A stretch of 62,952 bases of DNA, taken from NCBI GenBank assembly GCA_016839705.1, contig JAEOTR010000065.1:1-62952 (forward strand), in the 5' to 3' direction. Made by a program: the position numbers and the translations under genes. Shown in pieces: positions 1 through 62,952 of the stretch. The stretch is from Promethearchaeota archaeon (GTDB lineage Archaea; Asgardarchaeota; Lokiarchaeia; Sigyniarchaeales; SOKP01). The number at the start of each line of letters is the position of its first letter. Within the stretch, counting starts at the first letter, position 1. Below the pieces are notes generated by a model, which worked only from the letters and a program-made list of their open reading frames with translations, made no database searches and was not told the origin of the DNA.

Positions 1-1
1 A

Positions 2-634
2 ACCGGGCTGCTATCTTGGATCATTTGTGATTATGAAACGAATACTAACAGCTATGACCCAAAGAATGGATTTTGTGGTTACACTTGTGATCCAGCCGTG
101 TATACAACCACATACTTTGGGGAGTTACTGGTTGATATTAAGAATCGCACCAACAATAAAGAATTCATTGTATCGGTTGACTTAGAAAAAGGTGATTCAA
201 GGGAATTGGACGAATCTCTCTGGATTGAAGGAAATCTTATTGTCGATTATGGCGGTAAGCTAAAAAGTGATTTTTCAGAGCCTTTCAGCCTGCTTTTTGA
301 CCCAGATATGGTGAAAGAAGCGGTAAGCATACCTCTAGAACATGTTTCAATCAAGGCAAACTCCTATCTGAGTAATATCATTGATACTGTTAAGCCAGTA
401 AACGCTGTTATCTTTCCTTATGGTCAGCACTTCATTATTAAGCAAGACCTGAAAAAGTATGAGGTTAAAAATCAAAAGGACTTGGATCTTCAATTAAAGT
501 CTTTCCTTAGCAGAACTGAATTTAAAACCATGACAGGTGGTGATATAAAAAAGCCCATATATGCAATGGTTGTAATTTCTTACCTAATACTTATCAGTAT
601 AATTGTATTTTTACTAATACTACTCTTTCTATAA
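2..634 (+). CDS. Hypothetical protein with C-terminal membrane anchor (5'-partial)
   Basis: The frame is open from the window edge (TGLLSWIICDYETNTNSYDPKNG...) into the listed 98..634 ORF. It has a hydrophobic C-terminal helix. Confidence 0.75.
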   Translation, partial: TGLLSWIICDYETNTNSYDPKNGFCGYTCDPAVYTTTYFGELLVDIKNRTNNKEFIVSVDLEKGDSRELDESLWIEGNLIVDYGGKLKSDFSEPFSLLFDPDMVKEAVSIPLEHVSIKANSYLSNIIDTVKPVNAVIFPYGQHFIIKQDLKKYEVKNQKDLDLQLKSFLSRTEFKTMTGGDIKKPIYAMVVISYLILISIIVFLLILLFL

Positions 635-671
635 GTTTGGGTAAAATATTTAATAATTATTAAAAAAAATA

Positions 672-1217
672 TTAAGGAATTGAAAAAACTTCAAAAAAAT
701 CAAAAAGGATGATCACCAGGCATATCAACTCCAAGAAAATCCAAACATTTCTTTTCATTGATCTTATCACTTTTAATGCTTTCCCTGAATAATTTAGAAT
801 ATTATATATAAATATCATTAGCCATGCTACTACCAAAAAGGTTATTGGAAGCATCACCGTAACGAATGTACGTCCAAGATTAAATAATAGGTATTTATAC
901 CCAAGGATCGTAAAACCTGCTATAACAAGCGTGAAACCAAGCCCAAATGTGTATTCCGCAAACGTGACAAAGCGTTGTATACGTCTTTCAGAAGAATTAT
1001 CTAAATTAACTTCAAAATTAGCTTTTGAATTTGCGCTGACTGAGTTAACAAAAAGTATGAAAGAGAGCATAAGTAGAAATGTAGCAGTACCAATTCCTCC
1101 ACTCGCTGGTGGAATTTGCCAAATTAATGCTAATATCGTTAATAAAGCTCCAATCATAACTGTACTAAGGGTTATCCAATCTCTCACATTGATTTGTTTT
1201 TTTTCTTCATTGCTCAT
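672..1217 (-). CDS. Hypothetical integral membrane protein (~5 TM)
   Basis: ATG start and five hydrophobic segments. Confidence 0.8.
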   Translation of the reverse strand: MSNEEKKQINVRDWITLSTVMIGALLTILALIWQIPPASGGIGTATFLLMLSFILFVNSVSANSKANFEVNLDNSSERRIQRFVTFAEYTFGLGFTLVIAGFTILGYKYLLFNLGRTFVTVMLPITFLVVAWLMIFIYNILNYSGKALKVIRSMKRNVWIFLELICLVIILFDFFEVFSIP

Positions 1218-1345
1218 AATTTTTCGCTTTAATTAATTTTATAATTAAAATTAGAAATGTTAGAGAATATAAAGATTGGGATCATATCTTAAAGTTTAAA
1301 TTCACAATTCTCTCTAATATAAAAAAAGAAAAGAAAAGTTAGAAA

Positions 1346-1972
1346 TTATACACTAAAGGGTTGTCTAATTATAGTTTTCATATTCTCTGGTTTTGCCCTA
1401 CGAGGATCACTAAGATATATTTCATGGTGTTTTTGATTTAAACCATCATATTTCCCATTTTGATCTTCTATGAACTTATGAACTTTATCTACAGTAGGTC
1501 CTTCTTCTGAAAAAGGACCAAGATGCATAATTTGAGCACACTGACCCTCAGCATATCTTTCAAACTTCAGTTTATCAAGATGATTAGATAGTTCTGGTTT
1601 ATTTTTTTTGGTTATTTCAATGGCTTCCTCAATCAAATCATTTGTAATCCAATCTGGGTGCATTATCATCATGGTCCATTTCCATTTATCACGGTTTCCA
1701 GAACGATAATCTTCCATGTTATCGGCCCACCAGAGACCTTCTAACGGTGGTACCACATAATCCTTACCCTTTGCCTTACTCAGAAACTTTGTTTTGAAAG
1801 CCACAGGATAAAGAGTTGCAAGCGCGTTTTGATACTCTTGTGAATCACCAGGAGAGCCAATACCATCAATCATTAGAAATTTCATTTCAGGGACATCAAC
1901 TATAACCACTTCTTTCGTACTGGGTTGGTATAAGTTTTTCATACTTTTTTTAAAATCTACTTTAGTAGGCAT
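1346..1972 (-). CDS. GyrI-like small-molecule-binding domain protein
   Basis: Motifs VPPLEGLWW, WKWTMMI, HLGPFSEE and HHEIYLSDPRR. The ATG at 1972 follows GGTGA; the ORF track starts at 1984. Confidence 0.9.
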   Translation of the reverse strand: MPTKVDFKKSMKNLYQPSTKEVVIVDVPEMKFLMIDGIGSPGDSQEYQNALATLYPVAFKTKFLSKAKGKDYVVPPLEGLWWADNMEDYRSGNRDKWKWTMMIMHPDWITNDLIEEAIEITKKNKPELSNHLDKLKFERYAEGQCAQIMHLGPFSEEGPTVDKVHKFIEDQNGKYDGLNQKHHEIYLSDPRRAKPENMKTIIRQPFSV

Positions 1973-2109
1973 TTTGATCACCAATATTTAGAATGGTATA
2001 TTATTTGAGAATATTTCGGCTGTGAGAAAGATTATATAATTTGGGTAATTCAAATTATTAAACGAAAATTGAGCTATTTAGCAATTAGTCTAAAAGAAGT
2101 TGATGAAAA

Positions 2110-3321
2110 ATGAAAAGAATTGTACTTGATCTCGAACTCCTTAGTGAAAAAGATATTGAATTTAAGAAAGAAATTGATGAGATAATTGCATCAGAGGTCG
2201 CCCCTAAAACCCAAGATATGGAAGATGGTAAAATTAATGTGTGGGATGTTTTGGAGCCTTTAGGAAAAAAGGGTTTACTCGGGTTAAGGTATTCTAAAGA
2301 AATGGGGGGTAGGGGTAGTTCTTATATTCAAGATATGCTACTCTCAGAGGCATTATCATATGAGAGTCTGGTTTATGATATGGTACGGGGTTCAAGTATT
2401 TATCCCGCAGGTTTGATATTAGTGTTTGGAAGGCAAGAAACTCTGGGGAAATACATTAAACCTATAGTAACTGGAGAAAAAAAAGGATGTTTTTGTTTCA
2501 CTGAACCCGATGCGGGATCTGATCTTTCAAGGATGAAAACAATTTATAAAAAGGATGAAGATGGTGATTTTATACTTAACGGAGAAAAAAGATTTATAAC
2601 CAATGGTACTGTAGCTGATGTAATGGTTGTTTATGGACGAAACGGGGCATTTATTGTTGAATCCGATTTTGAGGGATTTGAAATGCTTGAAGAATACAAA
2701 TTGATGGGCCTTCATGGTTTAAACCTGGGACATCTAATGTTTACAAACGTTAAAGTTCCGAAAGAAAATGTCTTATTTTACAGGGAATTAAAGCCAGCAA
2801 CCGAAGGATCTCAGCGAAAGAGAACATCTGCGATTTCAAGTATGCAACAATTCCTTGGTCCCGAAAGGGTGGGTATGTCATTACAAGCCCTGGCGGTAGC
2901 TAAACGAGCAATCGAAATCGTGGTGGAATATTCTCAGGAAAGGGTACAATTTAAAAAACCTATAAGTGAATTTGAGGGAATAAGTTTTAAAGTTGCTGAA
3001 ATGATTGCAAACTTTGAAGCAGGTAAAGCTCTATACGAGAAAGCTGCCAAAAACACACAAAACCCCGCACTTGCTGCAATGTGCAAATTATTTGTTGTTA
3101 CAAATACACACAAGATTTGTGATGAAGCTTTGCAAATAATGGGTGGTATTGGTTATACAAACAAATATCCCGTAGAACGGTTACTGAGGGACATAAGACT
3201 TCACCGAATAGGCGGGGGTACTGATGAGATTATGAAATATATAATCCAAAAGGACATTTATAAAGGATTCAATAGACCAATCGGTGAGGAATCCGAAAAG
3301 AAGGTGGACTTTAAGTTCTAG
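2110..3321 (+). CDS. Acyl-CoA dehydrogenase
   Basis: FCFTEPDAGSD, LNGEKRFITNG, RVQFKKPI, QIMGGIGY and RIGGGTDEI. The usual C-terminal catalytic Glu position holds Gly, as in IVD/LCAD-type enzymes. Confidence 0.95.
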   Translation: MKRIVLDLELLSEKDIEFKKEIDEIIASEVAPKTQDMEDGKINVWDVLEPLGKKGLLGLRYSKEMGGRGSSYIQDMLLSEALSYESLVYDMVRGSSIYPAGLILVFGRQETLGKYIKPIVTGEKKGCFCFTEPDAGSDLSRMKTIYKKDEDGDFILNGEKRFITNGTVADVMVVYGRNGAFIVESDFEGFEMLEEYKLMGLHGLNLGHLMFTNVKVPKENVLFYRELKPATEGSQRKRTSAISSMQQFLGPERVGMSLQALAVAKRAIEIVVEYSQERVQFKKPISEFEGISFKVAEMIANFEAGKALYEKAAKNTQNPALAAMCKLFVVTNTHKICDEALQIMGGIGYTNKYPVERLLRDIRLHRIGGGTDEIMKYIIQKDIYKGFNRPIGEESEKKVDFKF

Positions 3322-3407
3322 AAAAGATAATTTTTAAAACTAGAGTTAGAATTTTTTAATATTAATATTATTTTTTGTAATAAAGGTAAAAAAGGTGATT
3401 TTAATCA

Positions 3408-3815
3408 ATGTTCGGTGAGATTGATCATATCGGGTATGTATTTGAAAATGTTGAAGAAGCAGTCAAAAAATTCAAAAAGATTTTTGGAATAGGAGAAGTT
3501 ATACTGTTTGATTATGTTGTAGTTAAGGGAGCAAGATTTATGATTGGAAAGCAATCAAAACTACGGATAGATTTGATTGAACCTCAAGATACGAACTCTA
3601 TTTTTTATACATTTCTAAAAGAAGGTAATAGTGGTCTTCATCATATCGGATTTCAAGTTGAAAATGTGGATGAAAAAATTAAAGAATGGGATTCGATGGG
3701 ATTCAAACAAGTTATTTTAAGCATAATTGGGACAAATAAATTTGTTTATTATGATACATCAGACATCCTCGGGCATATGATAGAGTTTGGGCAAATGGAT
3801 TATAAAAAATCCTAA
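3408..3815 (+). CDS. VOC/glyoxalase family protein (methylmalonyl-CoA epimerase-like)
   Basis: IDHIGYV, IDLIEP, GLHHIGFQV and GHMIEF; GGTGA ribosome site. Confidence 0.85.
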   Translation: MFGEIDHIGYVFENVEEAVKKFKKIFGIGEVILFDYVVVKGARFMIGKQSKLRIDLIEPQDTNSIFYTFLKEGNSGLHHIGFQVENVDEKIKEWDSMGFKQVILSIIGTNKFVYYDTSDILGHMIEFGQMDYKKS

Positions 3816-4064
3816 AATAATTTTTTTTAATTCTAAATATTAAATCAAATCAAAAATCAAGTATTTTTGTCGGTTATATCTACCTAAAAAGAAGATAAAA
3901 GATCGCACTAAAAAATCTTTGCTAATTTTGTCAATTTGTTCTTTCGGTACGTATTATGGATTATAAGGCATAAATCTAAATAGACAAATTTGTATTATTT
4001 TCCCAGCCATTAGAAAACTTGTAGTCTGTAGAGATTTATCAATATAAAAATGGATTTTATTATT

Positions 4065-4223
4065 ATGTCTAAAGCAATATCATATTATGATTGGAAACAA
4101 TCTTTCAGAAATAATACTGAATTGGAAAAACAATCAGAAAAAGAAGATATAAACTCGCTTGGAGTTTCTGAAACTTTTTTCAAAGATTTTTTAAAAAAAT
4201 GGAAAAATAAAAATTTTTCTTAA
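4065..4223 (+). CDS. Putative small protein, 52 aa (MSKAISYYDWKQSF...FLKKWKNKNFS)
   Basis: Read by hand and below the ORF-track cutoff. An alternative in-frame ATG lies at 4050. It fills an otherwise empty gap. Confidence 0.45.
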   Translation: MSKAISYYDWKQSFRNNTELEKQSEKEDINSLGVSETFFKDFLKKWKNKNFS

Positions 4224-4253
4224 AAAAAGCCAAGAAAAATTACACATTTGATT

Positions 4254-5951
4254 TTAAACTTCTTCTCCTCGTTTTCTAGCTTCTACGTCTTTTAACTCCT
4301 TCCGAAGCACTTTTCCGACCAAAGACTCTTTAAGCTCTTTTCGAAACTCTATTTGTTTTGGAACTTTATAAGGAGCAACATTTTTTCTGAGAAACTCTTT
4401 GATTTCAGCTTTCATTTCATCAGATTCACGATAGCCATCCTTTAAAACTACAAAGGCTTTAACTATTTCATTCCCCGCTGCGTTAGGGTCTGGAAGACCG
4501 ATAACAGCTGCATTTTCTATTGCTTCATATTCAAACATGACATCTTCCAATTCTCTTGGATAAACTTTAAATCCACTGATATTTATCATATCTTTCTTTC
4601 GATCGACGATAAATAAATATCCGTCCTCATCCATCATTCCAATGTCACCGGTTAACAACCAACCATCTTTCAATTGATTTGCTGTTTCTTCTGGCTTATT
4701 CCAATACCCTTTCATAACTTGAGGCCCTTTTATCATGATTTCACCTGATTCCCCTTGAGGCATAATTTTAGTGTAGTCATCGATACTTACAATTTTATAT
4801 TCAGTATCTGGTAATGCAAGCCCCACAGAGCCAACCTTCCTCGTTCCCTTAAAGGGATTAACATGTGTTGCTGGTGAGGCTTCTGTCATTCCATATCCTT
4901 CGACTATTATGGCACCTGTTCTCTCTTCAAATTCTTTAAGAACCTCAGGTGGTAAAGGAGCTGCACCTGAATTGCATACTTTGATATGTTTAAGATCCTT
5001 AACATAATCTTCAAGATCATCTCTTTCTAATAAACGCATGTACATCGTTGGTACTCCAGGGAGCATTGCAGGATGAGTTGCTTTAATTACTTCAAATAGA
5101 CCTTTTTGATCTCGAGGATCAGGATGTAAAGCAATAGTTGTTCCACTGTATATAAAACTGTTCATACAAACTTGCATACCATAGATATGGAAAAGCGGTA
5201 GCGTTGTGACTGCAGTCACCTTCCCCCTTTCAGCAATAGATTTTGTCCATTCGTACATTTGCATACAATTAGCTACTAAATTAAAATGTGTAAGCATTGC
5301 ACCTTTTGGTAAACCTGTCGTTCCTCCTGTGTATTGGAGAACTGCAACGTCTTCTTTAGCATTAGTTTCAAATTTGGGGGGATTTGGTTTGGTTTTATTA
5401 ACTAAATTTAAAAACTGAATTGTTCCTGCTATTTCAGGTGGTTCTCTTTTACCCAGTGGATTAGCCATTGGAGCGTAATCAAAGATATTCGTTATAATTA
5501 CATGCCTAAGACGAGTCCTGTCTTTCACATTATTAATTTTTTCGAGCTGGGTATCCCAAGCTATTATTATCTCAGCACCAGAATCATTTAATTGATAAGC
5601 CAATTCGTGTTCTGTATGGAGTACACTGCATGCAGTGACTATCCCTCCTGCTTTCTGAACGCCATAAAAGCTGAACGGAAATTGTGGCATATTAGGTAAC
5701 ATTAGCGCAACGGTGTCACCTTTTTTAACTCCTAAATTCACTAGTGCTGTTGCTACTCTTTCCGCAATATCCTTGAATTTTTTGTATGTAACTTTATGGT
5801 TTAAAAACCAAATCGCTGTGCGGCCACCAAATTCCTTTGTGGTATCATCAAGAAATTTAGAGATATTTATTTCTGGATACCCCAATTCATACGGAACATC
5901 ATCATCATAAGACTTTAACCAAGGTTTATTTACATATGGATTTTCACTCAT
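4254..5951 (-). CDS. fadD: Long-chain-fatty-acid--CoA ligase
   Basis: AMP-binding motif YTGGTTGLPKG, plus EGYGMTE, GWLLTGDIG, DRKKDMI and VGKVLRKEL. Confidence 0.93.
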   Translation of the reverse strand: MSENPYVNKPWLKSYDDDVPYELGYPEINISKFLDDTTKEFGGRTAIWFLNHKVTYKKFKDIAERVATALVNLGVKKGDTVALMLPNMPQFPFSFYGVQKAGGIVTACSVLHTEHELAYQLNDSGAEIIIAWDTQLEKINNVKDRTRLRHVIITNIFDYAPMANPLGKREPPEIAGTIQFLNLVNKTKPNPPKFETNAKEDVAVLQYTGGTTGLPKGAMLTHFNLVANCMQMYEWTKSIAERGKVTAVTTLPLFHIYGMQVCMNSFIYSGTTIALHPDPRDQKGLFEVIKATHPAMLPGVPTMYMRLLERDDLEDYVKDLKHIKVCNSGAAPLPPEVLKEFEERTGAIIVEGYGMTEASPATHVNPFKGTRKVGSVGLALPDTEYKIVSIDDYTKIMPQGESGEIMIKGPQVMKGYWNKPEETANQLKDGWLLTGDIGMMDEDGYLFIVDRKKDMINISGFKVYPRELEDVMFEYEAIENAAVIGLPDPNAAGNEIVKAFVVLKDGYRESDEMKAEIKEFLRKNVAPYKVPKQIEFRKELKESLVGKVLRKELKDVEARKRGEEV

Positions 5952-6038
5952 TTTCTATCCCGATCTCACATTATGTTTTATAATTTTATTCCTTAAAGTT
6001 TTATTTTTATAATTAAAAAATATGGAATAATAATAAAG

Positions 6039-7475
6039 TTACTCTTCCGTTAAATAATCTATCGCGTTAATTGCGGATTCACATACGTAATCACATTTAT
6101 CGTGTATTAAATCATTTAAACGGGAAATAATTTCATCAGTCTTTACTCCAACAATACCTAATGCTTCACTTGCTCTCCACCTAACATCAGGATTTCTATC
6201 ATCTAATGCTCTAATTAAAGAATCTACTACGAAGTCTGAAGTAGAACCTAATTTTCCTAACGAGAGTGCTGCTGCTCTCCGTACAATATATTTAGGATCA
6301 GTTAGAGCATAAACTAATGCTGAAATGGCTTCCTGTGAGCCCATACCAATATTACCTAGTGCTCTTGTCGCTTCAACACGAATTGGGGCAGAAGAAGTTC
6401 CTAATAAAGCCGAAAACATCGACCTTATTCTTGATATGATCGATTTTGAATAGGTTTGATCTTTCCTTCTAAATTCTATTTCTTCACCTTTTAATCCAAG
6501 AATATTACTTAGATCTGTTATTGCGCCTTCAGCCTCTTTGCCAATTCTAGCGATTGCAGATATAATGATTTTTTGCATATCTTTCTTCGCACTTTTAAGA
6601 GCGTTTAGTAAACCAGGAACAGCATCTTTTCCAATATAGAACAGTGAATCTGCAGCTTTTCCACGTACCTTTTCCTTTTTATCCTTAAGCATTATTACTA
6701 ATTTTTCAATAATAATGGGATCAGGCTTCTTGATTTCTCCAAGAGCCTCAATAGCACCACTTCTAACAATTGGATTCTTATTATCCAATTCATTTAATAG
6801 GTTTGGAATTGCTGCTTCACCAATTTGTACTAGTGTATTCACAACCCGATAACGTACCCTCCAATCATTATCCTGAAGTGCAATTATTAAGGAGGGTATC
6901 GCTTTTGTAGTATCTTTACCAATTTTACTAATCGCTTGAGCTGATGCCGTTCTAACAGTCCAACTAATATCTTTAATACTTTTCATTAGGTCTGGAATCG
7001 CTTCATATGCATCTGATCCTAATTCACCTATAGCGATTACTGCTTCAGTTCTTACAATTTCACTTTTGTCTATTAAAGTATTTAACAATGCAGCAAGTGA
7101 CCCAGGGGATGGATTTCCGATTTTACCAAGAGCAATCGCTGCTTCTTTACGAATAGTTTCTTCTTCATTAGTTAATAATTCTGATAATCTTGATATTGCA
7201 TTCTCTGCTTTATTTCCTATTTTCCCTAATGCTCGTGCAGCTTCTCGAATAATACTCCAATCTTGATCATCCAAACAACTAATAAGTTTCGGGATGCCAT
7301 TTACAGATTTTTCTCCGAGTTCACCTAAAACACTAATAGAATTGAATTTAATAGATCTAATCTGATTCTCTAAGTGCCCAATTACCTCATTAATAATAGA
7401 GGGATCTTTTTCAATTCTGGATAATACTAAATCATTTCTAGCATCTCGCAACAATTTTTCTAATGGAGCTGACAT
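6039..7475 (-). CDS. HEAT-repeat (PBS lyase HEAT-like) protein
   Basis: About 12 repeats of L-x-D-x-x-x-x-VR-x-x-AA-x-ALG-x-IG; starts 11 nt after the livF stop. Confidence 0.9.
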   Translation of the reverse strand: MSAPLEKLLRDARNDLVLSRIEKDPSIINEVIGHLENQIRSIKFNSISVLGELGEKSVNGIPKLISCLDDQDWSIIREAARALGKIGNKAENAISRLSELLTNEEETIRKEAAIALGKIGNPSPGSLAALLNTLIDKSEIVRTEAVIAIGELGSDAYEAIPDLMKSIKDISWTVRTASAQAISKIGKDTTKAIPSLIIALQDNDWRVRYRVVNTLVQIGEAAIPNLLNELDNKNPIVRSGAIEALGEIKKPDPIIIEKLVIMLKDKKEKVRGKAADSLFYIGKDAVPGLLNALKSAKKDMQKIIISAIARIGKEAEGAITDLSNILGLKGEEIEFRRKDQTYSKSIISRIRSMFSALLGTSSAPIRVEATRALGNIGMGSQEAISALVYALTDPKYIVRRAAALSLGKLGSTSDFVVDSLIRALDDRNPDVRWRASEALGIVGVKTDEIISRLNDLIHDKCDYVCESAINAIDYLTEE

Positions 7476-7486
7476 TTATAATTACC

Positions 7487-8200
7487 TCATATTCCTAGAT
7501 AAACTTGTTTTATTCGTGGTTCTTTTTCTAGTTCCTCTTTTGTTCCTCTCATTTCGATCTTTCCTTCTTCCAGAACGTGAATCATCTCAGAAACTGCCAT
7601 AGCTAAAACTGCATCCTGTTCAACTAATAATGTGGTTGTGCCCTCTTGTTTGATTTTTTTAATCGCTTCAAAAATAGCTTCTTTAACTTTCGGTGCTAGA
7701 CCTAATGAAGGTTCATCCATCAGCAATAGTTTAGGATTAGACATGATCGAGCGTGCTATCGCAAGCATTTGTTGTTCTCCTCCACTTAATGTTCCAGCTC
7801 GTTGCTTTCGCCTTTCTTTGAGCCGAGGGAAGGTCTCAAATACAAAATTTTTTAGTTCTTTAATTTTTCCCCGATTTTTTACTAGATATGCTCCCATTTT
7901 AAGGTTGTCATCTACAGTCATATCAGGAAAGAGTCTTCGACGTTCAGGACAGTGTGAAATCCCCTTTTTTACGATTTTATGTGTTTTCATATCATCTATT
8001 CTTTCCCCCAAAAATTCTATTTTCCCTCGATCAGGCTCTTCTAAATTTGTTATCACTCTAAGAAGAGTTGACTTTCCAGCACCATTCGGGCCAATAATTC
8101 CATCCAGAGCCCCTTCTTCAAGAGTTAAATTAATCTCTTCAAGAGCTTTAGCGCTCCCATAATAATGATATAATTTTTTTATTTCAAGCAAATCCTTCAC
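7487..8200 (-). CDS. livF: Branched-chain amino acid-type ABC transporter ATPase
   Basis: GPNGAGKST, LSGGEQQMLAIAR and LMDEPSLGLAP. Confidence 0.93.
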   Translation of the reverse strand: MKDLLEIKKLYHYYGSAKALEEINLTLEEGALDGIIGPNGAGKSTLLRVITNLEEPDRGKIEFLGERIDDMKTHKIVKKGISHCPERRRLFPDMTVDDNLKMGAYLVKNRGKIKELKNFVFETFPRLKERRKQRAGTLSGGEQQMLAIARSIMSNPKLLLMDEPSLGLAPKVKEAIFEAIKKIKQEGTTTLLVEQDAVLAMAVSEMIHVLEEGKIEMRGTKEELEKEPRIKQVYLGI

Positions 8201-8930
8201 CTTTTCCTAAATATGCTTCAAGTACAATTTTATTATTAGCAACTTCTTGAGGGGGCCCATCCGCAATTAACTTACCTTGATGCATGGCAAGCACTCTTGG
8301 AACTAATGCCATAAGTTCGCGTAATACATGACCGGTCATAAAAATCGTTACCCCATCTTGATTTAGTTTTTTGATTAAACTCGTGATTCCTAATTGTTCT
8401 TCAAATGATAAACCACTAAACGGTTCATCCAATAATAATAATTCTGGATTTCCACCAATTGCTTTACCTATTTGCAATTTTCTTAGATCTCCATGTGGAA
8501 GAACAACGGGTGGTATTGTTGCTTTATCTACGAGGCCAACTGAGGTTAAAATTGAGCTAGCATACTCCTCAGCGCCAACTTTTTTCGAAAATTTCCTGCC
8601 TCTATTTGATAAACAAGAAACCACGACATTATCGAGTAAACTAAGGAATTTGAAGGATCTCACCAATTGAAATGTTCGGGCAACACCTAAATTTACAATT
8701 TTATATGGAATCATTCCGGTAATATTAGTACTATCGAAACGAATTGAACCTGAACTCGGTTTTTCAAATCCTGATATTAAATTAAATATTGTCGTTTTAC
8801 CTGCACCGTTTGGTCCAATTAAACCAACAAAATCCCCTCTCCTAATTTCAAAACTAAAATCGTTAACCGCTGTTAATCCACCAAATTTTTTAGTTAAATT
8901 TCTAACTTCTAAAATTATGCCCATGTTCAT
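8184..8930 (-). CDS. livG: Branched-chain amino acid-type ABC transporter ATPase
   Basis: KKFGGLTAV, GPNGAGKTT, GVARTFQ, LLDEP and EAYLG. Confidence 0.93.
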   Translation of the reverse strand: MNMGIILEVRNLTKKFGGLTAVNDFSFEIRRGDFVGLIGPNGAGKTTIFNLISGFEKPSSGSIRFDSTNITGMIPYKIVNLGVARTFQLVRSFKFLSLLDNVVVSCLSNRGRKFSKKVGAEEYASSILTSVGLVDKATIPPVVLPHGDLRKLQIGKAIGGNPELLLLDEPFSGLSFEEQLGITSLIKKLNQDGVTIFMTGHVLRELMALVPRVLAMHQGKLIADGPPQEVANNKIVLEAYLGKGEGFA

Positions 8931-8971
8931 TCATACTTCTTTTTAATTTATTTTTTAAAATATTTAGTTAT

Positions 8972-10018
8972 CTACCTACCAAGCAATACATCCCAAAAAT
9001 TCTTCAATCTTTCTAAAGCAGATTTTAAAATTCCCTCTGATGCAAATCGTATAATTAATATAAGGATTATCGAAAACACAAATGCAGGATCAGATATAGC
9101 ATGTATCAAAGGATTTGTTGTACCTAACTCCTCCAGACCTCTGAGAGCCTCGCTTAACAAAAGATAGATGAATGCTCCTAAAGCTGAACCCGATATTGTA
9201 GCAATCCCCCCAATAGCTGCCATAACTAATACAAGAAATGAATATAATGGTTGAAAAATTAATGGATTCACACTTCTATTATACATAGCAAGAAGACCTC
9301 CAGCAAGCCCTGCAAAGAAACTGCTAATCATAAATGCAATAACTTTATACTTAGTTGTGTTAATACCTGACGATTCTGATCCAGTTTCATCATCACGAAT
9401 AGATTTCAATATTGTACCCGTGTTTGATTTCGAAATTTGGATCATCGTTATCATAGAAATAATCATTAGAATTAATACAACAATGTAAACTACCACAGAG
9501 TCCTCAGATAATGCGGGTACTCCAGAAATTCCTTCATCTCCCCATAAAAGGGCCTTAAACTCGGCAATTTTAAATAAATTCATCAACATCACACCTATTG
9601 TCATAGTTCCTAACGCTAAATAAGGACCTTTCAATCTTAGACAAATAAAACCAACAATGAAGCCGACTATTAATGAAAGTAAAACTCCCACAAGTAAAGC
9701 GCCCCACCATGGAACAAATGGTGAAAAAGGGAATTCTACAAGCATAGCACTAACAGCATAACCAGACAATCCGAGAAAAATTGCATGACCAAAACTAACT
9801 TGCCCAGTAATTCCCGCTAAAAAATCCCAACTTGCCGCAAAAATAGAAAAAATCATAGCTAGAATCATAATCTCTAAATAAAATTCATTCTGGGTAAGAA
9901 GTGGTACTATAAAAAGGACAGCTAAGCAAGCTATAGTTATTCCCCCTTTGAAAGTTACAACCCAATCCTTTAAATATCCCGGAAACCCACTTAATGTTTT
10001 CTGTATTTTTCGATACAT
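8972..10018 (-). CDS. livM: ABC transporter permease (LivM type)
   Basis: GQVSFGHA, LRLKGPYLAL and SIRDDE..GIN. Confidence 0.92.
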   Translation of the reverse strand: MYRKIQKTLSGFPGYLKDWVVTFKGGITIACLAVLFIVPLLTQNEFYLEIMILAMIFSIFAASWDFLAGITGQVSFGHAIFLGLSGYAVSAMLVEFPFSPFVPWWGALLVGVLLSLIVGFIVGFICLRLKGPYLALGTMTIGVMLMNLFKIAEFKALLWGDEGISGVPALSEDSVVVYIVVLILMIISMITMIQISKSNTGTILKSIRDDETGSESSGINTTKYKVIAFMISSFFAGLAGGLLAMYNRSVNPLIFQPLYSFLVLVMAAIGGIATISGSALGAFIYLLLSEALRGLEELGTTNPLIHAISDPAFVFSIILILIIRFASEGILKSALERLKNFWDVLLGR

Positions 10019-10056
10019 TTTTCCTTGGTGTTACAATTATTTAATTTAATTCTACT

Positions 10057-10926
10057 TTATTTTATTTCTTTTTTACCAAAAAGACCTCGCGGTCTAACTA
10101 CAAGAATAACAATAATAACGAGTACAGGTATCAATGAGGAAAAAACGGGATTTATAAGGTAATCAGTCATGATTCTTGCATACCCAAGGATGAAAGCTCC
10201 AATTACACTCCCTGGAAGACTTCCCATCCCCCCAAGTATCACCACCGCAATTGCATTCGTTAATATAGGCCAACCAATGTAAGGAGCTATTAGATATACG
10301 GGGGTATATAAAATAGAGGCTACACCCGCAAGAAATGCAGATATCATAATAGTATACATTAGAACTCTATCGGCATTTATACCCATAAGCATAGCAGCTT
10401 CACGATCTTGAGAAACTGCTCGAATAGATTTCCCAAGTGTTGATTTATTGATAAAAAGGGTTACCAAAACGACGGTTATAATTGAAAAGATAATAATAAT
10501 AAGCCAGTGTAGTTGAATGGCGACTCCTAAAATAGTAACATTAGCTTGAAATATGGTAGGAAGTGAATAAGTTCTGGGGTCATACATAACAATTACTAAT
10601 TGTTCAATGAAAAAACCTAATGCAAACGTCCCTATCAAGATACTAATTTCATGCTCTTCTAAAGGTCTTATAATCAATAAATACGATAACATTCCAAATA
10701 TAGTTGCTACGACTAATGCCATTACCATTCCAATATAAAATCCAAACGCGGATCTCCCAAATGCCAACCATGACAAAAAAAAGGCATAAGTTGCCAGTAA
10801 ATAATACGAACCATGCGCTAGATTTAAAATACCACCAACTCCATATACTAAAGAATATCCTAACGCAAGTAATGCATATACCGCTCCTTGCACCGCACCA
10901 TAGATTATAATTTCTTCAACAACCAT
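10057..10926 (-). CDS. livH: ABC transporter permease (LivH type)
   Basis: GYSLVYGVGGILNLAHG, GKSIRAVSQD..AMLMGIN and RPRGLFG. Likely start is MVVEE at 10926. Confidence 0.92.
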   Translation of the reverse strand: MVVEEIIIYGAVQGAVYALLALGYSLVYGVGGILNLAHGSYYLLATYAFFLSWLAFGRSAFGFYIGMVMALVVATIFGMLSYLLIIRPLEEHEISILIGTFALGFFIEQLVIVMYDPRTYSLPTIFQANVTILGVAIQLHWLIIIIFSIITVVLVTLFINKSTLGKSIRAVSQDREAAMLMGINADRVLMYTIMISAFLAGVASILYTPVYLIAPYIGWPILTNAIAVVILGGMGSLPGSVIGAFILGYARIMTDYLINPVFSSLIPVLVIIVILVVRPRGLFGKKEIK

Positions 10927-11316
10927 TTTAACACCATGAAAATAATAAAAATCCAATTAAAAAATTAATTAATCCGCATTCTACCAATTAATATGTTAAT
11001 TAAAAATCACTAATGATAATAAAAATATTTCGGATTTATTCAATAAAAAGCTTATTATCAAATAATTTTTCAAAAATGTCTCAATAAATTTTTTTAATAC
11101 AATGGTTTAATCTTTTACTCCAATAGAATATCATAATTCAAAGAAACATGAATTCTAAGATATGACTACTAATCTCTTTTTATTTCTGATTCATATTAAA
11201 AATTATGAAAAATATATATAAAGAAACGCTCAACTTGAAGAAACTATATAGATTTCATCTAAAAATAAGGTAATAAAGAAAAAAAAAATAAATTAGAATT
11301 TTGTCAATATTTGTAT

Positions 11317-12747
11317 TTATGATGTATAAATCAGCGGTGGTAAGGTTATTAATGTTTGGTTTAGCATAGCCCCAAAAGGTGGTACTGGTGAATAAGGATC
11401 GCTAGGATAAAGACCTGGTGCAGCTAAAAAGTTTTTCGCACCACTTATCCATTGAACGGCAAGACCGACAGCAAAAGGCCAACCATATACGGGACTATGA
11501 CTTGCATCATAAGCTAAAACACCGCCTGCACCTACAATACCCCCACTTGCTTGAGTTAAGGTTTCTAGTTGTGCTACATTTACATCTGGGTCGAGTGATG
11601 AAGAATGTTCAAGCATCCATTTAAATTGGTAAATTGTGTCATATGTTCCTGTAGCAGTATACACCGGATCAGTTCCATACTTCGCTACATACGCATTCCA
11701 AAATGCGAGTGTTTTTGCAGTCTTATTAGTTTCATACACACTATCTATTCCAATGCTGTAATTACACCTACCACCTGTGTCCGTCCAAAACTCTGATTCT
11801 TGAGCTACAACATTTATACCTATTGGGATACAGGTTTGACCCCCAGGGAGATCACCATATGAATTCGCAAAGGGTAATCCCGCAGTCCCAGAAATTATCG
11901 GGATTACTATAGAAGTATTTGCCGTTACAATTGTATTGAAATGAGCATCCATCTGAGTTGGGGTAACGTCTTGAGGAAATGCTACGTCTATCCCAGTATA
12001 GGTTAGGTTATAGACATCGTTATTTGTTAAATAATAAATCATTGCATCTCTGAAATCTTCGGTCCATGCTAAGGATTCTCTCATAAAAGAAAATCGAGAA
12101 ATGTTTTTGCCATAGAGCCCATTAGAAAGGGCTGCCTCAGTGATTATTAAACTGATTAAATTGTATGCTAGTGCAGTAGTATTTTGTGGGCTAATTTGAA
12201 AATAATATTTGGAAGTATTATAAGAATCTAGAACTTTTTGAGTTAAAGTAGTAGTCGCTGCTCCAGTATTTATGAAGATTATTTTTTCATCCAAAAATAG
12301 TTGTTGATATGCTAATGCGGTTTCAGTTCTAGATGAACCGGTTGCAAAATGAGGTTTTCTATAGTTAATTAGTTTTTTTGCCGCAGATACAGCCGTAGCT
12401 GTGTCTAGAATAGGATTGTTTTCATCTGAATCTTCCCACACAATACCAAAATAGTATGGATTACCCCCTCCGAAACTGATACCACCTGCTGTATTTATTT
12501 CCTCTGCGGCCATTAAAGCTGCGTCTCTCTGTCCTTTACCTACAGCTCGTGCCATATCACCAATTACTCCTATTTTAATTATTTGATCCTCTGTAATGTC
12601 AGTTGGTGCTCCAGGACAATCTGTAGCACTCCATTTATATTCTCCTGCTCCCGGCGTTAGTAAGAAAAACCATGCACCCAAACCGACGCCTACTGCAACA
12701 ACTGCAATAAGCACAATCGCTATTATTCTTTTTGTTGTTGATTCCAT
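11317..12747 (-). CDS. ABC transporter substrate-binding protein (LivK/LivJ family), N-terminally anchored
   Basis: N-terminal TM, IKIGVIG and AAEEINTAGGI; many N-x-S/T sequons; lies upstream of livHMGF. Confidence 0.88.
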   Translation of the reverse strand: MESTTKRIIAIVLIAVVAVGVGLGAWFFLLTPGAGEYKWSATDCPGAPTDITEDQIIKIGVIGDMARAVGKGQRDAALMAAEEINTAGGISFGGGNPYYFGIVWEDSDENNPILDTATAVSAAKKLINYRKPHFATGSSRTETALAYQQLFLDEKIIFINTGAATTTLTQKVLDSYNTSKYYFQISPQNTTALAYNLISLIITEAALSNGLYGKNISRFSFMRESLAWTEDFRDAMIYYLTNNDVYNLTYTGIDVAFPQDVTPTQMDAHFNTIVTANTSIVIPIISGTAGLPFANSYGDLPGGQTCIPIGINVVAQESEFWTDTGGRCNYSIGIDSVYETNKTAKTLAFWNAYVAKYGTDPVYTATGTYDTIYQFKWMLEHSSSLDPDVNVAQLETLTQASGGIVGAGGVLAYDASHSPVYGWPFAVGLAVQWISGAKNFLAAPGLYPSDPYSPVPPFGAMLNQTLITLPPLIYTS

Positions 12748-12967
12748 TTATTAGATCACTTTTTATTTTTTTTTTTAAAATTAAGATTGTCTAGTAATAG
12801 TGGATTTGAAGATATATATAAATTTTGCAACTTTTTGAAGTAAATCATAAATATTTACAACAATGAAAAAACCTGTCCAAAAAGAGTTAGTTCCAGAAAA
12901 AACCATAAGGAGCTTCTAAATGTCTTTTTATAGATTCTTAATAATCAACTACTCTTCCCAAATCCTC

Positions 12968-15900
12968 TTAGGTAGGAATAGTGGAGAGTTGTATAAAGAA
13001 TAAAACCCCAAATAGTATTAATAAAATAAAAAGTGAAAGGAGCGTATAAAATCTCCATTTAACTGAAATTTTCTCCCTTTCTTCTTTTCTTCCAAGAAAA
13101 ACTAATATTATTGTGCCAACAACAGCCGTGGATATTAAACCAGTAAAAAGATACCATTGAGGAGTTATTACGATAAACAATAATCCTAAAACACTACCCC
13201 AACCAATAGATAAGCGTAATATACGTCTTTTGAATATTATATCTGGATCCTCCGTTTGAGTATATGGAATAATTAAATAAAGTAAACCAAATATTGCCAG
13301 CATGAGTAGAGTAGTATGAATCCAATTCAAGTAATTGAGTGATATAGGGGATAAGAGAATCCCAAAAAATATCGCCAAACAAGCACTAATTATTGTCCAA
13401 ATTACTTTGAAATGAATTTTCAAAAAGTTGAAAATAGATTTAACGACACTAATTATTATTAATTTAATTTTTTTAAAGGCTCTAATAAGTAAATCGACAA
13501 ATTTATTGAAAAGTTCACGTAATTCTTCCAACAAGAATACAAAGGGATAAATAACAAACGTAATTGTCAATACCGTTACCCCTATCTCCCAGGATAATGA
13601 CAAATTATATATAATTGAGCTTAATAAAGAAAAAATCGCTGCCCAAAATACGAATGCAATAACAGAATGTTCCTTAAATGGTTTTATTATTATCCCCAAG
13701 AAAATTACGAATGTAAATAATGCAACACTTAGCTTTAAAAATAAACTGAGAGACGGAATAAAACCTAATGATATGTAAATATCGAAAGATAGTAGAGTTC
13801 CAATTGCTAAAAATGAGATTTTTCTAAGAATTCCCCTCGGTTTTTCATTAAATACACTTATATATTCGTCAATGTAAGTCAGAATAAATAAGATTCCTAT
13901 TGAAGCTAGTATCAGATTTAACGAATAAAATGGATTCAATGTCGCATTATAAACCGGCCAGGTTATAAAATCTAAGTACAAAATAATCAGAAGAATCCTT
14001 TTTATCTTCTCCTTATTTGAAATTACAATTTTTGAAAATCCTAACAGCTTAAAGAGGTATGCGGTTTCAATAATTAAGATTAAAATGATTAGAGGTATTG
14101 ATGTAGCCAGTAAAGCGAAGAAATTTATGAAGTATATCCAAATTAAATAGGTTGTCGTGAAAGCCATTATGAAAATCCATGAAAGTACTTTAAGATAATT
14201 AGAAACTTTTCCTAAAAATTTCAATATATACGAATCGATAATCATCAAAATGTGAACCAATAGGCTTAGAATTAAAAGCATTAATTGCTGTTCGATGCTG
14301 AATATTAATAAAGTTTGGAGTAAAAGGAGAAATAAACTAAAATAGAACCCTACTCCCAAAACCTTTGTGGAAAATCTTCTGCTTTTATTAATTTGTTCTT
14401 TCTTAGTTGGGTATAATTGACTCAAAGATGCAAAAAGAGAATAAATGGTATAAAATTGCATTAGAATAAATAACAAGATTTCCAAGCTCAGCAATATTTG
14501 GTATTGTATCGCTGCTGTGTTTAACATTAATAAAAACATTAATGAAATCACAAAGAAACTAAGGGTGTGGATTAATTGTGCATATCCCCTTTTAATTTTC
14601 TTGATTGAGTAAATATCTAATAAGGTTAATGCAAAAAATACTATCTGAGAAACTAAGATACTTTCAATAATCCCTACAAATACGATCATCAAGCCATAAA
14701 ACAGTAAACTCGTTTCAAAATATAACAGAATTATTAGTAATGAAAACACTCGTGTCAAGAATTCCGGCTTTTTTCCTTCAAAAAAGAGTGAATTAACATA
14801 TTTAAAAGTTTTAAAGCTAAAGCATGTCTCTATCAAGATAATTAAAATTGTTGAGAAAATATTCAAAATATTGAACAAACCGAAGATAATTATCATATTG
14901 GTAGCAAACAAACTTTGAAAAACTAATAAAAGTACAATTTCAACTGAAGATTTCAACTTTACATCAATTTTCATGAGAAAATTACTTAAGATAAATATAA
15001 TTAGAAAAGAATTTTGGAACAACAATAGGTAGTATGCAAAACTCCTTAGTTCCTCAATAAGTATAATTATCCCATTAGAGATTATTGATCCTACAAAAAA
15101 TGAACCCGATATAAAGAGAACATAATAAAGGATTAACCGTCCATTAGAGATTATTCTTTTTGAAATATCTAAGTGAGAGAGAAGACTGAGAGAAATCTGA
15201 TTTATAAGTGCAAATATAGATAATAATAGAAATATATTTGAGTGATACATAAATAAGAACAAGGATAGAGTGTTAATGAAAAATGAAAAAGACCAAAAAG
15301 TAAATTTATTCCTTTTTGAATGGAATAAATAATATAAAAATCTCCTGTCTATTATGTATGATTCAAAAAATATGATACCACTAAAGATAAGTATAAGTAC
15401 ATAAATAATACTCGTAATATTCACGTTTACATAAAGCATAAAGAGTAGAATATTAATGCTTAAGGCTGTAGGTATCAATAAAAATATAACAAAACAGATT
15501 TTATTGAAATAAAGAAGGGGGTCTCTTATTTTGAAATGAATATCTGCTTTTTCGATATATTTTAAACTCAATAAGATAAAAACTGACCAGATTATTAGAA
15601 AATCAAGAAATTGATAAATAAAAATGATGTGACTGAATAAAAATTGATCTTGAAAAACAGGGATAAGAATTGATATTAATAACGAGAAAAATAGGGAAAA
15701 AAGAATAAAACTTGTGAAATTTACAAGTTTAATTTGATTTTTATCTTTAAAAATTTTAAACATACTATTTTTCTTTTCTGTAGAATCCCTCTCCTTATAG
15801 TTTTTAAATAAGTTAAATATAATCTGAAAGACAGCTACATATATTATTGAAAAGCCCAGAAATGCTAAAAACCAGATGGATCTAAGTACTTCAATTAACA

Positions 15901-18900
15901 TTAATAATTCAAATAGAGGGAGTACTAAAGGTATTGGAATCAAAGACCAAAGGAAATATCTATAATCTACAAGTATAAAATAGAGAAAAGGTAAAAAGAT
16001 TACTGTGAATGTACTAATTAAAATATAAGGTGATGCCCTCAAGAAAACAAAAACCAGTGATGTTATAGAAGAAGATGTGCCAATTGCTACAATAAAAAGT
16101 GGGATTATTCGATTTATACGAAATTTCAACTTATATTTATTAAATATAAAGTAAGAACATCCAAAGACCGTTAATGCGAAAAAGAAAGCAAACAATACTA
16201 ATTGTGGATGCAAACTACTAAATGTATTGAAAGTTAACCATGCGAAATTGAATATCAATATCCAAGAAAGACTTATCTCAATTATTCTATGCGATAGCTT
16301 TATATATTTTGATGAAAAGAGACTAAACCCTACTACCATTAAACTTAGATTAACGGAGAAAATAAAATTTTGAATAATGGAATAAATAATGAAATAAACT
16401 GTGCTAAAAATACCACCAAGGACAATAGAATAACTGATAGTCAAAATGATGCCAATTGATCTAACATTTGGAAAAAAGGAATATATAATCATTAATAATC
16501 CAATTACCAAGATATCAATTGAAATCGTTACCTCTAATGGTATTCCTATAGAAACTAAATAATAGCCCAAAAACAAAGTATTGATCACTATAAGCATTAC
16601 CCAAAAAACAGATACAATCTTCCAATACTTCAAACCAATTAATATGGGCATTAATAAAAGGACGGCAAATAGGACGAATAAAAGGTTTATTAATCCTAAA
16701 TTACCCAAAAATAGATTTTGGCTAATCCAATACAACAAGAATAAGCTTTCTCCCCAAACGATAAAGACTAGTTTTAGGAAATATTTCTTTATTTTTGTAT
16801 AGATAACGGGTAAGAAAAATAAGGAGCAAATGATAATAGACATAATTGTTGAGCCTGTAAACTCAATATCTCCGAAAAGGCTTAATGAGTTAGTAAGGAC
16901 ATCAACCCCACTTAAACTTTTATATATTATTATAAAATTAACGAAAGGTAAAATATTCCACGCATACCAACCAGATTTCCAAATTGCCCAAGAAATTCTC
17001 CATTGATAAATTCCAATAGAAAGATAGAAAAGAAAAACACCCACGTTAATACTGAATATTATCGGAATGGGATCTGTAAAAGGGATTGAAAATGAAGTAA
17101 CTATGAAGAAGTACAAAAAGGTGGGTATACATAATATTATTGCGAGTAAAACAAAATAAAACGATTTCTTTCTAAAATTTGCAGGAGCTTTATTAAATAA
17201 AAATACAAAAACGAATCCTGTTATACCTAATGTAAGAGTAAAGGTAAGTAGTGGGTTGAGCCCGGTGTAAGGGGGATGATTAAAGAACAAAAAATATGAA
17301 ATAAAGCTTATTAAATCAAAAACTGCTAGTAAAACGCAAGGTTTAATAAACCACTTATACAGTACATTTTTCTGTCTGTAAAAGTAAATTCCCATGAAAA
17401 ATAAAAATAAAAAGACCGATATTGTTAAGTTGTAGATTAAAAGAACTATGGTATATGAAAAAAATAATACGAAAGATAGAAGAGAGAGAGTTGCATATAA
17501 TGCAAACTTCTCATGAATGTTATTTCTTTTATAATTTAACCATATTGAAAAAAGTAAAACAATTGATAAGCATATTAAATAGTTTTGGCTATAAAATGTG
17601 ATTAAATTTAAATCAAATGCATTTAGATAAATAAATCCGCCGAAAGGAACTGCTGTGATCGCTATAAACAATACATATCCTAAAAGGAGATATGCTAGAA
17701 ATCTAAAGATATTAATTATACTACGTCGTGATAAAATAAGAATTAACAAAATTAAAGAAAAAATAGGGATTGTAATATACATAAAAAATTGGCTTATTAG
17801 CAATAAAATGGATGAAAAATAAAACTTGAACAATCGAGGAAACGTATATGATTCTAGTATCGAATTGTATCGCAAAATACAGAAATAAAGAAATAGATAT
17901 AGGTTAGCGATGATAACTGTTAAAGGAATTAAGTTAAAAAGATTGAATGAAGGAATATTCCATGTTAAAATATTGAATATCTCCAAATAGAGGCTTAAAT
18001 TTGAGAGGATAAATATACCAAGAAATACTTTATTTATGAAGAATTGAGTTTCTCCCGAAATTATTTTTAGATTTATGAAATATTTTAGTGTAACAGGAGT
18101 CAAAATTGATAGAATTAATATAAATATGATTATTTGAACTAAAATTGAAAGAGGAAATGCAAGAGATATGAAAAGACAGAAAAAAATCTTAAAAGAAAAC
18201 CATGAAATCAATTCCAAACAATTCTTTAGGATTTCAAATGCTGGTTCTATAACTTTTGACTTAATAAGCAATAGGCTAAATAAGAAAAAGAGTCCAAAAG
18301 ACCACGTAAAATTTAAAGAAGCCAGTCCTAAAGGAAGGAAATATAAAATATTCGTGATTTGAATCAGAGTTACTAAAAGATAGGAAAACGAAAAAACAAT
18401 GCCATATAGTATAATATCTTTTATATACTTACTGATTTTCAGTTCCTTAGAATAATTAGACATTAACCTTAAAGTATAGATGTTTAACATGAAGAAGACA
18501 AAAAAAGTTATGCTAAATGATAATTGATTTATTAGATATGGAAAGATCCAAAAAGCTGTAAAAAGTGAAAAAGAAAACCAAGAAAATGCTTCAAGTAACT
18601 TTAGATGTTTTATTATTTTTTCTAATATTTTAAATTTAATACAAACGAAATCTAAGAATTTTAAAATTGCAAACAGTAGAATTAAAGTTATTGCTATAAT
18701 TATGAGAAAATCAATCATTAGCCCAAAATTTGAAAGTTCTAATCCTACTATAGTTGGGATTAATATAATAATTCCAGACAGAAGTAGGCTATTGACAAAT
18801 ATGCTGTTTTTAACAAGATTTACATTAAAAAGTTGTTTTTTATAAGAAAATAAAGTCGGGAGATAGAAGAAACATGATGCTGCAATGAAAGGAATAAGAA

Positions 18901-21900
18901 ATCTGTACATCGTTCCCAATAGAAGAATAAAAACGTAATAGAATACTGTCGTTCCAGTTAAAAGTATCTCAATTAAAACTTGAGATTTTAATATTACTAG
19001 CTGATATTTATCCCTCATCCTATAATGCTTTACTAAATAATAAATAATGATTAAAAGGCCAAACGCGATATAAAATGTGAAATTTAAAACCGAGATAACG
19101 TCAATCCTTATACCGAAACGAAACAATAAATCCAAACTAATAATGCTAGGTATCATTGTTAGAAAAATGGCTATTAGGATGCCGTCTGAAACTAAAATCT
19201 TGTGGGTTACATTCTCATATTTCTTCATTCTTAAAAGGTAATAAATTGGAAAAATTAAAACCGAGAAAAAGCATAAAAACGGAATCAAAAATACGTAGAA
19301 TGTATTAAGTGTGTATAAAAAAGAATAATAGAAAGCTAACCCCGCACTAAATATTAAGGTAGTTAAATTGATTTTAATACTCGTTGATATAGAAAAGATG
19401 AATTCCTTTTTAGAAAGCAGGATACCTATAATAGACAAAATTAAAAGCGAAAAATAAATAGAAAACAAAAAATTATCATAAAAGGCTAAGCTAACTAATA
19501 TTATAGAGTAAAAGAAGGAGAAAAACAGTGTAAAGAGTTCTGCTGTCATTATATAGGAATTGATACTGATAAATCCCTTTAGTGTAGAATCTTTTACTTT
19601 TCTTAATTTCACCCCAAACTTCATATTTAATTGTATAAAAATGGAAAAAAATAAGAAATCTAATGCCAAAATTACAAAATTACTCGGAAATGAAATAAAA
19701 ATAGCAATAAGGATGTCGATAAATAATAACCAAAGTATATAATAATTTATTAGTAAAAATTGCTTTCGAGTAAGTACTCTCAATAAATGATTTATAGATA
19801 CAAAGAAAATTAACACAGAGGGAAAAATTAGTATTGTATAGCTTATTACTGGGAAAACATTAACACTCAACCCTAATCGGTAGATCTCTATATTAAAAAT
19901 TATTGGGACTAACGTAATAGAAATAGCTAAAAGTACAAAATTAACCAACAAGAGTTTTTGCATAACTTTCTCGTAAAATTTCTTTCTAAATAGGTAATAA
20001 ATCGGGAAAAATAAAATTGAGAACAAACTTAAAAAAGGTATTAAGAAAACATAAAATGTACCCAAAGAGTATAGTATTGAATAATAAAATGCCACGCCTG
20101 CACTAAGTAATAAGAATGTTATGTTAATCTTAAAAACCATTGATTTTGAAAATAATATATTACTCCTCGAAAGAATATTAATCAAAAAAGTAAATAGTAG
20201 TAAGGAAAAATAAGATGATAAGATTAATTTATCAGAGAATACTAGATTTACAAGTATGAAAGAATATAATGAAAAGAAAAATATTACTAAGAACTCAAAG
20301 GTCAATATATATGAATTTATTTTAGTATAACGCTCAAATGAAGAATTCTTTACTTTTTCTAACTTCAATCCAAACTTCAAATTAATTTGACTAAAGATTG
20401 ATAAAAATAAGAAATCTAAAGTTAACATAACTGTATTATCCAGAAAGACAAAAAACATAACTAGAAATAAATCTACTATTAAAATCCATAAAAAGAAATA
20501 GGTTGAAATCGCGAAATTTTTCCGAGAAAGTATACCTAATAGATAATTAGCAAATATAAAAAATATAAAAATTACGGGAAACAGTAAACTTGATACTAAT
20601 AATAGTCTTATCGCAGTGATACCCGCAAAAATGGAATAAATTCTTAAATTAACTAGTATAAAGATTAGGAGCTCGATGAGGAAGATGTGGATAATCACAC
20701 TGATTCTGAAAAGTTTTGATCGTTTTACTGAAAATATTCTAGCATTTAATATGTAAAAAGATACTAAAGAAACAATTGAAATTAATAATCCATGTAGTAA
20801 AATGTTAGATATGAAAATTATTACTGGATTTGAACTAAATAATACTAATTCAAATATAATTAGGTTTTCAAATGTTGTAAATCCAAATAGCGAATAGGTT
20901 ATAATGGTAAAACTCGCTATAGCCAGTAAATTTTGGATAATAATGATATTTTCCTTTACGAAATACTTAACTTTCACAAGTATTTGAAGGCTAAAATAAA
21001 GAGATATCAAAAATATTATAAATTGGATGTTTAAGGAAAAGACGCTTGAAAAGAGCCCAAAGGAAATTGCTATTAAAAGACTTGTAGATATTAACAAGTA
21101 AATATATTTATTATATTTTTTCGGGCACATTTTGGCTTTCTGTTCATAATAGGCAAAAATAAAGAAAAATGGTAAAATTACTAATACAATCCACTGAATT
21201 TTTATAAGAAAACAAAAAAATGTTATAGATCCAATTAAAACTCCTGATAAAATAGTATTATATTTTTGATATTTGATACCCTGAGAGGGTGTCTCTTCTT
21301 CAGGTTTATTACTCTTCGTGGGAGAATCTTTATAGACAGTAAGTAGGGAATTATAATAATAGTTAATATAAAATAATGTTTTGAAGTAGATCAATACAAA
21401 AATAATACTTAAGAACGAACCATTCATCAATTCTAAGGTTGTATATTGAATGCCTGAAAGACTCATAATAACAAAGGGCATTTGAATTAAGAGGATGAAA
21501 ATCAAGCTTGTAATTGATAAAACAAACCTTTGCTTAAATTTTGTTAAATCTTCAAGGATAGGTTTATTTTCCTTAATAGAATCGTTAATCTCACGAGAAA
21601 CTTTTCGGGTTATTATAAAAGTGATGAGATAAAAAAGAACACTAGTTATTAAAGCAAAAAGCCAAGAGAAGTCTGTGAAAAAAGTAAGTGAAAGGAAAAT
21701 AAGGTGAGCAATGTAATTGATGAAAATGATCAAATTGTATGGTTGTTTTACTAGTTGTTGAAAGTTTGCAGCATGTTTGAATTCTCCTTTTTCCTTATTA
21801 AAAAAACCAATAGGCTGGAAACGATAATAATAATATACTATATTATAAAGAACTGTAAAACTTATTACGGGGAGTAGTGTAAATGAATCTGCAGGTGAAA

Positions 21901-22240
21901 TCAATATAAAAATTGGAGTAACTATTAGTGCCAGGATAGTTATTAAATAAAGGATGTGAATCCGAGCAGTCAGGTTATTTCTTTTATTTAGAAAAAAAGG
22001 TTTATTTCTGTACTTATCAAATGCTTTATAGAAAAAAAGCAAAGCAAACATATACGTAATTACTGTAAAAGATAATTCAATATAAAAACCCTGTCTGAAA
22101 AAACTATAAATCCAATAACCTGCAAAAGCTGTTGTTAAAGGAGCTATAACCATAAAAAAACTAAACCACCAGACTTTCTGGAGAAAATCTGTAGCTTTTT
22201 GAAGACTCTCTTCCGAACTTTTGTTATCTTTGGATTTCAT
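12968..22240 (-). CDS. Giant polytopic membrane protein of unknown function (3090 aa)
   Basis: Uninterrupted 9.27-kb ORF with ATG start after AGGTAGAG. Hydrophobic ~20-aa helices alternate with short Lys-rich loops along almost the whole length. Confidence 0.9.
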   Translation of the reverse strand: MKSKDNKSSEESLQKATDFLQKVWWFSFFMVIAPLTTAFAGYWIYSFFRQGFYIELSFTVITYMFALLFFYKAFDKYRNKPFFLNKRNNLTARIHILYLITILALIVTPIFILISPADSFTLLPVISFTVLYNIVYYYYRFQPIGFFNKEKGEFKHAANFQQLVKQPYNLIIFINYIAHLIFLSLTFFTDFSWLFALITSVLFYLITFIITRKVSREINDSIKENKPILEDLTKFKQRFVLSITSLIFILLIQMPFVIMSLSGIQYTTLELMNGSFLSIIFVLIYFKTLFYINYYYNSLLTVYKDSPTKSNKPEEETPSQGIKYQKYNTILSGVLIGSITFFCFLIKIQWIVLVILPFFFIFAYYEQKAKMCPKKYNKYIYLLISTSLLIAISFGLFSSVFSLNIQFIIFLISLYFSLQILVKVKYFVKENIIIIQNLLAIASFTIITYSLFGFTTFENLIIFELVLFSSNPVIIFISNILLHGLLISIVSLVSFYILNARIFSVKRSKLFRISVIIHIFLIELLIFILVNLRIYSIFAGITAIRLLLVSSLLFPVIFIFFIFANYLLGILSRKNFAISTYFFLWILIVDLFLVMFFVFLDNTVMLTLDFLFLSIFSQINLKFGLKLEKVKNSSFERYTKINSYILTFEFLVIFFFSLYSFILVNLVFSDKLILSSYFSLLLFTFLINILSRSNILFSKSMVFKINITFLLLSAGVAFYYSILYSLGTFYVFLIPFLSLFSILFFPIYYLFRKKFYEKVMQKLLLVNFVLLAISITLVPIIFNIEIYRLGLSVNVFPVISYTILIFPSVLIFFVSINHLLRVLTRKQFLLINYYILWLLFIDILIAIFISFPSNFVILALDFLFFSIFIQLNMKFGVKLRKVKDSTLKGFISINSYIMTAELFTLFFSFFYSIILVSLAFYDNFLFSIYFSLLILSIIGILLSKKEFIFSISTSIKINLTTLIFSAGLAFYYSFLYTLNTFYVFLIPFLCFFSVLIFPIYYLLRMKKYENVTHKILVSDGILIAIFLTMIPSIISLDLLFRFGIRIDVISVLNFTFYIAFGLLIIIYYLVKHYRMRDKYQLVILKSQVLIEILLTGTTVFYYVFILLLGTMYRFLIPFIAASCFFYLPTLFSYKKQLFNVNLVKNSIFVNSLLLSGIIILIPTIVGLELSNFGLMIDFLIIIAITLILLFAILKFLDFVCIKFKILEKIIKHLKLLEAFSWFSFSLFTAFWIFPYLINQLSFSITFFVFFMLNIYTLRLMSNYSKELKISKYIKDIILYGIVFSFSYLLVTLIQITNILYFLPLGLASLNFTWSFGLFFLFSLLLIKSKVIEPAFEILKNCLELISWFSFKIFFCLFISLAFPLSILVQIIIFILILSILTPVTLKYFINLKIISGETQFFINKVFLGIFILSNLSLYLEIFNILTWNIPSFNLFNLIPLTVIIANLYLFLYFCILRYNSILESYTFPRLFKFYFSSILLLISQFFMYITIPIFSLILLILILSRRSIINIFRFLAYLLLGYVLFIAITAVPFGGFIYLNAFDLNLITFYSQNYLICLSIVLLFSIWLNYKRNNIHEKFALYATLSLLSFVLFFSYTIVLLIYNLTISVFLFLFFMGIYFYRQKNVLYKWFIKPCVLLAVFDLISFISYFLFFNHPPYTGLNPLLTFTLTLGITGFVFVFLFNKAPANFRKKSFYFVLLAIILCIPTFLYFFIVTSFSIPFTDPIPIIFSINVGVFLFYLSIGIYQWRISWAIWKSGWYAWNILPFVNFIIIYKSLSGVDVLTNSLSLFGDIEFTGSTIMSIIICSLFFLPVIYTKIKKYFLKLVFIVWGESLFLLYWISQNLFLGNLGLINLLFVLFAVLLLMPILIGLKYWKIVSVFWVMLIVINTLFLGYYLVSIGIPLEVTISIDILVIGLLMIIYSFFPNVRSIGIILTISYSIVLGGIFSTVYFIIYSIIQNFIFSVNLSLMVVGFSLFSSKYIKLSHRIIEISLSWILIFNFAWLTFNTFSSLHPQLVLFAFFFALTVFGCSYFIFNKYKLKFRINRIIPLFIVAIGTSSSITSLVFVFLRASPYILISTFTVIFLPFLYFILVDYRYFLWSLIPIPLVLPLFELLMLIEVLRSIWFLAFLGFSIIYVAVFQIIFNLFKNYKERDSTEKKNSMFKIFKDKNQIKLVNFTSFILFSLFFSLLISILIPVFQDQFLFSHIIFIYQFLDFLIIWSVFILLSLKYIEKADIHFKIRDPLLYFNKICFVIFLLIPTALSINILLFMLYVNVNITSIIYVLILIFSGIIFFESYIIDRRFLYYLFHSKRNKFTFWSFSFFINTLSLFLFMYHSNIFLLLSIFALINQISLSLLSHLDISKRIISNGRLILYYVLFISGSFFVGSIISNGIIILIEELRSFAYYLLLFQNSFLIIFILSNFLMKIDVKLKSSVEIVLLLVFQSLFATNMIIIFGLFNILNIFSTILIILIETCFSFKTFKYVNSLFFEGKKPEFLTRVFSLLIILLYFETSLLFYGLMIVFVGIIESILVSQIVFFALTLLDIYSIKKIKRGYAQLIHTLSFFVISLMFLLMLNTAAIQYQILLSLEILLFILMQFYTIYSLFASLSQLYPTKKEQINKSRRFSTKVLGVGFYFSLFLLLLQTLLIFSIEQQLMLLILSLLVHILMIIDSYILKFLGKVSNYLKVLSWIFIMAFTTTYLIWIYFINFFALLATSIPLIILILIIETAYLFKLLGFSKIVISNKEKIKRILLIILYLDFITWPVYNATLNPFYSLNLILASIGILFILTYIDEYISVFNEKPRGILRKISFLAIGTLLSFDIYISLGFIPSLSLFLKLSVALFTFVIFLGIIIKPFKEHSVIAFVFWAAIFSLLSSIIYNLSLSWEIGVTVLTITFVIYPFVFLLEELRELFNKFVDLLIRAFKKIKLIIISVVKSIFNFLKIHFKVIWTIISACLAIFFGILLSPISLNYLNWIHTTLLMLAIFGLLYLIIPYTQTEDPDIIFKRRILRLSIGWGSVLGLLFIVITPQWYLFTGLISTAVVGTIILVFLGRKEEREKISVKWRFYTLLSLFILLILFGVLFFIQLSTIPT
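19080..20590 (-). repeat. Intragenic tandem duplication, period 756 nt (252 aa)
   Basis: LDFLFLSIF..LKFGLKLEKVK..INSYI..SAGVAFYYS..TFYVFLIPFL recurs as LDFLFFSIF..MKFGVKLRKVK..INSYI..SAGLAFYYS..TFYVFLIPFL. The matching gcact lies at 20100 and 19344. Boundaries are approximate. Confidence 0.85.
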
Positions 22241-22420
22241 TACTCTACCTTGATTTTAATTGGATCTTGGGAATAAAGAAAACTTTACTATTTAAATATA
22301 ACAGAATTGATCGTCTTGATATAAAAAGATTATTGTACCTATATAACTGATGGTCAAAAAATAGCAGTAAACCAAAGATTTTAGTAGTAAAATTTAATGA
22401 ATTGCATGCAAACTCCGTTA

Positions 22421-23743
22421 CTATTTGAATTTTGGCAAATAATTTTTCTGTAACTCAATCATTTCATTGAATATATTTTCAGCCATTTTAAAGCTACCTA
22501 CATTAGGATCAATCACTAAACTAGCAATCGCAAGATCTTTTGATCGAGTTAGTACAGCTTCAACACACAAATCTTGAATTGTAGCTTCAATACGAAGTAA
22601 TGCTGCGATATTGTTCGGTAACGCCCCAAGCTTGACACCATGAACACCATCTTTATTAACTGTTGCTGAACACTCAAGAATTAAGTCTTGTGGTAAGTTT
22701 TCAATAATACTATCATTTGATATGTTAACAGCAAATTCGTAAGAATTTTTATCACTAATTATTGCTTCTATTATAGGTATAGCTCTTTCTCCTGAACGAT
22801 TATTGAACAAAAATCCCTCTTTTGGATATGTTCCTTTTTTAAGTAGCTTAAAATTTTTGTCAAATCTGCCATAAATCTTTTTTCCTTCCTTATCCATTAA
22901 ATCTATCCAATCAACCATATCTTGGGTATTCGTGAATTCCTCCCCAAATTGTAAATATTCACCTATGTGGTTATCTCCTGCATATGAAAAGTATCCAAAT
23001 CTCTTAAAAATTTCAAAGGTTAGAGAAGAAAATTCAAATCTCGCTTTGTTCTCTTGAAAATATGGAAGAGCTTTTTTATTGAATTTTGACATTAAAGATT
23101 TTTTAGTAGATAAATCTTCTAATCCCAAGAGGAATGTAAAGTGGTTAAGCCCACCGACTTTAAGCCTCAACTCTCTAATAGTTTTGTTTAACATGATAGG
23201 TAAGTGATGTGTCATGAATCCAATTTGATGACAAAGACCAACAAATTTTAATTTTTGCACGGTTCTTTTAATTGCTAGACATACTCTAGACATTGGATTT
23301 GAAAAATTAATGAAAAAAGCGTTCGGGCAGATTTCTTCAGCATCTTTAACAATTTCCAGGATAGAAGGTATTATTCTCCACGCATGGAAAGTACCACCTG
23401 GTCCACCACACTCCCCTAAAATTTGGGTGGAACCATGTTTCCTAGGTATCTCATAATCTTGTCGCCATAATTTCATTCGATTTCCCACTTCAATCGAACT
23501 GATTATAAAATCTGCATTTAAAAATGCTTTTTTTCTATCTAAAGTCATATCAATAGTGAATTTCTCATTAGACCTTTCATTTTCGGTCAGTAATAGCTCA
23601 TATATCATTTCCAATCTATTTTTATTTACATCATGAAGTACAATTGTGCAACCCTCCAATTCATTGCTTAAAAAAAGATCATTAAACATAGGAAGTCCAA
23701 ATGAGACTGAACCTGCTCCCACTAATACAATTTTCTTTTTCAC
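22421..23743 (-). CDS. Glycoside hydrolase family 4 (NAD-dependent alpha-galactosidase/glucosidase)
   Basis: VLVGAGSVSF, NFSNPM, GLCH and GLNHF; GTG start after GGAGGT. Confidence 0.9.
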   Translation of the reverse strand: MKKKIVLVGAGSVSFGLPMFNDLFLSNELEGCTIVLHDVNKNRLEMIYELLLTENERSNEKFTIDMTLDRKKAFLNADFIISSIEVGNRMKLWRQDYEIPRKHGSTQILGECGGPGGTFHAWRIIPSILEIVKDAEEICPNAFFINFSNPMSRVCLAIKRTVQKLKFVGLCHQIGFMTHHLPIMLNKTIRELRLKVGGLNHFTFLLGLEDLSTKKSLMSKFNKKALPYFQENKARFEFSSLTFEIFKRFGYFSYAGDNHIGEYLQFGEEFTNTQDMVDWIDLMDKEGKKIYGRFDKNFKLLKKGTYPKEGFLFNNRSGERAIPIIEAIISDKNSYEFAVNISNDSIIENLPQDLILECSATVNKDGVHGVKLGALPNNIAALLRIEATIQDLCVEAVLTRSKDLAIASLVIDPNVGSFKMAENIFNEMIELQKNYLPKFK

Positions 23744-23941
23744 ACTCTATAACCTCCAATATATTGGAATATGCAGATTTAGATATGTTAAAAGTTTATC
23801 GAATAAAAAGTTGGTAATAATTTTCCTTCTAAATTTCTTTATACTTCCTTGTCAATTTATATACCATTTGACGACACGTGGGAAATATATGGGCAAAGTT
23901 TAAATATTACAGTTTCCATCCTATTATTAATGAGTTTTCAC

Positions 23942-24004
23942 AATACTATGGATCATTGTGGTGGTTTTACATTATCCGTAAAACCGGTAATAATCCGTAG
24001 TATT
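23942..24004 (+). ncRNA. Candidate structured small RNA or leader hairpin
   Basis: Outer stem aatactatggat/atccgtagtatt and inner stem ggttttac/gtaaaacc. There is a TTTAAATA box upstream and a pyrimidine-rich tract downstream. Confidence 0.35.
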
Positions 24005-24159
24005 ATTAAGAGAGAATAAATCTTTCTGACCTTTTTCTTATAATTTTTACTGATTTGTTCTCTTTTACTCAAACATTTCAATAAAAATTATTCGAAATTG
24101 GCTTGGATTAGAATTTTCTTCCCTCTGGTTAACTCAATAAAAAAAGGAGGTGAATAAAG

Positions 24160-24327
24160 CTGGAAAAAGAATCAGATGATAACGATCTGATATTGGATTA
24201 TTATAAAGATTGGGATTCTTCTAAAGCCCCAGTTATGTTAGGATTTGATAGTTCTAATGATTTTACTGAAAATATAGAAAACGTGGATGAAAAAAAACTG
24301 GGGTATTTGAAAAAGAAGTATTGGTGA
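24160..24327 (+). CDS. Putative small acidic protein, 55 aa, CTG start
   Basis: Perfect GGAGGTGA at 24146-24153, 6 nt before the CTG. Sequence (L)EKESDDNDLILDYYKDWD...GYLKKKYW. Confidence 0.5.
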   Translation: MEKESDDNDLILDYYKDWDSSKAPVMLGFDSSNDFTENIENVDEKKLGYLKKKYW

Positions 24328-24358
24328 TGATTGTCCCATCCTAATTTCTTTTATTTTA

Positions 24359-24850
24359 CTATTCTTTTTTTGTCAATCTTTTCATAATTTCTTCTAACAT
24401 TTTAGGTGGCGGAGGTACATTATCTAAAATTTCAGTTACATACCCAAACATTTCTCTCGTATCATAATATACAAATCTATTTGTAGGCAGTACGCCACTA
24501 ATCATTCGTTTTAATCCCTTCTCATCCCATTTTTTAGCTTCTTTCTCGATATCGGTCACCAAAATACCAACATGATGAATTCCCCCTTCAGGGTTCTTCT
24601 CTAGAAACTCAGAATAAAGGGATTTATCATCTAATGGCTGAAATAATTCTATCATAGTACTACCGATGTTAGCAAATCCCACTTTGATTTTTAGGGGTTC
24701 AGTAAGTTCCTCAATAAATGTATTGACCTCAACAATTGAATCAATTATTCTTATTTCTGACATCCCATAAAGATCTTTAATTTTTTCTGCTATTTTTGAA
24801 AAATCTTTATACACTACTCCTATATGATGTAATCCTTCAAACTTATCTAA
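24359..24850 (-). CDS. VOC/glyoxalase family protein (methylmalonyl-CoA epimerase-like)
   Basis: MIELFQP, GGIHHVGI and VYYDT..GYVTE. The first metal-binding motif (FEGLHHIGVV) lies upstream of the listed GTG at 24814, so the start codon is uncertain. Confidence 0.82.
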   Translation of the reverse strand, partial: LDKFEGLHHIGVVYKDFSKIAEKIKDLYGMSEIRIIDSIVEVNTFIEELTEPLKIKVGFANIGSTMIELFQPLDDKSLYSEFLEKNPEGGIHHVGILVTDIEKEAKKWDEKGLKRMISGVLPTNRFVYYDTREMFGYVTEILDNVPPPPKMLEEIMKRLTKKE

Positions 24851-24952
24851 TCAATATCCTAATTTTTTTGAATTTTTTAATAGAATAAAGGTTTTTAATA
24901 CAAATATTATGAATTCCTTTAATAATTTAGACCTAACTTATAACCTTGGTTT

Positions 24953-26134
24953 TTAAATAAGTAGTGTTTCTATTCTATCTAAGGCTTCCTTAATTCTTTC
25001 TTCAGGTTGGGTTAAAGCAAATCTTACAAATCCCTCCCCATATTCCCCAAAACCCGTCCCAGGTGTGAGTATTACTCCTATATCTAGTAATTTTTTAACA
25101 AAATCAAAGCAAGTCATTTCACGGAATTTCTCAGGAATTTGCGTCCACACATAAAAAGTCGCCTTTGGTAAATCTGTTTTCCAACCTATGTTATTCAAAC
25201 CGCTAACAAGAAGATTTCTTCGTTTTTCATATATTTTTATACTCTGAGCAACAATATCAGGTTTTTCTTTAGATTTATATTCTTTCAATCCCTTGACCAC
25301 ACCTTTTTGGATAAAAATAGGCCCCCCAGAGTCGATTTGCGATTTCACCTTGCGTAACCCTTCTATTATTTCTGCATTTCCCGCAACCCAACCACAACGA
25401 AAACCAGTCATATTAAACATTTTTGATGAACTGTTTATCTCAATATGTTGATTACTCACTTGTAAAATACTCGGTGCGATATAGTCTTCGAATGTAAATT
25501 CCGAATATGGATTGTCGTATACAATGATAAAGTCATAGTCTTCTGCATAATCAACAGCTTTTTTCAAGAATTCTATAGGAGCAATAGCACCCGTGGGATT
25601 ATTTGGGTAATTTAAATACATTAATTTAGCTTTTTTTAGAATCTTTCTGTCAATATCCTCTAAATTTGGAAGATAATTATTTTCTTTTTCTAAGGGCATT
25701 AAATATGGTTTGCCATCACAGAGTTTAGACGCACCATTTGAATACACAGGATAACCCGGATTAGGGCATAATACAGTGTCTCCAGGATTAATAAATGCTC
25801 GAGCAATATTAGCAACACCTTCTTTGCCCCCCATTACATGTGTAACCTCTGTTTTGGGATTTAGATCCACTCCATATCTTACTTTATTCCATCGTGCGAC
25901 CTCCGCTCGGAAGAATTCTTCTCCCATACTCGCGGGATAATTCTGATTCTCTGGAATCTTTGCTTGCTCAATCATCTCCTGAACTATTATATCGGGTGTT
26001 GTGAGATCCGGATCCCCTATCCCTAACGGGATAAAATCTACTCCTTCCTTACGCTTTTCTGCTATAAGCTGTTCAATCTCAACAAAAATGTATTTCAATA
26101 AGCTTTTTACCCTTTCAGCATACTCTACTTTCAT
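24953..26134 (-). CDS. dapL: LL-diaminopimelate aminotransferase (class I/II PLP enzyme)
   Basis: LGIGDPD, GGKEG, YLNYPNNPTGA, SSSKMFNMTGFRCGW and GTGFGEYGEGFVRFAL. Confidence 0.85.
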   Translation of the reverse strand: MKVEYAERVKSLLKYIFVEIEQLIAEKRKEGVDFIPLGIGDPDLTTPDIIVQEMIEQAKIPENQNYPASMGEEFFRAEVARWNKVRYGVDLNPKTEVTHVMGGKEGVANIARAFINPGDTVLCPNPGYPVYSNGASKLCDGKPYLMPLEKENNYLPNLEDIDRKILKKAKLMYLNYPNNPTGAIAPIEFLKKAVDYAEDYDFIIVYDNPYSEFTFEDYIAPSILQVSNQHIEINSSSKMFNMTGFRCGWVAGNAEIIEGLRKVKSQIDSGGPIFIQKGVVKGLKEYKSKEKPDIVAQSIKIYEKRRNLLVSGLNNIGWKTDLPKATFYVWTQIPEKFREMTCFDFVKKLLDIGVILTPGTGFGEYGEGFVRFALTQPEERIKEALDRIETLLI

Positions 26135-26288
26135 ATTTCATCAAAAGTTAGTTACGTGTGTAAACATAATCATTTTTGTAATGATAAAAATTTTTTGCTT
26201 CCAATAGCTATAACTCTTTAATACAACAATAATAATAGAAAATAAGAAGCTTTTAAGGTGAAATCTGCTTAAATTAGTGATATAATTG

Positions 26289-26453
26289 CTAAACTTGGCA
26301 CTTTTGGAGTTCACGCTTATAGGATCTAATTCGATTTTGAATAACCGAAACAGGTTTGGATTCATTCTGGATTCCATAATTTTTAAGAATCGATTCTAAA
26401 AGCCGTAAGGAGTTTTCTAACATACTTTTTCTCTCCCAGATTTTATTTGTCAT
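26289..26453 (-). CDS. Putative small helical protein, 54 aa (MTNKIWERKSMLENSLRLLESIL...RIRSYKRELQKCQV)
   Basis: Read by hand; ATG after AAGGGATGA; amphipathic heptad pattern. Confidence 0.55.
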   Translation of the reverse strand: MTNKIWERKSMLENSLRLLESILKNYGIQNESKPVSVIQNRIRSYKRELQKCQV

Positions 26454-26647
26454 TTTTCATCCCTTAAATCCTTGTTAGCTCTTCTAGAAATAGATAAATA
26501 ATCTTAAAAATGAAAAGAGTCAAATAGTTTTGTAGAATTCGATTAAAGAGAAGAATTACTACGAAATATTTCTCGAAAAATAATTAAATCATTGAATCTT
26601 TTCTGGTTTAACTATAAGTATAGTTATACTTACCTTAGGAAATTAAA

Positions 26648-27751
26648 ATGAATGATAAAATTGACGTATGGAAAGGAGCAGCAAAAAACATCGTTAATGC
26701 AGGAGCTTTTCCTGTTGGTATATCTGATTCTTTAATTGAATTACTCCAAGAACTAATGACGGAAGAACAAGCGAAATTCTTATTGATATTTAAAAAATCA
26801 TCACTGACACTTGAGCAAATCAAAGAAAAAACAGATATGGATGAAGACTCTATCCTTCAAATGCTCGAAACTTTGATGTATAATGGTATAATTATTGGGG
26901 CAATGAGTAGGAGTGCCAAGGTAATGGTTTACAGGCTTATGGGACCATTTCCAGGTATATTCGAATATACAAATTTAAGAGGAGAAACAGACGAGAAACA
27001 TGTAAAACTCGCTAAATTATTTGAAAAGATGCATTCAGAAAGGAATGAAATGACTCCAGAAATTTACGAAGCCATGAAGGATACCTTCAAAGCTATGCCC
27101 CCCACTGATAGAACCTTGCCAGTTGAAAAAGAAGTCGAAGTGGGAACTGAAACTGTGATGCCATTTGAGGATATTACTAAATATGTTGAGGAATATGATG
27201 ATATTGCTGTAGCTCATTGTTACTGTCGACATCACAAAGATCTAGTGAATGATCCATGTAAGTTAGGAGCATCGAAACAAAATTGTTTCCTTTTTGACAA
27301 AAGTGCTGTGTTTGCTATTGAAAAAGAATTCGGACGACGAGTTTCTAAAGAAGAAACGTTAAAAATTTTAAGAGAAGCAGAAGACCAAGGCTTAGTACAT
27401 AAAGTGTTTCATGTTCGTTCTGATACTAACAGGGGAATAGAAGCGATTTGCAACTGCTGCAAGTGTTGTTGTGGAATTATAGGAATGTATCGAGGTGGAT
27501 CTATGCCATTACATACTGTATCCTCATATCTTGCAGAAATAGATGAAGAATTATGTGTGGGATGTGGAACCTGTCTTGAAATGTGTCCAATGGAAACGAT
27601 ATATGCTAAAGATAATATAGCTATTGTTGATTCAGATAAATGTATTGGATGTGGGGTTTGCGCTCATCATTGTCCTGAAGAGGCAATACATTTAAATAGA
27701 ACAGGCCCCAGAGATGTAATTATTCCTCCTAAGTCAGCAATAGTTAAATAA
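26648..27751 (+). CDS. Fe-S protein with Cys-rich central domain and C-terminal 2x[4Fe-4S] ferredoxin domain
   Basis: HCYCRH, ICNCCKCCCG, CVGCGTCLEMCP and CIGCGVCAHHCP. Confidence 0.88.
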   Translation: MNDKIDVWKGAAKNIVNAGAFPVGISDSLIELLQELMTEEQAKFLLIFKKSSLTLEQIKEKTDMDEDSILQMLETLMYNGIIIGAMSRSAKVMVYRLMGPFPGIFEYTNLRGETDEKHVKLAKLFEKMHSERNEMTPEIYEAMKDTFKAMPPTDRTLPVEKEVEVGTETVMPFEDITKYVEEYDDIAVAHCYCRHHKDLVNDPCKLGASKQNCFLFDKSAVFAIEKEFGRRVSKEETLKILREAEDQGLVHKVFHVRSDTNRGIEAICNCCKCCCGIIGMYRGGSMPLHTVSSYLAEIDEELCVGCGTCLEMCPMETIYAKDNIAIVDSDKCIGCGVCAHHCPEEAIHLNRTGPRDVIIPPKSAIVK

Positions 27752-27786
27752 TAAATTTTTTTATACTCTTTTGTATTTTCTATAAT

Positions 27787-29073
27787 ATGTCTTCACCAGA
27801 AAATCCAACGTGTTTCTATTGTTCTGAATATGCTAAAGTGGTTAAAGGTTATCCTACAAATTTTGCGTCTAATGATGAAAAATCCTTTACTCCTCGTTGT
27901 TTTCTTCACTGGAAATTTGAATGCAGTAAATGTGGAGTAATGACACACTTCAATGGAATTTCTTGGTGCTCTTATTGTAAAGAGTTTACGTGCTTAGGTT
28001 GTGTAGAAGAAAAAATAGTACGAAAAAAATTCCTAGCTTATGATTATTATTATAACATTCCCTGCAACAAATGTGGGAAATTCAATCCTGCTTTAGATTT
28101 TGCAGAATATAATGGAACACATCCTTTCCAAATCAAGGATCTTCAATCAGAAGAACAGATAACTGTATGGATGCCCAACAATAAAGAAGAAATCGAATCT
28201 CAAGAAATTAACCGTAAAATTTCAGGTTTGGAGAGAATTCTTTCTCTTGGAATCCATCGGACTGTCGAGAGACTTGAAACACTTGATGATTATACTCCGA
28301 AATCCACGTGGGATAAACTAGCACCTATGTATGTGAATCTTATCCATGAAGAAAATGAGTATTATCATCAATATATAATCTTGCCGGAACTGTACCGTTT
28401 GCTTGATGTGCAGAAAGACGAAAAAATTTTAGATGTTGCTTGTGGGGAGGGAAATGTTGCAAGGTATTTAACTAGAAGTGGCGCAAAGGTAACCGGGATA
28501 GACATATCAAAAACGCTTGATTATGCAATTGAAAGAGAAGAAAAGGAGAATTTAGGTATTAAATATTCGAAATTAAATGCTGAAAAGATAAGGGAAAAAT
28601 TCGAAAAATCATCTTTTGATAAAGTAGTATGTAACATGGCTCTAATGGATATTGAGGATTATAAAACTACAATACAACAAATATCTTTTGTTTTAAAGGA
28701 AAATGGAATCTTTGTGTTTAGTATTACCCATCCTGCCTTTGCCTCACCAACTTGCAGAAGACTCAGAATTCCGGAAGATAGTCAAAGAAATGAAGATACG
28801 ATAGGAATTTTCTTAGATTATTTTGATGAAAGACCAGCAGTTTACACTTTACATATTACTGATTATGGGTATGACATGACTTTTCTTACATTCCCAAGAC
28901 CTATAAGCTCTTATCTTAATGAATTAACAAAAAACAACTTAGTATTTAGGGAGATGAGTGAACCAAAAGCCTCTGAAGAATTAGTTAAAAAATTTCCAAG
29001 AAATGCATACTTATATGATGACATTCGGCCTGGTTTTCTAATTGTGAAAACAATGAAAAAATCAGATTTTTGA
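27787..29073 (+). CDS. Class I SAM-dependent methyltransferase with N-terminal Cys/His-rich domain
   Basis: ILDVACGEG, VTGIDIS, FDKVVCNMALMD and FVFSITHP; several CxxC pairs in the first ~100 aa. Confidence 0.88.
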   Translation: MSSPENPTCFYCSEYAKVVKGYPTNFASNDEKSFTPRCFLHWKFECSKCGVMTHFNGISWCSYCKEFTCLGCVEEKIVRKKFLAYDYYYNIPCNKCGKFNPALDFAEYNGTHPFQIKDLQSEEQITVWMPNNKEEIESQEINRKISGLERILSLGIHRTVERLETLDDYTPKSTWDKLAPMYVNLIHEENEYYHQYIILPELYRLLDVQKDEKILDVACGEGNVARYLTRSGAKVTGIDISKTLDYAIEREEKENLGIKYSKLNAEKIREKFEKSSFDKVVCNMALMDIEDYKTTIQQISFVLKENGIFVFSITHPAFASPTCRRLRIPEDSQRNEDTIGIFLDYFDERPAVYTLHITDYGYDMTFLTFPRPISSYLNELTKNNLVFREMSEPKASEELVKKFPRNAYLYDDIRPGFLIVKTMKKSDF

Positions 29074-29199
29074 TTAAGAACTAACTTTTTCAACAGATAG
29101 CGTCTTTCAAAAGATTTTCATCTACAACCTTCGAATACTTTTAAATCCCTTTTTACCTTTATCATAATACAAGCTTTTATAGAAAATGAGGGAATTGAT

Positions 29200-29673
29200 T
29201 TGAATAATAAAGATTATGTATGTTATTGTGGATTGTATTGCAAATTATGTAAGTTCACGTATAAGCCTGCAGATGTTCTCAAACGTGACCTAGAACATAG
29301 ACATGGGGAAGGTTTTGCTAAAGATGCCCCAGAATTTTGGAGAACTCTAACTAGGTTAGCTAGAAAGCCTAAAGATAGCTGCAGAAATGGTGGTTGCAAT
29401 GATGGTTTTCCCTGCGCTATCAGACAATGTGCTAAGGAAAGGGGAGTGTTTACTTGTCCCGAATGTGAGTTATATCCCTGTAATAAGATAAAGACGCTTG
29501 CAAAGGGAAGTTCCTTCAACATGATTTACGATGGTCATCGAATGAAAGAGATCGGCTTAGAGGTATGGCTTCAGGAACAAGAAGAGCGGATTAAGGATGG
29601 ATTCCATTATCATATGCTGCAGTGTGAACCGTGCATAGTGCCTACAATAGGCAGTGAATATGATAAGGATTAA
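29200..29673 (+). CDS. DUF3795-like Cys-rich protein
   Basis: YCGLYCKLC ... CAIRQCA ... TCPECELYPC pattern; TTG start after GAGGG. Confidence 0.82.
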   Translation: MNNKDYVCYCGLYCKLCKFTYKPADVLKRDLEHRHGEGFAKDAPEFWRTLTRLARKPKDSCRNGGCNDGFPCAIRQCAKERGVFTCPECELYPCNKIKTLAKGSSFNMIYDGHRMKEIGLEVWLQEQEERIKDGFHYHMLQCEPCIVPTIGSEYDKD

Positions 29674-29703
29674 TATTACCCATTTTAAGTTACGATTGCA
29701 ACT

Positions 29704-30942
29704 TTAAAGATAAGGTTCTTCATTCTGAGTAACTCTCGTGCGTTTTTTCAAATGTATTTTTTGGAGGATAAAATGACTTATTAAATAGCAAAGGATGACT
29801 GAAACAGTTAATACAATGATTATTTTTATAAGGGGCGAAAGGGCTATAGAAGCAATTCCTAGTGATACGGGGATTACGACGAAAGGATGAATTAGGTATA
29901 TATAATATGAGCTATCGGCAAAATTCTTTAGAAATTTTCCTTGCTTATTGAACTTTGCGTAGAAAATTTTAATTAACACAAATATCATACCCATACAAGC
30001 GATACCCTCTACCAGTGCAAATATAAGAGCCTGTAAATAAAGACCTCCGAAAAAAAGACTATAATCTGCATCTACACCTACAAAAACAAAGAAATACGTG
30101 AAAAAGAACATTACCGCGGCAAATATTGTAATAACCCAGATTTTAACCTGTCGTCTAGTCATCTGATCGAACCAACCATATCTATAAGCGATGATACCAA
30201 CGCTAAACATCATGAAATACTGAATCATGTAAGCAAGTGGTAATCCAAACGGAAATTGCTCTACGGGAACAGCTATGCGAAGTAAAAAAGTGAGAAATCC
30301 TAAACCAATAGCTAAGAGGAGTAAATAAATATATTTTGGGATGCGTAATTCCTTTGGGATGCGTCCTTGTATCGAGTTTATTTTTGTAATCTGACGCCAA
30401 ATAGTATAAACAGCAGAAAAAATTAATAGAACCACGAGAAACCATGTAATAGAAAATGAGGTTATAAAACCTACGAAATTTTCGGGAGATTGAAAAAAAC
30501 TTAAATAATACTCAATAAATGATCCTTGCGTTCGCGGATCAGAACTCATAGGTAGAATTCCTCCCGTCGCTAGGAGATAATTAATAATAGGATTAAATAT
30601 CAAAACATATAGAAGGATTGGGATACCAAGACGAAGTAATCGCTCTTTCCAGAACGAGCAGGCTCCCTTTCGATCGTAACTCTTAGGAGTAAAATAAGCG
30701 CTCATCAAAAAGAATAATCCCATTGTAGCGGCTAGAAAAAGCCCTCCAATTCCGGCTATCATATAAAGAATTGTAATAGAGATAATATCAGCTGGATTAG
30801 ACTCATTTAGTGTAGCAATATAATACCACGATCCTTCCCCTCCATAAGTGACCCTCACATGTGTGAAAATCACGAGAATAGTAAATAAGATCTTTATATT
30901 ATCAAGGAAGATAAGCCTTGGTTTCTTAGATTCTGTACTCAT
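29704..30942 (-). CDS. Acyltransferase family 3 (OpgC/MdoC-like membrane O-acyltransferase)
   Basis: FLDNIK..LVIFTH, MGLFFLMSAYF, ERLLRLGIP, WFL and SYYIYLIH; about 10 TM. Confidence 0.88.
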   Translation of the reverse strand: MSTESKKPRLIFLDNIKILFTILVIFTHVRVTYGGEGSWYYIATLNESNPADIISITILYMIAGIGGLFLAATMGLFFLMSAYFTPKSYDRKGACSFWKERLLRLGIPILLYVLIFNPIINYLLATGGILPMSSDPRTQGSFIEYYLSFFQSPENFVGFITSFSITWFLVVLLIFSAVYTIWRQITKINSIQGRIPKELRIPKYIYLLLLAIGLGFLTFLLRIAVPVEQFPFGLPLAYMIQYFMMFSVGIIAYRYGWFDQMTRRQVKIWVITIFAAVMFFFTYFFVFVGVDADYSLFFGGLYLQALIFALVEGIACMGMIFVLIKIFYAKFNKQGKFLKNFADSSYYIYLIHPFVVIPVSLGIASIALSPLIKIIIVLTVSVILCYLISHFILQKIHLKKRTRVTQNEEPYL

Positions 30943-31202
30943 GAGTTTTACTCATCTTATTTCTTTATTTAGTAAAATTGTGTTAATCCGAATATAAATG
31001 TGATCTTTTTTTAGATTTAGAACTTGTAGCCTTTTAAGACGCCAAATGATTTCACTAGCGTCTTTTCAAAGAAATTTGAAATCAGACTCTGAATTTACCT
31101 TTTCACACTGTTTTTATATTACTAAACAATCTTTTTATTTCAATTTACTTTAATTCCCTTAACTATTCAGTGTAATTTGAATCAATATTAGGAGTGAAAA
31201 TA

Positions 31203-32030
31203 ATGAGCGAAAAAAAATATGTTTTAGTTGAAGAAAATGAAGACCAAACAATAACAACCATTAAGTTGAATCGCTTAGAGAAAAGAAATGCTTTAAACTG
31301 GGAGGTTATAAACGGTTTAGAAAAAGCGATTGAAGAAGCTGAACGTTCAAAGACCCGAGTTATCATCATTACTGGAGCATCCGATTATTTTAGTGCGGGA
31401 ATTGATTTGAATACTCTCGCAGGTCAAGATAATTCAGGAGGGGAAAGAAATCCTGATTTGAATACACCCCCTCATTTTCGATATAGCTTAAATACTAGAT
31501 TTCATCCTTTAGTAGTAAAAATTGGGAAAATTGAAAAACCTTTTATTGCTAGAATCGAAGGATTCTGCTTAGGTTTAGGTTTTGAGTTAGCCCTTTCCTG
31601 TGATTTCCGATTTTGCTTAGAAAATGCTACTTTCAGTATGCCTGAGGTAAAAGTGGGAATCATTCCCGACGTTTCTGGGACAACCAGACTTACACGACTT
31701 TGTGGAATATCGCACGCAAAAGATATTGCATTAACAGGTAGGGTTTTTGATGGCACTGAAGCTTTTAGAATGGGTGTAGTAAACGGAGTAGCAAAAAATA
31801 GAGAAGATTTAGATGCATTGGTGAAAAAATATGCAGATGAATTGATTGGTAGCGCACCATTAGCAGTAGGTATAGGAAAGAAACTAATTGATGATATCTA
31901 TGGCCAAAATCTTGAATTCGGTTTAGAAATGGAAGGTCTTGTAAACTCCCAATTATTAACTTCAAAAGATTTTATGACGGGAGTAATGGCTAGGATTCAA
32001 AAGAAAAAACCAGAATGGCAAGGTAAATAA
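31203..32030 (+). CDS. Enoyl-CoA hydratase/isomerase family protein
   Basis: LNRLEKRNAL, FSAGIDL, GFELALSCDFR and PEVKVGIIPD. The ATG at 31203 follows GGAGTGA. Confidence 0.92.
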   Translation: MSEKKYVLVEENEDQTITTIKLNRLEKRNALNWEVINGLEKAIEEAERSKTRVIIITGASDYFSAGIDLNTLAGQDNSGGERNPDLNTPPHFRYSLNTRFHPLVVKIGKIEKPFIARIEGFCLGLGFELALSCDFRFCLENATFSMPEVKVGIIPDVSGTTRLTRLCGISHAKDIALTGRVFDGTEAFRMGVVNGVAKNREDLDALVKKYADELIGSAPLAVGIGKKLIDDIYGQNLEFGLEMEGLVNSQLLTSKDFMTGVMARIQKKKPEWQGK

Positions 32031-32130
32031 AAATTATCTAACATTCTTTTTTATATTAAATAGTGGTCACTGATTATTAGGTAGTTAATTATCAAAAGAA
32101 GCTTGAACGGAAAAAAAATTTTTGCTATCC

Positions 32131-32280
32131 TTAAGTAGTTAGTTCAAGGATGTTGCTAAGTATAGAATTGTGGTATTTCTTAGGTTGAATCTGTAATTCT
32201 TCATTCAACCAGATTTTGAGCTTAACTTCCTCTAATAAATTTTCCAATCTAATATCATAGGCTATTTCTTTATCCGACAC
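32131..32280 (-). CDS. Putative small protein, 49 aa (MSDKEIAYDIRLENLLEEVKLKIWLNEEL...)
   Basis: Read by hand; GTG start; protein-like helical composition; sits in a 570-nt gap. Confidence 0.45.
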   Translation of the reverse strand: MSDKEIAYDIRLENLLEEVKLKIWLNEELQIQPKKYHNSILSNILELTT

Positions 32281-32602
32281 AATTGAGTAACAATAATACT
32301 TGTATTTAAATTAGTGTATAATGAAAAATAGGTTCGCTTGTTAATTATTAACTTATTAATATATTACAGATTCTCAAGGTATAACTTTCTTGACCCATAA
32401 TTAAGCTTAAATTTAAAAATATTTTTTCTAATTCATCTATAAGTTATAAATCTTAGAATTTTTTACCACAAATTAGTTAACAATTAATAACCCGTTAATA
32501 AAATTTAGTAGATGAACTATATAGATCTATTGAATTATATAGCATTCTGCTTAAAAGTCATGAAATTAATACTTAATTAATTAACAACAATTTTTGATTT
32601 AA

Positions 32603-33265
32603 ATGAAAGAGATTGACGAGAAAGAGTTAAATAAGCTAAACATAGATGATCTAACTCATTTGTTTATGGAAGTTATTAATGAACAAAACTTAAAGCTTAT
32701 ACAAGGTATTGAGTTTCTTGTAGAGGAAAAGTTCGAGAATTTTAAAAAAAATCTGCAATATGTAATAGACGCAGATGCAGAGGTCAGAATTAAAAAACGA
32801 TTTGAATCTAAGATATTCAAATCAAAATTAATGTTTTCAAAATCAGATCGATTAAAACTTTTCACTAAAATCAATGATATTAAAAACATCGGGGAATTTA
32901 TAGCTAACAAATTACTCCTTTATAGGGCTGTTTTCCCTGATGAAAAATTTAAATTGCATATAAGAAGCATTCTTAAGTCTTTAAAAGTAATATCTAATGA
33001 GCTTTCTGAAGCTGTCAAGTTGATAGGAACTGATTTAAGTAAAGCTCATGACATCTGTGAAGATATTAAAGAAGAAAGGCGTAAAATGAGAGAAGAGGAA
33101 TGGCAACTTTTAAATCGACTTTATAATTATGATATGGATTACTTATCAAGAACTTTCATATATCTTAAAGAATTGATTGAAAGTATCATGATGTTAGCTG
33201 ATCATATTAAAAATTTTGCTGAATCCATCCAATTCTTGGCAACTAAATATCTAGTTTTCGACTAA
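32603..33265 (+). CDS. DUF47/PhoU-like phosphate transport regulator
   Basis: All-helical; FSKSDRLKL and LADHIKNFAE; adjacent to PiT. Confidence 0.75.
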   Translation: MKEIDEKELNKLNIDDLTHLFMEVINEQNLKLIQGIEFLVEEKFENFKKNLQYVIDADAEVRIKKRFESKIFKSKLMFSKSDRLKLFTKINDIKNIGEFIANKLLLYRAVFPDEKFKLHIRSILKSLKVISNELSEAVKLIGTDLSKAHDICEDIKEERRKMREEEWQLLNRLYNYDMDYLSRTFIYLKELIESIMMLADHIKNFAESIQFLATKYLVFD

Positions 33266-33287
33266 AAAAGAGTATTCCTGATTTGTT

Positions 33288-34325
33288 ATGGTTACTGAAG
33301 TTGATTTAATTTTAATCATAGTGTTAACAGTTATGGCTGTTGCCTTAGCATTTAGCATAGGCGCAAATGATGAGACTCTTGCGAGTCTTATTGGTGCGGG
33401 TGTGCTCAAATTTAAAATTGCGTTAATTATAGGCGGCACCGCAATAGGCGCGGGCATGATTATATTTAGTGGCGGTTTTGTTCCTGAAACAGTAGGTCGA
33501 AGTCTTTTAGGTGAGGGTTTAAATTCAGAATATACTAATATTATGCTTTTAGCTGTATTAATAAGTAGTATAATCTGGTTAGTTGTGGGTAGTTTTGCAG
33601 GGATTCCCTTAAGTAGTACCCATGCTTTAATTGGGAGTATTGTAGGAGTTGTTATAGTTTACGCTATATTTCAAGGGGGAATTGATCTCACTACAGCATT
33701 TAACTATACGAAGTTGGGAAACGTTGTCTTAAGTTGGTTTATATCACCAATATCCGGTTTATTAGTAACTTATCTCCTCTATAAAGTAAGTGCTAAATCA
33801 TTTTTATCTCGTCTAAAAGGACTTAATCAAATTGAAAAATCCGAGAAATCTTTTAAATGGTTACTTTTGATTGCTGTCATTTTTGCCGAGATATGGGTTG
33901 GGGCTAACTCGGGGGAAGCTTTGGGTATCCTGTTAGGGCTCAGAGAAAATGGGTCTATAAACATTGGTCAATACATTACATTTGCAATTTTTTGTGCAAT
34001 TTTTGCTTTCCTAGGTATTTATTTTGCGGCACGATATGTGATTAGAAATCTTGCTTCTCATATGATAGACACCCGTCCTAGTGAGGGTTTTATTATTCAA
34101 GTAAGTTCTGCCATTATTTTAATGATAGCAACACTGTGGGCACTTCCAATAAGTCACTCTCATGTAATCGTGTTTTGCATAATTGGTATGAGTATTGCTC
34201 AAAAAAAAGAGGTAGATTATAAAGGTTTAGGTAAAATGGGACTCTATTGGGTTCTTACATTTCCAATAGCTGCTCTTTTAGCTGGATTTTTATATTTTAT
34301 TTTAAGTTCATTTGGATTATCATGA
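33288..34325 (+). CDS. Inorganic phosphate transporter, PiT family
   Basis: SIGAND, GIPLSSTHALIG, WFISP, GANS and LPISHSH. Confidence 0.93.
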   Translation: MVTEVDLILIIVLTVMAVALAFSIGANDETLASLIGAGVLKFKIALIIGGTAIGAGMIIFSGGFVPETVGRSLLGEGLNSEYTNIMLLAVLISSIIWLVVGSFAGIPLSSTHALIGSIVGVVIVYAIFQGGIDLTTAFNYTKLGNVVLSWFISPISGLLVTYLLYKVSAKSFLSRLKGLNQIEKSEKSFKWLLLIAVIFAEIWVGANSGEALGILLGLRENGSINIGQYITFAIFCAIFAFLGIYFAARYVIRNLASHMIDTRPSEGFIIQVSSAIILMIATLWALPISHSHVIVFCIIGMSIAQKKEVDYKGLGKMGLYWVLTFPIAALLAGFLYFILSSFGLS

Positions 34326-34375
34326 TAAATATTATAAAGATAAAAAAAATATATTATAATAATTGAAACTAAAAG

Positions 34376-35059
34376 GTGGTAGAAATAGGCTCCTTAATTG
34401 AATTTTTGAAAAGAGAAACGGCAGTAAATGCTTTAGAAAAATCAGTCAAACATGCAAAAATAGTGCAAGAATGTGTAAAGAATTTAGATCTTGGTCTACA
34501 AATATTACTGAAGGAAAAAGATACGGAGAAATCATATGCTTTATTTCATAAAGTCGATAATTTAGAAAGAGATGCGGATAATATGAGGAGAGAAATTCAA
34601 AAAGATGTTTCAACAGGCGAATTAAATCCTAGCGTACGTCAGAATCTCTCTCATTTAATAAAAAGGATGGACGATGTTGCAAATTGTTGTACAGGTGTTG
34701 CTCGTAGAATTAATACTATTCCTATAAAATTTTGGGAAGAAAGTAGTAAAGAAACAATCGAAATTATTCTGGAAATGATGAAGACTACCGTTGAATGCGT
34801 TCAATTTTTAGATAAAATAGTACTTGATTTACTTGAGGATAGAAAATACATTAAGGAATACTCGCAAAATATTAACCAACTTGAACACATAGTAGATTTA
34901 CTTAATATCAAATTAAGAAAGGATTTACAAGAAACTGAATACACGGTGAATTATTTTACTATATTTACAGCGGGAAATGTTTTCGACATTTTAGAAGCTA
35001 TATCTGATTCGATTGAAGGTGTTGCGGATTACATTTTGGTACTATTAACAAATTACTAA
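34376..35059 (+). CDS. DUF47 family phosphate transport regulator
   Basis: LERDADNMRREI, MDDVAN, LEHIVD and ISDSIEGVAD. Confidence 0.88.
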   Translation: MVEIGSLIEFLKRETAVNALEKSVKHAKIVQECVKNLDLGLQILLKEKDTEKSYALFHKVDNLERDADNMRREIQKDVSTGELNPSVRQNLSHLIKRMDDVANCCTGVARRINTIPIKFWEESSKETIEIILEMMKTTVECVQFLDKIVLDLLEDRKYIKEYSQNINQLEHIVDLLNIKLRKDLQETEYTVNYFTIFTAGNVFDILEAISDSIEGVADYILVLLTNY

Positions 35060-35133
35060 CAAGCTATAGTTGGGACAAAACGTGTAATTTGAATTGCTAG
35101 GTTTTTTTTACACTAAAATGAAAGTGAATTTAG

Positions 35134-36132
35134 TTAAATTAAATTGTTAATGATTATTTCCGAAATATCTCCCGCATATTCTCCAGTTCGTCTTATACTC
35201 TCAATTACATAACCAATGGCAATTGAGGATTCAGTATTATTACTCGAGTCAAAGCTAATCTTTTCTGTAGTAGAAATTAGATCCCTTATTAATTCTATAC
35301 TTTGATTTGCCAGATTGATATCTTTTTGAAGCCATGCATCCAAACTTCTATTTAGTAGCTCTAAAGAAAAGTTACTTGCACTTTCAATTTGATCGTTTAA
35401 TTTTTTATCGATTTCATGTGTACCAAGGTTGATAACATTTTTTGAAATCTTTACGGCGTGGTCAGCTATCCGTTCTAGGAACCTACTTATTTGTTGAAAA
35501 TGTACGGCTTCTTCTAATGTGATACCCATTTTTTGACATAGAATAATATCGGATAATGCAATGCTCACTTGTCGCATTATTAAATAGTGTAATCGATCTA
35601 CATCATTATCGCTCTTTATAACCTCTTCTGCCAAAATTATGTCACCAGTTTTCAAAGCCTTTATTGCTTCCTCATGCATATTTTGAACAAGGATAAACAT
35701 TCTTCTTATCGTTTTTTCAAAAGGCATCTCCCTTGGGTTTACTAAATCTTTAATCTTTATGTAGTTACTTGATTCTTCTTCAATCTCGGGACCTATGGCG
35801 ATTTGGGTAAATTTTCTTATGGTATCTCTTATATGCGGTTCAAATTTTATACTCGATTTTATAATTATTACTGAAAAGCCCATTATATACGCCCCTATCA
35901 GTGCCCGAAATAGAAAGTTATTGTCAGGAAAGTCCTCAGCAATTATTTCTTTAGTTTTTAGAATTTCAATGGTCTCAATTTGTGGAGTTATTAATAAATT
36001 ACCATCTGGCTGGCTTAAAATTCCTAATGTAGCGTTCTTCTCAATGCTGTGCTTATCAATCCATGCTTTAGGTAATGATATAATATAACTTGAACCCCCT
36101 GTTTTTTGAACTTTTCTTGTTTGGAATGACAT
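35134..36132 (-). CDS. phoU: Archaeal phosphate uptake regulator (AbrB-like N-terminal domain plus PhoU domains)
   Basis: RKVQKTGGSSYIISLPKAW, DNDVDRL, LERIADHA and IRRTGEY..DISE. Confidence 0.92.
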   Translation of the reverse strand: MSFQTRKVQKTGGSSYIISLPKAWIDKHSIEKNATLGILSQPDGNLLITPQIETIEILKTKEIIAEDFPDNNFLFRALIGAYIMGFSVIIIKSSIKFEPHIRDTIRKFTQIAIGPEIEEESSNYIKIKDLVNPREMPFEKTIRRMFILVQNMHEEAIKALKTGDIILAEEVIKSDNDVDRLHYLIMRQVSIALSDIILCQKMGITLEEAVHFQQISRFLERIADHAVKISKNVINLGTHEIDKKLNDQIESASNFSLELLNRSLDAWLQKDINLANQSIELIRDLISTTEKISFDSSNNTESSIAIGYVIESIRRTGEYAGDISEIIINNLI

Positions 36133-36199
36133 ATTAATCCATAAATCTATAGTTATCTATACAAGAATTATTAATATATATATTTATAAACTTTTTCTA

Positions 36200-36272
36200 T
36201 ATATTCTATATAGTAAAATTAGTCATGATTATGATTTCAGACCCTATTAATATTTAGACTATATAGAATATA
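36200..36272. promoter_or_regulatory. 15-bp perfect inverted repeat in the phoU divergent promoter region
   Basis: tatattctatatagt (36200-36214) and actatatagaatata (36258-36272); each arm contains the palindrome CTATATAG. Confidence 0.45.
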
Positions 36273-36342
36273 GTTGAAATCTTTAAGTTCAGTTTCGAAT
36301 TCAGATTAGTAATATTATAAATATCCTAAACAGGAGATATTA

Positions 36343-36960
36343 ATGGATTCATATGATAAATTGCCAGATGCTGAAATTAAACCTGTAGGGCAAATATCAA
36401 AAAAATTTTTGGATCTTGGAATAGATTCATTTAAGCAAGCTTGCGAATATGTAAACAATATTGAGTATGGTTATAATACAAATTATGATGATAAACTGAT
36501 TTTTTTTAAGGAGAAAAAGGGCACTTGCACATCAAAACATGCCGTTATAGCAGGTCTTGCAGAAGAACTTAACATCCCACTCTTCAAACATGTGGGTGTA
36601 TATAAATTCACGGAGGAAATTTCAACCGGTACCAACAAGATTCTAGGAAAATATAGCATTCCCTATGTACCAATGGTTCATTGCTTTCTAGTATATAAAG
36701 GCTTCCGTTTCGATCTTACAGAGGGTAATTGCAATGGGAAAAATACAACTATTAATGAACTTATCTATGAGGAACAAGTTAATCCTTTTATCAGCGGGAA
36801 AGATGAATATTTACTATTTAAAAAGGTGATAAATAATTATGTCTTACCCACGAAAGAAATGGAGGGAATAAAAGAAAAATTGCTTTTAAAAGCTAGAAAT
36901 GAATCTATTAAACTTCTAATGGAAAATGTCAAAAAGCAGAAAAATCAAAAAATTAACTGA
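36343..36960 (+). CDS. Hypothetical protein, transglutaminase-like Cys-His-Asp candidate
   Basis: KGTCTSKH, VHCFL and RFDLT in the expected order. Confidence 0.7.
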   Translation: MDSYDKLPDAEIKPVGQISKKFLDLGIDSFKQACEYVNNIEYGYNTNYDDKLIFFKEKKGTCTSKHAVIAGLAEELNIPLFKHVGVYKFTEEISTGTNKILGKYSIPYVPMVHCFLVYKGFRFDLTEGNCNGKNTTINELIYEEQVNPFISGKDEYLLFKKVINNYVLPTKEMEGIKEKLLLKARNESIKLLMENVKKQKNQKIN

Positions 36961-37031
36961 ATTATTCTTACTTTTTATGAGACTTCACAATCTAAACATT
37001 AATTATCAGGCTTAATGAAGTTGTTTAGAAC

Positions 37032-37100
37032 TTAAGTGCTCTTAGCAATTATTGACATCGTTATGAAGTCCGCTACATCCTCACAATTATCGGATATTGC
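37032..37100 (-). pseudogene. 3' remnant of a DUF47-like gene (AISDNCEDVADFITMSIIAKST*)
   Basis: Aligns by eye to the C-terminus of the 34376..35059 product (AISDSIEGVADYILVLLTNY*). There is no start codon, and an in-frame stop lies just upstream. Confidence 0.6.
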
Positions 37101-37112
37101 AAGGAAAAATAG

Positions 37113-37134
37113 TTACAAAGGAGAACCTTTGTAA
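37113..37134 (-). terminator. Stem-loop plus T-tract terminator downstream of the GRE gene
   Basis: Perfect 9-bp stem ttacaaagg/cctttgtaa with a 4-nt loop, followed on the minus strand by ctattttt. Confidence 0.6.
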
Positions 37135-37159
37135 GTTGTAAATCAAACCTTTTATTCTT

Positions 37160-39583
37160 CTAAAGTCCGTGTTCCGTTCGAGCTATTATGCTATCTTGAA
37201 CCATTTTATCCAAATCAACAAAACGGGCGTTGTAGCCTGCTACCTTGACCACAAGATCCTTAAACTTTTCAGGTTCTTTTTGTGCTGCTATTAATGTCTT
37301 TGCAGACACGACGTTAATCTGAACATGATCAACCTTTTGATCTACAAATACTCTGATAAGGTCTGCCAACCTTTTGATACCATCCTCTTTTTCAAATACG
37401 ACTGGATCAAGTTTCATGTTTAGAGTTTGGCCTAGCGAAAGTTCTGGATTGTTAATCTTACCCATGGACTTGAGAACCGCAGTAGGACCATTTATATCAC
37501 TACCTATTGTAGGAGATGCTCCATCAGAGATGGGTGCCCGGCTTTTTCTTCCTGAGGGTAGTGCTCCCACCATTAGACCTTGAGGTACATAAGATGACAT
37601 TGGTACTTGATAAGCGTATTTCGTACCACCGTATGTTGTTTTATATTTCATTGCTTCTGTTGCGACAAGGTGGCTTACCCAGGCAACTTGTTCATCTGCA
37701 TAATCATCATCATTACCGAATTTCGGAGCGTCTAAGCACATTTTATGGATATCTTCATATCTTTTAAAATCATTGTCAAGTGCATCACATAACTCTGCCA
37801 TCGTAATTTTTTTATCGTCAAACACTACTTTCTTAATAGCTGCTAGTGAATTACCTGCATCGACAGTTCCAGATGAAGAAACTGCACCCAAACTGTAGCG
37901 TGCTCCACCTTCCTCTCTACAAATTCCATTTTCAATACAGTCTTCAGTTAAAGCTGATGTGAAAGGAGTTGGTTGAAGTAATTGTTCACCAAGGTTAGCA
38001 GAGATTGCACCCCTTTTCATCTCAAAAGCTACTTGTGAACGAAATGCTTCTCTTACCTCTTCAAATGATTTAAATTGCCTTGCATCACCAGTTTCTACCC
38101 CCCTTCTTTTACCGAAAATTCTACTCCAGCCATTAGTCATCACAAGTTCCATTAAAAGCGCAAGATGTTGCGTTTGATTTACTTCCCATCCACTTTCCAT
38201 CGTATGTATACTGGGTTCATGGCAACCAACACAACCACCAAATTCTCTGGCCATCTCTAAAGAAACAGGACGCCCTCCAATGGTAGATCCGCGACCAAGT
38301 AGATTATCAACCAGAACATCATGATTGACATATTGAGGGTTACCACTACCCACCGAAGTCAATTGGCATGCTTTTATTAATATATCATCGGGTGTTTTAC
38401 TATGCACTAAAAGACCGATTGCAGGTTCTACCATCCCTGGAGTGTGCATTATAGCTTCGATAAACATGTAGGAAAGTGCATTTGTTGCATCTGTTCCATC
38501 AGCTTTTTGACCACCAATATCAAGATGATGACCAGGTGTATATTGTGAAATAACTCCAAATTTGGTCCAAAGACCAAACGATTGTGAAAACCGCATACAC
38601 CAGCAATCAATCAATTCCTGGGCTTCCTCCTTTGTTATTCTTCCTTCTCTTATATCCTTCTCATAGAAAGGATACAGATATTGATCGGCTCTTCCCAGAC
38701 TTATTCCCCCATGAAATCCTATCTCCCAACCGAGTAGCATATGAGTGAACCAGACTGACTGCAGCGCTTCGTAGAAAGTTCTTGCTGGATGTGCTGGTAC
38801 TCTTTCGCATATTTCCGCAATTTTAAGGAGTTCATCTTTTCTCTGATCATCCTGTTCCTCCTCTGCAAGTGATCTAGCCTTAGAAGCAAATCTCTCCCCA
38901 ATCTCAGCAGCGGCATCTAATGCTAGAATAACTCCCTCAAGGAAAGGAACTTTCTGAATATCTTCTGCATCTATTAGGTTTATTCTCTCCAATCTTTCTT
39001 CGGCATCACGCTTTATTCCTAAAAATCCTTTTTTCAAGACTTTTGGATAGTTAACAACATAGTGACAAACTTTCAATGACTCATAAGCATACTCTACTCC
39101 CATTTTTCTTGCTTCTGGAGGAACAATTGCGGGATGATAATGTTTTCTCCAATATGGATAAATTTCCTCCCTTAGAATTTTCTTATCTTCCTCATCAATA
39201 AGAAAGGGATCACTTTTCCTAGTACTCAGAGTATCTAATTCACTCTCGAGCCCAAATGCAGTCCATGTAATTGCATTAAAAGGAATTTCAGTACCCCGCG
39301 GCTCAGAAAATAACCATCCCACGAAAAACTCATCGGGATAAATATTTACTGGCACTCCTCTCACGATTGCGGCAAATGATTTAGCTCTTCTGGTAATAAA
39401 CAGTTCTCCTTCAGTTTCTTTTCTACTCTGGGTTCGGATTCGTGCAATATCAATAACTACCTTATTCTTAGTGTTCAAGTATCGCTGTCTTAGAGTTTCA
39501 ACCCTTGATGTTGATTTTATAGTTCTATATTTTTCCCATAAAGACGGTTCTGCAACACTTGATTCATTTACGGACTCTACCAA
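37160..39583 (-). CDS. Glycyl radical enzyme (PFL2/eliminase-like, substrate unknown)
   Basis: SLGRADQYLYPFY, Cys loop GCVGCHEP, PKFGNDDDYAD and Gly loop LVVKVAGYNARF; TTG start. Confidence 0.92.
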   Translation of the reverse strand: MVESVNESSVAEPSLWEKYRTIKSTSRVETLRQRYLNTKNKVVIDIARIRTQSRKETEGELFITRRAKSFAAIVRGVPVNIYPDEFFVGWLFSEPRGTEIPFNAITWTAFGLESELDTLSTRKSDPFLIDEEDKKILREEIYPYWRKHYHPAIVPPEARKMGVEYAYESLKVCHYVVNYPKVLKKGFLGIKRDAEERLERINLIDAEDIQKVPFLEGVILALDAAAEIGERFASKARSLAEEEQDDQRKDELLKIAEICERVPAHPARTFYEALQSVWFTHMLLGWEIGFHGGISLGRADQYLYPFYEKDIREGRITKEEAQELIDCWCMRFSQSFGLWTKFGVISQYTPGHHLDIGGQKADGTDATNALSYMFIEAIMHTPGMVEPAIGLLVHSKTPDDILIKACQLTSVGSGNPQYVNHDVLVDNLLGRGSTIGGRPVSLEMAREFGGCVGCHEPSIHTMESGWEVNQTQHLALLMELVMTNGWSRIFGKRRGVETGDARQFKSFEEVREAFRSQVAFEMKRGAISANLGEQLLQPTPFTSALTEDCIENGICREEGGARYSLGAVSSSGTVDAGNSLAAIKKVVFDDKKITMAELCDALDNDFKRYEDIHKMCLDAPKFGNDDDYADEQVAWVSHLVATEAMKYKTTYGGTKYAYQVPMSSYVPQGLMVGALPSGRKSRAPISDGASPTIGSDINGPTAVLKSMGKINNPELSLGQTLNMKLDPVVFEKEDGIKRLADLIRVFVDQKVDHVQINVVSAKTLIAAQKEPEKFKDLVVKVAGYNARFVDLDKMVQDSIIARTEHGL

Positions 39584-39814
39584 TAAAAAAACACCTTTTT
39601 ATAAAAATTAGGATAATAACTATAATCTTATGTTATATAATTTATAGACTATTTGATATATAAAATTCATCAATTATCAAACTAAGTTTCGATCTTACAG
39701 AGGGGAACTGTATCGGTAAAAATACCGGAAAATGTAGAAAGGCAGAAAAATCAAAGAAATATATCTAGTTTTTATTTGGGGTTCAATACTAAAATTTTAC
39801 TAAAGAAAAGAAGA

Positions 39815-41389
39815 TTAAATTAAACTCTGGCCTACTACACTCTTATGGGGCTTTTTTCCTAACAAATATAATAGCGTTGGAACAATATCTGTTGTCTTAC
39901 AATAGGGTATATGATTTTGCGGGAGATCTGAAGAACCCCCGATAATTAATGGTACATTCATACATTCTCTTGTACCCCTATCATGATTATGTATATTTTT
40001 ATTTCCTCTCTTCCCATTTTTCAAATTATAAACGATAGATCCATCGTTGCTTAGAATTAAATCACTACTCCTTGGATTTTTGAAATGACGTGGTATTAGA
40101 TCGGGATATAGTGGATAATCGAGGTGATAGGTCGCACTCAACCATTCTTGGATGGTATGGAATTTGTTATCTAATAGTTTACTAGCATTCTCATCATCTA
40201 GATAACCAAAAATATCGCTTTCATCATTATCCGATACGAATTTTGTCTTGAAATTATCACCAAGCCCTACATATTCAATTGTCCCAGAGATTGTCTTCAT
40301 TGATTTTTTAAATTTCCGTTTTAAATGAATAATCCCTTTTTTTACTGTGTTATTTTCATTCCGATAATACATTAAATGGCTTCCTTTAATTTTAAATAAT
40401 TCCTCTAATAAATTCACCTTTTTGGGTCCAAAACTTTCCATTTCCTCTATTTTAGGGTGAGACCAGCCATTTTCCATATTAAAACTATTCTTACCTTTGA
40501 AATTAAAGAACCCCACTCCATCATACTTAGATATATTCATATTTCCCTTTAGATTCTTACGAGGATGGTAGTGAGTGAGTAAATTACTTTTAAAAAAGTT
40601 AGGTATTATTCCAAATCTTTGAGCTTTATAGTTTCCATGATCCGATGTGATCGCAATTGCAGTCTCATTAAGATATCCCATTTTCTTCAATGCACTTGCT
40701 AAAACTCCTATAACCTTATCAATGTGTAAGATGTTCAATTTATATATGTGTGAATTATATCCAAAAAAATGTAGTAGAATATCAGGAGTCATAAACCATA
40801 GAACAGATATAACGGGGGTTTCTTTATTACTAAAAAATCTCTTGGGCTTTTTAAATACATCAATTATTTTATGTACAATTCCAGAATCCGTTCTGACCAT
40901 CATTTTCTTTTTATTGCGAGGAAAACCTAAAGCAAGATAATACATAGCAAGTTTCGTCTTTCTCTCTGGAAAAAAGTAATTTGCTCCTCGGTTAATAAAT
41001 TCACCAATACTAGCTGTATTCTCCTCTCCTGCCATTTCAAAAATAGTCTTGGTTCTATTCCCAATATCATTATTTAACTTATAAATTTGCATATTTCTAG
41101 ATGTATAATCCCTAAGATAAGGTGGTGCAAGATCACGACCCATCCAATTCATCAATGGAACACCATGACAATCTTCTTTCCTAAAATCTCCGGTATAGGT
41201 ACCAGTAAGCATTGAAACTTGAGTTGGATAGGTAATAGGGGGAAAATCAGTTATACAATTTTTAGAATAAATCCCTTCCTCCATCAATTTCTTGATATTG
41301 GGTAAAATGCCCCTTTCAACAAATTGAAATAGGTGATCAGATCTTAAATTATCAATTAAGCAAAGAATAACTCTATTTATCTTATTCAT
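39815..41389 (-). CDS. Alkaline phosphatase superfamily (nucleotide pyrophosphatase/phosphodiesterase-type) protein
   Basis: LIDNLR, DFPPITYP..SMLTG, PDILLH, TSDHG and DIVPTLL. Confidence 0.85.
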   Translation of the reverse strand: MNKINRVILCLIDNLRSDHLFQFVERGILPNIKKLMEEGIYSKNCITDFPPITYPTQVSMLTGTYTGDFRKEDCHGVPLMNWMGRDLAPPYLRDYTSRNMQIYKLNNDIGNRTKTIFEMAGEENTASIGEFINRGANYFFPERKTKLAMYYLALGFPRNKKKMMVRTDSGIVHKIIDVFKKPKRFFSNKETPVISVLWFMTPDILLHFFGYNSHIYKLNILHIDKVIGVLASALKKMGYLNETAIAITSDHGNYKAQRFGIIPNFFKSNLLTHYHPRKNLKGNMNISKYDGVGFFNFKGKNSFNMENGWSHPKIEEMESFGPKKVNLLEELFKIKGSHLMYYRNENNTVKKGIIHLKRKFKKSMKTISGTIEYVGLGDNFKTKFVSDNDESDIFGYLDDENASKLLDNKFHTIQEWLSATYHLDYPLYPDLIPRHFKNPRSSDLILSNDGSIVYNLKNGKRGNKNIHNHDRGTRECMNVPLIIGGSSDLPQNHIPYCKTTDIVPTLLYLLGKKPHKSVVGQSLI

Positions 41390-41640
41390 AATACTGTAAG
41401 ACTTAAGGTAGGAAATATAATACTTCTATAATTAAAAAATATAGTCTTATTAAATATTCGAAATAAAAAAATCTTAGATAAAATATTTATTAGATCCTGA
41501 AGGTAACTTCGAAATTTTTAGAGATCTTACAGAATTTCCTGATGTTTTCAACTCATTTCAAAAATGAGGATGTTCTAATAAAGAAAATAGAAAAATTCAA
41601 GGAGAAATCTATGTTTGAATATTTAAAGAAATAATAAAAT

Positions 41641-41739
41641 AGCCCCTGGTGGGAATTGAACCCACGGCCGGCAGATTACAATTACAGAGCAGTTTATTAT
41701 AAACTGCTGTCTGCTGCTCTACCACTAAGCCACAGAGGC
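41641..41739 (-). tRNA. tRNA-Thr(UGU) with a 27-nt intron at position 32/33 (intron 41682-41708)
   Basis: Acceptor stem GCCTCTG/CAGGGGC with U73; D-loop AGTGGTA; anticodon stem GCAGA/TCTGC; spliced loop CT-TGT-AA; T-arm GTGGG-TTCAATT-CCCAC. Confidence 0.92.
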
Positions 41740-41882
41740 AAAATTTTTTTCTATATTTTCTAGGAAATTGTTATAAATTTTTAATTTTGTGGTTTTCGAG
41801 CGTAATAAAATCAACACAAATAATTAAAAGTTAACTTGAACTATTGTTCATAATTTACAAAATATTCAAATCAATATTAAAA

Positions 41883-42230
41883 ATGCCGTTTACAAAAGAA
41901 GATGTTGTTAAATTAGCCTTTAAGATATATAAGGAAGGGGAACCATTAGAAAAATCAATTTGGCGCCTTGCGGAGCTCTGTGCAATTATTAACAAAAATG
42001 TGAAGAATGGGTATGATATTAAACCATTAGAAACTGACAACTTGGTTTTGCTTATAAGGGATGATGTAAATGGTGAGCTGCTTAAACCTCCCGAAAACGA
42101 AATACGAGAGGTTGCAGACATTATTTATCATGAAAATCCTTCAAAAAGCCAGCTTGATTGGTACATCGCAGAAAAGCAGCTTTTATTGAATTGGATTAAA
42201 GAAGTACTCGCCCATAATAAAAATCATTAA
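41883..42230 (+). CDS. Hypothetical protein with two DUF2934-like helical motifs
   Basis: EDVVKLAFKIY..W.LAE and NEIREVADIIY..W.IAE; likely ATG at 41883. Confidence 0.7.
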   Translation: MPFTKEDVVKLAFKIYKEGEPLEKSIWRLAELCAIINKNVKNGYDIKPLETDNLVLLIRDDVNGELLKPPENEIREVADIIYHENPSKSQLDWYIAEKQLLLNWIKEVLAHNKNH

Positions 42231-42392
42231 TAGAACCTTAAAATAAACCATTTGAGTCTACTTCTTTTAATACTAAATTGCATGAAAAATAAGTAGAATA
42301 ACTATTAAAGTAGGAATAGTTGGAATTATAATAAATCTTATACTTATTATCATTAATTCATAATTAAAATTTAATTCTTTTAGGTTAGAATT

Positions 42393-45300
42393 TTGCCTAG
42401 TTCGAGGAAAGGGAAAAAAAAGAAAGACGATAATAAAAGTCAAACTTCAATATTTTCTTTTGCAGATGAGAAAGAAAAGGAGAAAAAAGTCTCTGCCGAG
42501 AAGGACGAAAATAAGGAAAAATTAGAGCAAAGTAGAGAAAAATTAGAGGAAAAACCACCTATTAAAGAAGAAGAAATCGAAAAATCAGCTATTAAAGAAC
42601 AAGAACCCGAAAAATCCCCTATAACTGAAAAAAAAGTAACCAAAAAAGCATCTCAATTAACATTCTTTACTAAAAATGATAAACCATTTGGATTAAAAGT
42701 GGGGAATATAAAATTAGATAAGGTTTTCAGAGAAGGGGTAACCTCAAAATATATTAGATATCTAATTAAACAAGGGGAAATAGTTCAAAATTTAGAAAAA
42801 GGATTATTACTTGATGTTGATTATGATGGTGGGTTAAATAAGGCTTTCTGTAAATTCTATGATTTAGCGACAGACGAAATAAAGATTTGGATAGATACTA
42901 CAGAGCATGAACCTTATTGTCTAAGTAATGAACAAATAGGAGAATTAGAAAAATTATATTTTTCAGAAAAAATCGGTCAAGCGACACAAAAGAAGAAATT
43001 AACTGATTACGCTGGTTTTAAACGATTTGAGAAAGTTAAGAAGTTTAATTTGTTAAGAGATAAAGAAATTGAGATGACTAAACTTTATGGTGAAACTCCT
43101 ACAAATATTGGGGGATCGGGTACGAATATTCGTAATATTTTGGGTGAAAATGACAAAAAAGCATGGGAAGCAGATATACGGTATCACTTGAACTATATCT
43201 TTGATACTCAATTAATTCCTGGTTTAATTTATACTATAAAAGACGGTAATTTAGAAGAATTAAATTATGAGAAGATTGATGAAGATTCAAAAATAATGGC
43301 TAGTGAGCTTCGAGATCTATTCAAGAGTGAATCTCCAGAAATCCAAGAGTTTTCTGAGAAATTCTTAGATATTTTTATTACTCCTATTCCTGATGTTAAA
43401 CGTATGGCAATGGATATTGAAGTTAAAGTAGGTAAAGATGATTATAGAATCCCTGATCCTCATCTTGCTAAACAAGAGGTTATCAGTATATCTTTTGTGG
43501 TTACTGATGGATTAAAACTGGTTTACATGTTAGAACGTGAGGAATATTCCATTAAAGAATTTCATGAAGATTTTCCTTCAGATGCTAAAGTTGTTTTGTT
43601 TAAATCTGAAAAAGACTTGATGACAGAAACATTTCGGCTTATGTGGAAATACCCTATAATCATCACCTTTAATGGAGATAACTTTGATCTTAATTATTTA
43701 TATCATCGGGCTGAAAAGCTAAAAGTAAACAAAGATCTTAATCCAATCCATGTAAAACGAGGATTTGGGATTATGTCAAAAGCAGAATGTGATTTAAGAC
43801 ACGGCATTCATATTGATGTATTTAATTTATTCTTTAATAGGAGTATTTCTGGATATGCTTTTGGAGGTGTGTATGAGAGTGCATCACTAAATGCGATTAG
43901 TGCTGCCTTATTAGGCGAAGAAAAATTTCAGCATGATGAGATAATTCATGAAATGGAATTTGATATTCTTTCATGGTATAATCTTAAAGACTCATTATTA
44001 ACACTGGAACTAACTAAATTTAACAACTCCTTAGTATGGAATTTAATTATATTGTTGTGCCGGATAACGAAGATGCCGATTCATGACATGGTTCGAAGGC
44101 AAATCTCAACTTGGATCCAGAATATTTTTTATTTTGAACACCGAAGAAAAAACTATCTAATCCCGAGGCGCTCAGAAATATCTGAATTCAAAAAAGGCGG
44201 GAAATTAATGTCCAGAGCTAATGATGAGAAATTCCAAGGGGCCTATGTTATCCAACCTGTTCCTGGAATTCATTTTGATGTTGTAGTTATGGATTTCGCA
44301 TCACTGTATCCCTCTATTATTAAAGAATACAATCTTTCATATGAAACTGTTTTATGCCCTCATAAAGATGATGAAGATAATCTTGTAAAAGGAACACCTT
44401 ATCATATTTGTACCCATAAAATGGGGATCTTTGCTTATGTAGTAGGATTTTTCCGGGATATTAGAGTAAAATACTTCAAACCAAAGTCCGGTGATAAAGA
44501 ATTAACAGAAAAACAACGCAACTATTATCAGACTATTCAACAGGCATTAAAAGTGTTTATTAATGGGTCCTACGGTGTATTTGGGAGTCAAAATTTTCCA
44601 TTGTTTTGTCTACCTGTAGCAGAAAGCACAACAGGTATTGGACAATATTCTATCAAACAAACTATCAAAAAAGCTGAGGAATTAGGTGTAGAAGTTTTAT
44701 ATGGAGATAGCGTTACTGGAGATACGCCCTTATTGCTTAGAAGAAATAACACTATTACAATTAAAAGGATTGATGAAATAGGTTCAGAATGGATTAATGC
44801 TGGCGATAAAGAAATAGCCTTTTCTGAATTTGAAGTATGGGGAGAAAAAGGATTTAATAAAATCAATAAAGTTATAAGACATAAAACAAAAAAGAAACTA
44901 TTTAGAATTCTAACACATATAGGAGTTGTCGATGTAACTGAAGACCATAGCCTTTTAACCAAAAATAAGGAAATGATAAAACCTGGACAAGTTAAAATAG
45001 GAACCGAATTGTTACATGCGTTTCCAAAAGAATATAGTGAAAATTTCAATTCAGATCTCTCTAAAGATGAAGCATTTGTATTTGGTTTATTTTATGCTGA
45101 TGGTTCAGCAGGAATATATGATACTAAATGGGGTTATAAATACTCCTGGGCAATAAACAATCAAGATAGAGAATTATTAACAAGAAGTCTAGAAATTCTC
45201 AATCAAATTGAAGCAAAAAATGGATTAGAATTTAAAATTATTGACACTATTGAATCTTCAGCAGTTTACAAATTAATACCTACAGGCGGGTTAAAAGAAA

Positions 45301-46385
45301 TAACCGAAAGATATAGGTCACTTTTTTATAATAAAAACAGTCAAAAAATAATACCAGATATGATTCTAAATGCCCCTTTTGAGATCAAGAAATCATTTTT
45401 CGAAGGATATTATTCTGGAGATGGAGATAAATGGGGACGAAATAAATTCGGGAACACACGACTTTCCAATAAAGGAAAAGTAGGTACAATGGGATTTTAT
45501 TATCTATTATCTGCTTTAGGTTATAAAGTAAGTATTAATTCAAGATTGGATAAACTGAATGTGTATCGATTAAATGCCACAAAATCATATCAAAGAAAAA
45601 ACCCAAATGCTATTAAAAAGATTATTCCTCTTGGAATATCTAAAGATTTTGTATTTGATTTAGAAACAGAAAGTCATCATTTTCACGCAGGTATTGGACA
45701 GATGATTATCCACAATACAGACTCAGTTTTTCTTAAAAATCCCAATAAAGATCAAATGAAAGAAATATCAAATTGGAGTAAAAAAGAATTAGATCTTGAT
45801 TTAGAAGAGGAAAAGACTTACCAATTTTTGGCATTATCAGATCGAAAAAAGAATTATATTGGAATATATAAGAATACAAAATACACAGATGTAAAAGGAT
45901 TAGTGGCCAAAAAGAAAAACACTCCAGAATTTATTAAAAAAGCCTTTAGTGAAATGATTGAACTATTGAAAAAAATTACAAATAATGAAGACTTCTTGAA
46001 GGCAAAAGATGAAATCATAGAGATCGTGAGAGATAATTTAAGGAAAATAGGGAAACCGAATACATTTGTATTAGGAGACTATGCTATAAATATTGGGTTA
46101 CAAAAAGATCTGAAAAACTATACTAAAACTATTCCCCAACACGTTAGGGCTGCTAAGGAATTAAGAGATGTGACAGGAAGAAACTTTCAAAAAGGTGAGA
46201 CAATCAGCTTTATTAAAAGTAAGGGAGCAAGCGGGGCAAAAGCAATTGAATTGGCTAAACTCCAAGATATAGATACCAAAAAATACAAGGAGTTATTAAA
46301 ATCTGCATTTGAACAAGTCTTGGATGCCCTTGGTATAACTTTTGATGAAATTCGAGGTATAAAAAAGTTGGATGCGTTTTTTTAA
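42393..46385 (+). CDS. polB1: Family B DNA polymerase, PolB1 type, intein-containing
   Basis: LLDVDYDG and WEADIRYH; exonuclease motifs DIE, FNGDNFD and YNLKD; polymerase motifs DFASLYPSII, KVFINGSYG and YGD|TDS; C-terminal KKLDAFF. Confidence 0.95.
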   Translation: MPSSRKGKKKKDDNKSQTSIFSFADEKEKEKKVSAEKDENKEKLEQSREKLEEKPPIKEEEIEKSAIKEQEPEKSPITEKKVTKKASQLTFFTKNDKPFGLKVGNIKLDKVFREGVTSKYIRYLIKQGEIVQNLEKGLLLDVDYDGGLNKAFCKFYDLATDEIKIWIDTTEHEPYCLSNEQIGELEKLYFSEKIGQATQKKKLTDYAGFKRFEKVKKFNLLRDKEIEMTKLYGETPTNIGGSGTNIRNILGENDKKAWEADIRYHLNYIFDTQLIPGLIYTIKDGNLEELNYEKIDEDSKIMASELRDLFKSESPEIQEFSEKFLDIFITPIPDVKRMAMDIEVKVGKDDYRIPDPHLAKQEVISISFVVTDGLKLVYMLEREEYSIKEFHEDFPSDAKVVLFKSEKDLMTETFRLMWKYPIIITFNGDNFDLNYLYHRAEKLKVNKDLNPIHVKRGFGIMSKAECDLRHGIHIDVFNLFFNRSISGYAFGGVYESASLNAISAALLGEEKFQHDEIIHEMEFDILSWYNLKDSLLTLELTKFNNSLVWNLIILLCRITKMPIHDMVRRQISTWIQNIFYFEHRRKNYLIPRRSEISEFKKGGKLMSRANDEKFQGAYVIQPVPGIHFDVVVMDFASLYPSIIKEYNLSYETVLCPHKDDEDNLVKGTPYHICTHKMGIFAYVVGFFRDIRVKYFKPKSGDKELTEKQRNYYQTIQQALKVFINGSYGVFGSQNFPLFCLPVAESTTGIGQYSIKQTIKKAEELGVEVLYGDSVTGDTPLLLRRNNTITIKRIDEIGSEWINAGDKEIAFSEFEVWGEKGFNKINKVIRHKTKKKLFRILTHIGVVDVTEDHSLLTKNKEMIKPGQVKIGTELLHAFPKEYSENFNSDLSKDEAFVFGLFYADGSAGIYDTKWGYKYSWAINNQDRELLTRSLEILNQIEAKNGLEFKIIDTIESSAVYKLIPTGGLKEITERYRSLFYNKNSQKIIPDMILNAPFEIKKSFFEGYYSGDGDKWGRNKFGNTRLSNKGKVGTMGFYYLLSALGYKVSINSRLDKLNVYRLNATKSYQRKNPNAIKKIIPLGISKDFVFDLETESHHFHAGIGQMIIHNTDSVFLKNPNKDQMKEISNWSKKELDLDLEEEKTYQFLALSDRKKNYIGIYKNTKYTDVKGLVAKKKNTPEFIKKAFSEMIELLKKITNNEDFLKAKDEIIEIVRDNLRKIGKPNTFVLGDYAINIGLQKDLKNYTKTIPQHVRAAKELRDVTGRNFQKGETISFIKSKGASGAKAIELAKLQDIDTKKYKELLKSAFEQVLDALGITFDEIRGIKKLDAFF
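44709..45716 (+). mobile_element. Intein with LAGLIDADG homing endonuclease (336 aa) at the YGD|TDS (pol-c) site
   Basis: Begins SVTGDTP; block B VTEDHSL; LAGLIDADG helices FGLFYADG and FEGYYSGDG; ends HN with +1 Thr. Confidence 0.95.
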
Positions 46386-46423
46386 ATAAAACCAAAAAAA
46401 AGAATAGAAATAATTTTTATAGA

Positions 46424-46840
46424 TTATTTCTTTTTGTTAAATTCATCTGGATTTCCACCAGCTTCAAGATATTCAGCATATTTTTTCAAACTTTTTACAA
46501 GCATCTCTCCTGCTATTCCAAGTATAGGTTCTTGACCTGGGTCATCAAATTCAGCCCAGATAGTTGCTTCTACGACATCTCCCTTTGGTTTTAGTACATA
46601 ACCTAAACTTGTCATTGGACTTCCTTCTTGAGTAGCAGAAAGACTTTCAGGAGGATTTGTTTCAATACGAGTTGAAGTAACATCTCCCACATTCGTTTTG
46701 AAGAAATAGTTACCTGGACCCAGCTCAGTAACTTTATTCACTACGATATTCCACCGTGCATAATCCCTGTCATCATCAATTATCTTGAATATCTTTTCTT
46801 GAGGTGCTTTAATATCCACTTTTTTTTCAACACGAGGCAA
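46424..46840 (-). CDS. SRPBCC/START-like (polyketide cyclase-like) protein
   Basis: VEKKVDIKAP.EKIF....D....RWN and a C-terminal SLKKYAE helix. The TTG at 46840 follows GAGGGTGA. Confidence 0.8.
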   Translation of the reverse strand: MPRVEKKVDIKAPQEKIFKIIDDDRDYARWNIVVNKVTELGPGNYFFKTNVGDVTSTRIETNPPESLSATQEGSPMTSLGYVLKPKGDVVEATIWAEFDDPGQEPILGIAGEMLVKSLKKYAEYLEAGGNPDEFNKKK

Positions 46841-47153
46841 ATTTCTCACCCTCTATAGATTTGATATAAATCGTTTAAAATTTTTGGTAAATAAGTTTAG
46901 AACTTAAGGATATAAAAGGTTTTATTTTTTTATAAAGTAAATCAAATATGATTATGAGAAAAGCATTAAATGGACAATAGCCATTTACTTTCTTCACAAT
47001 AGTAAATTAGTGTTTTTACTTGTTGAATCCATAATATTGCTAGTAAAAATAAGAATTTACCAGTTGATTTCTGTATAATGTTTATATTCTATATTTAACA
47101 ACAGAAAGTTGATCAAAATCAAAATTTGATTATGAAATTTGAGAGGGAATTAA

Positions 47154-48491
47154 ATGGTTGGTATAAAAAATTTTATGTGGGTATTTCCAATTTTTGGTGC
47201 TGTTTTTGGGATTCTTATATTTGTATTCCCTGTAATGAATTGGTATCTTGATGCATATTACTTTATGAATTGGTCTTACTGGATTTTTGGATTGGCTTAT
47301 TATCGTTATATTGGCCATGACATAACTGATCCTAGAGTCTTTGAGATTAACTTTACAACCAATCTTAACCTATTGATAGTTTCATTCATTACTATGATAC
47401 TTATCTCTGTGGCGGTAATATTTCTCATAATTGCAGGCATTTCTAACATGAGAAAATCCCTTTATAATAAAAAATTTATGACGAGAACAAGCATTGGTAC
47501 TATTCTATTATTTGCTGGTGGCATTTTATTTTGGGTAGGAGCGGGTTGGCCTACAACTCCACATTCGTTACCTTATCCTCCTGTTTCAAGTGTATGGAAC
47601 CTCTTTAATGGGGGATTTAGTGCATATACTCCATTTATCGGAGGTGGAATAGCATTACTTGGAATTCCTCTATACTATTATATCTTAAAAACGAGAGTTG
47701 AGAAATCAGCACAAGGAAAAGAAACTAGTTTAAAAACTAAAGGATTTAAAGAAAAAACTGGAGTGAAAAAATATATATGGGTCGTTCCAACTATCGGAGT
47801 TATTTTTGGGATTATTACATTTCTTGCCCCTGCAATTTCCTTCAGTTTTACTACTTATGCTTCGATGAATTGGTATTACTGGATATGGGGATTGACTTCA
47901 TATAGTCTTATTGACCCAGACCCATATGGACCTCCTGACATCTCAGAGATTGCTTTTACTAATAATACTCAATTATTAACTTTTTCAATTGTAAGTTCGA
48001 TAATGATCTTGGCAGGAGTAATAATCCTTTTAATTCAAGCTAGAGCTAGCAGGAAAAACATGCATTACAGTAAAAAATTTATGATAAGAACAGGAATTAG
48101 TGCGGTATTACTAATCACTGGGGGAATTTTATTTTGGGTAGGAGCAGATTGGCCAACAACCCAACAGACTGGACCTTTTCCTCTTGGTGTGAGTGTATGG
48201 ACCTATTTTAATGAAGGTTTTAGTATATATGCTCCATTTATTGCAGGGGGAATATCCTTACTAGGAATAACCGTACATTATATAATATTTAAATTTAGAA
48301 TTGAAGCGTCAAGGAAAAGAGGAGATATAAGTTATAAAATCGATGAATTTAGAGAGAAAATTGATGCGGTTTATGATATTGAAAAAGAAATAAATGACAA
48401 AATAGCTAAATTGGAGGAAACTCAAAGAAAAATCTTAATACAGATATCTGATTTAAGAAAAACTGACGAATTAGAAAACCCACCAATTTGA
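47154..48491 (+). CDS. Membrane protein with two tandem 4-TM domains and a C-terminal coiled coil
   Basis: Internal repeat with a 200-aa period at its start; heptad-rich C-terminus. Confidence 0.85.
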   Translation: MVGIKNFMWVFPIFGAVFGILIFVFPVMNWYLDAYYFMNWSYWIFGLAYYRYIGHDITDPRVFEINFTTNLNLLIVSFITMILISVAVIFLIIAGISNMRKSLYNKKFMTRTSIGTILLFAGGILFWVGAGWPTTPHSLPYPPVSSVWNLFNGGFSAYTPFIGGGIALLGIPLYYYILKTRVEKSAQGKETSLKTKGFKEKTGVKKYIWVVPTIGVIFGIITFLAPAISFSFTTYASMNWYYWIWGLTSYSLIDPDPYGPPDISEIAFTNNTQLLTFSIVSSIMILAGVIILLIQARASRKNMHYSKKFMIRTGISAVLLITGGILFWVGADWPTTQQTGPFPLGVSVWTYFNEGFSIYAPFIAGGISLLGITVHYIIFKFRIEASRKRGDISYKIDEFREKIDAVYDIEKEINDKIAKLEETQRKILIQISDLRKTDELENPPI

Positions 48492-48652
48492 ATTTGCAAA
48501 AAATCCAATATCGTAAAAGAGGTAACATTAAAAGAAATCCCCAAGGTTAGAAAAAATTCCTTAGAAATTATCTATTTTTTTTTTATATAAAATACGAGAT
48601 TTCCTTATTCTTTTTAAAGATGATAAATCGAAGAATTTTTTTAAGAACGGAA

Positions 48653-49723
48653 TTACAGGAAATAATAAAATATCCCCATTATCAAGGAACAAAAAATTGG
48701 ATTTAAAATATTGTCATCTATTCGTAGGTTTAAAAGGTCAATTATCAAAAACGTGAGTCCCCCACTAAAACCAATTAATATAATTTTTATGTATAATAAA
48801 GCGGGTTCGAATAACGCAACAATCCCTATACCAATTACAAAAGAAGTCAAAAATCCTGCGATATAACCAACAATCGTTTTCTCAGACGATTTAGGGAATT
48901 TTTTCTTACCAAATTTCAATCCAAATAATGATGCAGCCCCATCTCCGATAGTAGAAATTAATATTGATGCCGCAATTATACAGAATGGAAAAAAAAATAT
49001 AGGAACAAAGGATAGAGCTAAGACTGCGGGTCTAATGAAATCAAAGTTTTCTCTATGCCTCATAGACTTACTTAAAAGATTTAAGACATTATCGGGGATA
49101 AGATGGAATAAATTGTGATTTTCAAAAACAAAGGATAATCTTGCATAATCTAAAGCGCCAAACATTAAAATTCCCGAATAACCAACAGTCAAGATTAAAA
49201 ATCGAGCAAATTCTTCTCCAGTTATACCCCACGCTATGTCAGCATTCCATAGGCCTTCCCAAATATATATAGCAAAAATCCATAGGAAAATAACTAATCC
49301 GGCTGGAATTAAATGCAAAGCCTTTCTGTGGACATCAATTCTTAATTTTTGTAATCCTGCATCAGACTTTAGGTCGAATTTTTTTAAAAATATTTCAATA
49401 TTGCGTTTCTCCTTTATTTCTGGATGCTTCTTTATAACAAAATTATATTGATAGAATAGAATTAAGAATATCAAACTCGGTGTAAAAATACAAATAGAGA
49501 AGGTTGATAGCATTTGGAAAAATCTGATATTTGGATTATAGGCAGAAAAAAAGAGAGGATATATTATTCCTGCTGTCACCCATAAAAAGAATGTTAAGAC
49601 ACTGTTCATAAAATTATGATCCAAAGAATATTTCTGGTTCAATTTAATCGCATAATAGAATAAACCAGATCCACTTAACACAAAGAGGATCGTAACTGGC
49701 AACGAGACTATGTCATATCCCAT
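48653..49723 (-). CDS. Polyprenol (dolichol/phytol/farnesol) kinase family, CTP-dependent
   Basis: HRKALHL, IGDGAASLFG..FGKKK, KTIVG and IDDN; multiple TM. Confidence 0.82.
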   Translation of the reverse strand: MGYDIVSLPVTILFVLSGSGLFYYAIKLNQKYSLDHNFMNSVLTFFLWVTAGIIYPLFFSAYNPNIRFFQMLSTFSICIFTPSLIFLILFYQYNFVIKKHPEIKEKRNIEIFLKKFDLKSDAGLQKLRIDVHRKALHLIPAGLVIFLWIFAIYIWEGLWNADIAWGITGEEFARFLILTVGYSGILMFGALDYARLSFVFENHNLFHLIPDNVLNLLSKSMRHRENFDFIRPAVLALSFVPIFFFPFCIIAASILISTIGDGAASLFGLKFGKKKFPKSSEKTIVGYIAGFLTSFVIGIGIVALFEPALLYIKIILIGFSGGLTFLIIDLLNLRIDDNILNPIFCSLIMGIFYYFL

Positions 49724-49826
49724 GATATCTTTAATTAAAATTCTATTTCAAAAATATCTTTTGGAAAAAACATCCTTGCAAAAGAAAATGTGCTATTAAA
49801 AGGAAAATTAGGAAAGAAAAAGAAGA

Positions 49827-51104
49827 TTATTTAATTTCTGAAAGTTCTACACCTTTAGTCTCTTTTAGAAACAGGTACGCTATAGGGATGACAATGAAGT
49901 GTCCCATAACAAATATAATAAATGTTGTGCCTAATCCTACTAATAAAATGACTACACCGCTTAACATTAATCCAATTGTACCACCAATTCCCCCAACTAA
50001 ACTCCTAAATCCAATGCCGGTTCCTCTTCTATCCGTTGGCAACATTTCTAATGTAAGTAACCTAATAATGCCAATAGCACCCCAAGTTGATATGTGTGTT
50101 AAAGAATACCCGAATAAGACAATAAAAAAAGCATTTTCAGTACTATGAGCCCCAAATACCCATATTAGCACGGATATTGGCGCTATAAACGACCACAGAT
50201 ATAACAATGGTTTCCTTCCAATTCGATCTGCCAGAAAACCATTAATAGCGTAAGCTATGATAACTGCGAAAATCACTAATAAAAAAACAATAGTAACTTG
50301 ACCCTGAGTTAATATTCCTACATCACTGATATACTTCTCAAATAAACCTATATATATTCCCGAAATTCCCCGAAGAAAAACTATTAATAATAAGAAGGTG
50401 TATGGCTTACGACTTTCTGTTTTAAAAATTGATACAATATCCTCCTTAAAAGATCTTGATTCTATTGTACCCTTCTCTTTCATCATTTGATATCTTTTTG
50501 TCTCTTTTAGTGAGAAGTAAATGACAACGCATAATGGAAATCCTATTATCATGGGAAAAAACGTCATACCCTGCCAAAATGAGCCAGTTTCCTTTATAAA
50601 AATAAAACGTGAAATTACCATTATAATAGGACCTAATAATCCTGCCATTAATATAATATTTGAATAGTAAGCGCGTTTGTTAGGTTTGACTTCCTCATTG
50701 ATATAAATCAACCAGATATCACTACTGAAAAAAAATGATAAAAAAAACACAAAAATCATATACATGACAAAATTTAATGAAAAAAACATTCCCAATGCAG
50801 CAAGAGCCATCCCGAAAACGGTAATGCTTAACATTTTTTTTCTTCCAAGTTTATCAGATAAGTAGTGACTAAAAAATAGAAAATACATACCAATTGAGAC
50901 TGCACCTGTTGCGAATGCAATAATTGCATTTTGAACATCTTGTGGTTTATCACTTAAAAAACTCTCCGCTATAGTTGAAGGGATTGCTCCAGGAAACACA
51001 GTCGCATATGAGTCGAGGATTTGTACAAGCATTAATATGAAAATCATGTATAGGAAATATTTCCTTGATCTTCCTGTAAGCTTTTCATTATCATTCTCAG
51101 ACAT
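49827..51104 (-). CDS. MFS transporter
   Basis: LSDKLGRK, LADRIGRKP, EMLPTDRRGTG and LKETKG; 12 TM. Confidence 0.92.
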   Translation of the reverse strand: MSENDNEKLTGRSRKYFLYMIFILMLVQILDSYATVFPGAIPSTIAESFLSDKPQDVQNAIIAFATGAVSIGMYFLFFSHYLSDKLGRKKMLSITVFGMALAALGMFFSLNFVMYMIFVFFLSFFFSSDIWLIYINEEVKPNKRAYYSNIILMAGLLGPIIMVISRFIFIKETGSFWQGMTFFPMIIGFPLCVVIYFSLKETKRYQMMKEKGTIESRSFKEDIVSIFKTESRKPYTFLLLIVFLRGISGIYIGLFEKYISDVGILTQGQVTIVFLLVIFAVIIAYAINGFLADRIGRKPLLYLWSFIAPISVLIWVFGAHSTENAFFIVLFGYSLTHISTWGAIGIIRLLTLEMLPTDRRGTGIGFRSLVGGIGGTIGLMLSGVVILLVGLGTTFIIFVMGHFIVIPIAYLFLKETKGVELSEIK

Positions 51105-51226
51105 AAAACCACTTTTCTCTTTTTCGATAAATTATTTGATAGAAAATTCTATCTTTAAATATTTAAAACTATCATAATTTTATAACAAGGAACAAGCTAG
51201 CCTTAATAATTTTTTTATGAATGATA

Positions 51227-51433
51227 CTAAGTAATAAATTTAATTATTAAATAAACTCCAATAGCTATTAATATTACAGAGATGATTATAATAATTGCCA
51301 TTCCTGTTAGCATTAGTTGAGAGACCCATAAGACCCACTGAGTGATTACGAGAGAGAGAAGTATAATTCCGAATGCAATCATGAATATCCCAATCGCAAT
51401 CAGAGACAAACTTGATCTTGTAGAATCTTTCAT
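51227..51433 (-). CDS. Small 2-TM membrane protein
   Basis: ATG after GAGGATGTGA; two hydrophobic helices. Confidence 0.65.
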   Translation of the reverse strand: MKDSTRSSLSLIAIGIFMIAFGIILLSLVITQWVLWVSQLMLTGMAIIIIISVILIAIGVYLIIKFIT

Positions 51434-51612
51434 AATTATTCACATCCTCTATTATTATTAGAAAAAAAGAATAATAAAAGTAATGAATAGAATTTGAAAA
51501 AATCATTTGAATTTTATTAAATTGTGTGTTAAATAAAATAGATTGATTTCTCAATACAAAATATAAAATAAGAAAAAATTACATAAAATATAAAAAAATA
51601 GATAAAAGAAAT

Positions 51613-51900
51613 CTATAATCCAGTTAATAAAATATCATCAAGTACTTTATGAACTTTCTTTAAATTCTCTTCACCAAGAGCCTTATCGACTTCTAATTTG
51701 AGATTTAAGAGGGCACTTAATCCAGATACTACTGTATTTTGTAAGAAATTATTGAATACACTTTTCTCCGCATTCTTGTCTTTAAACTCTTCAACTCTCT
51801 CAAGCATGACTTTCTCATATTCTTCAGCAGTTGTAGTTCTCAATTCTGTTAGTTTACGAATCTTCAACCCGTCTTTTATTTCTACATGATCTTCAGACAT
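51613..51900 (-). CDS. Hypothetical 95-aa protein coupled to tes
   Basis: Its ATG directly abuts the tes stop (TAA-ATG), and a GAAGGTGA site lies in the tes 3' end. Confidence 0.8.
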   Translation of the reverse strand: MSEDHVEIKDGLKIRKLTELRTTTAEEYEKVMLERVEEFKDKNAEKSVFNNFLQNTVVSGLSALLNLKLEVDKALGEENLKKVHKVLDDILLTGL

Positions 51901-53637
51901 TTACTCTTCACCTTCCTTTTTAATTCCACCATTACGTGCTACTTCAGGGTTGACTTCGATAACTTCTTGACCGGTAGTGGTATCAAATTCATTTCGAACC
52001 TTAGCAGTTATTTCTTTGGCAATTTGTTTTTCAATTTCAGGCCTGTGAATTGTGTTCATAGTGCAGAAACTAACTTCTTTAACTGTATCATCTGGCATTG
52101 CTACACCGAAGTGAACAATACACCTTTTTGTTCTTTCCAAATCCATATTATATGCGTCTTGAAAATGCATTGAGCTTAAAAGCAATGTTCCATAACTGAA
52201 AGAACTGATGCTTTCCCAATCCCCATTTATTAACACTCTGCTGAACATTTCCATGAGCTTACCAGGTTTTTTTGCATACTGCAAGACCCCTAATAGGAAT
52301 CGAGCGCGAAGCTGGGTTTTATCAAGGAAATTCAAACCATTATCTAATGTTTTCCCAAAATCCCCTAACAATCCTTCAAATATCTTTAGTGGTTTTTTCT
52401 CTTTGTCCTTGATTTTTTCCCAAAATTTATTTGCGAAATCAATAACTTTTAGGGGGTCGAAATACTCCATAATAGGCATCATCTCCTTTGTAGTGGGATC
52501 TATTGCCATATATGAAGCAAAGCCACAATCGGGATGACAGGTAAACTCAATAGGTTCAACATCAGCGAGGTATGCGATGATTCTACCTAACTCCACGATG
52601 GTTGTTAAGGGGTACCACGAGTTTTCCATGCTTATTCTTCCTCCTGTTTGTTCTTCAATCTTCTTAAGAACATCTGAATTAGTAATTCTCAATTCTTCAC
52701 GTTCTTCGAAAGCAATCCGTCCACATAAGGAAACTGGCTGAAAGGTGATTCCTCGAACTACATCTATATTATCAATTGCGTACTGTATAATATTTCCAAC
52801 CTCAATGTCAGTGACTCCTTTAGCAATTGTTGCAACTAATACAATGGAATTTAAACCAGCTTTTCGGCAATTATCAATAACTCTTTGTTTATATGGCATT
52901 AAATTCTTAATACCGCGAGTTTTTTCGTAAGTTTCATTATTGATTCCATCAAATTGGAAGTATAGTGTATCTAAGCCCATCTCCTTACATTTCTTGGTAA
53001 ATTCTAAACCGTCTTTTTTCTTTTGAAAGCCATAACCATTTGTAGCAACAATTACTTCTTTAAATCCATTGTCTTTTGCCATCTTGCAAATTTCAGGAAA
53101 ATCCTTTCGAACTGTAGGTTCACCACCCGTAAACATGATTGCAACTGCGGGGATAGGTTTACTTCTAAAGTGTTTCATTACTTTATCAATTTCCTCGAGA
53201 GTTGGCTCAACAAGATATCCAGATTGTAAGACATTAGCATAACAGAAATTACAGTTAAAATTACAGCGGTTTGTTAGATCTATTAAAGCCAATGAACAAG
53301 TTGATATATGTTGTTCACAGAGTCCACAGTTATAAGGGCATCCTCTTGGGTCGTCTCCCTGAAAATCTGGTGGATTAGTGTCACCATCTTTATCGAATTG
53401 CCATACAATATTTCCATTCTTATCTTTGATAGCGTAATGTGTCCACTTATAATATTTAGCAGAACTACTAATTAAATCTCTGAAATCTCCATGGTCTACG
53501 CATGTTTTTCTCATCCAAATTTTTTCATCTTCTTCATAAACTTCTGCACCAATTGGTTGTAAGCATTCAGGACATACACTCTTCGTTTTCCGATAATAAG
53601 GTTCATTTACATATTCTTCATCGTTTAAGTGATACAT
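51901..53637 (-). CDS. tes: Tetraether lipid synthase (Tes/GDGT-MAS, MJ0619-like radical SAM enzyme)
   Basis: SVCPEC..KTC..HG, GCPYNCGLCEQH, DLTNRCNFNCNFCYAN, HPDCG and FQDAYNMDLER..RC..H..FC. Confidence 0.88.
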   Translation of the reverse strand: MYHLNDEEYVNEPYYRKTKSVCPECLQPIGAEVYEEDEKIWMRKTCVDHGDFRDLISSSAKYYKWTHYAIKDKNGNIVWQFDKDGDTNPPDFQGDDPRGCPYNCGLCEQHISTCSLALIDLTNRCNFNCNFCYANVLQSGYLVEPTLEEIDKVMKHFRSKPIPAVAIMFTGGEPTVRKDFPEICKMAKDNGFKEVIVATNGYGFQKKKDGLEFTKKCKEMGLDTLYFQFDGINNETYEKTRGIKNLMPYKQRVIDNCRKAGLNSIVLVATIAKGVTDIEVGNIIQYAIDNIDVVRGITFQPVSLCGRIAFEEREELRITNSDVLKKIEEQTGGRISMENSWYPLTTIVELGRIIAYLADVEPIEFTCHPDCGFASYMAIDPTTKEMMPIMEYFDPLKVIDFANKFWEKIKDKEKKPLKIFEGLLGDFGKTLDNGLNFLDKTQLRARFLLGVLQYAKKPGKLMEMFSRVLINGDWESISSFSYGTLLLSSMHFQDAYNMDLERTKRCIVHFGVAMPDDTVKEVSFCTMNTIHRPEIEKQIAKEITAKVRNEFDTTTGQEVIEVNPEVARNGGIKKEGEE

Positions 53638-53876
53638 TTTTTTTGAACACCAAATAATTCATTATTTATTTAGACATGTGTTTATACAAAGTTAGAAGAG
53701 GTAATTTATAAAGATTTTTCTACTTTTCCGATCCTTACGAATATGATTTGTAAATAAACTGTAAAATTAAGAATACTTTAGTTCTACTCTTATAATTTGC
53801 CACTTTTAGATTTTTTAAATAGTAATTATTAAAACTAATAATAAAAAATTAAAGATTATTCCTAAAATCTTATTGA

Positions 53877-54674
53877 TCAATCCCCCTTAAAATTAGGATT
53901 CCTTTTTTCAAAAAATGCTTTCAACCCTTCTTGAAAATCTTCAGTTCCCGCAGTTTTTACAATATTTGCAGCTTCTTTATCCAAATGTGCTTCTAGATCT
54001 GTTGCATAAGATTCCTTGATAAGATTTTTAGTGTAAGAAAATGCAACAGGTGATCCCTGACTTATTTCGATAGCAAATTTTTTAACTTCTTCGATAAAAG
54101 GTACCTCAGAATTAATTAACTGATTCACAAGGTTAGATTGTAAAGCTTCTTCAGCGTTAAGAACTCTATTTAAGAATAACATTTCATTTGCGAGACTTAA
54201 ACCTACAAGTTTGGGAAGGTGCCAGGTTGAAGAAGAATCAGGAGATAAACCTATTTTTGTAAAAGCACATCCAAATGTAGCATTCTTTGCGCTAATTCTA
54301 AAATCACATGCTGTAGCATACCCTAAACCTGCTCCAAAGCATGCGCCATTAATAGCTGCAATTGAAAGAATCCGCATACTTTTCAAGATTTTAATTCCTT
54401 TATGCAACCTTCTTACTAATTCTGCCATAAAATCATCAGGTTTTTCTGCATTTCTGAATTCAACAACATCTCCCCCAGCACAAAATGCTTTTCCTCTTCC
54501 AGTTAGAATCAAGCATCTTACATTCTTATCATCTGATATAGTGTTAAGAGCAGTAATTAATTCATCCATTAATTTAATATTGAAAGCATTAAACTGATTT
54601 GGACGGTTAAGAAAAATAATCGCTAAATTATTTCTGCCATCAATCTCTAATTCAAGTGATTCAAAATTGGTCAT
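53877..54674 (-). CDS. Enoyl-CoA hydratase/isomerase (PaaG-like)
   Basis: LNRPNQFNA, AFCAGGD, GAGLGYA.ACD and IGLSPDS. Confidence 0.9.
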   Translation of the reverse strand: MTNFESLELEIDGRNNLAIIFLNRPNQFNAFNIKLMDELITALNTISDDKNVRCLILTGRGKAFCAGGDVVEFRNAEKPDDFMAELVRRLHKGIKILKSMRILSIAAINGACFGAGLGYATACDFRISAKNATFGCAFTKIGLSPDSSSTWHLPKLVGLSLANEMLFLNRVLNAEEALQSNLVNQLINSEVPFIEEVKKFAIEISQGSPVAFSYTKNLIKESYATDLEAHLDKEAANIVKTAGTEDFQEGLKAFFEKRNPNFKGD

Positions 54675-54697
54675 AAAATTGAGAATTAATTGTTAGA

Positions 54698-56083
54698 TTA
54701 AAGTTTTTGATATTTCTTTTTTAATAAATCAGTCAAGCGTTCCAATTCTGGTGATACTTTTAATTCAAAGTTTTGAATTTGTTCTAATTTCTTATATGTT
54801 TGGGGCAATCTTTTTATGTTCTCCAAGTAGAACTGTTGTATTTCATCTATCGTAGGTAACTTGGTAATCATTTTTCCATTTCTCATGATAGGCTCTAGAA
54901 GAGCTTCGGAATTCATAGGATTAGGCTCACTCTCAAGCACTAAGATATCCTCTTTAAACTCTTCCTTCTTGTTATATACTCTAAAAACTTGTTTTACACC
55001 TGGAAAGGTAATTTTTTCCTCACTAATCTTAATTTTAGGTTCATTTTTATATTCTATTAATTTGTACACTCCAGAAATGGTGGGATCATCACTTGAAGTT
55101 GCTAATTCTGTCCCAACACCAAATGCATCAATTGGTGCTTTATTATCTACTATTTCTTTAATTTTATACTCATTTAGATCAGAACTTGCAACAATCAGAA
55201 CTTTATCGCTCCCTCCCTTATCTAAAATCCTTCTTACTTTTTTTGAGTGATCAATTAGATCCCCAGAATCGATTCTAACACCTCTTATATTATTCCCAAA
55301 TTTAACACTATTCTCAGCGCCTTTTTCTGTATCATATGTATCAATTAAAAGTATCGAATTTTCATCGTAAATATTATAATAAGTAGCAAAACTATCTTCC
55401 TCTCCTTCAAATTTTTGTACAAAACTATGAGCCATAGTGCCACTAGAGGTTATCCCTAATTCAAGATCAGCTATAACATTACTTGTGCCATTAAAACCCG
55501 CAATATAACTAGCTCTTGCAGCATAGACACCTGCAAGTGGGCTATGGGATCTTCTTGTACCAAATTCGAGAAGTACTTTATTAGGGGCAATATTTCTAAT
55601 TCTTGATGCTTTTGAAGCAACTAAGGTTTGAAAATTAATAACATTTAACAAGAATGTTTCTGCTAATTGTGCATGGATTATAGGACCTTGAATTCTCAAT
55701 ATTGGCTCATTTGGAAAAAAGAAATTCCCTTCTTTCATAGCCCACGCATCTAAGTTAAATTTGAAATTAGGCAAATATTCATTAAAGAAACTTACCTCAA
55801 TTTTTTTGAAAACAGGTTTGTTTCTGAGAAATTCGATTGTTTTCTCATTGAATCTTGCATTTAATAAGTAATAAATAGCTTGTTCTAAACCTGCAAAGAT
55901 TAAATAATTACGATTATGAGGTAGTTTTCTGATAAATAGTTCAAAAGTAGCAATATCATCTTTTTCATCTAAGTTATTTTCAAGATTGTACTGATAATAT
56001 GCAGCACTCATAGTAAGCTGGTAAAAATCCGTACTCAAAATCATATTTTTATTATCAACAAAACCAGAATTTAAATCCATCAT
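54698..56083 (-). CDS. pncB: Nicotinate phosphoribosyltransferase
   Basis: TDFYQLTM, EFGTRR, GTMAHS, LIDTYD, GVRIDSGD and FGVGT. Confidence 0.95.
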   Translation of the reverse strand: MMDLNSGFVDNKNMILSTDFYQLTMSAAYYQYNLENNLDEKDDIATFELFIRKLPHNRNYLIFAGLEQAIYYLLNARFNEKTIEFLRNKPVFKKIEVSFFNEYLPNFKFNLDAWAMKEGNFFFPNEPILRIQGPIIHAQLAETFLLNVINFQTLVASKASRIRNIAPNKVLLEFGTRRSHSPLAGVYAARASYIAGFNGTSNVIADLELGITSSGTMAHSFVQKFEGEEDSFATYYNIYDENSILLIDTYDTEKGAENSVKFGNNIRGVRIDSGDLIDHSKKVRRILDKGGSDKVLIVASSDLNEYKIKEIVDNKAPIDAFGVGTELATSSDDPTISGVYKLIEYKNEPKIKISEEKITFPGVKQVFRVYNKKEEFKEDILVLESEPNPMNSEALLEPIMRNGKMITKLPTIDEIQQFYLENIKRLPQTYKKLEQIQNFELKVSPELERLTDLLKKKYQKL

Positions 56084-56223
56084 CTTAATCCCAAATGAAA
56101 CTTGAAGTTATTTTATGTATTAATTTTATTCTTTCAATTATAAACCTTATTTTAGAAAATTCAAGTAATACAAAATAAAGATTTATTGATTGAATTATGA
56201 AAACAAAAGAGAAATAGATAAAA

Positions 56224-57108
56224 TCATAAATTTTTCTCGAGATGGTGATTGGTTAAATCTTTACTAACATCCCATAAACGCTTTGCAAGCCCTTCATCAT
56301 AAGATGCTTCAACAGACCGATCTTCCTTCCTATTTTTAAAGTACTTTCCACTCACACCTTCAACTTCAGATGAAGATGCTAAATAAATTGATGTTTTAGC
56401 CCCTTTCTTAGGGCTTCTCATAAATAAACCTATTAAATGGTAAAAAATTTTAACAAATTTTCTAAAATTCTTTACCATATTAGTTTTTACATATCCCGGG
56501 TGAAGACAATTAACTGTTACCCCACTTCCTTCAATTCTTCTGGCAAATTCATACGTAAAGAGAATCATAGCTAATTTTGATTGACCATATGCATTTAATT
56601 GACGATAATGTTTTTCACCATTAAGATTCTCAAAATTGATACTTTTGGCCTGTACGCTTGATGTAACATTCAATATTCTTGAAGGGCTACTTTTTTGAAG
56701 GATATCTAATAGGAAATTACATAATAAAAATGGGGCTAAATAGTTAACTGCAAAAGTACTTTCTAACCCATCTTCGGTTAAAGCACGTTTACTTAGATTA
56801 ACACCAGCGTTATTGATCAGAATGTGTAAATATTGATATTTCTCCTTAAAATCTTTAACAAGCTGCAAGATTTCTTCCTGATTCGATAAATCTGTTAGCA
56901 TTAAATCAATATTTCGGTTGTTAGACTCTTTCTTGATATCTTCTAGGGCGTCTTCACCTCGAGTTTTATTACGACACACCATTACAACTGTTGCGCCCAT
57001 TTTTGCTAAACCTATTGCTGTAGCTTTCCCAATTCCTGAGTTAGCGCCAGTTATCATACATATCTTCCCCTTCATCATCTCAGAAGTGTGATTCTTAACA
57101 ATTCCCAA
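56224..57108 (-). CDS. SDR family oxidoreductase (retinol dehydrogenase-like)
   Basis: TGANSGIG, NNAG, YGQSK and HPGYVKT. Confidence 0.92.
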   Translation of the reverse strand: MGIVKNHTSEMMKGKICMITGANSGIGKATAIGLAKMGATVVMVCRNKTRGEDALEDIKKESNNRNIDLMLTDLSNQEEILQLVKDFKEKYQYLHILINNAGVNLSKRALTEDGLESTFAVNYLAPFLLCNFLLDILQKSSPSRILNVTSSVQAKSINFENLNGEKHYRQLNAYGQSKLAMILFTYEFARRIEGSGVTVNCLHPGYVKTNMVKNFRKFVKIFYHLIGLFMRSPKKGAKTSIYLASSSEVEGVSGKYFKNRKEDRSVEASYDEGLAKRLWDVSKDLTNHHLEKNL

Positions 57109-57262
57109 ATAAAATCCCCCCTTACATAAGAATTTAATATCATAAGTAAAACAATGTAAGTAAATATGAGAAAGAAAAAAGATAAATAAAAGCTTGGATG
57201 GGTTCCTTACCTTTTATAAATGGCTTCTAAAATAGAATAACTAAGCTATAAACTCTAGTTTT

Positions 57263-58189
57263 TTACAATTTTTCGACTTTTCGAATATTTTTTACCATTA
57301 AACCCCAAAAATTATCTTTAATAAGCTTCCCATTTACTTTAATTTTATCCTTTAACTTTAAATTATTATCCTTTTGTAATCTATCACTCACTCTTACTTT
57401 CAGTTTTTCAGCTTTTGCAATATCATCTTCACGAAAATCACTCTTTCGTGATATCCTTGGCCCTAATTTCACATCTTCTAATGTGAGGTGATAATAAATA
57501 CTTATATTTCCTTGAAAATCTGATTGTCTTTCAATCATCTCAGAGATTTCTCCTTCATAGACGGTGATACTCTTATCAAGAAATTTCATCAATATTACAT
57601 TGTCAGAACTTTCATCAGTTAAACTTCTTTTTCCTGCACCCAATGTGCTTGAAATTTTAACGGGTTTAACAAGTTTTTCAAAATTCTCTGGTAATTTTGT
57701 AAGTGTCCAATCAGAGAGCTTAAAATATCCTTCTTTTAAGGAAACTATAAATCCGACCCAAAAATGACCACAAAACCCTAAATTTGAACCAATACGACAA
57801 TCACAATCCCTTTCTGGATCATTTATATTTTCTGGAGTAATAGACAGGTAAGATCCTATTTCCCAATTAAAACCCTTAAATTTAATCTCAACTTCATGGT
57901 TTTTAGGATTTACAATTTTTATCTCAGTAATGGTCTCTCTATCTTCCCCGTTAATTTTCTTTAGAGCTAAATTGATACCATCAGAAATAATCTCTATTTC
58001 TTTTTGTTTTAGTAAATCCTCTAATTCTTCTTCAGCGAGAGAGTCAAGAATAAACTCAACTAATTCTGATTTCTTCAACTTATAAAAACCTTTAATCCCA
58101 AAATCTCTACAAATCTGTTTTAAGCCATCAAGATTTAAGAATTGTAAGAGATGCTTCGTATATGTTTTTTCATCAAGCTGCCTTTTCAT
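57263..58189 (-). CDS. SWIM zinc-finger protein with N-terminal Rho-N/HeH-like and C-terminal OB-like domains
   Basis: LKQICRDFGIKG..KLKKSELVEFI; CDC-x7-CGH; beta-rich C-terminus ..DKIKVNGKL. Confidence 0.7.
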   Translation of the reverse strand: MKRQLDEKTYTKHLLQFLNLDGLKQICRDFGIKGFYKLKKSELVEFILDSLAEEELEDLLKQKEIEIISDGINLALKKINGEDRETITEIKIVNPKNHEVEIKFKGFNWEIGSYLSITPENINDPERDCDCRIGSNLGFCGHFWVGFIVSLKEGYFKLSDWTLTKLPENFEKLVKPVKISSTLGAGKRSLTDESSDNVILMKFLDKSITVYEGEISEMIERQSDFQGNISIYYHLTLEDVKLGPRISRKSDFREDDIAKAEKLKVRVSDRLQKDNNLKLKDKIKVNGKLIKDNFWGLMVKNIRKVEKL

Positions 58190-58554
58190 ATTAAGCCCTT
58201 GTCTTTTTCAATTAAATTACAAAATATGTGAAGTCTCGTTATAAGAATTTAATATTCAATATTAATTTGAAATCCTAATATATAATTATATCTTTTTGAA
58301 TACTAATTATCTCGAAAAAGAGGATTGTAATCAATTACTTTACAATTTTCTTTTATTGAATTATAAGTTTAGTTGTTCACGGAGGTTTGGCTGTACTTTT
58401 TAAGAAAATTATATCTAAAATCGAGAATTCATAAGAGGTTTAATCATATGAAAATGTTTAAATACTCAACTATCTTTTTAATTAGAAACTTAATGATTTA
58501 TTAAAACGAATATTAAAATAAACGTTAAAATTCTGCTTGAGGTGAAACTGTAAA

Positions 58555-58764
58555 CTGTCAATTATAAATCCAGACTTTCTTAAACATTTTGGAGAGATCA
58601 AATTTGCTGAAGAAAATAGTATGTGTATAAATGATTTTGAGCGTGCTATCAAAAGATATTTATTTGGGAAGGAAAAAAAACATCGAGGAAGTTTTAAAGC
58701 TGGTGAAATAGATAATAAATATATTAAAGATTTTTCTCGCTCATTTAAAAGTTATTTTGAATAA
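58555..58764 (+). CDS. Putative small protein, 69 aa with CTG start (47 aa from the internal ATG at 58621)
   Basis: GAGGTGA at 58539-58545, 9 nt before the CTG; an upstream in-frame stop limits the start options. Confidence 0.5.
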   Translation: MSIINPDFLKHFGEIKFAEENSMCINDFERAIKRYLFGKEKKHRGSFKAGEIDNKYIKDFSRSFKSYFE

Positions 58765-58944
58765 TAAAAACCTCATATTTATTTATATCTCTTTAAACAT
58801 CTAAATTCTCAAATTGGCAGATATTAATTAAATATTTACTATATGTAGTAAATATATATCTATTTTGCAAGAAAGGATGCAAAAATTTTTTACTAACTAT
58901 TATCTTTTACTTATATCGAAATAAAAGAGATTTGATGAACTCGC

Positions 58945-59823
58945 TTGAGAAAGGGAAACAGGAAAATTTTGTTATTGATTTTTATTTTTATCTTCTCGTC
59001 GCTTTTTTTTACAGGTAATAGGGTAAGAATTGTTAAATCAGCGACACTAGATTCCCAAGATCCTATCATATTTGTCCACGGATGGACTGGGAATGAGGGG
59101 GGATTTCAAAGTATGAAACTATTCTTTTTTAATGATGGGTGGCCATTAGAAAAACTTCAATCTTTTAATTTTAATGATACTTGGGATTATTCCTCCGCGG
59201 GAAATATACTTAATGCTCAAGGTATAAAATATTGGGTTGATAATATCTTAGATTATGTCGGAGCTGAAAAAGTAGATATTATTGCCCATAGTATGGGGGG
59301 TCTTAGTAGTCGATACTATATCAAATTTTTAGATGGTTTAAATAAAGTAGATGATTTTGTATGTATGGGAAGTCCCCAGCATGGGGTATCTGGAGGTTCA
59401 CAGGTTTTTCATCCCAACAGTACATTTCTATATAGTTTAAATGAAGGTGATGAAACCTATGGCGGAATTCTAAACGATACTATAGGTTTCCGTACAGATC
59501 CTGTTGGAGGGAGAATTTACAACAGCACACACTTCCCAGGAAATGTTAACTATACATCAATCTATAGTACGGGTGATACCATCGCCATTCCAATCAATAC
59601 ATCAATACTTGATGGGGCAAATAATATAGAAGTAAGTGGAGTAACCCATGTTAATATGATTTCTGATGAAGGCGTCTATAATGTAATCAAGCAAGCTGTA
59701 TATGATGATCGGTCAAATGGGGCTGATAACAATTTAATTCCAGGATACAATTTGTTAATTTTAATCGGAATTGTTTCTATAGTATTAATCATGAAAATTA
59801 GAAGAAAAATAGGTATTAAGTAA
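58945..59823 (+). CDS. Secreted alpha/beta hydrolase (lipase/esterase) with Loki-CTERM-type sorting signal
   Basis: Signal peptide, FVHGW, AHSMGG nucleophile elbow, YSTGD and VTH; C-terminal IPGY + TM + basic tail. Confidence 0.88.
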   Translation: MRKGNRKILLLIFIFIFSSLFFTGNRVRIVKSATLDSQDPIIFVHGWTGNEGGFQSMKLFFFNDGWPLEKLQSFNFNDTWDYSSAGNILNAQGIKYWVDNILDYVGAEKVDIIAHSMGGLSSRYYIKFLDGLNKVDDFVCMGSPQHGVSGGSQVFHPNSTFLYSLNEGDETYGGILNDTIGFRTDPVGGRIYNSTHFPGNVNYTSIYSTGDTIAIPINTSILDGANNIEVSGVTHVNMISDEGVYNVIKQAVYDDRSNGADNNLIPGYNLLILIGIVSIVLIMKIRRKIGIK

Positions 59824-60004
59824 TTTAATTTACCTAATTTATACTTTCTTTTATTTGAAATCCGCTATTTTAAGTGAATTATCGATTAAAATAAATAAAT
59901 TTATAAAGATCACTTATCGGTAACTACATAGTAGTCTATAAATAAAATTTATTTTTGCATAATCATTATAATAATTAGAAGTACTTGCAAAGATTTCGAA
60001 AATC

Positions 60005-60466
60005 ATGACAGAAGATGAGAATGAACTTCGTTGGACAATTAAGCTGGATTGGCTTAATATCTCATTCCTGCTTAATTTAGATAATATTAATCAGATTTCA
60101 GAAATTAAAAAGGGAAAGGCAATCCGAAGACTCACGAGAATTTACGGTTCAGAAAAACTAATGGAATTTGAACCAGAGCACTTGGAAAATCTTGTCGTAA
60201 ATGAATTAAAGGACTTAATGAAAAAAGAACTCGCTTTAAATGAGAAGAAACAAAAAGAGATGGAGCGAGATATTCGTAATAAAGTAATTCCCTTTAAACA
60301 AGGAGGAATTATTAAAATCGATCCCAGAGATCTTAAAGATTTTAAAGGAGACCCAGAAGATTTGCTTAAGCAACTCTACAAGAAATTTCTTGGAGATGAC
60401 AAAGATGACGACCGAGACAACGACAACGACAAATATAAAGAAGATAATACTGGTTACTACATTTAA
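60005..60466 (+). CDS. Hypothetical protein with acidic C-terminal tail
   Basis: ATG-started, charged helical protein ending DDKDDDRDNDNDKYKEDNTGYYI. Confidence 0.8.
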   Translation: MTEDENELRWTIKLDWLNISFLLNLDNINQISEIKKGKAIRRLTRIYGSEKLMEFEPEHLENLVVNELKDLMKKELALNEKKQKEMERDIRNKVIPFKQGGIIKIDPRDLKDFKGDPEDLLKQLYKKFLGDDKDDDRDNDNDKYKEDNTGYYI

Positions 60467-60584
60467 GTTTTAAACCTGTTTAAAATCATTATCTTACAAA
60501 TCTATTTTTTGGTTTTTCTACAAGTTAGGCATCTTTCAGAAGCTAGAAATAAAAAATTTTAAATCTTCTTAAAGTTTAAGTAGA

Positions 60585-61748
60585 TCACATATATTTATCT
60601 AATTTAACTATCGAGTTTGTAAATTTTTGATAAATTTTGACATCTAATACAGGAAAATTTTTACGGATACGATTTTTTAATTCTTTTTCATTTATTTTTA
60701 AGGAATGGGACGGCTTCTTACCTTTTAAAACTAAATAAAGAACAGGGATCATATCAATTGATGTCTCCATCTGAGGATCCCTATTTAAAAATATTAGTTC
60801 TAGTTTTTTAAAAATAAAATGGTAAAACTCTTTATTATTTTTAAGATGCTTTGGAAAGAAAATTACCTCCCATTGGTGGTGACGATTATTTAATCTAATT
60901 ATTTGGACATTTTTAGTAAAATTTTCTTCTTTAGAAATTTCAACCAAAAAAATTCCTCGTTTATAAGTTGCATCAATTGCACTAGCAGCTTCAGAAGATC
61001 CAGGATTATAAATCCAATCATCTAAAATGAATTGATGGTGAAAATGTCCTAGAGCTAAATAATCAACACGATTTTTTAATTGGTTTACATTTTCTAATCT
61101 AATCCCCGGCACATTTTTCATTTGCCCTTCAATACCATAATGTTGCAATAGGATATTAAATATTCCTTCTTCTTTTTTAATAGATTCTTTAATTTTGGGT
61201 AAGTATTCCACGGGTTCCTGCCCAATATATCGAATTCCATGAATCATTACATTCTTTATTTGGATTTTCCCTCCTTTCTTCAAAAAAGAGTCATATGGTT
61301 TAAATACATTCTCTGTTGGTGCATCCAGATTTCCATCAAGTAATATTATTAGACCTAAACTTGAAATAAGTTTTAACCACGATTGACCACGTTTTGCTAT
61401 TTTCAAACCAAAAGAAAATTTTCGAATGTCATGATTTCCCTCAATTGCTATTATAGGAATCATCTCCTTTGTGCTGACTTTAAATTCAGTCAACATATCA
61501 ATTACTTCTAAAAGTTTTCCTGGTAACATCTCTAAAGAAGTAAACACATCTCCTCCTAATATGATGAAATCTACACTGTGCTCCATTGATAGTGCCAAAA
61601 TTTCTTTGAAAGCTTTTATAAAATCATCAGCGCGGTGTTGATTTTGATATTGTTGGCAACCAAGGTGAATATCACTGGCATGGATAAATTTCACAGGTTC
61701 CCCGTTAAATTTTTTAGATTCTATAACTGATCCAGGAGTTTTTATCAT
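60585..61748 (-). CDS. Mre11/SbcD-like metallophosphoesterase nuclease
   Basis: HASDIHLG, GGDVF, GNHD, ALGHFH and YNPGS. Confidence 0.88.
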   Translation of the reverse strand: MIKTPGSVIESKKFNGEPVKFIHASDIHLGCQQYQNQHRADDFIKAFKEILALSMEHSVDFIILGGDVFTSLEMLPGKLLEVIDMLTEFKVSTKEMIPIIAIEGNHDIRKFSFGLKIAKRGQSWLKLISSLGLIILLDGNLDAPTENVFKPYDSFLKKGGKIQIKNVMIHGIRYIGQEPVEYLPKIKESIKKEEGIFNILLQHYGIEGQMKNVPGIRLENVNQLKNRVDYLALGHFHHQFILDDWIYNPGSSEAASAIDATYKRGIFLVEISKEENFTKNVQIIRLNNRHHQWEVIFFPKHLKNNKEFYHFIFKKLELIFLNRDPQMETSIDMIPVLYLVLKGKKPSHSLKINEKELKNRIRKNFPVLDVKIYQKFTNSIVKLDKYM

Positions 61749-61921
61749 TCTAATTTAGGATTGAGAGTATAATTGATTAAAAGAGATTATAAAAGGATAA
61801 TCAATAACACTCATATAAATATTAATAGCCTTCAAAAATAGTGATAAATTTGATGTAGTAAGAAGATAATTCAAATTTAACGATCTGTTAATTAACAAAA
61901 TTTTTACAAAAAAAAAGAAAG

Positions 61922-62497
61922 ATGAGTAAAGAACGCTTCCAATATGATCTAGGGGTAATTCATGGTCGATTCCAGGTACTACATAATGATCATATTAAAT
62001 ATTTAATGACTGGGAAGGAACTATGCAAACATCTTGTAGTGGGGATCACAAATCCTGACCCTTCTCTAACGAGAGATTCCGATGCTAATCCACATCGCAG
62101 TTCATCTCTGGCAAACCCATTAACTTATTATGAACGCTATTTAATGATAAAAGCAGCCCTGTTAGAACAGGGTTTAAACTTATACGAATTTTCTATTGTA
62201 CCTCTCCCAATAAATATACCAGAGCTTATAAAATACTATGTTCCATTAGATGCTATTTTCTTTCTCACTATTTATGATGAATGGGGGCAACAAAAGAAAA
62301 AATTTTTCAACGATCTTGGATTAAAGATTCATGTCTTATGGGAAGTTCCATTAGATAAAAAAGGACTTAGTTCAAGTGATATACGTGAATCTATGATAAA
62401 AGGTGAAAAATGGGAACAGTTCGTGCCTTCAAGTACAGTAAAACTTATGAAGGAATGGGATATTGCTCAAAGATTGAAAGAAATAAGTTCAAAATGA
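61922..62497 (+). CDS. Nicotinamide/nicotinate-nucleotide adenylyltransferase (NadM-like)
   Basis: GRFQVLHNDH (HxGH variant), VGITNP, NPLTYYER, SSSDIR and WEQFVP. Confidence 0.85.
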   Translation: MSKERFQYDLGVIHGRFQVLHNDHIKYLMTGKELCKHLVVGITNPDPSLTRDSDANPHRSSSLANPLTYYERYLMIKAALLEQGLNLYEFSIVPLPINIPELIKYYVPLDAIFFLTIYDEWGQQKKKFFNDLGLKIHVLWEVPLDKKGLSSSDIRESMIKGEKWEQFVPSSTVKLMKEWDIAQRLKEISSK

Positions 62498-62624
62498 GAT
62501 TGTTCTATCGAATGAATTTGTTAAATAATATATTCAATATAATTCTTTATCTAAATATCACTGTCATTAATTATTAATACTGCATTAACAATATAAGAAT
62601 TAATTAAATTGTTTTTGGTGGAAA

Positions 62625-62952
62625 ATAATCCCTATTTTTCAGATTGATCTTGATGAAATTATCGTGGTTTATGTAACTCAAGGAATATTAGTGATTTTTT
62701 TTTCATTGCTAGCTTATCGAATACTGAAAAGAAAAAAGCAACGACTAAACATAATTTTTAGCCTCTTCTTTATTAGTAATATTATTAGTAGTATTACTAA
62801 TATGGTTTATAAACTCATTTCTGATAGTACGGTTGTTCTATTTCTCAATTTTTTAACTAATTTCTTTGTGATATTCGGTCCAATCTTTATACTTATTGTA
62901 AATTTGACAATATTAGAGTCAACCATAATTTTCTCCCTAAAACGGCAAAATA
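62625..62952 (+). CDS. Multi-TM membrane protein (3'-partial)
   Basis: The frame is open to the window edge (IIPIFQIDLDEIIVVYVTQG..LAYRILKRKKQRLNIIFS..). The start is uncertain: ATA/ATC after GGTGGA, with the first GTG at 62664. Confidence 0.7.
   Translation, partial: MIPIFQIDLDEIIVVYVTQGILVIFFSLLAYRILKRKKQRLNIIFSLFFISNIISSITNMVYKLISDSTVVLFLNFLTNFFVIFGPIFILIVNLTILESTIIFSLKRQN

Follow-up and report, generated by a model that had tools for sequence, protein, structure and literature searches.

Giant membrane proteins and helical-repeat arrays

Piezo1 and Piezo2 contain 38 transmembrane (TM) helices per chain, with nine 4-TM units in each blade. Piezo1 assembles as a curved trimer that owes its sensitivity to tension to its transmembrane arms, while an extracellular cap and a cytoplasmic C-terminal domain are required for the Piezo pore (10.1101/2025.10.24.684433). 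Single chains with up to 331 predicted TM helices are found among the giant proteins of Omnitrophota (10.64898/2026.06.07.730766), in which TM helices make up about 2% of the residues; the chain with 331 helices has one for every 370 aa or so. Helical hairpins in series are also the basis of the alpha-solenoids of the TPR, HAT and HEAT type, which are soluble proteins that grow by tandem duplication and tolerate changes in length.

The window analysed here, a stretch of 62,952 nucleotides from a Promethearchaeota archaeon (contig JAEOTR010000065.1 of assembly GCA_016839705.1), encodes a protein that can be compared with each of these systems. With about 97 TM helices, one per 32 aa, and almost nothing besides, its chain lies far outside the characterised range represented by Piezo. 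It shares with Piezo a very high TM number, 4-TM repeat units and a long helix on the cytoplasmic side near the C-terminal module, but it has more than twice as many helices (up to about 140 in relatives), two arms flanking a central hub, and neither an extracellular cap, nor a cytoplasmic C-terminal domain, nor a sequence match to Piezo. As the cap and C-terminal domains are missing, the protein is not a member of the Piezo family. In common with TPR, HAT and HEAT proteins it has hairpins in series, growth by tandem duplication and tolerance of length, but it lies within the bilayer.

An intact gene under purifying selection

The gene occupies positions 12968..22240 on the reverse strand as an intact ORF of 3,090 aa, with an ATG start and zero N bases, exactly where a sequence-only reading of the window had placed an intact 9.3-kb frame. 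Leu, Ile, Phe and Val account for 52% of the residues and the GRAVY is 1.15. The GC content of the gene is 0.27, as opposed to 0.31-0.40 for the neighbours, but its fourfold-site GC (0.236) is the same as that of the neighbouring genes, so that the low GC is due to the amino-acid composition. Full-length homologues are colinear across 100% of the length at 46-74% identity. With the closest full-length relative as reference, dN is 0.09-0.16 and dS 0.60-0.89, dN/dS being lowest in the hub (about 0.10) and 0.18 in the arms. The gene is real and conserved, with native codon use, and it has been vertically retained under purifying selection. Horizontal transfer was rejected in view of the neighbour-like fourfold-site GC and of the hub tree, which groups members by lineage, its deep branches being only partly resolved.

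The AT-richness of the gene speaks for an artefact, either a chimera of the assembly or an AT-rich frame that is open but has no function; nonetheless, this explanation is already refuted and its probability is negligible. Colinear full-length homologues occur in assemblies made independently as well as in the complete genomes of cultured organisms, dN is far below dS, fourfold sites resemble those of the neighbours, and the topology signal described below is far above that of shuffled chains. The check for a chimera was likewise negative, the homologues being colinear over their full length and the internal duplicate copies sharing just 62% nucleotide identity.

Topology and searches for known families and folds

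Kyte-Doolittle scans give 81-96 hydrophobic segments, while segmentation with a family-averaged insertion scale gives 99-100. Three of the latter were discounted: an outer segment (aa 460-477), the surplus from the artificial cutting of a single helix (535-573) and an amphipathic stretch (2918-2940). This leaves about 97 TM helices. The same rule finds 104-115 segments in residue-shuffled chains; the raw TM count is thus uninformative on its own and was rejected as evidence. The distribution of basic residues is different from that of shuffled chains: only 12 Lys and Arg residues fall in helix cores, as opposed to 59-91 in 30 shuffles, and the loop-to-loop correlation of Lys and Arg is -0.65, compared with values from -0.20 to +0.25 in shuffles. 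Lys/Arg periodicity peaks at 63, 127, 192 and 252 residues, and a strict positive-inside alternation runs along the whole chain, as it does in all ten homologues tested. The protein therefore has about 97 TM helices (48 hairpins plus one), with the N-terminus in, the C-terminus out, and basic and neutral loops in strict alternation. The longest inner loop measures about 40 aa and the longest outer loop about 27 aa, and since no loop is long enough, the protein has no soluble domain. The sequence-only reading had estimated 80-90 helices; the very large number stands, with the count slightly higher. Its description of helices alternating end to end with short Lys/Arg-rich loops agrees with the loop correlation and the scarcity of charges in the cores, and its failure to see a soluble domain, ATPase or enzyme motif is matched by the short loops and by zero Pfam matches. 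AlphaFold2 models of aa 1575-2050 and aa 2390-3090 are confident and all-helical (pLDDT 87 and 89, pTM 0.66 and 0.65), with 16 and 22 long helices, the same numbers as predicted by segmentation.

A search of the whole protein against Pfam at E up to 1 returned no family, and neither the query nor the homologue from Promethearchaeum syntrophicum nor a Helarchaeota member matched anything in NCBIfam, with the first two also giving nothing in Pfam. The hub and C-terminal profiles had no sequence match in the PDB, and in searches of the literature neither the family nor its locus tags nor transmembrane solenoids brought up anything relevant. The proposal of an undescribed family is in keeping with these searches, by which the protein appears to belong to no described family and its architecture to have no described counterpart. 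Comparison with known folds had been suggested at the outset as a check. In Foldseek searches of both models against the PDB and viral models there was no match at E up to 0.001. The top rows were TPR/HAT proteins, which were non-significant (E above 0.1, rmsd 15-40 A) and resemble the protein in local hairpins only. In a wide VIA-align search the hub reached a best Z of 9.8, the matches being pieces of three helices, among them complex I ND4L and MrpF. For the arm 2 unit the best Z was 11.0, somewhat ahead of all other matches, to chain 9uav_B of the HRD1-SEL1L-XTP3B complex (rmsd 3.8, 114 residues aligned, 4% identity), a value that over four helices is within the range of the tool for a common helical-bundle arrangement. 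The likeness to HRD1 (SYVN1) is limited to these four helices at 4% identity, and HRD1, unlike the giant protein, carries a RING in its chain; in the giant chain there is no CxxC and no RING match in Pfam. Piezo was not among the 50 matches listed by VIA-align, which leave unlisted families possible, and a 4-TM period is present in the giant protein. A second look with VIA gave a best Z of 7.9, the Atlas structure search a best TM value of 0.36, and the Atlas feature searches weak leads. Among the leads was DUF2339, of the bacterial many-helix membrane proteins, with a language-model score of 0.82 and PF10101 in 13% of cluster members, but with no Pfam match.

Conserved modules

Conservation along the chain peaks at the N-terminus, in the hub (aa 1600-1950) and, more weakly, at the C-terminus. 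From its N-terminus the chain runs through an 8-helix N-module, a variable arm, the conserved hub and another variable arm, and it ends in a 59-residue helix followed by a 5-helix C-module. The N-module (21311..22240, reverse strand; aa 1-310) has 8 TM helices and, on the cytoplasmic side, conserved polar motifs. In one related genus it is a separate adjacent gene of 312-313 aa (L092:1012-1950, L093:946-1887, L094:981-1922, L095:959-1900). In three of the genomes its overlap with the main gene is 11-14 nt, and in the fourth it lies 22 nt upstream; the module is thus kept without having to be covalently linked to the rest of the chain. In three members (P0082, P0083 and P0084) a zinc ribbon is inserted in the second inner loop of the N-module, at about aa 138-230.

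The central hub (16091..17518, reverse strand; aa 1575-2050) comprises 16 TM helices, and its main part is still recognisable in Helarchaeota. Its invariant columns are mostly Trp and Pro, plus Phe and one Asn. Asp, Glu, His, Cys and Ser are invariant in none of the hub columns, an observation that speaks against an enzyme. The hub model contains one broken helix and a short outer beta-hairpin, and a Trp cluster (16958..17008, reverse strand; aa 1745-1761) marks the cytoplasmic start of the broken helix.

Beyond the second arm, a continuous helix of 59 residues (13415..13591, reverse strand; aa 2884-2942, residues 495-553 of the model) is modelled as one TM helix extending into a cytoplasmic amphipathic helix, and it sets off the final module. 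From aa 2904 the hydrophobic moment of the amphipathic helix is 0.73, the maximum of the chain (mean 0.19, sd 0.11). The C-terminal 5-TM module (12971..13411, reverse strand; aa 2944-3090) carries in its last cytoplasmic loop an S-x-x-W-R motif found family-wide. This loop is 13 aa long, and the chain ends 4 aa past the last helix; the model of this part has neither a cap between the last two helices nor a cytoplasmic C-terminal domain of the Piezo kind. A basic motif lies at aa 3051-3065 and, together with the Trp cluster and the amphipathic helix, makes up the three islands that had been picked out by eye, all of which are real. Many helices contain conserved buried Asn, Gln, Glu or Asp, with conserved mid-membrane examples being E523, D1642, N1768, E2471, E2509, E2526 and D2820. 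A complex prediction of hub plus C-module gave no answer (score 0.00) and weighs neither way.

Growth of the arms by duplication

Arm 1 contains a tandem duplication of a 252-aa, 8-TM unit that was missed in the sequence-only reading. Its copies (19913..20668, aa 525-776, and 19076..19912, aa 777-1055, both on the reverse strand) share 47% protein and 62% nucleotide identity, and a third copy of the 4-TM half unit follows at 18656..18976 (reverse strand; aa 1089-1195). The repeat unit of arm 2 (14291..15043, reverse strand; about aa 2400-2650) is made of 2 x 4 TM and occurs in up to four copies in relatives, which expand either arm by tandem duplication. In full-length homologues the duplication periods cluster at 120-139, 170-189, 240-269 and 360-389 aa, so that periods of about 125, 180, 250 and 375 aa correspond to 2, 3, 4 or 6 hairpins. 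As judged from these repeats, the arms grow by 4-, 6- or 8-helix duplications; since the periods are multiples of one hairpin, helices are always gained in even numbers, which preserves the topology.

In profile comparisons, adjacent units of the same arm match each other (probability 81 and 96), so that tandem homologous hairpin units are found inside each arm, while the units of arm 1 show weak homology to those of arm 2 (0.3-39). Family members have 998-2,072 residues before the hub and 893-2,534 after it, and the two lengths are loosely correlated (rho 0.42, with related members counted and kin non-independent). Since the arm lengths are unmatched, an SMC-like folding back of the arms on each other is unlikely. 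The duplicated units, the periods in multiples of a hairpin and the 63-residue Lys/Arg period uphold the earlier idea of a repeat-built array in the membrane, and the architecture is very probably a membrane-embedded helical-repeat array.

Distribution in Asgard archaea

Of 153 other genomes searched from the window's own Lokiarchaeia order, 114 contain the gene according to the hub profile (99/134, 12/14, 1/1 and 2/4 by family). It is usually single-copy in this order, as it is in the window's own genome. In one family of another Lokiarchaeia order the hub was present in one of three genomes. Several apparent absences are contig breaks, as the C-terminal profile finds fragments there. One genus is mostly without the gene (present in 1/10 genomes searched), near-complete genomes included, and its absence from some near-complete genomes suggests that it is probably dispensable there. 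In 239 genomes outside the class the hub profile gave nothing convincing, and the gene was not found in other Asgard classes; four short weak hub matches (E 1.5e-5 to 8e-3) and one weak match of the C-terminal profile were not accepted as homologues.

A protein search retrieved 88 family members of 1,700-3,750 aa, several of them colinear over the full length, and lengths across the family range overall from 2,500 to 4,905 aa. An exhaustive profile search of 1.84 billion representatives gave 58 matches, of which the named ones are Asgard; none is a clearly bacterial relative, two short weak matches being unplaced. That the window comes from an Asgard archaeon, as had been supposed, fits with relatives named Promethearchaeota. 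A distant branch is formed by Helarchaeota proteins of 2,549-2,608 aa, in which only the hub is recognisable and a trace of the C-terminal motif is left. Throughout an entire Asgard order, and as far as Helarchaeota, the gene has thus been maintained under purifying selection, mostly as a single copy. Three records titled Thorarchaeota, Hermodarchaeota and Odinarchaeota (L053, L065 and L077) hold close members (62-69%) and appear to be genomes from the window's own genus, and these labels look unreliable. In genome G038 the protein is broken in arm 2 into two consecutive frames of 2,065 and about 800 aa (L031:5328-11525 and 11547-13937), by either a natural split or a sequence error.

Cultured or enriched organisms also carry the gene, so that it can be studied in culture. 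The homologues are DSAG12_00898 of P. syntrophicum (QEE15075.1; 3,940 aa), NEF87_002906 (3,146 aa) and NEF87_003094 (4,905 aa) in Ca. Lokiarchaeum ossiferum, which has two copies, and K9W44_04180 of Ca. Harpocratesius repetitus (4,296 aa). All are labelled hypothetical and match the hub profile at E 1e-68 to 1e-84. Compared with the window protein, they have colinear ends and the same loop alternation, while the arms are unalignable. The segmentation rule yields 123-147 segments for the three longest of them, compared with 100 for the window protein. As for expression, in an RNA run containing the P. syntrophicum homologue one 49.6-kb contig spans the region, with DNA carry-over indistinguishable from transcription, and DSAG12_00898 has an RPKM of 152 within a flat background of 109-375 over 116 genes (PMC7015854, Supplementary Table 3). 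The L. ossiferum supplement has no entry for NEF87_002906 or NEF87_003094.

Gene neighbourhood

The gene is flanked in the nearest genus by a GH4/aminotransferase block on one side and, on the other, by a branched-chain-type ABC transporter operon. It lies just upstream of this operon with a gap of 150-250 bp, an arrangement absent in other families, which have other neighbours. A functional link to the ABC operon or the GH4 gene was rejected, the arrangement being genus-level synteny. Comparison of neighbour clusters revealed no partner gene conserved across the order or the family. The initial impression that the gene stands alone thus holds for the lineage of the window, but not for Helarchaeota, whose members lie directly behind a gene for a membrane-anchored RING protein. 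Each of the three Helarchaeota-type loci whose contig extends upstream has a RING-H2 gene, or its end, directly before the giant gene on the same strand. Its product is a membrane protein with two helices, a zinc ribbon and a C-terminal RING-H2 (L048:6822-7721 and L047:6970-7857, strand as the giant gene), separated from the giant gene by 6 bp in L048 and 143 bp in L047; in the third locus, of genome G338, only the RING tail is on the contig, at its edge (L045:8704-8790). In three loci of the genus Promethearchaeum (L024:942-3142, also L029 and L030), the giant gene is preceded, 270-299 bp away on the same strand, by genes for a 301-aa membrane protein with no clear Pfam match and a flotillin (SPFH). 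The RING-H2 and flotillin neighbours are lineage-limited leads. At one Helarchaeota locus (L047:15877-18094), and not at another, two small-GTPase genes (one Rag/Arf-like, one a longin-like and Ras fusion) follow the giant gene.

Possible functions

The best-supported reading of the function, though a tentative one, is a non-catalytic scaffold, fence or curvature element in the membrane. The chain consists of about 48 two-helix hairpins of about 63 aa, each with a short neutral outer turn and a longer basic inner loop, very probably packed in series within the bilayer, and would work without catalysis as a structural element. The arms may act as spacers that tolerate differences of more than 1,000 residues in length, rather than changes in sequence, while the Trp-rich cytoplasmic face of the hub and the C-terminal W-R motif may bind lipid or protein partners, and the long amphipathic helix may serve as a lever between the second arm and the C-module. 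At an estimated 1 nm per hairpin, 48 hairpins could fence, stiffen or bend a membrane patch of tens of nanometres. Consistent with this scaffold, there is no ATPase or soluble domain and no order-wide partner gene. On the other hand, the buried polar residues and the broken hub helix are equally expected of a channel or transporter, the gene is probably dispensable in the genus where some near-complete genomes lack it, and the family was not found in other Asgard classes, while complex cell shapes are not known to be restricted to Lokiarchaeia. The sole link to protrusions is presence in cultured species that form them.

Other readings draw on the same features. The repeat arms might work as tension or curvature levers which, through the amphipathic helix, gate a pore that oligomerised hubs or C-modules would form. 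The 4-TM period recalls the Piezo blades, the terminal module is conserved and set off from the array by the 59-residue helix, the hub combines buried polar residues with a broken helix, and in the curved Piezo1 trimer it is the arms that confer sensitivity to tension (10.1101/2025.10.24.684433). Such a Piezo-like mechanism is unlikely, however, as with no outer loop above about 27 aa and a chain ending 4 residues past its last helix there is neither cap nor C-terminal domain, the strongest conservation is central, flanked by the two arms, rather than at a terminal pore, and no Piezo Pfam model is matched. The array could also curl into a lipid-filled groove or a thinned patch through which lipids, lipid-linked glycans or other large hydrophobic molecules would pass, which would make it a passive conduit or a flippase. 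Scrambling needs no energy-coupling domain, nearly the whole protein is inside the bilayer, conserved Asn, Gln, Glu and Asp lie within the helices, and the hub has invariant Trp residues; but known flippases and scramblases need 10-14 helices, the freely varying arm length would be unexplained, and genes for lipid or glycan synthesis are absent from the conserved neighbours, which makes a conduit quite unlikely.

An ERAD-like ubiquitin platform, in which the array would hold or extract membrane proteins to be marked by a membrane-anchored RING E3 ligase, is suggested by the RING-H2 gene at the three Helarchaeota-type loci, by the zinc ribbon in an inner loop of three Lokiarchaeia members and by the HRD1-complex chain as top structural row for the arm 2 unit. 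Yet it is improbable, because the three loci are close kin (proteins 57-67% identical) in genomes with 10-12 RING matches each, the RING gene is absent from recurring neighbour clusters in the other loci clustered, and the structural score is within the common-bundle range. Improbable, too, is a multi-module secondary transporter or membrane enzyme grown by fusion and duplication, with the repeats as degenerate units: modules can be separate genes and the nearest genus has the gene just upstream of the ABC operon, but no part matches any transporter or enzyme family by sequence, there is no invariant catalytic residue, and the operon link is inherited gene order absent in other families. In Pfam and NCBIfam, no signature of ABC, MFS, RND or other classified transporters and no nucleotide-binding domain was found.

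Beyond the scaffold in its general form, the protein might represent a new class, an adjustable-length single-chain array of 80-140 TM helices around a central hub that shapes, fences or senses the membrane independently of Piezo, for example at the necks or constrictions of Lokiarchaeia protrusions; this is speculative and rather unlikely. Cryo-tomography of L. ossiferum has revealed densities that are not assigned to any protein at the necks of protrusions, as well as assemblies where curvature is high (PMC9834061), and as this organism carries two copies of the gene, the candidate is testable there. The family raises the questions of how the translocon inserts some 50 hairpins in register and of what role a membrane-embedded repeat array of variable length may have. 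The analysis adds a parity-based TM count, the even-helix duplication rule, the natural split of the N-module, and the Helarchaeota branch with its RING neighbour.

Other observations

Apart from the giant gene, a further very hydrophobic frame lies on contig C15 of genome G000 (starting near 30179, forward strand), with 873 aa from stop to stop and a GRAVY of 0.95; by tblastn it is unrelated to the giant protein. In the window, 6039-7475 (reverse strand) encodes a HEAT/PBS-lyase repeat protein between ABC ATPase genes and an acyl-CoA synthetase gene, starting 11 bp after the last ATPase gene. A pyruvate-formate-lyase-like glycyl radical enzyme of 807 aa is encoded at 37160-39583 (reverse strand), and a family B DNA polymerase of 1,330 aa at 42393-46385 (forward strand) contains a LAGLIDADG-like domain at about aa 1000-1060, probably an intein.

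What the first reader, a model, noticed from the sequence alone, without database searches (positions are those of the whole stretch)
44709..45716. Archaeal PolB1 intein resembling the giant-virus (Mimivirus) PolB intein
Seen: a 336-aa Ser-start, His-Asn-end intein in the catalytic YGD|TDS motif with both LAGLIDADG acidic residues present, so it may still be homing-competent. Established: Mimivirus PolB has an intein at this same site, and archaeal pol inteins are mostly known from euryarchaeal PolB3. From recall only, the Mimivirus intein shares many blocks with this one: SVTGDTP, VIRHKT.KK, LTH.G..DVTEDHSLL, IGTELLH.FP, KYSWA.NNQD, SS.VYKL.P, QRKNP.AIKKI and DLETES..FHAG.G.MI. Inference: intein transfer between Asgard archaea (or their viruses) and Nucleocytoviricota, or shared ancestry from the proto-eukaryote stage.
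Basis: partly seen in the sequence, partly recalled or inferred. Interest (0 to 1): 0.82.

Follow-up and report, generated by a model that had tools for sequence, protein, structure and literature searches.

The report
Giant-virus-type intein in Asgard polymerase
An Asgard archaeon's DNA polymerase gene carries a self-splicing, self-spreading insert whose relatives sit mostly in giant viruses of eukaryotes and in archaeal-type tailed viruses, which points to a mobile element that crossed between archaea and the eukaryotic virus world in a direction that could not be determined.

Summary
Observation confirmed. A 336-aa canonical intein with intact-looking LAGLIDADG residues sits at the pol-c site (YGD|TDS) of a Promethearchaeota (Lokiarchaeia) PolB1. 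Identical contigs bridge both junctions in three runs of one study.

It belongs to the giant-virus-type pol-c subfamily: median 48%, maximum 55% identity to about 250 Pol-delta-like/NCLDV copies, against a median of 27% to other archaeal pol-c inteins. Its closest relatives are six other Asgard PolB1 copies (53-84%). Intein distance to NCLDV (1.3-1.8) is far below extein distance (3.5-4.1), so the link is horizontal, not inherited with the polymerase. The allele is rare (2 of 161 class genomes).

The subfamily's sister group is inteins in other TACK/Asgard PolB1, not euryarchaeal PolB3. The internal backbone is a polytomy, so direction and date are unresolved; AU tests rejected no direction. 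I found no paper reporting this. The mechanism is ordinary; the host range is new.

The parts
42393..44708 (+). PolB1 N-extein (exonuclease and polymerase regions up to YGD)
   Evidence: relatives 88-95% identical over residues 560-772, Asgard-labelled
44709..45716 (+). 336-aa pol-c intein, giant-virus-type subfamily
44709..45029 (+). N-terminal splicing region: Ser1; block B Thr77 and His80
   Evidence: TIGR01445; Ser1 and His80 invariant in 173 relatives
45057..45584 (+). LAGLIDADG homing endonuclease domain (aa about 117-292)
   Evidence: Pfam PF14528; fold like I-DmoI and PI-PfuI; dN/dS about 0.14 against the G039 copy
45072..45104 (+). first LAGLIDADG motif, acidic residue D131
   Evidence: D or E in 164 of 173 relatives
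45396..45425 (+). second LAGLIDADG motif, acidic residue D238
   Evidence: D in 164 of 173 relatives
45606..45716 (+). C-terminal splicing region: block F Asp317, His335, Asn336
   Evidence: D317 and N336 invariant in 173 relatives
45717..46385 (+). PolB1 C-extein, beginning with Thr(+1) of the catalytic TDS

Best explanation
A canonical class-1 bifunctional intein. PolB1 is made as a 1330-aa precursor; Ser1, Thr+1 and Asn336 would excise the 336 aa and re-form the catalytic YGDTDS motif (residues shown; splicing inferred from established intein chemistry). Its LAGLIDADG domain would cut intein-free polB alleles at the same codon and be copied in by break repair (residues and purifying selection shown; activity inferred). 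Because YGDTDS is conserved across family-B polymerases, one intein subfamily has moved between unrelated polymerases: Asgard PolB1, PolBs of archaeal-type tailed viruses, and NCLDV/Pol-delta-like PolBs (incongruence shown). It most likely entered and spread among Asgard chromosomes through tailed viruses that replicate in the same cells (inferred, about 55-60%). At least one archaea-to-eukaryote-virus crossing occurred, of unknown direction and date.
For: Identity ladder: Asgard copies 53-84%, Pol-delta-like/NCLDV median 48% (max 55%), prokaryotic viruses 42-53%, a Thermoproteota PolB1 group 35-37%, other archaea median 27%. Clade of Asgard + tailed-virus + NCLDV-like copies at 96/92 under LG+C20 and 97/97 under LG+G4. 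Exteins: Asgard PolB1 one group, apart from NCLDV; query-to-NCLDV distance 3.5-4.1 for exteins vs 1.3-1.8 for inteins, while within Lokiarchaeia the intein is the faster part (ratio 1.3-2.0 on core columns). Patchy: 2 of 161 class genomes; the query's extein nests among 9-11 intein-free alleles; close relatives carry a different pol-c intein (23-24%) or a pol-a intein. Asgard group + three tailed-virus inteins are sisters under LG models (97; 95/98; 87/94). Those viral contigs share an RFC / clamp-like / PolB module; nine PolB relatives of one of them have intein-free lengths, 904-942 aa; one carries a QueT 66% identical to this genome's own, with no hit at E 1e-20 in 251 Thermoproteota genomes; an intein-free relative's accessory genes match 66 of 134 genomes of this family at about 68% DNA identity. 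Intein GC3 0.18 vs extein 0.24.
Against: The Asgard + tailed-virus sister pair falls below support under the C20 mixture model. No CRISPR spacer or provirus ties these viruses to Asgard hosts. The three sister contigs are fragments with no terminase or capsid seen; a terminase was shown only for a different carrier virus. Raw best hits of NCLDV-like inteins fall on Asgard copies (241 of 257) more than on tailed-virus copies. Among the Lokiarchaeia copies the intein branching order is compatible with the extein order, which also fits old vertical descent with heavy loss. Most NCLDV assignments rest on extein clustering with GVMAG records and three contexts read.
Confidence: 0.68

Rival explanations
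1. Archaeal source: the subfamily arose in TACK/Asgard PolB1, and Asgard cells or their viruses gave it once, long ago (possibly in early eukaryotes), to the ancestors of giant viruses, where it radiated. This concerns direction and is compatible with the homing mechanism of the best explanation.
For: The successive sisters of the big clade are PolB1 inteins of Thermoproteota plus an Asgard family (96/92), then a third Asgard type. A split of all prokaryote-associated copies from all NCLDV-like copies is not rejected (p-AU 0.38); all cellular vs all viral is as likely as the free tree (p-AU 0.52).
Against: The root depends on a long outgroup branch; a tree joining NCLDV copies to euryarchaeal pol-c is also not rejected (p-AU 0.14). 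My deep sampling favoured Asgard and Thermoproteota. About 50% identity is high for a split of two billion years.
Confidence: 0.3
2. Giant-virus source: NCLDV are the reservoir, and a Loki/Heimdall cell picked the intein up from giant-virus or protist DNA in sediment; the tailed viruses got it from their Asgard hosts.
For: NCLDV-like copies are far more numerous and diverse (about 250 here; 596 clusters at E 1e-30); LG trees nest the Asgard group among them; the best non-Asgard hit is a GVMAG at 55%; the query's 18-nt site differs from the Mimivirus site by 2 bases (site from PMC549080).
Against: The nesting nodes are unsupported; no NCLDV capsid gene found in this genome (weak); NCLDV are not known to enter archaea (own knowledge); site similarity is not special (median 4 mismatches to Asgard, tailed-virus and NCLDV sites alike).
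Confidence: 0.3
3. Vertical inheritance with the polymerase from a common ancestor of Asgard PolB1 and NCLDV/Pol-delta PolB.
For: Same insertion site; deeper relatives occur in PolB1.
Against: Exteins are about 24-27% alike over partial alignments while inteins are about 50%; distance ratio 0.4-0.5 against 1.3-2.0 within Lokiarchaeia; joining the Asgard copies with those of Asgard family f31 is rejected (p-AU 2e-7).
Confidence: 0.04
4. Assembly or binning artefact: a viral intein joined to an archaeal gene.
For: Genome is a MAG with 6.8% contamination; NCLDV-type contigs do sit in some bacterial MAGs.
Against: Junctions bridged in three runs; six other Asgard PolB1s from other samples carry it, on contigs with archaeal neighbours; intein identity tracks extein identity.
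Confidence: 0.01

Closest known systems
Mimivirus PolB (R322) intein, pol-c allele (Ogata et al. 2005, PMC549080)
   Same: Same YGD|TDS site, Ser...Asn|Thr ends, LAGLIDADG domain, the eight shared blocks; same subfamily by proxy sequences at 47-55%.
   Different: Host is an archaeal PolB1, not a Pol-delta-like viral enzyme; penultimate His instead of Lys; 336 vs 351 aa. Ogata's best archaeal match was 24%; the Asgard copies are about twice as close to the giant-virus type.
Euryarchaeal and DPANN PolB3 pol-c inteins (Thermococcales, Methanocaldococcus, Woesearchaeota, Nanoarchaeota)
   Same: Same site and chemistry.
   Different: Median 27% identity, about 390-400 aa, separate clade at 100/99.
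Nitrososphaera gargensis PolB1 inteins (Makarova et al. 2014, PMC4104785)
   Same: The only PolB1 inteins that review knew of.
   Different: Not compared directly. Thermoproteota PolB1 pol-c inteins found here are 35-37% identical and form the sister group, not the same clade.
Anaeramoeba and Chloropicon nuclear Pol alpha/delta/epsilon/zeta inteins (Gallot-Lavallee et al. 2023, PMC10710043)
   Same: Family-B polymerase inteins; the paper argues for virus-mediated spread.
   Different: Eukaryotic nuclear genes; sequences not obtainable here; the paper's main text does not mention Asgard.

Membership tests
Canonical class-1 intein | In-frame insert; Ser/Cys1, terminal Asn, Ser/Thr/Cys at +1 | tested here: met
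Canonical class-1 intein | Block B Thr-x-x-His, block F Asp, penultimate His | tested here: met
   T77, H80, D317, H335
Canonical class-1 intein | HINT fold | tested here: met
   model pLDDT 93; Foldseek E 5e-19 to TliVMA intein
Canonical class-1 intein | Self-splicing activity | not testable with these tools
   needs a precursor splicing assay
LAGLIDADG homing endonuclease | Two motifs with acidic catalytic residues and a conserved lysine | tested here: met
   D131, D238, K213 (invariant in 173); dN/dS about 0.14
LAGLIDADG homing endonuclease | Cuts the intein-free allele | not testable with these tools
   intein-free alleles co-occur in the same samples; no assay
pol-c allele | Insertion between the Asp and Thr of YGDTDS | tested here: met
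Giant-virus-type pol-c subfamily | Groups with NCLDV inteins to the exclusion of euryarchaeal ones | tested here: met
   96/92 and 97/97; identities. The AU test of Asgard + other archaea was not significant (p 0.24), so this rests on supports and distances.
Giant-virus-type pol-c subfamily | Derived from within Nucleocytoviricota | tested here: inconclusive
   polytomy; AU p 0.38 and 0.52 for the alternatives
Giant-virus-type pol-c subfamily | Direct pairwise identity to the Mimivirus intein | not tested
   sequence seen only as paper text; motifs checked by eye; Moumouvirus copy 40% over the N-terminal part
Archaeal PolB1 (extein) | PRK05761-type DNA polymerase I, grouping with Asgard/TACK PolB1 | tested here: met
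   908 bits vs cut-off 780

The most novel reading that the evidence does not exclude
The giant-virus PolB intein descends from TACK/Asgard PolB1 inteins and crossed once from Asgard archaea or their tailed viruses into the ancestors of eukaryotic large DNA viruses. It would then be a molecular tracer of shared cells between Asgard-infecting viruses and the early eukaryotic virosphere, and would supply the mesophilic intermediates that Ogata et al. 2005 postulated but could not find.
Probability: 0.3. Interest if true: 0.82.

Novelty: new member of a known kind. Interest (0 to 1): 0.6.

Why it matters
The origin of the 'archaeal-type' intein of Mimivirus has been open since 2005: the best archaeal match was 24%, and the authors called for a chain of intermediates. 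Asgard PolB1 copies and tailed-virus copies about 50-55% identical to giant-virus ones, with TACK/Asgard PolB1 inteins as sister group, fill that gap and move the archaeal link from hyperthermophile PolB3 to PolB1. Homing needs donor and target DNA in one cell, so the shared subfamily implies real DNA contact between archaea (or their viruses) and eukaryote-infecting viruses. This is testable by cross-cleavage assays and denser trees. The element itself works like any bifunctional intein.

Tried and rejected
Single-sequence pattern scans of IMG/VR and JGI metagenomes found nothing; alignment-based scans worked. Cultured-phage collection: best hit 28%. The APMV Mimivirus genome was not retrieved from IMG/VR; Moumouvirus was. 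No proviral copy of the tailed-virus PolB was found in 400 Asgard genomes, and no convincing spacer-like match in this genome. Scans for fuller genomes of that virus group failed. Homing-site DNA similarity does not discriminate groups. Seven of eight AU tests were not significant (p 0.10-0.52), so I claim no direction. The short peptide runs printed for partial hits were slicing artefacts and were ignored. The core extein tree dropped the three GGD-type viral exteins because my motif filter missed them. No RNA holder was listed. Paper searches found no report of an Asgard/giant-virus PolB intein link; the library lacks most subscription journals.
Full report
Observation. The ORF at 42393-46385 encodes a 1330-aa family-B polymerase. 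Bases 44709-45716 encode 336 aa from Ser to His-Asn, between YGD and TDS. NCBIfam places the extein in PRK05761 DNA polymerase I, the PolB1 type. Its nearest relatives are 88-95% identical over residues 560-772 and labelled mostly Promethearchaeota; 116 of 118 have the uninterrupted motif. The genome holds one copy of the intein. Neighbouring genes are ordinary cellular enzymes. Contigs with zero differences bridge both junctions in three sediment runs of one study, and one contig shows the intein-free join of exactly 1008 bases.

Anatomy and mechanism. Ser1, His80, Asp317 and Asn336 are invariant across 173 relatives, Thr77 nearly so; D131 and D238 of the two LAGLIDADG motifs and K213 are present. 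The model (pLDDT 93) matches solved endonuclease-bearing inteins and I-DmoI. Against the copy in genome G039 the endonuclease part has dN 0.18 and dS 1.32, at least as constrained as the splicing part (dN 0.30, dS 1.41). Splicing and homing follow from established intein biology; neither was assayed.

Relatives. Searches of the protein collections, IMG/VR, GTDB, 400 Asgard genomes and 351 genomes of the phylum of a Nitrososphaerota-labelled record gave over 300 pol-c inteins. Identity to the query: other Asgard PolB1 copies 53-84% (Promethearchaeota, a Heimdallarchaeaceae, a Kariarchaeaceae); Pol-delta-like/NCLDV median 48%, maximum 55% (a GVMAG); prokaryotic-virus PolBs 42-53%; Thermoproteota PolB1 35-37%; Asgard family f31 31-34%; a third Asgard type 23-25%; other archaea median 27%. 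Ogata et al. reported 24% as its best archaeal match. The contexts I read for the large group are giant-virus-like. Some members carry the Pol-delta C4 zinc finger and could be mirusviruses or protist genes; I could not sort these.

Trees. With LG+C20 the query's Asgard group (97/93), the Kari copy, two tailed-virus groups and the NCLDV-like groups form one clade (96/92) with an unresolved base. Its sister is the Thermoproteota + f31 PolB1 group (96/92), then the third Asgard type, then PolB3-type inteins (same deep order). With LG models the Asgard group is sister to three tailed-virus inteins (97; 95/98; 87/94), but this node drops below support under C20. Exteins tell another story: Asgard PolB1 forms one group apart from the viral enzymes. 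Query-to-NCLDV distances are 3.5-4.1 for exteins and 1.3-1.8 for inteins, whereas within Lokiarchaeia the intein is the faster part on core columns (ratio 1.3-2.0; 0.8-1.8 against full-length exteins); the Heimdall copy is also too close for its extein. The link is therefore horizontal. AU tests rejected only the union of the Asgard copies with family f31 (p 2e-7); every directional alternative survived (p 0.10-0.52).

Distribution. Two of 161 genomes of the class carry this allele. Close PolB1 relatives carry a different pol-c intein or a pol-a intein, and the label needs at least three changes on the extein tree. This fits repeated invasion and loss. Intein GC3 is 0.18 against 0.24 for the extein, in the lowest 2% of this genome's genes, a mild sign of foreign origin.

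The third carrier. P0025, P0034 and P0035 lie on fragments with dense small genes and a shared clamp-loader, clamp-like and PolB module; the clamp-like protein's nearest Atlas clusters are 96-100% viral, commonest Uroviricota. Nine PolB relatives of P0034 have intein-free lengths. One contig has a QueT 66% identical to this genome's own, with no comparable hit in 251 Thermoproteota genomes. An intein-free relative's accessory genes match 66 of 134 genomes of this family and a much smaller share of the more distant Asgard families. A second carrier virus has a PolB1-derived polymerase and a terminase. No spacer or provirus link was found, so an Asgard host is inference. Published Asgard viruses encode PolB and clamp loaders (bioRxiv 2021.07.29.454249); no PolB intein is mentioned there.

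Comparison and verdict. It works like, and is a member of, the canonical pol-c bifunctional inteins. New are the hosts: Asgard PolB1 and archaeal-type tailed viruses within the subfamily known from giant viruses, with PolB1 inteins as the sister group. Makarova et al. 2014 knew PolB1 inteins only from Nitrososphaera gargensis. Gallot-Lavallee et al. 2023 describe nuclear polymerase inteins and virus-mediated spread without mention of Asgard in the main text. I found no paper on this link, in a library that is incomplete. Cross-domain movement is well supported, a tailed-virus route is moderately supported, direction and date are open. Interest 0.6.

Noticed in passing
window 12968-22240 (-): A 3090-aa ORF in a low-GC stretch (24-29%) with no Pfam hit; perhaps a giant surface or secreted protein.
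   Followed up: partly
P0009 residues 901-1296 and 1377-1788: A topoisomerase-II-like protein carries two inteins of this same subfamily (43% and 39%) at non-polymerase acidic sites, suggesting non-allelic jumps.
   Followed up: partly
P0006, P0007, P0008: Two related inteins in tandem at the pol-c site, only two residues apart, in NCLDV-like PolBs.
   Followed up: no
P0011, P0013, P0016, P0017 and others: Many NCLDV-like PolBs carry a second member of this subfamily at the pol-b site, 30-38% identical to the query.
   Followed up: no
P0162, P0206, L154-L157, L182; L176, L177; P0149: Asgard PolB1 hosts at least three distinct pol-c intein types, plus a pol-a intein in a close relative.
   Followed up: partly
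L324, L325, L326: PolB1 pol-c inteins in three genomes of the Thermoproteota sample, closest to those of Asgard family f31 (40-44%).
   Followed up: partly
L210 8001-11630 (same PolB as L251, 80-kb IMG/VR record): A terminase-bearing virus with a PolB1-derived polymerase and this intein, from a sample that also holds the Heimdallarchaeaceae carrier.
   Followed up: partly
L088, L089, L091, L092, L093: Distant relatives (23-25%) inserted at another site (NHE|SPRRG) in bacterial MAGs; the flank looks like GDP-mannose 4,6-dehydratase from recall.
   Followed up: no
L082, L083, L084, L085: Bacterial MAG contigs with NCLDV-type PolB and intein, probably mis-binned giant-virus DNA.
   Followed up: partly
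window 51901-53637 (-): Radical SAM protein with an HMPTM zinc ribbon, possibly a tetraether lipid synthase-like enzyme.
   Followed up: no
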